Shown here one piece after another: positions 1 to 30,326 of a stretch of DNA of 30,326 nt; positions within the stretch are counted from its first letter, which is position 1; every line of letters begins with the position of its first letter. The position numbers and the translations under genes were made by a program. The notes below the pieces were generated by a model, which saw only the letters and a program-made list of their open reading frames with translations, was not told the DNA's origin and did no database searches. The stretch covers positions 1 to 30,326 of the forward strand of contig JAOZFG010000031.1 in assembly GCA_027491435.1 (NCBI GenBank), in the 5' to 3' direction. This stretch comes from Thermoproteota archaeon. Its GTDB lineage: Archaea > Korarchaeota > Korarchaeia > Korarchaeales > Korarchaeaceae.

Positions 1-107
1 AAAAGCGATGATATCAACTCCTGGTAATGGATGTTATCTCTTTAGGCCCGTTCGACGCCGTAAAGTAATCTCGTTAAACAACTATATACGAGGATTTAGG
101 GGATAAA

Positions 108-156
108 ATGATCAGGTGCACCACTACTGAGTCATGAGGAAGGTTTAGGAGTCTAA
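108..156 (+). ncRNA. Candidate degenerate box C/D sRNA
   Basis: ATGATCA (C-like, 108-114), 12 nt, CTGA (D', 127-130), GTC, ATGAGGA (C', 134-140), 12 nt, CTAA (D-like, 153-156). TATA-like CTATATAC at 82-89. Both outer boxes have one mismatch and no terminal stem is evident. Confidence 0.35.
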
Positions 157-387
157 CCTGCCTTGAGATCCTATAGATAGAGCCCCCGAAAGTTTAGAGA
201 GTTTTTGTGAGGGGTTATCAGCTGATGGGATTTCTTACCAAAACCAGTAGGGGCTTTAGATAGGGTGGAGAACCTGCCCTAAACTAGCTTAAGTGGCATT
301 TTTCTAAAAATTTTTGGTTATAATAGCCCGGTTATATAAATAGTGTAGTTAGTTATATTAAGAAATTGTGTGAGGGGGTCTTTTCGC

Positions 388-1251
388 TCAGCCCCCTAGC
401 TCTCCAGATACGTACGCAACGTACCAGACGTTCTTAACGCCGTGTCCGTTAGTGTCTCCTCTAGACTTGTCATTAATCCAGTAGTAAAGTGGGTGTCCCT
501 TGTAGGATAACTGAATAGATCCATCTCCTCTCATTATGAACTTAAAGTCCTCTAATTTTAATGTGGAAGGCAATACCAGTTTATTAGGTGAGAATATCGG
601 CCACTTCATGGCGCATTCCCCGTAGCAGTTGCTCTTATCAGTCTCATCTTTCTTGAAGAAGTACAGGGTCATTCCCCTGTCATCTACTAGGTACTTTCCT
701 ATGTCTTCCTTCACGGCGATCATCACAGTATAATCTGACTTTGCAACGTACCAGACGTTCTTAACGCCATCTCCATTAATGTCTCCCGGCCCATTATCCT
801 TGAAGAAATAGTAGAGAGGCCATCCTTTATATGTGATCTGCTTCTTCCCATCATTCCTCTCAATGACTCCGAAGTCCTTGGGATCTAGCCCTGGGCCTGG
901 GTTCAGCTTTTCAACGTAGAATACAGGCCATTTCATTGCACAATCTCCATAACAGTGGCTTTTTCCGTCGTAATCCTTGGAGAAGAAGTAGAGAGTCACC
1001 CCCTTAGAATCTACTAGGTATAATCCGAATTTAGGGTTGTACGCTAGCTTCACGTTATATTCCTCTTTGACAGTCTGGGTCTTGATGGCTGTTTTAGTAA
1101 CCGTGGTCGCCACGGTACTCGTCACGGTATTTACTTTAGTAGTTGTGGTAGTCACGGTCCTGGTCCCGGAGACCCCATAACCTGCCGCCAACCCTATTAT
1201 AAGGACCACTAAAACCCATACCATGGTCTTAGATTTGACCAAAGATATCAC
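388..1251 (-). CDS. Secreted/membrane-anchored protein with tandem COG4315 (Lipoprotein_15, Y-X4-D repeat) domains
   Basis: N-terminal hydrophobic segment, Thr-rich linker, then two copies of YLVD..G.TLYFF.KD....S.CYG.CAMKWP...YKG.PLYY..D...GD.NG.GVKNVWYVA. Confidence 0.85.
   Translation of the reverse strand: MISLVKSKTMVWVLVVLIIGLAAGYGVSGTRTVTTTTTKVNTVTSTVATTVTKTAIKTQTVKEEYNVKLAYNPKFGLYLVDSKGVTLYFFSKDYDGKSHCYGDCAMKWPVFYVEKLNPGPGLDPKDFGVIERNDGKKQITYKGWPLYYFFKDNGPGDINGDGVKNVWYVAKSDYTVMIAVKEDIGKYLVDDRGMTLYFFKKDETDKSNCYGECAMKWPIFSPNKLVLPSTLKLEDFKFIMRGDGSIQLSYKGHPLYYWINDKSRGDTNGHGVKNVWYVAYVSGELGG
416..768. repeat. Intragenic exact 26-nt direct repeat (416-441 and 743-768)
   Basis: GCAACGTACCAGACGTTCTTAACGCC occurs twice and encodes GVKNVWYVA at the end of each domain. 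Confidence 0.9.
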
Positions 1252-1584
1252 CCTAATCTTTAATCATTCCCAATCTATTTATCCATATTTCAGATTATTC
1301 CAAGATTTGTGTACAATCTGTACAGGTGTTATCAGCTCAGGCCACCGATTATTACAATGGCAATTGGCTTCAGCTTCTTGTGAGGGAGATTATAAGCCGT
1401 TTCGTTGGCAGGCAGGCTAGTTCGCCTTTGTTAATTTGGCTTTAGGCTTTGATGTGAATTTTCAAAAGTTTTTAATTAAACTTTCTTATTATTGTGAGAA
1501 ATTGTGAGTTAGGAGTAGATATTCCAAAAATTTTGGTAGGTTGGCAGCTACCTACATATTGAAGGAGGTCCATTAAGGGAAGTC

Positions 1585-2529
1585 CTAGCCTCCCTCTTTG
1601 AGCTTTTCAGCCCAGAGCGGGTGCTCTTCTTCAGCCCTCTTTAGGGGCACCTTACCAGTGATAAAGGTAGTGTCCATAGGGAACACCTTTGGCCTGAAGT
1701 GCGTGTAAGCCATGTGAACCATTATCAGAAACGACACGGCCAACACGGCCTCTTTGGTATGCATAACGTAAAGCAGACCGTCCATGAACCCCCTTCCGTA
1801 AAGGAACATCAGGAGCCCAGGAATTCCAAGGACGGCCATTCCCCAGTAGATGCCCCAGTACTCGAAGAGCTGCTCCGGATCGTACTTCCCGTACTTCTCA
1901 GGCTTCACTTTGGATGAGACGCTCCTCAACAGGTCTTTTACGAAGCCCCTCAGGAACCTCATGCTGTAGAAGTCCAGCATGGGGAACCTCTCCCTGAGGC
2001 TTTCCCCCTTGGCTTTAGCTAGCGCTGCCTCAGTTAAGTATTGGAAGAAGTGTATTATCACCAGGACGCCCATTGTCAAGCCTGAGATCACGTGTAAAGT
2101 TATGGCGTCTGCCCTACTAGAGAACATCCTCGCCTGTAAACCTAAACCAGTGAAGGCACATATCACGAAGGTTATTATCATCCAGATGTGCTGTACCCTC
2201 TGCCAGACCGTGAACCTCTCTACGTACACTTCCTCCTTGTGCCTCCTCCACTTCCCTACCTCAGAAGCCTCCAAGGCGAAGTGGCCCAGAACCCACCACG
2301 TGCCTACTATGGCCACGAGCACTACTAGGACGTCGAAGGCCACGGCTAGGAAGTCCCTCCACCAGGCGGTGCTGCCCAAGTTGATGGATGCAAGCAACTT
2401 GCCCAGCTTGTCCAGCCCTCCAGCCATCAATAGCCTCAAAGAGTACTCATAAACGAAGGCCCATCCTATTCCCAAGGTTATGGCCGTGGCTACTAGGCTG
2501 GCTATGAGCCTAGGGGTCCACTTAGTCAC
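1585..2529 (-). CDS. Membrane cytochrome b subunit (FdnI / Ni-hydrogenase cytochrome b-like) with extra N-terminal TM helices
   Basis: ERFTVWQRVQH, TLHVISG, IIHF, GKYDPEQ, VMHTKE and MVHMAY carry likely heme-ligand His residues; FdnI-like tail ITGKVP..AEEEHPLW. Likely start GTG 2529 overlaps the upstream gene's end (ORF track start 2577). Confidence 0.8.
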   Translation of the reverse strand: MTKWTPRLIASLVATAITLGIGWAFVYEYSLRLLMAGGLDKLGKLLASINLGSTAWWRDFLAVAFDVLVVLVAIVGTWWVLGHFALEASEVGKWRRHKEEVYVERFTVWQRVQHIWMIITFVICAFTGLGLQARMFSSRADAITLHVISGLTMGVLVIIHFFQYLTEAALAKAKGESLRERFPMLDFYSMRFLRGFVKDLLRSVSSKVKPEKYGKYDPEQLFEYWGIYWGMAVLGIPGLLMFLYGRGFMDGLLYVMHTKEAVLAVSFLIMVHMAYTHFRPKVFPMDTTFITGKVPLKRAEEEHPLWAEKLKEGG

Positions 2530-3526
2530 TCTTGCTGCCCCCCTTCTTAGAATAAGCCCATAGCCCTGCCACCACACCCGTTACAGCGGCTGCAGCTCCC
2601 CCGGCCAATGTCACGTTAGTTAGCTCGTTGGGTTTAGTTTCACTCGCCTTAAGCCTTATGACGCTGTCCAAGTGAGGCCTCATATCCTGGTGGCATGACT
2701 CGCACTGCATGAAGCCCCTGGTGAACTGGCCCATCTCGTAATTCTTGCCCTTGTAGTGACAGGTCCTGCAATCGGCAGTGGTCTGCGAAAGAGTGAGTTT
2801 GCCGACGGTGTCGAGCTCTCCCCTGAGATCAGCGTTTAACAGCTCAACTGCCTTGGCCGCCACGTCTCCAGTAAGCCTCGCGCACCTCTCGGATCTCTCG
2901 GGAGAGCCGCTGGCGTATCCTGAGATCTCACACCACTTGCCAACGGATACGTGACATAGTACGGAGTGGCTCACGTTCCTGGGCAATACCTTGTCGCTCT
3001 TGTACTTCTTCACCAAGAACTGGTGCTTTGACGCAAGCTCGTTGCTCTTCTCGCTTGGGAACGGGAAGACCTCGTACCACCTGTAGAGCATCTTACCTAT
3101 CTTATCCCAGTTCTTCGTAACCATGACTATGGCGTTGCTAGACCCGTTCAAAGCCCCACAGAGGGATCCCCACCCGAAGGCCCCGCCATAACCGAATTGC
3201 ATCATCCCTTGTATGTGCTCGTGTTCCTCTACAGCCTTCTGCACCTCCTCAACCGAGGGAAGTGGGAGTAGAGTGTAGGGGTATCCTACTTTCTCCTTCA
3301 AAGCTGTCATTATGGCCCAGAATGAGCCACCACCACACTCCAGCGCGTAATAGCCGAGGTGGCCCAGCTTCCTAACGTACTCCGGATCGAGCTCCTCGTA
3401 AGGCCAAGGCAGGTGAGGCACCTCTTCTGCGGCTAACACCTTTATCGGCTTACCTAGGGAGGCCCCCAGAAGCCCTCCTAGAGTTAGGAGGGTAGCATTC
3501 TTAAGGAACTCCCTTCTCGTGATCAA
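2522..3526 (-). CDS. Tat-exported split-Soret cytochrome c-like protein (C_GCAxxG_C_C family), diheme, with C-terminal membrane anchor
   Basis: Twin-arginine TRREFLK; Cys pattern EC..G, LCGALNG, LCHVSV..WC, ERCARLT; two CxxCH motifs (CRTCH, CESCH); hydrophobic C-terminus followed by KKGG. Confidence 0.82.
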   Translation of the reverse strand: MITRREFLKNATLLTLGGLLGASLGKPIKVLAAEEVPHLPWPYEELDPEYVRKLGHLGYYALECGGGSFWAIMTALKEKVGYPYTLLPLPSVEEVQKAVEEHEHIQGMMQFGYGGAFGWGSLCGALNGSSNAIVMVTKNWDKIGKMLYRWYEVFPFPSEKSNELASKHQFLVKKYKSDKVLPRNVSHSVLCHVSVGKWCEISGYASGSPERSERCARLTGDVAAKAVELLNADLRGELDTVGKLTLSQTTADCRTCHYKGKNYEMGQFTRGFMQCESCHQDMRPHLDSVIRLKASETKPNELTNVTLAGGAAAAVTGVVAGLWAYSKKGGSKSD

Positions 3527-3767
3527 CTTATCACCTGAGCCAAAAGTATGAACAAATTTATAATAAATATTACCTTTAATTGTTTAATTATAAGTATAGT
3601 TTTACGTATATTCGTTTTTTTATTAATATATTAACGAGTGATCATGTATTAATTTTTAATTGTGATTGTTGTGCAGATGTGATGGTAATACTGTGAAATC
3701 AAAAATACATGCGCATTCTCATGTATACATTTATATAAGACAAAGGCTCCCTCCTCTGGAGGTGCCT
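3527..3767. promoter_or_regulatory. AT-rich divergent promoter region
   Basis: Very AT-rich. TTATATAA at 3731-3738 and SD GGAGGTG at 3758-3764 precede ATG 3768. TATA-like TTTATAA near 3557-3563 could serve the minus-strand cytochrome gene. Confidence 0.6.
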
Positions 3768-4010
3768 ATGGAGACCCTCTCCCTGAGAGTCGATAAGGAA
3801 ATCATGAGGGTTATCGAAGAACTCATCTCCTTAGAGTTAGCCAGGAATAAGAGCGATGCCGCTAACCTGCTGATGAGGATGGGCCTCAAGGAGGTAAGGG
3901 AGCTAATAAATAGAAGAAGAAGGGTCATAAAGCTCGTTGAGAAGTACAAGACGGAGGGAGTCCCTTACAAGCTCCCCACACTGAAAGATCTAATGAGGGA
4001 TAGGGAATGA
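3768..4010 (+). CDS. vapB: Ribbon-helix-helix antitoxin (VapB-type)
   Basis: METLSLRVDKE...NKSDAANLL RHH pattern; SD-supported ATG 3768; ATGA overlap with the PIN gene. Confidence 0.8.
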   Translation: METLSLRVDKEIMRVIEELISLELARNKSDAANLLMRMGLKEVRELINRRRRVIKLVEKYKTEGVPYKLPTLKDLMRDRE

Positions 4011-4414
4011 GGTACTTGGACACCAGCGTGCTTATTTCAGCCGCCAATGACGAGGACCCCAATCACGACAGGGCTGTCAGGCTCTTGAGCGGGGATGCCG
4101 TTATATCCGAATTGGTAAAGGCTGAGCTTTACAGCGTCATGTCCAGGAACGTGAGGGTTTCAGGCGAGAAACTAGATGCGCTAGTCGAGTACGTAATCGA
4201 TATTAGCGGGGCTGAAGTCGTGGAGATAAGGTGGGAGGATGCTTTTAGGAGGCTTTACTTGCTGGCCGGCGAACTCAGGCTTAAAACCCTGGACTTACTG
4301 CACATTTCCGCTGCCTCAATCATGAGGGCTAGGGAATTTGCCACTCTCGATAAAGAGATAGTTGGGAGGGGGGATAGAGTAGAGGAGCTCACCGGAATAG
4401 TCGTGATATCTTGA
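4007..4414 (+). CDS. vapC: PIN-domain toxin (VapC)
   Basis: YLDTSVL, AEL, TLDLLH, FATLD acidic PIN residues. Confidence 0.9.
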   Translation: MRYLDTSVLISAANDEDPNHDRAVRLLSGDAVISELVKAELYSVMSRNVRVSGEKLDALVEYVIDISGAEVVEIRWEDAFRRLYLLAGELRLKTLDLLHISAASIMRAREFATLDKEIVGRGDRVEELTGIVVIS

Positions 4415-4785
4415 TGAGCAACCTTATAACGTTGGAATCATGCCCTCTTCTCGTTTAGAAAGCTCGTGCTTTGACAAACGTTTGAGAGATAAAAGCGATC
4501 AAATGAAGGTTGCGACACCGTCGTCAAAGGTTTACTCCTTATCCCCCGCTCCAATAGGCTTCTTGCGCTTGCCACCTCGTGTAGCTGTCCGTCCACAGAG
4601 AGAAATGTTCAGCCTTCAAGCACCTTAAGTCTGCTGATAAGCTCTCCTAGACGGTAATTCCAGATCTTGCAGGGGGATTCCTAGTTCCACCGTGGTTCTC
4701 AGCGATTTTAAAAAGGTGATGTGAACTGTCTAAGCGTCACACCACCAATTTTTAAGGTGGAGGGGGTTCACCTGGCAGGGTATCC

Positions 4786-5658
4786 TTGAGGCTAGCCAGA
4801 TTTTACCATGAGGAGTACGGGACTTCATACGGGGTAATAGTTGATGAAGAGATAATCCCCAAGCCTGAGCTTGAGAGGAGGCTGGGAAGGAAGCTTCCAG
4901 CTACTGTGGAGGAGTTAATCCCCACGGGAATAATCTCAGAGCTCAAGGGGCTAACTGGCCCTGCCTATGGACTTAAGCTCGAGGAGGTAAAGCTCTTGAA
5001 ACCTCTGACCAGCCCTCCCAAGATCATATGCTTAGGTAAGAACTACGTGGAGCACGCGGCTGAGACGGGCTTTGAACCTCCCAAAGAGCCGATAATATTC
5101 ATGAAAGCCAGGACCTCTCTAAACGGACCCTACGACGACGTTATAGTTCCGGACGACTACGTTAAGGAGGTGGACTATGAAGGAGAGATAGCCTTCGTTA
5201 TGGCCAGGGGAGGGCGGAGGATCTCATCTAGGGAGGCTAAAGATTACGTGTTAGGCTTCATGGCGTTTAACGACGTAACTGCCAGGGACCTCCAGAGGAG
5301 GGACGGTCAGTGGGTCAGGGGGAAGAGCATAGACGGCTTCGCCCCCATAGGACCTTGGATTGACCTAACAGCAAACTTCGAGGAGCTGGGCGTCACCACC
5401 CTGGTGAACGGGGAGAGGAGACAGCACGCCCCCTCTAAGGACATGATATTCACTCCCTGGGATATAGTGGAGGTACTGAGCAAGGGGATGACCCTGGAGC
5501 CGGGAGACGTAATAGCTACGGGGACTCCCGGAGGAGTAGGAGCCTTCTCAAACCCCAAAAAGCTGTTAAAGCACGGGGACGTTGTGGAGGTGGAAGTCTG
5601 GGGGGTTTGGAGTATAAGGAACAGGATAGTCTTTGAGAGCTTAAAGGACTCTGGCTAG
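4786..5658 (+). CDS. Fumarylacetoacetate hydrolase family protein
   Basis: KIICLGKNYVEHAAE, VDYEGE, NDVTARDLQ, GKSIDGFAPIGP, LEPGDVIATGTPGGVG. Confidence 0.93.
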   Translation: MRLARFYHEEYGTSYGVIVDEEIIPKPELERRLGRKLPATVEELIPTGIISELKGLTGPAYGLKLEEVKLLKPLTSPPKIICLGKNYVEHAAETGFEPPKEPIIFMKARTSLNGPYDDVIVPDDYVKEVDYEGEIAFVMARGGRRISSREAKDYVLGFMAFNDVTARDLQRRDGQWVRGKSIDGFAPIGPWIDLTANFEELGVTTLVNGERRQHAPSKDMIFTPWDIVEVLSKGMTLEPGDVIATGTPGGVGAFSNPKKLLKHGDVVEVEVWGVWSIRNRIVFESLKDSG

Positions 5659-6417
5659 AGGTGGGAGTTCTTTCAAAGTCAGGACTATGGCGTCGGGGAC
5701 CTTGACCTCTATTATCCCGTTCATTATGTCCCTGCTCATTTTCTTCATTAACATGCTCCTCTTCATGGCAACTAGGGGCCTTTCAAGGGGATCCCAACCT
5801 GAGAGGTCCTCCCATTCCCTAGCTACGAGGACGGCCTTTATTCCAGCTGATTTAGCCCCGAATATGTCATGACTTAGGGAGTCACCTACGTGGAAGGCCT
5901 CATCGCACTCACACTCCTTCATGGCCTTGTGGAAGGCTTCGGGCCTGACCTTGAGGATTCCCAGCCTGTCTGTCGTTATCACGTCGTCAAACTCCTTTGT
6001 GATCCCCAGTCTCTCCATCAGGACTAGCTGGTACTTGGAGAGTCCTCCCGTCATCACGCAAACCCTTCTGTTCTTCCTCAGCTCCCTTATGGCGGGGATC
6101 GCATCCTCGTAGGGCTTGGTCCTCCCGTCTTCTACCGATTTAAGCAGTAAGGCGAGGGGGTCCACCCTATCCTCAACCCCGAAGGAGGAGAGGGCCTCGT
6201 TTATCACGAAGTCCCAGTCGAAGGCCTTAACGTAGTTTCCGGCTAGTATCTGATCCTTTATTATTTCCCTGACCCTTCTCCTAAACAGGAGGTAAGCCTC
6301 GCTCTCATCCCTGGCCGCTCCCTTCTTAACTAAGAGCTTTGACGGAACCCCTATGAGGTACCTTCCGTAGTCCGTTCTTATCACGGTGCCGTCTAAGTCG
6401 AGGAAGGCACACCTCAT
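5641..6417 (-). CDS. HAD-superfamily hydrolase
   Basis: DLDGT (motif I), MT (motif II), K..P (motif III), GDSLSHD (motif IV). Likely start ATG 6417 (ORF track 6471). Confidence 0.88.
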   Translation of the reverse strand: MRCAFLDLDGTVIRTDYGRYLIGVPSKLLVKKGAARDESEAYLLFRRRVREIIKDQILAGNYVKAFDWDFVINEALSSFGVEDRVDPLALLLKSVEDGRTKPYEDAIPAIRELRKNRRVCVMTGGLSKYQLVLMERLGITKEFDDVITTDRLGILKVRPEAFHKAMKECECDEAFHVGDSLSHDIFGAKSAGIKAVLVAREWEDLSGWDPLERPLVAMKRSMLMKKMSRDIMNGIIEVKVPDAIVLTLKELPPLARVL

Positions 6418-6470
6418 GTCACCGGTAATTGGGCGGGCAACATTATAAGCTCTAGCCATCGACACCCTCA

Positions 6471-8714
6471 ATGAGGCCCTTAGTTTTGATCTTGGTAGCC
6501 CTTATCCTCACCCCTATTCCGCATTTAAGCGCTGCAAACGACTGGTGGAACCCATCCTGGAGGTTCAGAGTCTCAGTGACCGTAGATAGTCCGGGGAATT
6601 ACTGGTTCTACCTGAAAGACCTGGAGAAAAGGCTCTACCTAAACGATACAGTTGATCCGACCACGTTCAGGATGATCTCCCCGTCCGGTAGGCAGGTGGA
6701 CATAGGGCTGGAGTACGCCAGGGAGATGAAGCTTAGGGGATGGGAGGGGAACGAAGCTGTTTACGAAGCCAAGGGCGAGCTCACCTTCATGACCTTCGGG
6801 CCAGACTCCTGGGTCGGGACGACAGTTAGGGGATCAGACCTGATCAACTTCCGGGGATTGATAGTTAGGGGAAGCGGCTCCTTCACCGTTGAAGTTAAGG
6901 ACGTCGTATTCCCCAATTACCTGGGAAGCAGCACGATAAACTCATCCAAGGTTAAAGCCATATACATCCCGTTGAAGGCTGCCGATGAGGTGAGAAGTTA
7001 CAGGATCCAGTTCAGGGGCAGAGGAAGGGTGAGGGACGTCTGGTTGGTTGGAGGCCCCCTCAAGGTAGGCTTTAGGGCTGGGGAGGCGGGGATCTATCGC
7101 CTTTACTTTGATACAGCCGGAGAGGACCTCTTCTGGCCTCTGATCAAGGTTAAGGGGACCGAACTTAAGGTGTCAGAGCCGGAGGGCTTTCACATAATCC
7201 CGGAGATGGGCAGGCACTTTGAAGACGAGGCAGAGCTTAAGGTTAAGGTGCTAGGCAACCTAACCCCGGTAAAGGTGTTTTACAGGATAGACTACGGGGA
7301 AGAGAAGCTCATGAGCCCGCTTGAAGGTTACTGGGTGGCTAGGATAGATGTCAAGCGTGAAGCATGGGACGGAAGGCACATCATTAGGTTCAGGGCTGTG
7401 GAGGAAGGCGGTAGGGATGTGAGCGCTTCCTTGGTCGTCAGGTTCATGGCCTACGTTAACGGCACTTCCGTAGACCCTGAAAGGGATTCATTTAGGTTTG
7501 TGGTGTTCGGGGACAATAGGCCTTCAGGAGGAGTTGAACAACCAGATATCTTCAAACAGCTGCTGGAACATGCCCTCTCCCAGAATCCGGATATGGTATT
7601 CGACACGGGAGATGTGGTTTACAGCGGTGAGTGGGAGGAGTATCAGGAGCTCGTTAAGGTCATCTCTAAGGTCGAGAGGCCCTTCTTCATAGCCAAGGGC
7701 AACCACGAAGTTCACATCGGTAAGGAGGGTTACGGGAACTTCAGGGAGTTCTTCGGCAAGGATTACTACTCGTTTAACTTCGGTAACAGCCACTTCATAA
7801 TACTGGATGCCAACCAGCTCGGTTATAAGTACAGGATGCCGCCTGAAGAGGTGGAGTGGCTTGAGAAGGACCTTGGTGAAGTGAACGCCGAGCACATCTT
7901 CGTTTTCATACATCAGCCCATATACAAGTACGCGCACGGGCTGGAGGATCCAGAGCTGGAAAAACGCCTTAAATCCTTAATGGAGAGGGCTAACGTCGAC
8001 TGTGTGTTTCAGGGACATGAACACATGCTCTACAGCGGCGAGGAGAACGGGGTTAGGTTCTTCATAACTGGGGGCGCTGGGGCCGAGCTTGACGGCCAGT
8101 ATCCGAATGAGACGCTCGCCTTCCACTACGTTGTAGTTGACGTGAAGGGGGAGAAGGTCTCCTACAGGGTTGTCAGGCCTCCAGTCCTGGAGGTGTTCTC
8201 AGACGAGTACAGCGACAGAGAGCTTTATGAGGTCATGGGCAGGACGCAGCCCTACGCCAAGGTGAGGGTGAACGGACACGAAGTTCAGGTGACTAGAACT
8301 GGCACCTTCACCGACACGGTCAGGTTATCGCCAGGGACAAACGAAATAGCGGTGGAGGCTAGAATGAATGGAACCGTCCTGAAAAAAGTTGTGAAAGTCA
8401 GGTACACGCCCAGAGTCAAGGCCAGCCTAGATAAGGGGAGCTATTCACCTGGGGAGCCCGTGACGGTCAAGCTGTCCTGCGGCAACTCGGGGCGAGGGGT
8501 GGTCAGGGTGGGTAACCTGACCTTAGCCACTGACAACGGAACCGTCGTGTTCAGGGCCCCTGACAAGGGGGTACCGATAATGGTTGCTAGCGAAAACTGT
8601 AAGCCAGTCTACTTAGAGCTTAAGATTTCACAAGGGCCGCCGGTTTACCTGATAGCCGTGTCTGCGATTGCTTTGGCGCTAGCCCTTATAGCGATACGAA
8701 AGAAGGGTAAATAA
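6471..8714 (+). CDS. Secreted, C-terminally anchored calcineurin-like (purple-acid-phosphatase-like) metallophosphoesterase with beta-rich accessory domains
   Basis: Signal peptide; WWNPSWRFR motif; GDNR, GDVVY, GNHE, VFIH, GHEH; Ig-like LSPGTNEIAVEA; C-terminal TM plus RKKGK. Confidence 0.85.
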   Translation: MRPLVLILVALILTPIPHLSAANDWWNPSWRFRVSVTVDSPGNYWFYLKDLEKRLYLNDTVDPTTFRMISPSGRQVDIGLEYAREMKLRGWEGNEAVYEAKGELTFMTFGPDSWVGTTVRGSDLINFRGLIVRGSGSFTVEVKDVVFPNYLGSSTINSSKVKAIYIPLKAADEVRSYRIQFRGRGRVRDVWLVGGPLKVGFRAGEAGIYRLYFDTAGEDLFWPLIKVKGTELKVSEPEGFHIIPEMGRHFEDEAELKVKVLGNLTPVKVFYRIDYGEEKLMSPLEGYWVARIDVKREAWDGRHIIRFRAVEEGGRDVSASLVVRFMAYVNGTSVDPERDSFRFVVFGDNRPSGGVEQPDIFKQLLEHALSQNPDMVFDTGDVVYSGEWEEYQELVKVISKVERPFFIAKGNHEVHIGKEGYGNFREFFGKDYYSFNFGNSHFIILDANQLGYKYRMPPEEVEWLEKDLGEVNAEHIFVFIHQPIYKYAHGLEDPELEKRLKSLMERANVDCVFQGHEHMLYSGEENGVRFFITGGAGAELDGQYPNETLAFHYVVVDVKGEKVSYRVVRPPVLEVFSDEYSDRELYEVMGRTQPYAKVRVNGHEVQVTRTGTFTDTVRLSPGTNEIAVEARMNGTVLKKVVKVRYTPRVKASLDKGSYSPGEPVTVKLSCGNSGRGVVRVGNLTLATDNGTVVFRAPDKGVPIMVASENCKPVYLELKISQGPPVYLIAVSAIALALALIAIRKKGK

Positions 8715-8734
8715 GCCCCTCCCCCCCTTATATT

Positions 8735-8794
8735 GGGACGATGATGAGAGCTCCACAGGTTGATGGGTGAGGAGTCTCTCCGCTCCTGAGTCCC
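8735..8794 (+). ncRNA. Box C/D methylation-guide sRNA
   Basis: Terminal stem GGGAC/GTCCC; C ATGATGA 8741-8747; 12-nt guide; D' TTGA 8760-8763; C' GTGAGGA 8767-8773; 12-nt guide; D CTGA 8786-8789. Confidence 0.88.
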
Positions 8795-8929
8795 CGACTT
8801 TATAGCTACCTTGCACACTGCTCACGTCCGGCCAACTCCTCCTCCAGGTAGCCTTTCTCACCAGCCGGAGGCGCTACCAGTTGATGGGAAGGACTCACGG
8901 GTGTTAGCGTTTTTAAAAAAAGGTGTAGG

Positions 8930-9628
8930 TTAGACGCCCCAAATCCTAGACCTGGCCTTCTCATCCGACAGTATTCCCTCTAAGCTTCCCTCGTAAACTA
9001 TTTCCCCTCTGTCTATCCCATAAGCCTTTGTAGCCAGCCCCTCCAACCTCTTCACTATCCCGGACTCAGATATCAGCATGCTGAACCCCTCATCCCTTAT
9101 CTGCTTGAGCGTCTTGGTCACTATGGCAGTTATCTTAGGGGCAAGCCCCTCTAGAGGCTCGTCCAGCAAGAGCAACTTGGGCTTCCTTATGAGACCTCTA
9201 GCAATTGCAAGCATCTGCTGCTCTCCACCGCTCAGATACAATCCCTTCCTGTCCAGAAACCTCTTTAGGTCGGGAACAAATTGGAGCACCCACTCCAGAA
9301 GGTCTTCGGGCACCTTACCCCCGTAGGCGATCTCCAGGTTCTCTAAGGCGGTCAGGTCGGGGATTATTCTCCTTCCCTCTGGAACGTAGCCTATCCCCAT
9401 GTTGGCCCTCTCGTGGGCTGGCTTCTGGGTGACGTCCTCGTCCAGCAGGTACACCCTGCCGGACTTGGGTCTAAGCAAGCCCATAATAGTCTTTATCGTG
9501 GTGGTCTTCCCGGCTCCGTTCCTGCCTATTAAGGCAACTGCTTCCCCCTCTCTCACCTCCAGGTTAACGCCCCTGAGGACTGTGACGCCCTTTATCTCCA
9601 CTACTACATCTTCGAGCTTGGCAATCAA
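8930..9628 (-). CDS. livF: Branched-chain amino acid-type ABC transporter ATP-binding protein
   Basis: GRNGAGKTT, YVPEGRR, LSGGEQQMLAIARGL, LLLDEP. Confidence 0.9.
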   Translation of the reverse strand: MIAKLEDVVVEIKGVTVLRGVNLEVREGEAVALIGRNGAGKTTTIKTIMGLLRPKSGRVYLLDEDVTQKPAHERANMGIGYVPEGRRIIPDLTALENLEIAYGGKVPEDLLEWVLQFVPDLKRFLDRKGLYLSGGEQQMLAIARGLIRKPKLLLLDEPLEGLAPKITAIVTKTLKQIRDEGFSMLISESGIVKRLEGLATKAYGIDRGEIVYEGSLEGILSDEKARSRIWGV

Positions 9629-10359
9629 CCCAGGTACACCTCCTTAACCTTCGGATCCTCCCTAACCTCTTCAGGGGTTCCCACTGATAGTATCTGCCCC
9701 TGGTGCATCACCACAATTCTGTCAGACACCTCGTACACCACGTCCAGGTCGTGCTCCACCAACAAGACCGTAACTCTCAGCTGGTCCCTCAACTTCTTTA
9801 TAACGCCTACCGTGGTCTTCTTTTCCCTGTAAGACATGGCTGCGGTGGGCTCGTCCAGCAGGATTACCTTGGGGTTCAACGAGTAGGCTATCGCCACGTC
9901 CAAGAGCTTTCTGTCACCGTGGCTCAGCTCCTTGGGGGTTAGGTGGGCCTTCACGTCCAGGTTGAACTCCTTGAGAATCTTCATGGCCTTTTCAACGGCT
10001 TCTGAGTCATCTAACCTTTTAGTCATAGAGATCGTCCCACTTATGGAGTGGATGGCCACCAGCAGGTTCTCCAAGACGGTTAGGTCCTCGAAGACGTTGC
10101 TTATCTGGAAACACCTGGCTAAGCCCTTGCTAACCAGTTGATTGGGGCTCTTTCCAGTTATGTCCTCTCCCATTAAGTACACTTCCCCTGAGTCCGGCTT
10201 TATCAGCCCGCTTATCAGGTTAAGCAAGGTGGTCTTGCCTGCCCCATTGGGGCCCACTAAGCTGACTATCTCCCCTTGATCAACGTGTATAGATACGCCA
10301 TCTACTGCCCTCACGTTGCCGAAGTACTTCCTAAGGTTTCTGGTCTCCAGAGCTTTCAT
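9625..10359 (-). CDS. livG: Branched-chain amino acid-type ABC transporter ATP-binding protein
   Basis: GPNGAGKTT, LSHGD, LLDEPTA, VEHD, VKEVYLG tail. ATG 10359 overlaps the livM stop (ATGA). Confidence 0.9.
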   Translation of the reverse strand: MKALETRNLRKYFGNVRAVDGVSIHVDQGEIVSLVGPNGAGKTTLLNLISGLIKPDSGEVYLMGEDITGKSPNQLVSKGLARCFQISNVFEDLTVLENLLVAIHSISGTISMTKRLDDSEAVEKAMKILKEFNLDVKAHLTPKELSHGDRKLLDVAIAYSLNPKVILLDEPTAAMSYREKKTTVGVIKKLRDQLRVTVLLVEHDLDVVYEVSDRIVVMHQGQILSVGTPEEVREDPKVKEVYLG

Positions 10360-11279
10360 CTCTTCTCCCTCCACTTAAGGAAGTAGCCCAGAACCCCGTG
10401 AGGGAAGAACAGGACTATGGCCACTAGGACCACCCCTATTACCAGTAGCCAGTACTCAGTGGCGCTCATCGCCACGTCGGCCAGGAATGAGTAGATGAAC
10501 CCTCCAACCAGCGGACCTAAGAACACCCTAGGGCCTCCTAGAAGGGTTACGAAGACGAACTCGGCCGAGTGTGTCCACAGCATGGTCTCAGGCGATATGG
10601 CTGTCTCTAGCAGGACGTAGAGGGCTCCAGCCACTCCGGAGAAAATGCTGCTTATTATAAAGCTGGTGAGCCTGACCCTGCTCACATCAAGGCCGATGAA
10701 CTTCGCCCTGAAGGCGTTGTCCCTTACCGCCATGAAAGAGAGTCCTAGAGAGGACCTTGTTATCTTGTAGAGAATGAACAGAGAGGCTAGGGTTATCGCC
10801 AGTATCACGTAATAGTAAAGTTCGAGGGTATTGAAGGGTCTGGGAAGGCCGTAAATCCCGTCACTCCCTCCCAGAAAGTCCCACTTAACGGCCACCCCGT
10901 AGAACATCTGTCCAAAGGCCAAGGTCAGTATCGCGAAGTAGATCCTGGTGTGCCTGACGCATAGGAAGCCTATAACAGCGCCAAACACCGCTGACATGAT
11001 CACGGCCATGACGAAGGACTCCACGTAGCCGAGCCCGAATCTAGACATCATCACCGCCAGGGTGTAGCCCCCAACCCCCCAGAAGAGGGCGTGGCCAAAG
11101 CTTAACAGCCCAGTGTATCCGAATAGGAGGTTGAAGCTTGTAGCGGCAAGGGATAGTAGGAGGGCCGACGCCACCAGATGAGTCATGTGCCTCCCGGCCA
11201 GGGGAACCAAGGCTAGCAGAATGATCCCAACGGCAATGGCTATCTGCTCAAAGCTTACCTCCTCAGACTCGGATTGCAT
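10356..11279 (-). CDS. livM: ABC transporter permease (LivM type)
   Basis: FNLLFGYTGLLSFGHALF, YFAILTLAF, GGSDG, AVRDN..RA. Confidence 0.9.
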   Translation of the reverse strand: MQSESEEVSFEQIAIAVGIILLALVPLAGRHMTHLVASALLLSLAATSFNLLFGYTGLLSFGHALFWGVGGYTLAVMMSRFGLGYVESFVMAVIMSAVFGAVIGFLCVRHTRIYFAILTLAFGQMFYGVAVKWDFLGGSDGIYGLPRPFNTLELYYYVILAITLASLFILYKITRSSLGLSFMAVRDNAFRAKFIGLDVSRVRLTSFIISSIFSGVAGALYVLLETAISPETMLWTHSAEFVFVTLLGGPRVFLGPLVGGFIYSFLADVAMSATEYWLLVIGVVLVAIVLFFPHGVLGYFLKWREKR

Positions 11280-11283
11280 TAAA

Positions 11284-12177
11284 TCACCTCCTCTCGAATT
11301 CAGGAGCTCCGAAGAGTCCCGTAGGTTTAACTAGCAGCACTAGAGCCATTATCACGAAGACCACCACGATCTCCATCTGGGGGTAGAAGGCTATGGCCAA
11401 GGACCTGAAGACGCCCACTATTAAGGAGCCTGCCAACGCCCCTGGGACGCTTCCCATGCCTCCTATGACTATAACCGCAAAGCTGTACACGATTATGTCG
11501 GTCCCCATCCCCGGGCTGGCGGTGTACAGGGGCCCCGCGCTTATCCCTCCTAGCCCGCTTAACAGGCTGCCCAAGAAAAATGAGTAGACGAATATCTTGC
11601 TCACGTCAACTCCCATTGCTTCCACGACTTCACTGTCCTGAGCCGCAGCCCTCATGACCTTTCCCGTGAAGGTCTTAGAGAAGAACGCCCAGAGCACAAG
11701 AAAGACGGAGAAGCCTAGCGCTATCAGCAGGATGTGGTACACCGGTATCTTGTACTCGCCGAACCTGAATCCCCCTAGGAAGGCGTTGGGGTCTGGAAAG
11801 TTGATATAGGCGGGCCCCCAGATCATCTTTACCAGGTCGTCGAAGATCAGTATGAGCCCGAAGGTTAGCAACAGCTGGTACTCTTCACCCATCTCGTAAG
11901 TCCTCCTGATGAGCCCCCTCTCCAGGGCAGCGCCCAGCAACCCGGTAAGTGGAGGGACTGCCAGGAAGGCTAGTAAGTAGCCCAAGGGAGTTCCGCTCAT
12001 CAGGTAGAGAACTACGGTTATTCCCAGGTAGGCCCCGACCATGTAAAGGCTGCCGTGTGCCAGGTTGAGCACCCTCATTATGCCGTATATTAGGGTGAGC
12101 CCCGAGGACACAAGGAAGAGTATGGAGGAGTAGACGAGACCGTTAAATGTTTGAACTAGAATGAGGCCTGGATCCAT
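11284..12177 (-). CDS. livH: ABC transporter permease (LivH type)
   Basis: GLTLIYGIMRVLNLAHG, GKVMRAAAQD, VIVIGGMGS, KPTGLFG. Confidence 0.92.
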   Translation of the reverse strand: MDPGLILVQTFNGLVYSSILFLVSSGLTLIYGIMRVLNLAHGSLYMVGAYLGITVVLYLMSGTPLGYLLAFLAVPPLTGLLGAALERGLIRRTYEMGEEYQLLLTFGLILIFDDLVKMIWGPAYINFPDPNAFLGGFRFGEYKIPVYHILLIALGFSVFLVLWAFFSKTFTGKVMRAAAQDSEVVEAMGVDVSKIFVYSFFLGSLLSGLGGISAGPLYTASPGMGTDIIVYSFAVIVIGGMGSVPGALAGSLIVGVFRSLAIAFYPQMEIVVVFVIMALVLLVKPTGLFGAPEFERR

Positions 12178-12205
12178 TGGAACACCTCAAAAAGAGGAGG
12201 GGAGT

Positions 12206-13531
12206 TTAGCCGCACTTCACGTAGGTCTGCTTGGGAGCGGGGAACACTTCGCCAAAGTCGAAGATCTGGAGGTCGTCCAGTATGGGGTGTGGGTAATTGG
12301 GAGCTCCCCTCTTGAGCTTGCCCCAGAACACTGAGTAGACGCCCTGATGATCCTCATTCCTTATTGCGACTGGTCCCATGGGACCTGCTATGGCTAGGCC
12401 CTCTAGGGCAGCCACCACGTCGTCCTGAGAAGGCCAGGCCCCCTTGGCCACGTAGGCCTTCTCTATTGCTGCCTTCAAGGCGTAGATTGCCGTATAGCTG
12501 GTGGCTGACACGTACGGCGGGTACTCCCCGTACTTGGACTTGAACTTGTTGACGAAGTTCTTGTTAAGCGGATACACGTCGTGAGGCGGGTAGAGGAACC
12601 AATACCTGCCGCTTCCCCAGACTTCAGCCTTAGCTGGGACGTTCCCATCGCCTATAGCCTTCAGGGTGTCGGTGGCTCCCAACATAGGGTTCAGGTAGTA
12701 CTTTATCGAGTCGAACAGTCCCTTTGAGTTGGCCTGCTTCACGAAGGTCGCCGCATCTCCACCCCACAGACTGCTGAACACCAGGTCTGGCCCGTAGGAC
12801 AGCATCTTATCTATGTAAGTGCTGAAGTCTTCGGTGCCCAACTTTGAGTACATGGGCTCCATCCAAGTCACGTCGGGGAGCAGCTTCTTCAAGGCGTTGC
12901 TGAATATGGCCCATGAGTCGTAACCGTAAGCGTAGTCAGGTCCTATGCTCGCTATCTTCTTCACGTCCTTGAATTTCTCTGCCACCAGTTTGGCAGCAGC
13001 TATGTCTATCGGTTCCTCGTACATGCTTATCCTGAACATGTAGTGAAGGTTATTGCAGGCCGTGAGCTTGGGGGTTGCGGCGTGCGTTATTATTGTAACC
13101 ACGTGAAGTTCGTTCTCCACGACCGGAGTCAGCTTTAGGACATCTCCGCTACTGTCAATCCCTATGAGGAACTCAGCTCCCTCCTCCTCGACCATCTTCC
13201 TTATATTCTTCAGGACATTCTCCCTGTCAGCCTCGTCCTTTAACGTTACTTCGACCTTCCTTCCCAAGATGCCGCCTGAAGAGTTGATCTCCTCGACAGC
13301 CATGTTGAGGGCCTTCTTTGCCATGTCACCGTAGGTGCCGAACTTGCCTGAGATGAACCACATGCCTCCTATCTTTAAGGGCTCTGAAGGAACGCCAGGC
13401 AACTTGCCAGCCTTAGCTTTCTCAGGGGTAGGTTTAGGGGCCAGGTTGTAGCCTAGGGCCCCTCCTATGACGAGGCCCGCAATTCCTCCGCCCAGTATTC
13501 CCAGGAACTCTCTCCTAGTTACCAAGCTCAT
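12206..13531 (-). CDS. livK: Tat-exported LivK/LivJ-family substrate-binding protein
   Basis: TRREFL twin-arginine plus TM; AVEEINSSGGILGRKVE; PDYAYG. Ligand not determinable from sequence. Confidence 0.85.
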   Translation of the reverse strand: MSLVTRREFLGILGGGIAGLVIGGALGYNLAPKPTPEKAKAGKLPGVPSEPLKIGGMWFISGKFGTYGDMAKKALNMAVEEINSSGGILGRKVEVTLKDEADRENVLKNIRKMVEEEGAEFLIGIDSSGDVLKLTPVVENELHVVTIITHAATPKLTACNNLHYMFRISMYEEPIDIAAAKLVAEKFKDVKKIASIGPDYAYGYDSWAIFSNALKKLLPDVTWMEPMYSKLGTEDFSTYIDKMLSYGPDLVFSSLWGGDAATFVKQANSKGLFDSIKYYLNPMLGATDTLKAIGDGNVPAKAEVWGSGRYWFLYPPHDVYPLNKNFVNKFKSKYGEYPPYVSATSYTAIYALKAAIEKAYVAKGAWPSQDDVVAALEGLAIAGPMGPVAIRNEDHQGVYSVFWGKLKRGAPNYPHPILDDLQIFDFGEVFPAPKQTYVKCG

Positions 13532-13789
13532 CCCTCCTTATCTGCGCTTAACCATTGGGCAGATGGTTTATATTAAAAAGGTTCTCATTCTGTCGGCGCT
13601 TTTACTATAAAAGATTTAGAGTATCAACGGACGATCCGGCTACTAAGTAAATATATTCTACCTGAATCCGCAAAATCGGTCCGTAAGATCCGTTGTTCGT
13701 CTGATAAGATTCGGTAACCGTACCCTATGTTAAAGTAAAAGTTCGAATTTATCCGTTAACCTTTTACCATTAACGCGGCCTAAGGAGCG

Positions 13790-14416
13790 ATGAGCGGTGA
13801 AGAGATAGAGGTAATAGAGGCCCTAAACCAGCTGAGAAAGTATCTACTACACAAAGCCAGGAGGAGCGTTGCCAGAATTTACATGGACTGGTCTGTAGGC
13901 AGCTTAGCTGGTTACGCGCTCACCTCATATTTGATAAAAGTGGGAGGGGGGCTGGAGACCTTAATACCTGTAGTCTGGATCATCATCGGCCTACTAGTCT
14001 CCTTGGACTATGGGAACAACCTCCAGGAGGTGATAAGGCTTCAGAAGATCCTCAGGGTAAAGGTCGTAGAGGTTAGGTGGAGGGAGCAGGCCCTAGGATG
14101 GGGGGCTTCCATCGTTGTCATGTTATTAATCAACGCCTTCTTCGGATTCGATGACGTTAACGTCTTCATGTCCTCCTTGCTGGTCATGATAGGCCTGGGA
14201 AACGTGGCAACTTGGCTATCCACCAAGAGGTTAATTGAGCCCCTCCTAGTGGGCGTAACCCTGTTGGTGATTTCCCCACTCCCAGTGCTCCTACCAGATA
14301 TGTCAGACTTAGTCGTGAGCCTTTCAATAGCGATAACATATGCCTTAGCTGCTGTAAGCATCAGCCTCAGGTGGAGGCCTAAGGATGAACCTGAAGGAGG
14401 CCTTGAGGAAAATTAA
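13790..14416 (+). CDS. Hypothetical multi-pass membrane protein
   Basis: About six hydrophobic segments; SD AGGAG before the ATG; overlaps the downstream HTH gene. Confidence 0.7.
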   Translation: MSGEEIEVIEALNQLRKYLLHKARRSVARIYMDWSVGSLAGYALTSYLIKVGGGLETLIPVVWIIIGLLVSLDYGNNLQEVIRLQKILRVKVVEVRWREQALGWGASIVVMLLINAFFGFDDVNVFMSSLLVMIGLGNVATWLSTKRLIEPLLVGVTLLVISPLPVLLPDMSDLVVSLSIAITYALAAVSISLRWRPKDEPEGGLEEN

Positions 14417-14705
14417 GGAGGAGCATGCCATCCTACAATCCACCAGGTTCAGCATAATCGTCTTACTGGCCATAGAAGGCAGGCTCTCCTTCAGAGAGAT
14501 CCAGGAGGAGCTAGGGCTTTCTCCAGGAAACTTGGGCTCCCACCTTAAGTTACTCGAGGATGAGGGCATAGTGGAGAGGAGCAGGTGCATAAGAAGGCTG
14601 AGGTACGTCTACTGTTACCAGTTAACCGAGTTGGGTTTGAAGAAGCTGGGGGACATCCTCAGCGTCGCCCATCGAGTCTCGATTAGAGGGACAAGGACGG
14701 AGTAA
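14385..14705 (+). CDS. Winged-helix (ArsR/HTH_34-like) transcriptional regulator
   Basis: LSFREIQEELGLSPGNLGSHLKLLEDEGIV...YQLTELG. Confidence 0.85.
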   Translation: MNLKEALRKIKEEHAILQSTRFSIIVLLAIEGRLSFREIQEELGLSPGNLGSHLKLLEDEGIVERSRCIRRLRYVYCYQLTELGLKKLGDILSVAHRVSIRGTRTE

Positions 14706-14890
14706 TTTTTTACTTTAACTTGATGGTCAAATTAAGTCGCCTAAAGCCTTGGCTTCAGTAGCCGTGGCTCAACCCAGCTTCGGCCGTCTGGCCCCATAGG
14801 AAGCAAGATTTGCTCCCGTGCACTGGCTCAAAAACTTGCAGAGGTTATTCCATACTGGAGGTTTTGGAGATAACATGCACACCGGTCATG

Positions 14891-14960
14891 AGTGCTGTCA
14901 AATTAAGGCCGCTTTCACGTCAAGATAGCCAGTACAGCATTTTTCAGCTACAGGCTGGTG
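14891..14960 (-). mobile_element. Isolated IS6-type end fragment
   Basis: AGTGCTGTCAAATTAAGG resembles the TIR of the 27117-27814 element; following bases loosely match that element's right end reversed (CACG..CCAG..CATTTT). Right boundary approximate. Confidence 0.5.
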
Positions 14961-15012
14961 GGCCTTATCAGGCCCCCGAGGAATGTGCTAGTGAGGCTTA
15001 GAATTTATCAGT

Positions 15013-15207
15013 GGTGCTGTCAACTTGAGGCTTGTTATAAAGGGGTTTACCGACTTCATATGAACTGAAAGGGACTTCAACTCCACCAGAGACCATGCTG
15101 TATAGACTAAGCCCTGCTTACTTTTAGGCCTGATGGGCGTGTCAACCAGCTCCTTGTATCGGCCGAATGCTACTGTGTCAGTAGAGGTGGCCTTAAGTTG
15201 CAGCACC
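15013..15207 (+). mobile_element. 195-bp MITE (internally deleted derivative of the IS6-family element)
   Basis: TIRs GGTGCTGTCAACTTGAGG ... CCTTAAGTTGCAGCACC; interior aligns by eye to the first ~150 bp and last ~75 bp of 27117-27814. Confidence 0.8.
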
Positions 15208-15264
15208 GGGTTGATTTCACTTGAGCTTAGACGCTTTTTTAAGGTTTGGTGAAGTGAACTGTAG

Positions 15265-16461
15265 ATGACTCTAGAGACGTTAGCTCTAGTAACTGTTAGC
15301 ACGGCGATTCTAGCGTCTACTATCTGGCCTTATAGGAAGCCGGCAGTCTTCATGACCTCGGCCGTCTTGCTGACATCGTTCCTAAACATTCACGTGGAAG
15401 AGCTTGTTGATCCTAGGCTCTTGGAAGTCCTGGTAATAACCTTCTCTTTGCTCATAATATCGGGGTTGCTGAGGTATAGCAACTTCTTCGAGTTTGTGAC
15501 CGCTAAGTTATTATCCAAGGTTAACACTGCTCTAGCTACATTTTTAGCTGTAAACTTGACCGCAGCCTTGTTGTCTGCTTTGGCCGCTACCTCTCTCGTC
15601 CTGCTTTACATGGTAACCGTGACGACTGAGCTGGCAGTCAAGCATAAAGTTAATCCCAAACCGCTGCTCCTTTCCCTGCTAATATCCTCCAATGTTGCCT
15701 CAATGGCTACAATGATTGGGGATTTATCGAATATAATAATAGCGACTTGTGTGGGCTTTTCTTACAGCTATTTTCTGTATAAAATGGGGTTGATAGCTTT
15801 AATAGAGCTAGTAATCGTACTGATCCCGCTGTACTTACTCTTCAAAGAACAGTTGAGTGCTCCTAGTGAGATAGAGGAAGTTAGCTGGGACTATTATAAG
15901 TTAACCTTCTCCTCATCCATCTTAACTATGTTTCTCGGCCTATCAGTGGCTTCTGGGTTCTTCGGAATATCAGAGGCCTCAATAATGGCCGTCGTAGCTG
16001 TAGCTGTCCTCTTCATAGGAGGGGAGAGGATGAAGCACATATACGAGAAGATCGAATGGGAAGTCATACTTTACTTGGGGGCCCTCTTGATCACCTTTAG
16101 AGCCTTTAGCCATTCAGGAGCCCCCAACCTCATACCCCTCAGGCATATAGATCCAATATCCTCTTTTCTACTATCTCTCGGTCTCTCCGCCTTTATAGAC
16201 GATGCTGAAGCTGCTTCCTTAGCCATCTCTCTGTTAAATGATGTTAAACTCAGTGAAAGTTCCTGGTGGGGCTTCGTCATGGGAACCAGCCTAGGGTCAG
16301 CCATATCCCCGCTAGGATCCATTGCAAACCTGATAGCTTTGAGAAGAGTTAGAAGTCTTGGAATACCCATCACTTTCGCGGATTACGTGAAGGTAAGTGT
16401 GCCTTCAGTGACTCTAGCAGTGATAGTGAGCTTAGTAGCCCTGGCGGGGGGCTTGCTGTGA
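15265..16461 (+). CDS. ArsB/NhaD/SLC13 (IT superfamily) permease, divergent copy
   Basis: Polytopic; SNVASMATMIGDLSNII, IEWEVI, SPLGSIANLI. Confidence 0.8.
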   Translation: MTLETLALVTVSTAILASTIWPYRKPAVFMTSAVLLTSFLNIHVEELVDPRLLEVLVITFSLLIISGLLRYSNFFEFVTAKLLSKVNTALATFLAVNLTAALLSALAATSLVLLYMVTVTTELAVKHKVNPKPLLLSLLISSNVASMATMIGDLSNIIIATCVGFSYSYFLYKMGLIALIELVIVLIPLYLLFKEQLSAPSEIEEVSWDYYKLTFSSSILTMFLGLSVASGFFGISEASIMAVVAVAVLFIGGERMKHIYEKIEWEVILYLGALLITFRAFSHSGAPNLIPLRHIDPISSFLLSLGLSAFIDDAEAASLAISLLNDVKLSESSWWGFVMGTSLGSAISPLGSIANLIALRRVRSLGIPITFADYVKVSVPSVTLAVIVSLVALAGGLL

Positions 16462-17783
16462 GGAGGGTCACAAACCTCTTCTTCATATTGGGGCTAGCGA
16501 TCTCTTACTACTTCGGTTACCTTAGAGGAGCGGGCGTCATAACTGAGGAACAGCTTAGGGCGCTCCTTGTGATGATTGCTACCTTTTTAATGATAGCCAC
16601 TGAGTATAGACATAAGGTTGTGGCCTCTCTAGCTGGAGTAGTTGCCCTCTGGGCTCTCGGAATACTTTCCGGTTGGGAGATGTTCTTGTTTTTAGATATG
16701 GAGGTGTTGGGCCTCCTGTTTGGCATGATGATAGTTGTGGGATCTCTTAAGGTTTCCGGGTTCTTCGAATTGCTCAGCGATTCCTTCCTTAGGCTCAGGA
16801 TGGGGCCAGTTAAGCTTATGGTAACCCTTACTTCGGTAACTGCCTTCCTCTCTGCCTTCCTGGACAACATAACCGTAGCCCTCTTCATGGTTACCGTAGC
16901 GATAAACCTGAGCAGGTCCTTGGGCATCAGTTCAGTTCCCTTAACAGTAGGTACTGCATTCTCCGCAGTAATAGGAGGACTAGGAACGCTGGTAGGGGAT
17001 CCTCCCAACATAATGATAGCCTCAGCCACTGGAGCGACCTTCACGGAGTTCCTGCTCAATACCGGGCCGGCGGCCGTAGTCGCCTATCTCGTTTGTCTCG
17101 GCACAACCTACCTTTACTACAGGGATGAGTTCCGAGAGGCAGAGGTTCAACAGGGATTATCTGGCAAGAGGCCTAAGGTTGACAGGTTCCTCATGTACAT
17201 AGGCCTCTCAGGCTTCCTTGGAGCTGTGATACTCTTCCTCCTTCAAGATTTAACCGGAATACCTCCGGCTGCAGCGGCTATTTACGCTGCCACTTTTGTC
17301 ATTGCGTTAGGTGGGAGGAAGACAGACAAAATACTTAAGGAGATAGAGTGGGATATACTTATTTTCTTAGGGGCTTTGTTGGTCATCGCAGGGGGTTTGG
17401 AAAAGACGGGACTCCTTCACCTGATGGCTGAGGGCCTATTAGGGTTAGTGGGACATGATGTTGAGCTTATGATGTCCATTATACTGTGGCTTTCGGCCCT
17501 GCTGAGTTCTGTGGTGGACAACATACCAGTAACCGCCTCGCTAATTCCCATGTTGAAGGAGATAACTGAGGAGTTGAACGCTAACCATCTATGGTGGGCG
17601 CTGGCCTCGGGGGCGGCGGTTGGTGGCCTAGCTACACCCCTAGCCTCGGTACCTGTCTTGGTAGCTTACAAGTCGTTAGAGGAAATGGGGGAGGTTAGGT
17701 TCGTGGACCTCGTTAAGGTGGGAATGTTATTCCTGTTAGTCGTGACCGCCGCGCTGAACGCTTACCTTTTACTCAGGTACTGA
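16458..17783 (+). CDS. ArsB/NhaD/P-protein-like permease
   Basis: SAFLDNIT, GTLVGDPPNIMI, IEWDILIFL, SSVVDNIP; GTGA overlap with the upstream paralog. Confidence 0.88.
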   Translation: MRRVTNLFFILGLAISYYFGYLRGAGVITEEQLRALLVMIATFLMIATEYRHKVVASLAGVVALWALGILSGWEMFLFLDMEVLGLLFGMMIVVGSLKVSGFFELLSDSFLRLRMGPVKLMVTLTSVTAFLSAFLDNITVALFMVTVAINLSRSLGISSVPLTVGTAFSAVIGGLGTLVGDPPNIMIASATGATFTEFLLNTGPAAVVAYLVCLGTTYLYYRDEFREAEVQQGLSGKRPKVDRFLMYIGLSGFLGAVILFLLQDLTGIPPAAAAIYAATFVIALGGRKTDKILKEIEWDILIFLGALLVIAGGLEKTGLLHLMAEGLLGLVGHDVELMMSIILWLSALLSSVVDNIPVTASLIPMLKEITEELNANHLWWALASGAAVGGLATPLASVPVLVAYKSLEEMGEVRFVDLVKVGMLFLLVVTAALNAYLLLRY

Positions 17784-17891
17784 CATTTCGCTAAGAGGTT
17801 ATATCAAGGGACGCTTTCAAGAATTCAGGAAGAATTTTTTTCTGTTATTAGAGTGAGTTAGGTAGCCTGCCTCCTCATAGAGTGTTGTTTT

Positions 17892-17945
17892 GGAGCCGCA
17901 CCCGCACGTCTGAGAGTGAACTCGGGAAAGCGTGAGAAAGGCTCC
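17892..17945 (+). other. GC-rich nested hairpin between convergent genes
   Basis: GGAGCC/GGCTCC, CACG/CGTG and TCTGAG/CTCGGG (G-U pairs) nested stems. Confidence 0.45.
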
Positions 17946-17946
17946 G

Positions 17947-18870
17947 TTAAAACCCTAGGAGCAGCCTAGCTTCTTCAAGGTCAACTCCCTTGACTAGGGT
18001 CCCCCCTGATTTGTAGCTCACGATCAAGGCCTTGCCCAGCTTATACCTGGTGTAGTATTCAGTCTCCTCCAAGACCTCCGCGTCGGGTTCAGCCTTAACC
18101 CTGAAGAAGTAGTGGGAGCTGCCCTTGCTGAAGACCTCTCCATCCCCCTTGCCCAAGTAGGAGAATTCCCTTTTGGCGCACACCGGGCAGTTGGGATTCC
18201 TAAAGACCTTAACCCTGTCGAAGTTCATCGTCTTAAGGTCTATTATAAGGAGCTCTTTCCTGAGGGTTCCTCCAATCCCTGCAAGGTACTTTATTGCCTC
18301 TATTGCTGAAATTGATGCTATAACTGCTGGAACAGGGCCTATCACATTTGGCGGTCTGTCGTCGCTCTCCCTAAGTATACACCTGAGGCAGGGGTCCTCG
18401 CCCACCTTCTCGAAGAAGGTGTAAGTTGCGAACCAGTCGCCTATCGCCGCATACGTGTGGGGGATCCCTTCCTTCACGCAGGCCTCATTGACCACCATCC
18501 TAGCCTTTATGCTGTCCAAGGCGTCCAGCACCAGGTCAACCCCCTTTACCATGTCTAAGACGTTCCATCCGGTTATGGGTTCGTGTACCGGCTCCACTTC
18601 AATTTCGGGGTTTAGCTCCTTGAGCCTCTCCGCGGCGACGTAGACCTTAGGCTTCCCCAGATCGCCAGTAGTGTAGAGGATCTGTCTGTTCAAGTTGCTA
18701 AGCTCCACCACGTCCCAGTCAACTAACCTAAGGGAGACGCCCGCAGCGGCCAGCTGAAGGGAGAGGAATGAGCCTATCCCCCCAACACCCATTATAGCGA
18801 CCTTTGAGCGGAGGAGCTTCTCCTGACCCTCCTTCCCCAGCAACGGAAGTTGTCTCCTGTACCTCTCCAT
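17947..18870 (-). CDS. ThiF/MoeB/UbaA family E1-like adenylyltransferase
   Basis: RYRRQ, GVGGIG, DWDVVELSNLNRQ, DALDS..AR, Zn-site CLRC and CPVC; extra C-terminal domain. Confidence 0.9.
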   Translation of the reverse strand: MERYRRQLPLLGKEGQEKLLRSKVAIMGVGGIGSFLSLQLAAAGVSLRLVDWDVVELSNLNRQILYTTGDLGKPKVYVAAERLKELNPEIEVEPVHEPITGWNVLDMVKGVDLVLDALDSIKARMVVNEACVKEGIPHTYAAIGDWFATYTFFEKVGEDPCLRCILRESDDRPPNVIGPVPAVIASISAIEAIKYLAGIGGTLRKELLIIDLKTMNFDRVKVFRNPNCPVCAKREFSYLGKGDGEVFSKGSSHYFFRVKAEPDAEVLEETEYYTRYKLGKALIVSYKSGGTLVKGVDLEEARLLLGF

Positions 18871-18924
18871 CGGGCGAGGGCACGGGTGAGTAATTTAAAG
18901 GTGAGCGGTCGTTTACCTGGGACC

Positions 18925-19848
18925 ATGAGGCCGGAAGATACTGAGATGGAGTTCGTGCGCGTAATAAGGAACTCCCACCTTAACTCCTACGGAACCCTTT
19001 ACGGCGGCTGGATGATGAGGTGGATAGTCGACGCCGCATCGGCCGTGGCCGTTAGGTTGGCCAGGGGGCCCGCTGTCTTAGGCTACCTGGATGACCTCCA
19101 CTTTCTGAACCCCGTCTACCCGGGAGAGCTGGCCATTTACAGGGCCAGAGTGGAGTACACGGGCAAAAGCTCAATGGGCATCTCTGTCAAGGTAACCGCC
19201 GAGAACCCAAGGACAGGGGAGGTCAGGCCCTCAACCTTCGCCCTGCTAGCTTACGTGGCAGTAGATGAAAGGGGCAGACCTAGGAGGCTTTCTCGTAGCG
19301 TAGAGCCCAGTGAGCTTGGATCGGAGTTCTACAAGTTAGTTAAGGAGAGGGTGAGGGATAGAAAGGTTCTAGCCAAAGATGTAAACGTGGAGGGATACGA
19401 CAGGATAAGTTCAGTCACGGTGAGGGAGGAGCACCTGGTCTACAGCGATATAATGTATGCGGGGAATTTGCTCTACCTGATGGACGAGGTGGGCTCAGTA
19501 GTTAGCTTAAGGTACGCTAGGAGGCCCACCGTAACTGCCTGCTTGGACAGGATGACCTTCTACACGCCTATAAGGAGGGGGGACATGCTGCACTTCTACG
19601 CTAAGGTGACCAAGGTCTGGAGGTCCTCCATGGAAATTTCGATAAAGACCCTAGTTGAGGGCGTTAGCGGTGATTTAGGTCACGCTACAACCTCTTTCAT
19701 GGTCTTCGTGGCCATGGGTGAGAGGGGGCCTGAAAGGCTGCCTCCAATGGAAGGCGGGGATCCAGAAGCTGACAAGAGGAGGGCCATGAGGAAGGAGGTG
19801 TTGAGGAGGATAAGGAATTTGTTAGGCGACGTTTCGGTTGAGGGATGA
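18925..19848 (+). CDS. Tandem (double) hotdog acyl-CoA thioesterase
   Basis: Two YciA-like halves: NSYGTLYGGWMMRWIVD...TGKSSM and IMYAGNLLYLMDE...VWRSSMEI. Likely start ATG 18925. Confidence 0.88.
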   Translation: MRPEDTEMEFVRVIRNSHLNSYGTLYGGWMMRWIVDAASAVAVRLARGPAVLGYLDDLHFLNPVYPGELAIYRARVEYTGKSSMGISVKVTAENPRTGEVRPSTFALLAYVAVDERGRPRRLSRSVEPSELGSEFYKLVKERVRDRKVLAKDVNVEGYDRISSVTVREEHLVYSDIMYAGNLLYLMDEVGSVVSLRYARRPTVTACLDRMTFYTPIRRGDMLHFYAKVTKVWRSSMEISIKTLVEGVSGDLGHATTSFMVFVAMGERGPERLPPMEGGDPEADKRRAMRKEVLRRIRNLLGDVSVEG

Positions 19849-20300
19849 GGTTTAGTAGTCAACTTATGGCAGCAAAGCTCCTTCGCTACATTTAGCTTCC
19901 AAATTGTCCTACGTAGCTATAGAGCCCCTAGCTTTGCAGGCCTGTCTCTGAAGTTTAAACTCGCAAATGAGCACGAGAGAGCTCATGATATCGCTTAACT
20001 CGACTAAGACCTGTCCTACTAACCCCAAATTAATTTTAAGAATAGTCTGGTTTGAAACAATCTCTGAAAGTGATCCGTTAGAGTATGTTCTCATTCAACT
20101 CGCTGGCATGATAACGGTAACTTGTTAGGCTCTGAGTAAACCTAAATTTTGGGATTTTACGTTAAAATAAAATAATTTAGTAAACTTTTACCTTAATTTT
20201 TTTAGTCATAATAGCCTTATTAATATAAAATTTGACCTATCATCCTGGCTTGGCCTGGAGGCCAATGATAAGTTTTTCAACTAGACGTGTCCTTACACCT

Positions 20301-20501
20301 ATGCCCCGGGCCAAGGTTCTCACCTCCACTAGAAGGGACAAGAGGATGAGGCCTGGAAGGGGCTTCAGTTTGGGAGAGTTGAAGGAGGCAGGGCTCTCCC
20401 TCAGGGATGCAAAGAAGCTAGGGATTTACGTGGACAGGAGAAGGAAGACAGTCCATCCTTGGAACGTAGAAGCCCTCAAAAAAGTCAAAGAGGGTGGTTG
20501 A
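20301..20501 (+). CDS. rpl13e: 50S ribosomal protein L13e
   Basis: [16 protein letters not shown]...[17 protein letters not shown]. Likely start ATG 20301. Confidence 0.93.
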
Positions 20502-21110
20502 ACGAGAAACTCCCTGAAGCTGGCCTTAGAGATCCTCAGGGAAAGGGGGTTTGAGATAGAGGGGGTTAACATCCCCCTCTCAATTTCTGGCTTTCAGGTA
20601 AGCGACGTCGACGTGTTAGCCGTAAAGGGTGGGATCAGGTACGCTGTAGAGGTGAAATCGGGGAGGCTCGACGTGGGCGGGGTGAGGCAGGCTTACGTCA
20701 ACGCCTTGCTAATGGAGGCCAAGCCCATGGTAATTTGTAGGGGCTTCTCGGACGAAGGAGCTGAAGCCTTGGCCAAAGAGCTGGGGGTTGAGGTTATAGA
20801 GCTGGAGGACCTCCTAATCTCAGATCCAGAGGAGCTCAGGGCCTTGATTAGGGAGGAGGTTAGAAGAGCTATTTTGGAGGTTGTTCCGTCCGTACTGGGA
20901 ATCAGGTCCTTAAATCTGACCGACGAGGAGGTTAGGATTCTAGAAGCCATCAAGACGTCAAATAGTTTCCTTGAGGCCGCCTCCAAGCTGGGAGTAACTC
21001 CAGAGGAACTTGGGAATCGGTTGGGCGAGTTGAAGTCTGCAGGGAAGGTGCCTAAGTGGGTCAGGGGGTTCGACCTGCTTAAGGAGTGGGCCTCACTGAT
21101 AGCTCCCTGA
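20502..21110 (+). CDS. PD-(D/E)XK (restriction endonuclease-like) protein with C-terminal HTH; start uncertain
   Basis: The frame is open from 20502: LALEILRERGFEI...VSDVDVLAVKGGIRYAVEVKSG...QAY.NA. C-terminal EAASKLGVTPEEL. No in-frame ATG/GTG/TTG before 20613. Confidence 0.7.
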   Translation, partial: TRNSLKLALEILRERGFEIEGVNIPLSISGFQVSDVDVLAVKGGIRYAVEVKSGRLDVGGVRQAYVNALLMEAKPMVICRGFSDEGAEALAKELGVEVIELEDLLISDPEELRALIREEVRRAILEVVPSVLGIRSLNLTDEEVRILEAIKTSNSFLEAASKLGVTPEELGNRLGELKSAGKVPKWVRGFDLLKEWASLIAP

Positions 21111-22113
21111 CTGCCTCCCTGTAAACTACCACTGCCTTCCTAAGGTCTTCAACGCTGACCCTCTCCTCATCTGTGTGGGCCAGCCTGCCGTCTCCCGGGC
21201 CGTAGGCAGCTATGCTCTTCACCTTTTCACGTAGTATGTTCATGTCGCTCCCACCGTACTTCTTCAGAAGCTTTGGTTTCATGCCCGCCTTCAGGATCGA
21301 CCTGATTAAGGCCCTGGGGACGGGGTCACTAGGGCTCACCTTAACTGGAGGGACAGACCACCTCACCTCTAAAGAGCACCCCTCCCTCAGAGAACCCCTT
21401 AGCTTGGAGATAACCTCATCCACCTCAAAGCCGGGGGGCACCCTGAGGTCCACTTCGGCCTCGGCCAGGGTTGGGAGGACGTTAAAGCTGTGGCCGGCCC
21501 TTATCACCGTTACCGCAGCGCTTGGCTCCTCATACCTTTTGCCGGGGGCCAGGAGCTTGAAGGCTGCTATTACCTCAAGTAGCTTATCCAGGGCCGAATC
21601 GCCTGGAGAGGAGGAGTGTCCTCCTCTTCCCTTACAGGTTAACCTGAGGTGGGCCCCTCCCCTATAGGCTATTATGACCCCGTTCACGTTAGATGGTTCG
21701 CCTATTATCACGTAATCGGCTGAAATTTCCAGATTTCTGGCCCCTCTACTATCCCCCTCCTCTCCCACCAGAGCTGCTACGGTGACGGGAAATTCCAAGG
21801 TTGAGGCGGCCACTAGCATGGCGGCCAGGGGGCCTTTAGCGTCCACAGCCCCCCTCCCGGTCACGTGATCGTTCACGTATATTGGGAGCTCTCCCGGAAC
21901 TGTGTCGTAGTGGCCTACGAGCCAGACCTTTCCGCCTTCTCCCTTCCTAGCTATCACGTTCCCCACACCGTCTACCTCCACGTCCAGGCCCAGCTCCTTA
22001 CAAAGCTCGACCAGAACCTTCTGACCCCTTTCCTCCTCCCCAGTGGGAGTGTAAGCTTTAATCAGTTCAACTAAGACCTCTTCTACTCTCCTCAGCTTTA
22101 AGCACCCCCTCAA
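21079..22113 (-). CDS. lysK: [LysW]-lysine/[LysW]-ornithine hydrolase (M20 family)
   Basis: GHYDTVPG, GRGAVDAKGPL, VGEE, IIGEP, YGPGD..LAHT; operon context. Confidence 0.9.
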   Translation of the reverse strand: MRGCLKLRRVEEVLVELIKAYTPTGEEERGQKVLVELCKELGLDVEVDGVGNVIARKGEGGKVWLVGHYDTVPGELPIYVNDHVTGRGAVDAKGPLAAMLVAASTLEFPVTVAALVGEEGDSRGARNLEISADYVIIGEPSNVNGVIIAYRGGAHLRLTCKGRGGHSSSPGDSALDKLLEVIAAFKLLAPGKRYEEPSAAVTVIRAGHSFNVLPTLAEAEVDLRVPPGFEVDEVISKLRGSLREGCSLEVRWSVPPVKVSPSDPVPRALIRSILKAGMKPKLLKKYGGSDMNILREKVKSIAAYGPGDGRLAHTDEERVSVEDLRKAVVVYREAVRELSVRPTP

Positions 22114-23209
22114 TCAGGGAAAGGGCGTCCTGAACGTCTTTTTCGTTTATCAGGTAGGGCGGGAGGAACCTCAAGGTGGTGGACCCAGCCTTCAACGAGA
22201 GAAGGCCTCCCTGCTGCAGGGCCTTTATCACAGGTGTGGGGTTAACTCTGAGCTTGACCCCTATCATCAACCCCTCCCCCCTTACCTCCCTGACCAGCTT
22301 TGACTCCAGAGAGCTGAGCCCCCTCATCAGGAGGGCTCCCATCTCACGGGCCCTCTCCACAACCCCATCGTGTAGAAGGGTTTCTAGACCACCGGCAACT
22401 GCCGCTAAGGCTAAGGGATTACCGCCGTGGGTGGAACCGTGCTCGTAAGGCTTTATCATAGAGGCCACCTCGTCGGTGAAGGCCACCAAGCTTACGGGGA
22501 ATCCGCCCCCTATGCTCTTCCCAGCCAGCAGGATGTCCGGTTTAACGCCCCTGGCCTGGTGGGCCCACACCTCGCCTGTCCTCCCGAACCCGGATTGAAC
22601 CTCGTCAACTATCAGGAGAGCACCTACCTCGTCGCAGGCCTCCCTCAACGATTTCATGAAATCAGGCCTTGAGGGGATGACCCCTCCCTCCCCTTGAACC
22701 GGTTCCACTATCACGGCGGCTACCGATTCATCAAGCTCCAGGGGCTCGTTGAAGTTAGCGAACTCCACGTCCAGAGAGGGGAAGCCCTCCTTGTATTTGG
22801 GGTTCCAGGTGACCGAGAGAGCTCCTAAGGTCCTGCCGTGGAAGCTACCCTTAAAGGCCACGAACTTCCTCCTCTTGGTCGCTTTTATGGCGAGCTTTAA
22901 GGAGAGTTCAACGGCCTCAGTTCCACTGTTCTGAAAGAAAACGTTGTTTAAATCGTTGGGTAGAACCTTTCTAAGCATGGACAGGACCTCGTGGAGCACA
23001 GGAGTATCGAAGGAGGGGGTGGTCACCATGACCCTGTCCATCTGCTCCTTAAGCCTCTTCACAACTCTAGGAGGCCTGTGTCCCAGGAAAGCAGCCCCAT
23101 GTCCTGTGTGAAAGTCCAGATACCTCCTTCCCTGGGAATCCCAGACGTACTGGCCCTCTCCCCTCTCTAGCGTTACCCCTCTGTATCCGAAGAACCTGAA
23201 CAGCCTCAT
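22067..23209 (-). CDS. lysJ: [LysW]-aminoadipate semialdehyde transaminase (class III PLP)
   Basis: NSGTEAVE, SFHGRTLGALS, EPVQGEGG, DEVQSGFGRTG, GKS, HGST.GGNP. Confidence 0.92.
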   Translation of the reverse strand: MRLFRFFGYRGVTLERGEGQYVWDSQGRRYLDFHTGHGAAFLGHRPPRVVKRLKEQMDRVMVTTPSFDTPVLHEVLSMLRKVLPNDLNNVFFQNSGTEAVELSLKLAIKATKRRKFVAFKGSFHGRTLGALSVTWNPKYKEGFPSLDVEFANFNEPLELDESVAAVIVEPVQGEGGVIPSRPDFMKSLREACDEVGALLIVDEVQSGFGRTGEVWAHQARGVKPDILLAGKSIGGGFPVSLVAFTDEVASMIKPYEHGSTHGGNPLALAAVAGGLETLLHDGVVERAREMGALLMRGLSSLESKLVREVRGEGLMIGVKLRVNPTPVIKALQQGGLLSLKAGSTTLRFLPPYLINEKDVQDALSLIEGVLKAEESRRGLS

Positions 23210-24039
23210 TAAAACCCACCTAGGGCGTACCTGACCAACTCCCTAGCTATGTCAACCCCTGTTACCCTAGACGCGTTCTTGAACTCGGTCACCCCATTGA
23301 GCTCGAGCACCTTCAGGCCCTCCTCCGACTCAACCAGGTCTATGCCCAGAAAACCTCCGCCGACGGCCCTGACAGCCTTGACCGATATATCCTCGATCTC
23401 CTCCGTTATTTCCGCTGGCTCTGCCCTCCCTCCCCTGGCGGTATTGGTTATCCAGTGGTCAGACACCCTGTATATGGCTGCCACAACCCTTTCTTCGGTG
23501 GCATAAACCCTTAGATCCCTCCCGGGCTTCCTGACGTACTCCTGTATGTAGTGAACCCTGTAGTAAGGTGAGGGTATCGCCTCCCTGTGCTCTATGATTG
23601 TCCTTAACTCCTCCTCGTCCTCGGCCAGGGATACCAGCCTGCCCCAGCTCCCATTAATGGGCTTGACCACCACAGGGTAGCCCAGGGACTCCGCCGCCTT
23701 GAGGGCCCCCTCCAGGTTGAAAGCCAGCTTGGTCCGGGGGGTGGGCACTCCCGCCTTGACCAGGGCTGACGTGGTCATCACCTTGTTGCCACAGGTGCTC
23801 AGCACACGTGAGCTGTTCACCACCCTAACGCCTAGGCCCTCAAAGAGAGATGCGGTAACTTGAGCTCTTGTGGAGCTTATAGCCCTTATAATGACCACGT
23901 CGAGCTCGTACTCACCTTCAAATGAGAGGGGAGAGGAGTTAAGGTGGTAAGGCACGGCCTCGTGCCCCATCTCCCTTATTGCTTCTATTATCTGCCTCTC
24001 CTCCGGCCTCATCCTCTCGTAGACCACCGCTACCCTCAT
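23209..24039 (-). CDS. lysX: LysW-alpha-aminoadipate ligase (RimK/ATP-grasp)
   Basis: KP..GSWGRL, YIQEYV.KPGRD.R, WITNTARGG, EFKNA. Confidence 0.9.
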   Translation of the reverse strand: MRVAVVYERMRPEERQIIEAIREMGHEAVPYHLNSSPLSFEGEYELDVVIIRAISSTRAQVTASLFEGLGVRVVNSSRVLSTCGNKVMTTSALVKAGVPTPRTKLAFNLEGALKAAESLGYPVVVKPINGSWGRLVSLAEDEEELRTIIEHREAIPSPYYRVHYIQEYVRKPGRDLRVYATEERVVAAIYRVSDHWITNTARGGRAEPAEITEEIEDISVKAVRAVGGGFLGIDLVESEEGLKVLELNGVTEFKNASRVTGVDIARELVRYALGGF

Positions 24040-24206
24040 TCTCCCCAGTCCTCTCCTATTTCCTCAGCCTCCTTCAGCAGGAACACCCCATCCTGCTCGT
24101 ATACCTCCAAGGTAGCGCCGCAAGACGGGCACTCCACCAGCTCACCTGGCATGACGTCGTCGGGCAGCTGAACCGGCGACTCACACACGGGACACTTGGC
24201 CTCCAT
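24036..24206 (-). CDS. lysW: Amino-group carrier protein LysW
   Basis: CPVC...CPSC zinc ribbon, acidic composition, C-terminal EDWGE. Likely start ATG 24206. Confidence 0.96.
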   Translation of the reverse strand: MEAKCPVCESPVQLPDDVMPGELVECPSCGATLEVYEQDGVFLLKEAEEIGEDWGE

Positions 24207-24220
24207 AATCGCACCCATAA

Positions 24221-24314
24221 GTTCGATATACTGCAATTAAAAGCTTTACTCTCGTATGAAACGGTACTAATATCGAAAATGCATGCTATAATTATTTAGT
24301 AAAAAGATCGAACC
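24221..24314 (-). promoter_or_regulatory. Internal lysW promoter with Lrp/LysM-like operator boxes
   Basis: Minus-strand AGTAAAGC-TTTTAATT (BRE/TATA, TATA at 24235-24242); 17-bp semi-palindromes at 24263-24279 and 24298-24314. Confidence 0.55.
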
Positions 24315-24317
24315 TCG

Positions 24318-25088
24318 TCAGGGGACGACGTGTGTCCCCCCTCCGGCCAGCGCCTCGGTAACCGGGGCTTTCCGTAGGCCGTTGGCTATCACAACCTCTA
24401 CCCCATTATTAGCCACTTCAGCGGCCATCAGGAGTTTTCTATTCATTCCATATCCTATCTCCTCAGCTAAGGACCTGGCCTCCTCTGGGTTAACTCTCCT
24501 CACCACCTCGCCCTCATGAACTACCCCCTCGACGTCAGAGAGGAGTAACAGGTGAGTGGGCCTCAGGGCGATCGCCAGCTTGGATGCCGCCTGATCCCCA
24601 TCGACGTTGAGCATCTCCCCCTGAGTTCCCCTAGCCAGGGGGGAGATCACTACCGAATAACCCGAGGATAGGAGGAAACTCACCAGGTCTGGCCTAACTT
24701 CCACTATCCTGCCCGTGTAGCCCCCCTCTATTACCCTCCTCCTGTCACCTACCTTGACTACTATCCTTCTCTTCCTCTCAGCTATTAGGGTGGGCCCGTC
24801 CACTCCGGATATTCCCACTGCCTTATGGCCTAAGTCCAGAAATTTAGACACGACCTCCTTGTTTATCTTCCCCATGACCATTACGAAAACCTGCAACTCT
24901 TCCCAGCTAGTGTACCTGCTCCTTATCCCTGAAGGGGAGACCACGAATTTGGGCTCAACGCCCATCTTCTTGGAGTACTCGGTGACCTGATCCCCTCCCC
25001 CGTGGATTAGCACTAAGGGCTTCGGGGAGTCCCTGATGACTTCTTCAACGTTCTTAAGGGCCCTGCCCCCAACTTTAATCACTATCAT
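24318..25088 (-). CDS. lysZ: [LysW]-aminoadipate/[LysW]-glutamate kinase
   Basis: IVIKVGG, HGGG, SPSGIRSRYT, GGYTGRI, LNVDGD, GMNRKL. Likely start ATG 25088. Confidence 0.92.
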   Translation of the reverse strand: MIVIKVGGRALKNVEEVIRDSPKPLVLIHGGGDQVTEYSKKMGVEPKFVVSPSGIRSRYTSWEELQVFVMVMGKINKEVVSKFLDLGHKAVGISGVDGPTLIAERKRRIVVKVGDRRRVIEGGYTGRIVEVRPDLVSFLLSSGYSVVISPLARGTQGEMLNVDGDQAASKLAIALRPTHLLLLSDVEGVVHEGEVVRRVNPEEARSLAEEIGYGMNRKLLMAAEVANNGVEVVIANGLRKAPVTEALAGGGTHVVP

Positions 25089-25098
25089 AGGGAACACC

Positions 25099-26115
25099 TC
25101 ACGGGCTGAGAGGAGGGATCGTTAAGCCCGTCCTCTCGTCAAGGCCGGCCATTAGGTTTAGTGATTGGATGGCCTGTCCGGCGGCCCCCTTTATCAGGTT
25201 ATCTATCGCCGCAAAGCCGGTGACCCTACCACTTTCCTGATCCGAGGCGAACCCTACGTCGGCGAAGTTGCTCCCTATCACGGACTTAACGTTTGGAACC
25301 GTTCCTCTCTGAGCCACCCTCACGAAGGGCTCTCCCGAGTAGAACTTAGCGTAGGCCCTCCAGAGTTCCGCCTCATCCACTTCCAAGAACGAGTGAACGC
25401 TAGCGAAGGCCCCCCTAACTGAGCTGACGGAGTGAGGGACTAAGGAAACCTTAACCTTCCTTCCGGCCAGTTTTGAAAGCTCCTGTTGGGCTTCAGCTTG
25501 GTGCCTATGGCCTGAGGGTGAGTACGGCCTTATGGCCCCCTCCCTGTAAGGGTGATGGGTCCCCTTGGTGGGCTTGGATCCGGCCTCGCTGCTACCCACC
25601 TTGAGATCTGCTATCAGGTGGGAGGCTCCCATCTTAACCAGGGGGGCCGAGGCTAGGATAGTGGCTGTGGCGTTACACCCTGGGGATGCCACCAGCTCTG
25701 CCCCCTTTATCTCCTCCCTGTTAAGCTCGGGAAGCCCGTAAACTGCCCTCTCTAGTAGGTCCGGATAGGGGTGAGTGAACCCGTACCACCTCTCGTAGAG
25801 GGACGGGTCTTTTAGCCTGAAGTCAGCTCCTAGGTCAACCACCTTAACTCCGGACTCCATTAGCTTTGGCACTAGGTCCTTGCTCAGCCCGTGGGGTAGA
25901 GCTATGAAGGCGTAATCGTAATCCCCCTTGAGGGCCTCTTCCAGGGAGGAGAACTTCATGGAGTAGAAGCCCTTGAGGTGTGGGTGAACCAGGTAAATGG
26001 GCTTCCCCACGTATTCCTTGGAGGTAGCCGCCACCACCTCTGCTGGGTGGTTCACCAGAAGCCTTAGAAGCTCGCCTCCCGTGTAGCCGGAGGCTCCAAA
26101 AACGGCAACTTTCAA
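25099..26115 (-). CDS. lysY: [LysW]-aminoadipyl/glutamyl-phosphate reductase (ArgC family)
   Basis: GASGYTGGELLRLL, DLGADFRL, YGLPEL, PGCNATA, HRH..E, IDNLIKGAAGQA. Confidence 0.93.
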   Translation of the reverse strand: MKVAVFGASGYTGGELLRLLVNHPAEVVAATSKEYVGKPIYLVHPHLKGFYSMKFSSLEEALKGDYDYAFIALPHGLSKDLVPKLMESGVKVVDLGADFRLKDPSLYERWYGFTHPYPDLLERAVYGLPELNREEIKGAELVASPGCNATATILASAPLVKMGASHLIADLKVGSSEAGSKPTKGTHHPYREGAIRPYSPSGHRHQAEAQQELSKLAGRKVKVSLVPHSVSSVRGAFASVHSFLEVDEAELWRAYAKFYSGEPFVRVAQRGTVPNVKSVIGSNFADVGFASDQESGRVTGFAAIDNLIKGAAGQAIQSLNLMAGLDERTGLTIPPLSP

Positions 26116-26933
26116 GCCCTCACCACCCCCCTAACGTACTGGGCAAGTAGCTCGTGGACGGGAATGCCGGTGGCTTTCATAAAGCCCTTGAACTCCGGCA
26201 CCCCGTTAACCTCGTTCACGTAGGTTTCGCCGTCGCTTAACAGGTCTATGGCCACGAATTCCCCGCTAACAGCTTCAGAGGCCCTTAACGATAGTTCCTT
26301 CAACTCTTCATCTGGACTTATCTGTTTTGTGAAGGCCCCCAAGGCGACGTTGCTCTTCCAACCGTTGCTAGCGTACCTCTGAACGCACCCTATGAGTTCG
26401 TCGCCCAAGACCAGACACCTTATGTCCCTGCCACCGGTCTCCACATATCTCTGGATCAAGTGTCCCTTGACGTTGCTGGGAAGGGCTTCCCTGACGCTGG
26501 CCAAGGAGGACATGGAGCGCTCGTTCTTGACCAGGGAGATCAGCCTTCCCCAACTTCCTATCGGGGGTTTATCCACGACTTTTCCCCCGATCAGCCTGAA
26601 GGCCTTGATGGCAGCGTCAGCTCCCAGGGCTAGAAGGGTGGGCAGTATTCTAACGCCTGCTGAGGAGAGTGAAGCGTAAGTGAGGGCCTTGTCCCCACAG
26701 ATCTGAAGAGTTAGGCTTGAGTTTATCGCGTGGAACCCGCTCGCTTCCAGGAAGGCCGCGGACCTAACGGCCCTGTACATGCTAACAGTCCTTATCAGGG
26801 CTATCCCCTGACCTTCTTTAAGCGATAAAGGATCTGTTAGCGTATTGACCACTTTTACCGGGACCCCTGACTCCTTTAGGGCTGAAAGAATTAGTTTCTC
26901 CTCGAGCCTCGGGTGGTCGACGAGCAAGCGCAC
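26112..26933 (-). CDS. argX: Glutamate--LysW ligase (RimK/ATP-grasp)
   Basis: DKPPIGSWGRL, WKSNVALG, EVNGVPEFKGF (GF signature of ArgX). Confidence 0.8.
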   Translation of the reverse strand: MRLLVDHPRLEEKLILSALKESGVPVKVVNTLTDPLSLKEGQGIALIRTVSMYRAVRSAAFLEASGFHAINSSLTLQICGDKALTYASLSSAGVRILPTLLALGADAAIKAFRLIGGKVVDKPPIGSWGRLISLVKNERSMSSLASVREALPSNVKGHLIQRYVETGGRDIRCLVLGDELIGCVQRYASNGWKSNVALGAFTKQISPDEELKELSLRASEAVSGEFVAIDLLSDGETYVNEVNGVPEFKGFMKATGIPVHELLAQYVRGVVRA

Positions 26934-27116
26934 TTCCGTTCCAAGCTACCACCTTAGGTGGGGTTCCTGCCAAGTAATATAAAAAGGTATTCTGAGGGTA
27001 AGGCGCTACTTTTTGTTCCCCTTTTGTAGATCTCTCATTTCTAGGGCAGGGTTATGGCCATATAAGGCCCTTAGGATTTAGCTGGGCTTTAATCCCACCT
27101 TATGCTTGAAATCCAG

Positions 27117-27814
27117 GGTGCTATCAACTTAAGGTTTGTTATGAGCAGGGGGTCCGCCGATGTCATGGTGGGGAAGAAAGAGAACCCATTAAACTCCGTC
27201 AGGGAGCGGCCCCTGCAGTCATAGCCTATGCCCTTATTTACTTTCAGGCCTAAGCCTGAGGCGTGTCAGCCAGCCAGCGTCAGGAGAAGCTATGAGGGTA
27301 AGGATGGTACGGGTTTAGGCAGAATGAGCCGGATTTGCTGTAAAACAAGGGGGTAGCGTTGTGGACAAGACAGTGGTACTTCACTCAAGCTATTTACTGG
27401 GGTGACGCTGGACCCTGAGAACGTTATCTGACTTGAACTCAGCGATGAGAGGAGCTGGGGCGATGCCAGGGCCTTCCAAGAAGGTCAAGGGGAGGGGCGT
27501 CAGCGGTCATAACGGATGGAGGCCCATGGTACAGGCGTGCTGCAGCCTCCCTAGGCCTTAGAACGTGATGAGTGGTGGCGAGAGGAGCTACGTAGAGAGG
27601 GTCATAGACCATAAGACAGGCTCAGGGGATTCGACGTCTATTCACAGCAAGCGTTACCTGCTAACAAGCTGGGAAGGCTTCACGGCTTCATGTCTTAAAC
27701 TTCGTCAGCCACATGACCCTCAGAAGGGAGCCAGTACCTTGTATCAGGCCCCGAATGCAGAAAATGTTCATGCTGGTGGTTAGAGCGTGGGGGTGACCTT
27801 AAGTTGACAGCAAC
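27117..27814 (+). mobile_element. Degenerate IS6-family insertion sequence (698 bp)
   Basis: TIRs GGTGCTATCAACTTAAGG (27117-27134) and CCTTAAGTTGACAGCAAC (27797-27814), 16/18 identical; frameshifted DDE transposase inside. Confidence 0.85.
27141..27800 (+). pseudogene. IS6-family transposase pseudogene
   Basis: Fragments in shifting frames: VIAYA, SGLSLRRVS, VRRSYE, VVDKTVV, LDPE, LSDERSWGDARAF, VITDGGPWYRRAAASLGL, GGERSYVER, DRLRGFDVY. Boundaries approximate. Confidence 0.85.
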
Positions 27815-27815
27815 G

Positions 27816-28198
27816 TCGAAAGATAGTGTAATACTGGGTTTGCTGGAAAAGATGAGCTACAAGGTGTTCTTCCCGAGAGCTGGCATAATAGAAGTTGTAG
27901 CAGTATTGAAGCGGAGTGGCATGACGAGAGAGTATTTGCTAAAGGTCATGGAGAGTCTAAACAACCTTTTATAGTTGTCGATGAGAACGTGATACACGAG
28001 AAGGCTCTTGAAGTAGCATTAACAACGGCCCCATCCGGCTTTGACACCTACTTCCTCGCGCTAGCACTCCTCACAGACTCTCTACTCGTAACCGACGACA
28101 AGGGCATGGCAGAGCAAGCCAGGAGACTAAAGCTTAACGTGATCTTTCCTACCAGACATCATGATCAAGGTTGGTGCTTGAGAGGGAGCCGAGATTAA
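27816..28198 (+). pseudogene. PIN-domain toxin pseudogene, 5'-truncated at the IS end and frameshifted near 27965
   Basis: One frame reads YKVFFPRAGIIEVVAVLKR; the other reads IVVDENVIHEKALEVA...GFDTYFLALA...LVTDDKGM. The N-terminal D motif is missing. Confidence 0.75.
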
Positions 28199-28231
28199 TC
28201 CTCCAACCCCGTGTGACGGCTGTGGTCACCA

Positions 28232-28636
28232 TTACACAATGTCGTCTAGGCTTGCCACCTTTATAATACTACTTGCGGCTTGAAACAGCTTTTGATCTTC
28301 TGTTACAAGCATTAGCTTGTGTTTCCTGGCAAGTGCTATGTATGATGCATCATAGGCTGTCACTCCCTTGGAGGTCGCTATTTGAAGGATATCGTGTTCT
28401 AGGCCACTAGGCTCTAATATAACCATGTTCCGGACCAGCTCCGTGAAATCGCTAATCAGAGAAATTGCTTCTTCAAGGCTAAGCCTGCGTAGCAGGTGGG
28501 TCTCTTTCCAAAACGCGTTTAAAATCTCGTATACTGTGAGCCACTGTAATGCTTGTCCACCCAACGGCACCAGCTTAGCTTCTTTAAATGCCTTGACGAG
28601 GCTGGATGCATCAATCAAGTAAACAGGCTTCATCAT
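28232..28636 (-). CDS. vapC: PIN-domain toxin (VapC)
   Basis: YLIDASS, YEILNAFWK, TAYDASYIALA, LVTED. Confidence 0.92.
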   Translation of the reverse strand: MMKPVYLIDASSLVKAFKEAKLVPLGGQALQWLTVYEILNAFWKETHLLRRLSLEEAISLISDFTELVRNMVILEPSGLEHDILQIATSKGVTAYDASYIALARKHKLMLVTEDQKLFQAASSIIKVASLDDIV

Positions 28637-28863
28637 CTTGCCTCCCTATCCTCGCGGATTAGCCTTACTATCTCGTCAATTTCTATCTTGGCAAGCGTGT
28701 TGTGCTTCTTTTTCAGCTTCTCCTCTAAATTAACCAGTTTACGACGGCGCACTTCCTCCTCAAGAGCCCTTCTTATCAGCTCTGAAACATTAATATTTAG
28801 CCGCCTAGCCTCCTCTAAAAGCTCCCTCCTAACCTTGGCGGAAACAGTTACATACCTACCCAT
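28633..28863 (-). CDS. vapB: RHH antitoxin (VapB/CcdA-like)
   Basis: YVTVSAKV..EL..EARRLNINVSELIRRALEEEV...IREDRE; ATGA overlap with the toxin gene. Confidence 0.88.
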   Translation of the reverse strand: MGRYVTVSAKVRRELLEEARRLNINVSELIRRALEEEVRRRKLVNLEEKLKKKHNTLAKIEIDEIVRLIREDREAR

Positions 28864-28978
28864 AGGGTAAACACCTCATGTAAGATATACTATAGCTACT
28901 ACAATATAAACCTATACAGTAGACCAAGGGGGACAAAACTGCGCCTATAAAATAAGGAGTATTATCCATGGTGTGCGC

Positions 28979-29030
28979 GGTGGACCAGCCGGGATTAGTG
29001 GACCCGGGGCCCCTGCGGCTCCGAAGGCCG
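28979..29030 (-). pseudogene. Degenerate tRNA-Arg(TCG) 3'-half relic (att-like)
   Basis: Reverse complement CGGC-CT-TCG-GA-GCCG-CAGGGG-CCCCGGGTCCACTAATCCCGG-CTGGTCCACC: anticodon arm, distorted T-arm, acceptor 3' strand. No 5' half. Confidence 0.65.
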
Positions 29031-29197
29031 GGATATAAAAAAACAAAGTTTCCAGCAGAAACCATAAAAATGGAAACATGCTTCACGATTGATTATCGTT
29101 AGGGGTTTTTCAATGTAGATAATCTGGAAACACTCATCCTAGGAAAAGGCTAATTGGTTTGCGGGGCTATATTTGACGTGGGTGTAGGTATTGTCTA
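28979..29197 (+). repeat. Repeat unit copy A (tRNA relic + GGAAAC motifs + shared promoter/leader)
   Basis: Colinear with 29978-30189; exact shared blocks CTAGGAAAAGGCTAATTGGTT and the 32-mer at 29166-29197. Confidence 0.9.
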
Positions 29198-29403
29198 AAG
29201 CCGTAAGGGTGCGGTATGAGAAGGGTGTGCTTAAGCCCTTAGAGCCCGTGGACCTCCGAGAGGGAGAGGAGAGGATTGCAGTGCTCGTCCCGGTTGGGGA
29301 GGAGAGGAGGCAGATTCTCCGGAAATATCGAGGAATACTGGGTAAGACCACCCAGGAGGAGATGGAGGAGTTGCTAGCCGAGGCGGAGTGGGAGCCTCTA
29401 TGA
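29191..29403 (+). CDS. AF2212/DUF104-like antitoxin
   Basis: MSKAVRVRYEKGVLKPLEPVDLREGEE signature; ATGA overlap with the PIN gene. Confidence 0.88.
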   Translation: MSKAVRVRYEKGVLKPLEPVDLREGEERIAVLVPVGEERRQILRKYRGILGKTTQEEMEELLAEAEWEPL

Positions 29404-29858
29404 AGGAATACGTTTTCGTAGACTCTAACGTGTTCATCCAACTTCTCTATGAGGGTGCTCGGACCCCTGAGGCAGAAGAGCTCTTGGACAAATATCCACT
29501 ACTAGCAACAAGTATCGGAGTTGTAGATGAAGTACTCCACTTCATTGTAAGAAAAGAGGCAATGAATAAGTATGGTATAAGGAGATCTTACGACCTAAGA
29601 AAGCTTGTTAGGAGCAAAGGCGTAAGGTTTGCAAAAGAAAGCATAAACAATTTCGTCTCACTACTAAAAGAACTGTATGTAAAAGTAGTAGCAGATGTCG
29701 AGGCCCAGCCAAGCCGAATAGTCACCATCATGGACAACTATAGACTATCACCCAGAGACGCCATCATAGCACTGACATGCAGACACTACAGTATCGACAC
29801 TATCCTAACGTTTGACGAGGACTTCAAGCGAGTTCCATGGCTTAAAGTAGTTCCCTAG
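29400..29858 (+). CDS. vapC: PIN-domain toxin (VapC)
   Basis: VFVDSNVF, DEV, SPRDAIIALTC, ILTFDEDFKRVP; ATG 29400. Confidence 0.92.
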   Translation: MKEYVFVDSNVFIQLLYEGARTPEAEELLDKYPLLATSIGVVDEVLHFIVRKEAMNKYGIRRSYDLRKLVRSKGVRFAKESINNFVSLLKELYVKVVADVEAQPSRIVTIMDNYRLSPRDAIIALTCRHYSIDTILTFDEDFKRVPWLKVVP

Positions 29859-29977
29859 CCTGCCAGGATTATCAACCGCGGCTATCCCGGGTGAAGGGGA
29901 AACAAACATTGTACCAGCAACAGAATCCCTGGGTTAATACTCTTCTCTTCCAGAGAAATATATATAGGGTATATAAG

Positions 29978-30024
29978 TGGCGGGCCCGCCGGGATTAGGA
30001 ACCGGGACCTCCGGCTCCGGAGGC
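29978..30024 (-). pseudogene. tRNA-Arg(CCG) 3'-half relic ending in CCA (att-like)
   Basis: Reverse complement GCCT-CCG-GAGCCGGAGGTCCCGGTTCCTAATCCCGGCGGGCCCG-CCA. T-loop altered; no D-arm or 5' acceptor strand. Confidence 0.8.
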
Positions 30025-30189
30025 ACGGGGTATATAAGCAGTGCTTCCAGAAGAAACCATCAGTTGGAAACATTTTCCATAAATGGTTATCTCTTAGGGA
30101 TATCATTGTTGATAATCTGGAAACATCCTGCTAGGAAAAGGCTAATTGGTTGGTGGAGCTATATTTGACGTGGGTGTAGGTATTGTCTA
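29978..30189 (+). repeat. Repeat unit copy B
   Basis: Colinear with 28979-29197; exact 32-mer at 30158-30189. Confidence 0.9.
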
Positions 30190-30326
30190 GGGTTGTTAGG
30201 GTGAGGTATGAGACGGGCGTATTGCGGCCTCTCGATGATGTTGAGTTTGGAGAGGGGGAAGAGTTAGAGGTCATAATTGTTCGAAGGAATTTTAGGGGAT
30301 TCCGGGAGGAGGCAGGCAGATATAAG
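30183..30326 (+). CDS. Second AF2212/DUF104-like antitoxin (partial, runs off the window; absent from the ORF track)
   Basis: TTG 30183: MSRVVRVRYETGVLRPLDDVEFGEGEELEVIIVRRNFRGFREEAGRYK. Confidence 0.85.
   Translation, partial: MSRVVRVRYETGVLRPLDDVEFGEGEELEVIIVRRNFRGFREEAGRYK

Follow-up and report, generated by a model that had tools for sequence, protein, structure and literature searches.

The structure of split-Soret cytochrome c (Ssc) has been solved (PDB 1H21), and the Ssc papers cited in the sources consulted date to 1997 and 2003. Mutants of Desulfovibrio alaskensis affected in the soluble Ssc displayed no phenotype in the 12 donor/acceptor combinations described in PMC4215793, and in the literature searched no function was assigned to split-Soret cytochrome c or to GCAxxG proteins. 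Tat-dependent, tail-anchored Fe-S subunits which accompany an FdnI-related cytochrome b are an architecture described in a bacterial Tat survey of 2024 (PMC10924467), in the main text of which the word "Soret" does not occur. An Ssc-cytochrome b pair orthologous to the one described here, Pyrde_1256/Pyrde_1257, is found in Pyrodictium delaneyi; according to PMC8105010 both proteins were detected by proteomics, the Ssc being identified from excised haem-stained gel bands. The pairing set out in the preliminary description of the present locus, where it was regarded as uncharacterised, had thus been mentioned before.

The window analyzed here is the whole stretch of 30,326 nucleotides taken from contig JAOZFG010000031.1 of a Thermoproteota archaeon. 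Based upon the ORF list of the window, two ORFs on the same (minus) strand were recognized as gene 1 (2522-3526) and gene 2 (1585-2529). Their layout is as follows.

2522..3526, minus strand: gene 1, 334 aa, dihaem cytochrome c of the split-Soret type, predicted to be exported by Tat and anchored by its C-tail (ORF, NF047622, TIGR01409, PF09719, 1h21_A)
1585..2529, minus strand: gene 2, 314 aa, long-form cytochrome b of the FdnI fold, putatively dihaem, with six predicted membrane helices (PF01292, AlphaFold2, Foldseek)
2522..2529, minus strand: 8-nt overlap between the gene 1 stop and the gene 2 GTG start (GTGACTAA; sequence)
3527..3665, minus strand: AT-rich sequence upstream of gene 1 containing a TTTATTATAAA stretch, with GGTGA preceding TTG, candidate promoter and ribosome site (read from the sequence)
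1526..1555, minus strand: candidate end of the operon, a hairpin and T-run about 30 nt past the stop of gene 2 (consensus scan)

The start codon of gene 1 is TTG, preceded by the GGTGA motif. The ORF of gene 2 is listed as 1585-2577, but the GTG at 2529 is the likelier start since the resulting product of 314 aa equals database entry P0121 in length. The region contains four hairpin/T-run sites, not above the 2.3 +/- 1.5 found in shuffled sequences, and the site at 1526..1555 is thus a pattern match only; the count from a promoter consensus scan of the region likewise did not exceed that in shuffles. A Pfam scan of the window ORFs revealed no molybdopterin, NiFe or 4Fe-4S genes. Two overlapping genes with no catalytic subunit adjoining had been reported initially, and this observation was confirmed as a whole, with both ORFs and their domains and motifs recovered.

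Gene 1 was identified through its homology to both the iron-centre and the dihaem domains of Ssc, matching the NCBIfam split-Soret cytochrome c model NF047622 (E 7e-47, model positions 41-265 of 275) and PDB chain 1h21_A (E 1.3e-27, with residues 40-281 of the product aligned to 18-235 of the chain). Its NF047622 score of 160.1 bits is below the equivalog cut-off of 400, and the product is therefore considered homologous to Desulfovibrio Ssc without being its equivalog. It also matched Pfam PF09719, C_GCAxxG_C_C, at 36.2 bits (cut-off 27), with no Fer4 family match in Pfam at E <= 0.1; 545 homologues were found. The following features were located in gene 1.

3428..3526, minus strand: twin-arginine signal peptide, residues 1-33 (RREFLK ... 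VLAA; TIGR01409, alignment)
2837..3409, minus strand: C_GCAxxG_C_C-type Cys domain, approximately residues 40-230, with C64, C123, C191, C199, C215 and H192 (Pfam, alignment to the 1H21 iron-centre domain)
2756..2770, minus strand: haem c attachment motif 1, CRTCH, residues 253-257 (sequence; aligns to a 1H21 CxxCH)
2690..2704, minus strand: haem c attachment motif 2, CESCH, residues 275-279 (sequence)
2552..2614, minus strand: predicted C-terminal transmembrane tail anchor, V305-Y325, then a KK-rich cytoplasmic end (hydropathy)

The signal peptide scored 17.2 bits against TIGR01409 (cut-off 16.7), and R4, R5, F7 and K9 are invariant among 20 homologues (alignment A1); cleavage probably takes place after the VLAA region. 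Among 77 Ssc sequences conservation is 96-100% for C64, C123, C191, C199 and C215 and 100% for H192, while both CxxCH motifs (C253/C256/H257 and C275/C278/H279) are invariant in all 77. H285, located after the CESCH motif, is kept in 97% of them, and H192 and H285 are likely to be the sixth haem ligands. The tail helix has a hydropathy of 1.67 over 17 residues. The Tat signal, Cys set, two CxxCH motifs and C-terminal membrane helix which had been noted for gene 1 were all recovered by these approaches. The co-occurrence of a Tat signal with CxxCH motifs, which had been considered an oddity, proved to be the normal architecture across the whole split-Soret family.

The product of gene 2 matched Pfam PF01292, Ni_hydr_CYTB, at 32.8 bits (cut-off 30.1; 34.7 bits in the genome search), and 103 homologues were found. 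Searching the PDB with its sequence gave no match at E <= 1. With the AlphaFold2 model (mean pLDDT 91.1) Foldseek returned FdnI, 1kqf_C, as the sole PDB match at E <= 0.001 (E 8.6e-5, probability 1.00, target-normalised TM-score 0.70). Two parts were distinguished.

2260..2517, minus strand: two-helix extension at the N-terminus, residues 5-90, lineage-specific (hydropathy, model)
1699..2208, minus strand: four-helix core of the cytochrome b, in which H114, H146, H257 and H272 are candidate haem b ligands (alignments)

The extension is marked by hydropathy peaks at residues 9-27 and 61-79 and by model helices at 5-47 and 54-90, and is absent from 26 short-form cytochrome b partners. The earlier reading of gene 2 as an FdnI-like cytochrome b with extra helices is upheld by these results. 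None of H114, H146, H257 and H272 varies among 25 long forms, and all four align with His residues in the short forms; by analogy with the FdnI fold they would bind the haems b.

The pairing of the two genes was investigated by a survey of 80 related Ssc loci, in which the neighbours were clustered and cytochrome b was found with two profiles. A single-sequence phmmer search with the window cytochrome b followed by four profile iterations had reached only 8 loci, and the short-form partners surfaced only after neighbour clustering and use of the second profile. A hydrophobic tail of 51-64 aa was present in 34 of the 80 Ssc loci, and a cytochrome b (Ni_hydr_CYTB) gene lies directly after Ssc in every one of the 34, its ORF starting between -148 and +38 nt relative to the Ssc ORF end. 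No cytochrome b gene was detected in any of the 46 tail-less loci, for 37 of which the downstream sequence extends over 868 nt or more. Chance adjacency of the two genes was rejected. Among 113 neighbouring proteins, encoded within two to three genes of the pair at the 34 anchored loci, there was no molybdopterin, NiFe or 4Fe-4S subunit. Genes for assembly functions do occur beside the pair, namely TatA (3 loci), a TorD-like chaperone (one locus) and a CcmC-like protein (3 archaeal loci).

The anchored Ssc proteins belong to the Thermoproteota, Aquificota, Chloroflexota, Deferribacterota and Thermodesulfobacteriota. A quick IQ-TREE search placed 36 anchored sequences (the 34 loci plus both copies from the window genome) in one clade with an SH-aLRT of 100. 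Inside this clade lies L036, an apparently soluble Ssc without tail or cytochrome b, whose gene is, however, followed by only 179 nt. Homologues of both genes include proteins of Pyrodictium, Pyrolobus and Ignicoccus, and for both genes the identity to proteins of the cultured Pyrodictium abyssi and Pyrolobus fumarii is approximately 57-58%. Within the order, the module was identified in 8 of 38 genomes, in two of the 8 as fragments only, and this patchy presence indicates that it is dispensable. Ssc proteins sharing 66% identity are paired with two different types of cytochrome b, which are barely alignable (blastp E 6e-4 or no match) and separated by a long branch; the Ssc-cytochrome b interface may thus be generic or may have been rebuilt.

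These results bear upon the interpretation first offered for the locus. A stand-alone conserved module is supported, since the pairing is strict wherever the tail helix is present. The module is not specifically archaeal, as 23 of the 34 loci are bacterial as labelled in their records, and the Tat/CxxCH combination is no peculiarity of gene 1.

A conserved pair could in principle be incidental if the cytochrome b were a spare anchor for a formate-dehydrogenase-like or hydrogenase complex encoded elsewhere in the genome, and gene 2 does match the formate dehydrogenase gamma subunit model TIGR01583, at 32.7 bits. This is far below the equivalog cut-off of 115.85, and with no Mo or Fer4 genes in the window gene 2 fails membership of that family. 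The rest of the source genome was examined on this question. It contains a complete FdnG/H/I-like operon with an FdnI-like gene of its own, and a NiFe hydrogenase operon with its own HmcE/TmcC-like and DsrK-like anchor subunits. Since these operons carry their own anchors, the 34/34 pairing extends over five phyla and the two genes overlap by 8 nt, the spare-anchor explanation was rejected as very improbable. Of the two outcomes named in advance as telling against the interpretation, a pairing that is not conserved and a cytochrome b in the service of such a distant complex, neither was therefore encountered. The genome also holds a second Ssc-cytochrome b pair (69% and 64% identity to the window pair) as well as Ccm genes, which the preliminary description had proposed to look for as a sign of cytochrome c maturation. 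A weak MqnA-like match (29.9 bits, cut-off 26) beside a UbiA prenyltransferase gene provides thin evidence for quinone biosynthesis.

We consider, with a probability of about 0.6, that both genes encode one small two-subunit membrane complex which is linked to quinone and serves as a transmembrane electron wire. The pair looks like a small self-contained respiratory module. The product of gene 1 would fold in the cytoplasm, where it would gain a Cys-bound iron centre, before leaving via the Tat pathway and receiving two c-type haems from the Ccm system outside. Its C-terminal helix would keep it tethered and dock on the cytochrome b, in the arrangement of FdnH on FdnI or HyaA on HyaC without a catalytic subunit on top. 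The wire would comprise a quinone site and the haems b in the membrane, then the two haems c, and then the outward Cys/iron centre, with the Ssc head acting as the point of electron entry or exit, whether through a docked redox partner or through its own action on a small substrate.

Binding between the two products was assessed by complex prediction. Gene 1 with gene 2 scored 0.35 (runs 0.35, 0.43 and 0.34; best control 0.00). For reference, 116 of 157 solved complexes attained the pass mark, as did 2 of 215 mismatches, and passes scoring at most 0.60 comprise only 18 of the 157 solved complexes plus both passing mismatches. The runs share at least 67% of contacts and partner pLDDT was at least 83. 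Binding of the two proteins is weakly supported by this prediction.

The direction of electron flow in such a wire may be considered from both sides. Based on analogy with FdnI and HyaC and on haem potentials, a flow that begins at an outside donor of low potential and ends in the quinone pool would be slightly favoured over flow from quinol outwards. Quinone reduction by the FdnI fold normally takes place on the cytoplasmic side, and the haems of Ssc are of low potential. A pair acting as an outward quinol dehydrogenase, in which electrons taken from quinol by the cytochrome b pass through the Ssc head to outside reductases or multihaem cytochromes, would consequently run the FdnI fold in reverse at a cost in proton-motive force and transfer electrons uphill from quinol to Ssc; moreover, no acceptor enzyme is conserved beside the pair. 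Such a pair would functionally replace quinol dehydrogenases of the NrfH/CymA type or form a PhsC-like reverse redox loop, and several observations point this way. A 662-aa multihaem cytochrome is encoded beside the Ccm genes of the source genome, genes for such cytochromes flank the L035 pair, and gene 2 shows a weak match to the NCBIfam thiosulfate reductase cytochrome b (E 0.0014). LysR regulators (7 loci) or histidine-kinase/sigma-54 regulators adjoin the pair in bacteria, which suggests induction by a specific condition. In P. delaneyi, Pyrde_1257 was higher in nitrate-grown than in ferrihydrite-grown cells (PMC8105010). On balance an outward role appears doubtful, though it is the most credible of the alternatives to the two-subunit wire in general terms.

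The same regulators, being of a substrate type, would also suit a pair that is an enzyme in its own right, the Cys/iron-centre domain of Ssc being catalytic on a small extracytoplasmic substrate such as a sulfur or nitrogen species and the pair constituting a complete quinone-coupled oxidoreductase with no Mo, Ni or flavin cofactor. Abreu et al. 2003 are said to have described the Ssc cluster as [2Fe-2S] and the protein as a haem-sharing dimer. Four Cys residues are needed for a [2Fe-2S] centre and five are conserved, the parent family TIGR01909 carries "(seleno)protein" in its name, and no partner enzyme gene is conserved nearby. A formate/nitrite-family channel gene is located just upstream of the pair in 3 loci, and a sulfur-transport gene near several soluble Ssc forms and near L035. 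The 3 loci are closely related, however, so that the channel adjacency amounts to about one event, and the literature searched reports no activity for any family member. The position of soluble Ssc after NiFe hydrogenase genes in 5 Bacillota loci is better explained by an electron carrier. A self-sufficient enzyme is accordingly thought unlikely. Slightly less likely again is its fullest form, a complete two-subunit respiratory enzyme in which the five-Cys domain would act catalytically on an extracytoplasmic substrate and two haems c and two haems b would lead to quinone without Mo, Ni, Cu or flavin, the whole having been transferred between archaea that are hyperthermophilic and bacteria that are anaerobic, with the membrane subunit exchanged at least once.

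The constant association of membrane-bound Ssc with a quinone-type cytochrome b gives the Ssc family a concrete place in electron-transport chains. The anchored pair also provides a handle for experiments, and Geobacter or Desulfuromusa relatives carry dedicated regulators. Among stand-alone modules of a tail-anchored Fe-S protein and a cytochrome b, it would bring in a head group of a second kind, consisting of dihaem c and an iron centre. Hyperthermophilic Thermoproteota have few c-type cytochromes, and the pair may be an unrecognised link in their hydrogen, nitrate or iron respiration.

Compared to the Ssc of D. desulfuricans ATCC 27774 (1H21), gene 1 shows full-length homology, with a Tat-type leader, a Cys-rich domain followed by two CxxCH motifs, and conservation of H192 and H285. 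It differs in a 17-residue insertion and in a C-terminal extension of approximately 50 residues containing the membrane helix; this helix (V305-Y325) is lacking in 1H21 as well as in 46 of the 80 loci, and Desulfovibrio Ssc is soluble and without a linked cytochrome b. FdnH/FdnI of E. coli formate dehydrogenase-N (1KQF) and HyaA/HyaC of hydrogenase-1 resemble the window pair in combining a Tat-exported redox subunit bearing one C-terminal helix with a four-helix dihaem cytochrome b (PMC10924467). The gene 2 model matches 1kqf_C with its four His conserved, but gene 2 has two additional N-terminal helices and falls below the FdnI equivalog cut-off. Unlike these systems the window pair has no catalytic alpha subunit, and its anchored subunit would be a dihaem c/Cys-iron protein where FdnH is a 4x[4Fe-4S] ferredoxin. 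The stand-alone module in PMC10924467 is similar in having two genes, a Tat signal plus C-tail, an FdnI-related cytochrome b and no conserved neighbours, but its anchored protein is annotated as a ferredoxin whereas gene 1 is of the split-Soret type with no Fer4 match. Pyrde_1256/Pyrde_1257 of P. delaneyi, a related hyperthermophilic archaeon (PMC8105010), is the same pair, to which that study likewise ascribed no function, and of which the source genome carries two copies.

The redox pair consists of two overlapping genes:

2522-3526, minus strand: gene 1, an ORF of 334 amino acids overlapping the second ORF on the same strand; homologue of split-Soret cytochrome c (Ssc)
1585-2529, minus strand: gene 2, the partner cytochrome b

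Based on sequence homology, gene 1 is identified as a full-length homologue of split-Soret cytochrome c, a family already known and named in annotation. Residues 40-281 matched PDB 1h21_A, the soluble Desulfovibrio protein (E 1.3e-27), compared with which gene 1 is longer by an insertion of 17 residues and by a C-terminal extension bearing the membrane helix. NCBIfam NF047622 was matched at E 7e-47 over model positions 41-265 of 275, with a score of 160 bits that does not reach the equivalog cut-off of 400. A twin-arginine leader (RREFLK; TIGR01409, 17.2 bits, cut-off 16.7), the C_GCAxxG_C_C domain (PF09719, 36.2 bits, cut-off 27), two CxxCH motifs (residues 253-257 and 275-279) and one hydrophobic helix (V305-Y325) followed by lysines were identified. 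The start is a TTG located five bases 3' of GGTGA, with an AT-rich stretch ahead of it. Five Cys are conserved in Ssc, one of which, C191, lies immediately beside H192; the conserved H192 and H285 are likely to be the sixth ligands of the c haems.

Gene 2 starts at 2577 in the ORF list; a GTG at 2529 overlaps the gene 1 stop as GTGACTAA and gives a product of 314 amino acids, the length of database entry P0121. The product matched Ni_hydr_CYTB with 32.8 bits (cut-off 30.1), and a PDB search with its sequence returned no match. When its AlphaFold2 model (mean pLDDT 91.1) was compared with known structures, only the FdnI subunit of E. coli formate dehydrogenase-N was matched significantly (1kqf_C; E 8.6e-5, probability 1.00, target-normalised TM-score 0.70). 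The four-helix core is preceded by two long helices, at residues 5-47 and 54-90. All of 25 long-form relatives retain H114, H146, H257 and H272, and the short-form relatives have His at the aligned positions. The preliminary description of the two genes, from the Tat leader to the FdnI-like cytochrome b with extra helices, was thereby correct in every item. Some 30 nt 3' of gene 2 there is a hairpin with a T-run; such sites are no commoner in the window than in shuffled sequence.

The Ssc query gave 545 matches at E <= 0.001 among 8000 scored candidates; among them, at 52-57% identity, are proteins from Pyrolobus fumarii, Ignicoccus and Pyrodictium, and also from Deferribacterales, Desulfuromusa and Desulfobacterium. 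Eighty Ssc loci were fetched from a species-representative genome collection with a 20-sequence alignment (A1), translated in six frames and searched with profiles for both Ssc-adjacent types of cytochrome b. In 34 of the 80, a tail of 51-64 residues with a hydrophobic stretch follows the second CxxCH. The neighbourhood survey that had been proposed bore out the pairing: in all 34 tailed loci a Ni_hydr_CYTB gene begins at -148 to +38 nt relative to where the Ssc ORF ends, and neither cytochrome b type was found in the other 46 loci. Of these, 37 have at least 868 nt of downstream sequence, and the nine with at most 473 nt are too short for a verdict. Among these 46, L008, L061 and L075 are truncated or without haem motifs, and L064 and L081 have tails of 112 and 107 residues and no cytochrome b. 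Eight of the 34 partners are of the long type found in the window (ORFs of 320-356 amino acids; the L010 copy is cut to 158 at a contig end) and 26 are of a short type (about 220-280). By record titles, 11 anchored loci are archaeal and 23 bacterial, the latter from Thermodesulfobacteriota (including Geobacter and Desulfuromusa), Deferribacterota, Aquificota, Chloroflexota and one candidate phylum.

A quick IQ-TREE phylogeny of Ssc was built from 77 sequences (75 loci and the two copies of the window's genome), L008, L046, L055, L061 and L075 being excluded because they contain at most one haem motif or are shorter than 240 residues. One clade (SH-aLRT 100) takes in all 36 anchored sequences. 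A single origin of the tail and cytochrome b is consistent with this, since the anchored sequences form one clade. The apparently soluble Ssc of L036, with only 179 nt 3' of the gene, falls inside it and may represent a secondary loss of the tail. This Desulfurobacteriaceae gene (2920-3813) ends three residues past the second CxxCH and is followed by AT-rich sequence and then the contig end.

The archaeal Ssc group together (support 92) whichever partner type, long or short, they have. In a tree of 9 long, 26 short and 15 other FdnI-like cytochromes b, the others being a biased sample chosen from long-form matches, the short partners are set apart by a long branch (4.03, support 100), and the long partners share one group with ordinary FdnI-like proteins. 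Archaeal Ssc of three loci (L006, L007 and L009) are 60-69% identical to those of L003, L004, L005 and the window, whereas the cytochrome b types barely align (E 6e-4 or worse). The Ssc of L003 and its cytochrome b are 69% and 60% identical to those of the window; for L006 the values are 66% and, for cytochrome b, only E 6e-4 over 69 residues. Because the cytochrome b tree and the pairwise comparison conflict with the Ssc grouping, the membrane partner has either been exchanged or has diverged extremely within the archaeal branch; the combination of such similar Ssc with such different cytochromes b looks more like exchange than joint inheritance.

The Ssc-cytochrome b pair has been mentioned for Pyrodictium delaneyi (PMC8105010), and a membrane-attached Ssc for Natranaerofaba (PMC8359318). 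In the literature searched, which mostly excludes subscription journals, no characterisation of the complex was found. Nor did it yield a report that tail and cytochrome b strictly go together, that the anchored forms make one clade spanning two domains, or that the partners are of two types.

The pair had been described as lacking a catalytic subunit, and this held in the window and beyond it. No molybdopterin, NiFe or 4Fe-4S subunit was present among 113 neighbour proteins of the 34 loci, drawn from at most the two genes before and the three genes after Ssc and omitting ORFs overlapping cytochrome b. In the 30-kb window, a scan of six proteins flanking the pair and of 22 larger ORFs in the remainder found no other redox enzyme. 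The recurring neighbours of the anchored pair are regulatory or assembly-related: a divergent LysR gene (7 loci), a downstream histidine kinase in Desulfuromonadia-type loci, usually with a sigma-54 response regulator, TatA (3 loci), a TorD-like chaperone (1) and CcmC-like genes (3 archaeal loci). A formate/nitrite-family channel lies upstream in three closely related loci. In L072 the anchored Ssc is flanked by TatA downstream and, directly upstream, by a gene (4811-5911) for a 367-amino-acid protein with a TorD/NarJ-type (Nitrate_red_del) domain, possibly a Tat proofreading chaperone dedicated to Ssc. The surroundings in the window are as follows:

388-1251, minus strand: Lipoprotein_15 protein of 287 amino acids with four repeats (SCO0930-like, E 9e-61), 333 bp downstream of the redox pair
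3666-4414, plus strand: small gene overlapping a downstream PIN-domain gene, VapBC-like layout, divergent from the Ssc operon
21079-26933, minus strand: M20 peptidase, class-III aminotransferase, two LysX/RimK-type ATP-grasp proteins, amino-acid kinase and semialdehyde dehydrogenase (LysX/LysZ/LysY-type cluster)
28232-28636, minus strand, and 29388-29858, plus strand: further PIN genes at the far end
Neighbours of the pair: fumarylacetoacetate-hydrolase-family protein, HAD hydrolase, metallophosphoesterase, branched-chain amino-acid ABC transporter and two CitMHS transporters

The Lipoprotein_15 protein has an N-terminal membrane helix, a Thr-rich linker and CYG[DE]C motifs in its repeats; its gene was not beside the pair in other loci. 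The run at 21079-26933 has the layout of the carrier-protein (LysW-type) lysine/arginine pathway.

The window's genome (1.64 Mb, 99.5% complete) has only two other Ni_hydr_CYTB genes, a paralogue and an FdnI-like gene inside its own FdnG-like/FdnH-like/FdnI-like operon; the NiFe hydrogenase operon has its own HmcE/TmcC-like membrane protein and DsrK-like subunit. CcmC-like, CcmA/B-like, CcmF-like and thioredoxin-like genes are present, which answers the earlier question of cytochrome c maturation. A weak MqnA-family match was also obtained, 2 kb away from a UbiA prenyltransferase. Contig C17 bears another Ssc-cytochrome b pair at about 9743-11695 (locus L094, 5741-7693, minus strand), the two proteins being 69% and 64% identical to their counterparts in the window. 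About 2 kb from this second pair are genes for a type III sulfide:quinone reductase-like protein (NF049943, E 3e-105), a DUF1641 protein and a DsrE-like protein, and a small gene TusA-like in appearance by eye. Ssc matches at E <= 1e-20 were found in 8 of 38 genomes of the order, this one included; two are N-terminal fragments only, a third contains an in-frame TAG and a fourth is truncated by a contig end. The module is therefore accessory. The TAG-bearing match (G012:C46:12169-13152), from the window's genus, has a single such codon, which may point to a pseudogene, to an error in sequencing or to some other cause.

The conserved residues would fit a continuous wire through the four His (two b haems), the two CxxCH with H192 and H285, and the five Cys. 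In 1H21 the haems reportedly lie at one end of the dimer, each monomer is said to supply the sixth ligands to the haems of the other, and a [2Fe-2S] centre is reportedly held by four Cys; if this arrangement carries over, the haem end would face the membrane and the iron centre outward. Complex prediction for genes 1 and 2 scored 0.35 (runs 0.35, 0.43 and 0.34; best control 0.00), which lends weak support: solved complexes attained the mark in 116 of 157 cases and mismatched pairs in 2 of 215, and at scores of 0.60 or less only 18 of the 157 passed, plus both passing mismatches. The runs shared at least 67% of contacts and partner pLDDT was at least 83.

Electron flow from an outside donor to quinone would be favoured by three points. 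FdnI and HyaC normally work in this direction, the haem potentials of Ssc are low, and in five Bacillota loci (L060, L063, L067, L068 and L078) a soluble Ssc directly follows genes for the small and large subunits of NiFe hydrogenase and the HycI maturation protease. In such an operon this is the expected place for a cytochrome b or c3, which suggests that Ssc can act as the redox partner of hydrogenase. Flow from quinol outward is favoured by one point, namely that P. delaneyi cells grown with nitrate contained more of the partner cytochrome b than those grown with ferrihydrite, Ssc being unchanged (PMC8105010). For soluble Ssc, two papers report no phenotype for D. alaskensis gene mutants (PMC4215793) and a 1.74-fold decrease (in that paper's fold-change units) of D. 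desulfuricans ssc after nitric oxide (PMC5701242).

The layout of the pair has counterparts in known systems. E. coli FdnH and HyaA are described as Tat-exported iron-sulfur subunits with a single C-terminal helix that partner membrane cytochrome b subunits (PMC10924467), and the Ssc-cytochrome b pair copies this architecture. The same paper reports that tail-anchored ferredoxins are widely encoded in a stand-alone pair, of unknown function, with an FdnI-related cytochrome b; the Ssc pair has the same layout, with a split-Soret head instead.

Follow-up and report, generated by a model that had tools for sequence, protein, structure and literature searches.

An archaeal contig that probably ends in a tandem array of integrase-less toxin-antitoxin cassettes targeting tRNA-Arg

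Results and Discussion

The DNA analysed here (the window, 30,326 nucleotides) is the entire contig C31 of a 1.64-Mb assembly of the source genome, G000. Judged from sequence comparison, the end of the window probably holds two integrative cassettes of ~1 kb that lack an integrase and target tRNA-Arg, the first two in a tandem array. Each cassette would comprise four parts. The first is a ~50-bp core that copies the tRNA-Arg(TCG/CCG) 3' half, spanning anticodon stem to acceptor end. An arm of ~100 bp with conserved sequence comes next, then cargo with a promoter of its own (in the window, an antitoxin of the DUF104 family and a PIN toxin), and finally a ~100–130-bp spacer. Comparison with other loci supports this reading. 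In the compared sequences, arrays lie directly 3' of an intact tRNA-Arg, and direct repeats of the tRNA half bound every cassette. Likewise, one cassette type is seen with different neighbours and beside two tRNA-Arg genes, with homology breaking at the core edges.

Two Cassette Units at the Contig End

The initial annotation had placed two ~220-bp units at 28979–29197 and 29978–30189. A blastn search of the whole 1.64-Mb assembly recovered and extended both, to 28979–29228 (unit A) and 29979–30220 (unit B). The units share 78.6% identity over 252 columns (E 2.8e-47), a similarity far beyond chance, and are the only full units in the assembly. The order of parts was as first described. Each unit opens with a tRNA-Arg 3' half on the minus strand, continues with an arm of ~100 bp rich in repeats and a promoter, and leads into a DUF104 antitoxin gene starting at TTG; in unit A a PIN gene follows.

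Core A (28979–29030, minus strand; nhmmer 40 bits) is a copy of the tRNA-Arg(TCG) 3' half from the anticodon stem-loop to the acceptor end, and core B (29978–30025, minus strand; nhmmer 44.8 bits) is a tRNA-Arg(CCG) 3'-half copy. Their anticodon loops read TCG and CCG, both Arg, and both T-loops are damaged. Neither ARAGORN nor Rfam (gathering threshold and E ≤ 5, nothing relevant) called a tRNA in the window, as expected since it holds only tRNA halves; the contig stops short of any tRNA. Arm A (29031–29133, plus strand; model R1, 77.8 bits) and arm B (30026–30125, plus strand; model R1, 87.3 bits, and alignment) have a common motif order: a TATAAA-like box, GTTTCCAG..GAAACCAT, TGGAAAC and G(A/G)TTATC..GATAATCTGGAAACA. 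In arm A the last pair reads GATTATC..GATAATC and is followed by CTGGAAACA. The TATA-like box adjoins the core on both strands.

Promoter/leader A (29134–29190, plus strand) carries a AAGGCTAATTGG box and a TATA-like GCTATATTTGAC ~20 nt ahead of the TTG start, and its transcript would be leaderless. It matches promoter/leader B (30126–30182, plus strand) at 52 of 57 positions, bearing out the near-identity noted initially. Antitoxin A (29191–29403, plus strand; 70 aa), a DUF104/AF2212-like protein (COG2880), matched PF01954 at 3.9e-21 (75.7 bits, cut-off 21.6). Toxin A (29400–29858, plus strand; 152 aa from the ATG at 29400) has a VapC-like PIN domain and matched PF01850 at 2.2e-17 (64.2 bits, cut-off 23.6). 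The small upstream antitoxin gene overlaps the PIN gene at 29400–29403, and both products score above the Pfam cut-offs, as in DUF104–PIN type II toxin-antitoxin (TA) pairs of the COG2880/AF2212-like kind. At its 3' end, cassette A has a spacer (29859–29977, plus strand; alignment consensus) that closes in an A/T-rich GGGTAT-type motif, which precedes cores in many loci and is missing before the listed outermost cores. Antitoxin B (30183–30326, plus strand; PF01954, 1.9e-14) consists of its first 48 codons, truncated by the contig end 144 nt into the gene, and a search of the G000 assembly for the rest of cassette B found it absent.

The TA genes previously noticed to the left are an RHH/CcdA-like antitoxin (28633–28863, minus strand; PF07362, 1.6e-06; PF01402, 2.3e-04) and a PIN toxin (28232–28636, minus strand; PF01850, 5.2e-07); this pair has no tRNA-half core. 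The TA genes remain intact in G000 and presumably work as ordinary VapBC-like modules. In the accessible part of PMC2701414, the DUF104–PIN pairing is predicted to form a TA system whose antitoxin belongs to the AbrB superfamily, and COG2880 is predicted to bind DNA. That part ascribes DUF104–PIN clusters to tandem duplication and contained no link to tRNA halves.

Arrays beside Intact tRNA-Arg in Other Genomes

The module was found in 36 loci of genomes and metagenome contigs, with 58 units and 68 tRNA-half cores; ~1-kb TA cassettes of this kind are, on sequence evidence, widespread. Several of the arrays lie on short contigs, from MAGs or metagenomes, whose binning and labels are uncertain. 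An initial loose contig pattern gave at least 120 matches, mostly chance, of which five carried units; L112 was rejected as a unit-bearing locus because it matched only via its tRNA gene. The cassettes occur in two phyla and in rows reaching at least 4–5 units, and their period has a median of 999 bp over 45 spacings (31 within 796–1051 bp).

The initial annotation had proposed looking rightwards for further units and an intact tRNA-Arg. Both were found in other genomes and metagenome contigs, the tRNA-Arg on the predicted right (tRNA 5') side. In all seven loci with an Rfam-confirmed gene, an intact tRNA-Arg ends the row in the same orientation, with the array on its 3' side. It is tRNA-Arg(TCG) in L047, L209, L184 and L172 and tRNA-Arg(CCG) in L170, L223 and L145. 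ARAGORN alone placed a tRNA-Arg at the array end in L286, L287 and L285, the last a chromosomal contig of 1.39 Mb in which SRP54 is followed by four cassettes and then the tRNA. G083 has four cassettes beside tRNA-Arg(TCG). In L047 and L209, one cassette alone separates the tRNA from a ~48–60-nt direct repeat of the tRNA 3' half; a direct repeat with one copy in an intact tRNA gene is the signature of tRNA-targeting integrative elements. In arrays at tRNA-Arg(CCG), the cores often bear a TCG loop. ARAGORN calls in L222 and L057 were unconfirmed by Rfam and set aside, the one at L057:5026–5104 being a chimeric inverted junction. In L288, an ARAGORN tRNA call falls mid-array. One orthologous tRNA-Arg with an intron is free of cassettes.

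Conservation is higher in the arm than in the cargo, with 12 invariant and 26 nearly invariant columns in alignments of 51 and 45 copies. This conservation, the TATA-like box beside the core on both strands and a DUF104 N-terminus conserved among cassette types could indicate that the tRNA pieces and arms are functional in themselves and play no part in mobility, as split-tRNA halves, small RNAs or an operator for the AbrB-like DUF104 protein. The predicted DNA-binding role of COG2880 (PMC2701414, accessible part) and the split tRNA halves with their own promoters described for Desulfurococcales in the available text of PMC3218864 lend this idea some substance. Several observations nevertheless make it quite improbable. 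G000 has intact tRNA-Arg genes (TCG, CCG, GCG and CCT), so with full-length TCG and CCG genes present no half is needed, and several of the half copies are damaged. A non-canonical T-loop was seen in 21 of 61 fragment cores, which suggests that many copies may be dead. RNAalifold (51 copies, RNA parameters, one strand only) returned a consensus structure of 0 pairs. Thirteen of the 58 units are half-units that stop directly after CTGGAAACA, some continuing into other cargo such as GmrSD-like genes. Conversely, the promoter module occurs without the arm at C36:43901–43968 and C17:454–527, the C36 copy belonging to a DUF104–PIN locus. Three other arm types lie at the same position beside cores and accompany cargo on the opposite strand. 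An operator role of the type-1 arm could still coexist with the array of integrative cassettes that we favour. Between the same cores we also found HicAB, MNT-HEPN, TumE, DUF433–DUF5615, MazE–PIN and UPF0175 cargo.

Cassette Order, Divergence and Breakpoints

Uniform divergence across the ~1 kb and invariant content among relatives had been named at the outset as the signs that would reduce the array to a tandem duplication. Neither was seen. Units A and B diverge unevenly (74% identity in the core, 71% in the arm, 91% in the promoter and 61% in the coding region), and cassette number and order vary in other genomes and metagenome contigs. The observed orders were A–B (window and L120), D–A (L226), A–D (L222), G–B–tRNA (L172) and B–C (L057), so A and B also occur apart, with other neighbours. 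Cassette E adjoins tRNA(TCG) in L209 and tRNA(CCG) in L145. Each of A and B is closer to cassettes of other loci than to its own neighbour. Antitoxin A is 80–84% identical to L226_1349, L120_1776 and L222_6920, toxin A is 74% identical to the PIN protein of L222_6920, and antitoxin B is 85–88% identical to L013_9950 (G002) and L172_1619. Antitoxins A and B match each other at 19 of 48 residues ungapped, or 48% in a gapped alignment. A simple local duplication of ~1 kb, in which selection preserved the promoter and the tRNA piece came along as a passenger, would account for two adjacent copies ~1 kb apart and for their being the only two in the assembly. The uneven divergence, the antitoxins' closer relatives in other loci, the recurrence of the A–B pair in L120 and the separate occurrence of A and B make such a duplication extremely improbable.

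Breakpoints coincide with the cores. Homology between L170 and L257 (95.9%) begins at the outer core edge, and homology between L013 and L172 (90.5%) stops at the inner core edge, beyond which one has a different cassette and the other the remainder of the tRNA. Such breakpoints fit homologous exchange too. It is conceivable, if unlikely, that tRNA-Arg received one ancient integration and that the arrays then grew and shuffled by unequal crossing-over, segmental duplication and homologous exchange, also after DNA uptake, between the ~50–150-bp core and arm sequences, all without any later site-specific event. Copies of the core and arm are similar enough to act as homology, no search around the arrays found an integrase, and a segmental duplication exists inside G002, where L013:13100–13400 resembles L014:6700–7000 by eye. 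The A–B order is kept in L120 at 72.6% identity, which fits slow vertical descent equally well, and Archaeoglobus fulgidus DUF104–PIN clusters are put down to tandem duplication in the accessible part of PMC2701414. Against this, the same cores bound cassettes whose arms fall into four unrelated types and whose cargo is likewise unrelated and lies in either orientation, which duplication of one module cannot produce. In addition, array neighbours are not sisters, a given cassette type is found directly beside each of two tRNA-Arg genes, and the family spans two phyla.

Under the favoured reading of serial cassette integration, each cassette would enter by site-specific recombination between its own core and the 3' half of the tRNA gene. 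The recombinase would act in trans and be encoded elsewhere, as a virus or plasmid integrase or a host Xer-type enzyme, and each entry would move earlier arrivals further from the tRNA. Crossover would most likely fall in the anticodon stem-loop; the TCG loops in arrays at tRNA-Arg(CCG) are awkward for the anticodon loop as the overlap region. The TA cargo would then stabilise the cassette, and arrays are probably reshuffled as well when cores recombine by homology.

Search for a Recombinase and a Mobile Form

Neither PF00589 nor PF16795 was found in the 314 ORFs around the arrays or in the window cassettes, in line with the initial report of no integrase in the window. As no tyrosine integrase was found near any array, we infer site-specific recombination from anatomy only; the initial proposal of a stacked, integron- or islet-like TA array gains its support from the other loci. 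G000 encodes one tyrosine recombinase (261–280 aa, Xer-sized), and G002 encodes one plus a 113-aa fragment; PF16795 was absent from both genomes. Among viral contigs, the arm pattern matched five stretches and the core-junction pattern one, none of which held a unit or core by nhmmer. Cassette A had no match in phage and plasmid collections. These viral contigs and collections thus yielded no virus or plasmid with core and arm together.

Three sequencing runs, which contained only 0.05–0.07 of the words and whose reads were aligned at 85% likeness, gave no circular or empty-site junction; they supplied short contigs of 85–95% relatives only. Read joints of the "go-back" and "skip" kinds fell within mutually similar cores, arms and promoters and were dismissed as alignment ambiguities. 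One contig, X2 (475 nt, depth 5), joins the left flank (to 28958) to a core aligning at 29981. It is too short and too divergent for calling a form that lacks cassette A. No synteny was seen between the flanks of array-bearing loci and the G000 tRNA-Arg loci, or between the window and G002:C1 outside the units.

Comparison with Known Integrative Systems

That elements integrate site-specifically at tRNA genes is well known, and so are the cassette arrays of integrons. SSV1 targets a tRNA-Arg gene. According to the available text of PMC8371274, strand exchange by the SSV1 integrase takes place at the anticodon loop of a tRNA gene, and archaeal elements are known to integrate in tandem and to lose their integrase. 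Like SSV1- and pNOB8-type elements, the cassettes target the 3' part of a tRNA gene and duplicate the tRNA half as terminal direct repeats. Unlike them, they are ~1 kb long, carry no integrase or integrase fragment, stand in rows and have a conserved non-coding arm at the core.

Cis-mobilizable elements (CIMEs), which in bacteria go together with tandem accretion at tRNA genes, are bounded by att sites, have no recombination genes, are thought to receive integrase in trans, and build composite islands. The cassettes share this anatomy, with att-like bounds and no recombination or transfer genes. CIMEs, however, are bacterial decayed ICEs or IMEs of several kb, whereas these are uniform archaeal mini-cassettes with TA cargo and their own arm. 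Integrons hold rows of small single-function cassettes, each with its own recombination site, at one chromosomal point, and TA cargo is common in them. The arrays resemble them in being rows of small cassettes, each with its own site, inserted at one point. The arrays showed no intI, attI or Pc and are headed by tRNA-Arg with no adjacent tyrosine recombinase. The integron attC is a hairpin conserved in structure and variable in sequence, whereas the cassette core and arm are conserved in sequence and the site derives from a tRNA. Also unlike integron cassettes, these own their promoters, and the newest would adjoin the tRNA gene. IMEXs lack an integrase and form tandem arrays through the host Xer tyrosine recombinase, inserting at dif. 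Both systems are integrase-less tandem arrays, and the only tyrosine recombinase of G000 is Xer-sized; the IMEX site is dif and the cassette site a tRNA gene. Among the texts returned by a full-text literature search, none described uniform integrase-less ~1-kb cassettes with a tRNA-derived site and an arm beside tRNA-Arg.

The mini-ORB is a 13-bp TTCC..GAA dyad bound by Orc1/Cdc6 and clustered at an origin. The arm consensus TTCCAGnGGAAAC resembles, in sequence alone, the Pyrococcus mini-ORB "TTCCAGTGGAACT" (PMC1904270, accessible part), and the window copies read TTCCAGCAGAAAC and TTCCAGAAGAAAC. The exact mini-ORB-like arm pattern is absent elsewhere in G000.

A bolder reading, which we hold tentatively and consider doubtful, is that the arrays represent a living integron-like platform for gene capture on tRNA-Arg in hyperthermophilic archaea, with circles, a host-encoded recombinase (Xer-type or unrecognised) and interphylum spread. 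Excised circles would then re-insert beside the tRNA gene without an element-encoded integrase, the arm would carry an origin-recognition-box-like dyad, and TA and other defence genes would spread. Introns in the anticodon loop would protect a tRNA gene from capture, a suggestion drawn from the one intron-bearing tRNA-Arg mentioned above. If active, the system would mean that gene-cassette capture had been solved a second time, independently, and it would give TA and defence genes a way of passing between hyperthermophiles of different phyla. Two old ideas could also be tested on it, one holding that tRNA genes are the ancestral targets of recombinases, the other that introns or splitting shield them from integration. 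Practically, the arrays break assemblies, and leftover tRNA-half pseudogenes confuse tRNA annotation.

Origin of the Array in G000

From its sequence, the array in G000 is probably a horizontally acquired and now inert relic. It looks decayed because both T-loops are damaged, and it looks imported because its cores fit the tRNA-Arg of another lineage better and the arm is rare in its phylum. Core A matches the intact tRNA-Arg(TCG) of array-bearing loci at 42 of 52 positions, against 36 of 49 for G000's own gene. Core B matches the intact tRNA-Arg(CCG) of L170/L145 at 44 of 47 positions, against 35 of 44. The arm was present in 2 of 38, 2 of 40 and 2 of 32 genomes of the order, class and phylum of G000, respectively, and in at least eight further genomes among the matches listed for 31 relatives of G052.

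Two related units at the contig end

The G000 assembly comprises 1.64 Mb in 43 contigs, and the 30,326-bp contig C31 is the entire window. Its left part, to ~26.9 kb, contains lysine/arginine-type biosynthesis genes. Unit A (28979-29228) and unit B (29979-30220), delimited by blastn, share 78.6% identity over 252 columns (E 2.8e-47 in a search against the whole assembly), a genuine likeness beyond chance. Every unit part listed by the initial annotation was found in both, in the same order. The reverse-strand tRNA 3′ halves that it described extend on the minus strand from the anticodon-stem 5′ strand to the acceptor end, and their loops carry arginine anticodons, TCG in A and CCG in B. These pieces are not tRNA genes: neither ARAGORN nor Rfam detected one in the window, and the T-loops of both cores are aberrant. 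Each unit opens, as proposed, into a TTG-started DUF104/AF2212-like antitoxin gene, and cassette A additionally carries a PIN gene. The further toxin–antitoxin (TA) genes reported to the left correspond to an RHH-PIN pair (28232-28863, minus strand). Antitoxin B is cut by the contig end after 144 nt, and the rest of cassette B was absent when the whole G000 assembly was searched.

DUF104-PIN clusters are attributed to tandem duplication in an excerpt of PMC2701414. Simple local duplication as the origin of units A and B is contradicted by their divergence, which is uneven (61–91% identity by part: core 74%, arm 71%, promoter/leader 91%, first 48 codons 61%); the initial annotation had named uniform divergence as refuting its reading. 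The antitoxins are also nearer to copies elsewhere (80–88%) than to each other (48%), with A at 80–84% to loci L226, L120, and L222 and B at 85–88% to genome G002 and locus L172.

Arrays in other genomes end at a tRNA-Arg gene

Among 40 relatives, blastn recovered the unit only in the congener G002, in three copies with differing neighbors that adjoin further tRNA-half copies with another flank. A pattern scan of species-representative genomes added five loci (L029, L042, L047, L057, and L120) in MAGs labeled Desulfurococcales, Acidilobaceae, Staphylothermus, and Pyrodictiaceae. Units were also present in 29 of 120 metagenome stretches, one of which (L260) was left out as identical to part of G002. 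The expectation of more units elsewhere was thus borne out, with a total of 36 loci, 58 units, and 68 tRNA-half cores. Successive modules lie a median of 999 bp apart (n = 45; 31 within 796–1051 bp). Among the matches listed for relatives of the Staphylothermus-labeled MAG, unit parts occur in at least 8 further genomes of 31.

The anticipated intact tRNA-Arg was found at one row end in seven Rfam-confirmed loci of other genomes or contigs, with anticodon TCG in L047, L209, L184, and L172 and CCG in L170, L223, and L145. Each of these seven rows is on the tRNA 3′ side, with cores oriented as the gene. Such an arrangement is the classic mark of integration at a tRNA gene's 3′ half. The simplest loci, L047 and L209, have one ~1 kb cassette flanked on one side by the tRNA gene and on the other by a direct repeat of the gene's 3′ half. 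The L209 repeat stays identical from the anticodon loop to a point at least 12 nt past the tRNA 3′ end. Two relatives of the Staphylothermus-labeled MAG, with tRNA-Arg(TCG) called by ARAGORN only, show longer rows: an SRP54 gene, four DUF104-PIN cassettes, and the tRNA on a 1.39-Mb contig, and the tRNA, four cassettes, and a DUF433-DUF5615 pair in the other.

Several tRNA-Arg sites differ from this layout. At 8700-9760 of L277 (G053:C7), a lone cassette adjoins a decayed tRNA-Arg gene with a mutated 5′ half, and its upstream core has lost its interior, joining TGG almost directly to the arm; arrays survive as relics in large chromosomal contigs too. At 3866-3955 of L280 (G057:C138), a tRNA-Arg(TCG) gene has a 15-nt intron just past the anticodon and no cassette behind, and on the left the flanks of this gene and of cassette-bearing L047 share 83% identity over 2.4 kb. 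This single case is in line with introns shielding tRNA genes from integration. At the array end of L057 (5026-5104), a sense tRNA-Arg 3′ half is joined to the acceptor/T-stem end of a core in reverse complement. ARAGORN called this chimeric junction a tRNA, unconfirmed by Rfam; its structure suggests an inversion between two cores of opposite orientation. Conversely, ARAGORN with its intron option missed a tRNA at C41:60727-60800 of G000 (Rfam 66.6 bits, anticodon CGG, Pro), so ARAGORN absences in these archaeal loci need an Rfam check.

Cassettes as modules

Sorted by the antitoxin's variable C-terminal half, the cassettes fall into ~10 types. Their order varies across genomes, as had been predicted: A-B in the window and L120, D-A in L226, A-D in L222, G-B-tRNA in L172, B-C in L057, and E-D in L143. 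Type E adjoins tRNA-Arg(TCG) in L209 and tRNA-Arg(CCG) in L145. Where loci match at high identity, the match ends at core edges. The L170/L257 match (95.9%) starts at the core's outer edge, and the L013/L172 match (90.5%) stops at the inner edge, followed by the rest of the tRNA gene in one and a different cassette in the other.

The same cores bound HicAB, MNT-HEPN, TumE, DUF433-DUF5615, MazE-PIN, and UPF0175 cargo, and these cassettes have three further arm types at the same position, each with an A/T-rich box and then short inverted and direct repeats peculiar to that type. Half-units ending right after CTGGAAACA account for 13 of the 58 type-1 units, and some precede unrelated genes. In L196 (3172-5949) and L226 (2335-3473), core and arm only are followed by minus-strand GmrSD-like restriction genes; thus, the backbone carries non-TA defense cargo too. 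A promoter-plus-TA module without an arm occurs on C36 and C17 of G000. Since other cargo lies between cores and both half-units and arm-less modules exist, core and arm form a backbone separable from the cargo. Growth and shuffling purely through homologous recombination between cores and arms seems unlikely, and it leaves unexplained how identical cores come to enclose four arm types and unrelated cargo.

Probable integration and the state of the G000 array

The initial annotation saw no integrase in the window and expected a tyrosine recombinase near further units. The absence was upheld and the expectation was not, with no PF00589 match among 314 ORFs around the arrays. By markers, G000 is 99.5% complete and encodes one tyrosine recombinase (261–280 aa); G002 encodes one plus a 113-aa fragment remote from its arrays. 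PF16795 had no match in either genome, and scans of viral contigs and phage and plasmid collections found no virus or plasmid with core and arm. With neither recombinase nor carrier, we infer from anatomy alone that cassettes would have been inserted by site-specific recombination at the tRNA gene. Excerpts of PMC8371274 place the strand exchanges of SSV1 integrase at the borders of the anticodon loop and record tandem integration and integrase loss in archaea. We rate the cassettes as tRNA-targeted integrative elements, a known kind, with CIME-like and integron-like behavior, and this variant as new. Full-text literature searches and excerpts of PMC8371274, PMC9897764, PMC3218864, and PMC2701414 yielded no account of TA cassette arrays bounded by tRNA halves; PMC3218864 refers to a supplementary table for six partial tRNA fragments of Aeropyrum pernix.

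Core B matches tRNA-Arg genes heading arrays elsewhere at 44/47 positions versus 35/44 for G000's own, and core A at 42/52 versus 36/49. T-arms are GGGGG/CCCCC in G000 tRNA-Arg genes versus CCGGG/CCCGG in the window cores. When genomes of the order (n = 38), the class (n = 40), and the phylum (n = 32, ≥80% completeness) were scanned with an arm sequence model, only G000 and G002 matched; the phylum set does not include G083, a complete array-bearing chromosome. T-loops are damaged in both window cores and in 21 of 61 fragments overall versus none of seven intact genes. This decay and the intact tRNA-Arg set contradict a role for the pieces as halves of split tRNAs or as small RNAs. The G000 array is likeliest a horizontally imported array piece whose sites then decayed. 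Its TA genes remain intact.

The conserved arm

Across 45–51 aligned copies, the arm is more conserved than the tRNA-derived core; of its 104 columns, 12 are invariant and 26 nearly so. It has no consensus secondary structure (0 pairs) and is therefore most likely a set of protein-binding sites. The first dyad, TTCCAGnGGAAAC, resembles in sequence the Pyrococcus mini-ORB 'TTCCAGTGGAACT', in which TTCC and GAA are conserved (PMC1904270, excerpt). Alternatively, the three TGGAAAC copies in the arm could be candidate sites for the DUF104 antitoxin, a predicted AbrB superfamily member (PMC2701414, excerpt). The arm may thus act as a recombination accessory site, an operator, or an origin-like element.

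A repeat and a broken PIN gene beside the array

To the right of the biosynthesis genes lies a ~690-nt non-coding repeat (27117-27812, plus strand) with a 19-bp inverted repeat at its bounds; another left end lies at ~15013-15038. G000 contains 18 right and 16 left ends at 70–90% identity, with differing flanks, no obvious target duplication, and many copies at contig ends. Of 41 genomes, only G000 and G020 have the repeat as a multi-copy element. The repeat had no Rfam match and an MFE z-score of -1.2. At C17:530 and at C24:370, a copy of the repeat directly adjoins a type-1 arm piece, the joint lying exactly at CTGGA. Repeat positions 499-576 (window 27615-27692, ~75 nt), also without an Rfam match, have single intergenic matches of 81–85% in G002 (C4:520142-520221, beside a PIN gene), G009 (C13), and G020 (C10). 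Beside the repeat, 27804-28198 contains two short ORFs of 56 and 69 aa without Pfam matches. This stretch is probably a broken PIN gene because the 69-aa ORF resembles the PIN genes of B-type cassettes (30–36% tblastx identity).
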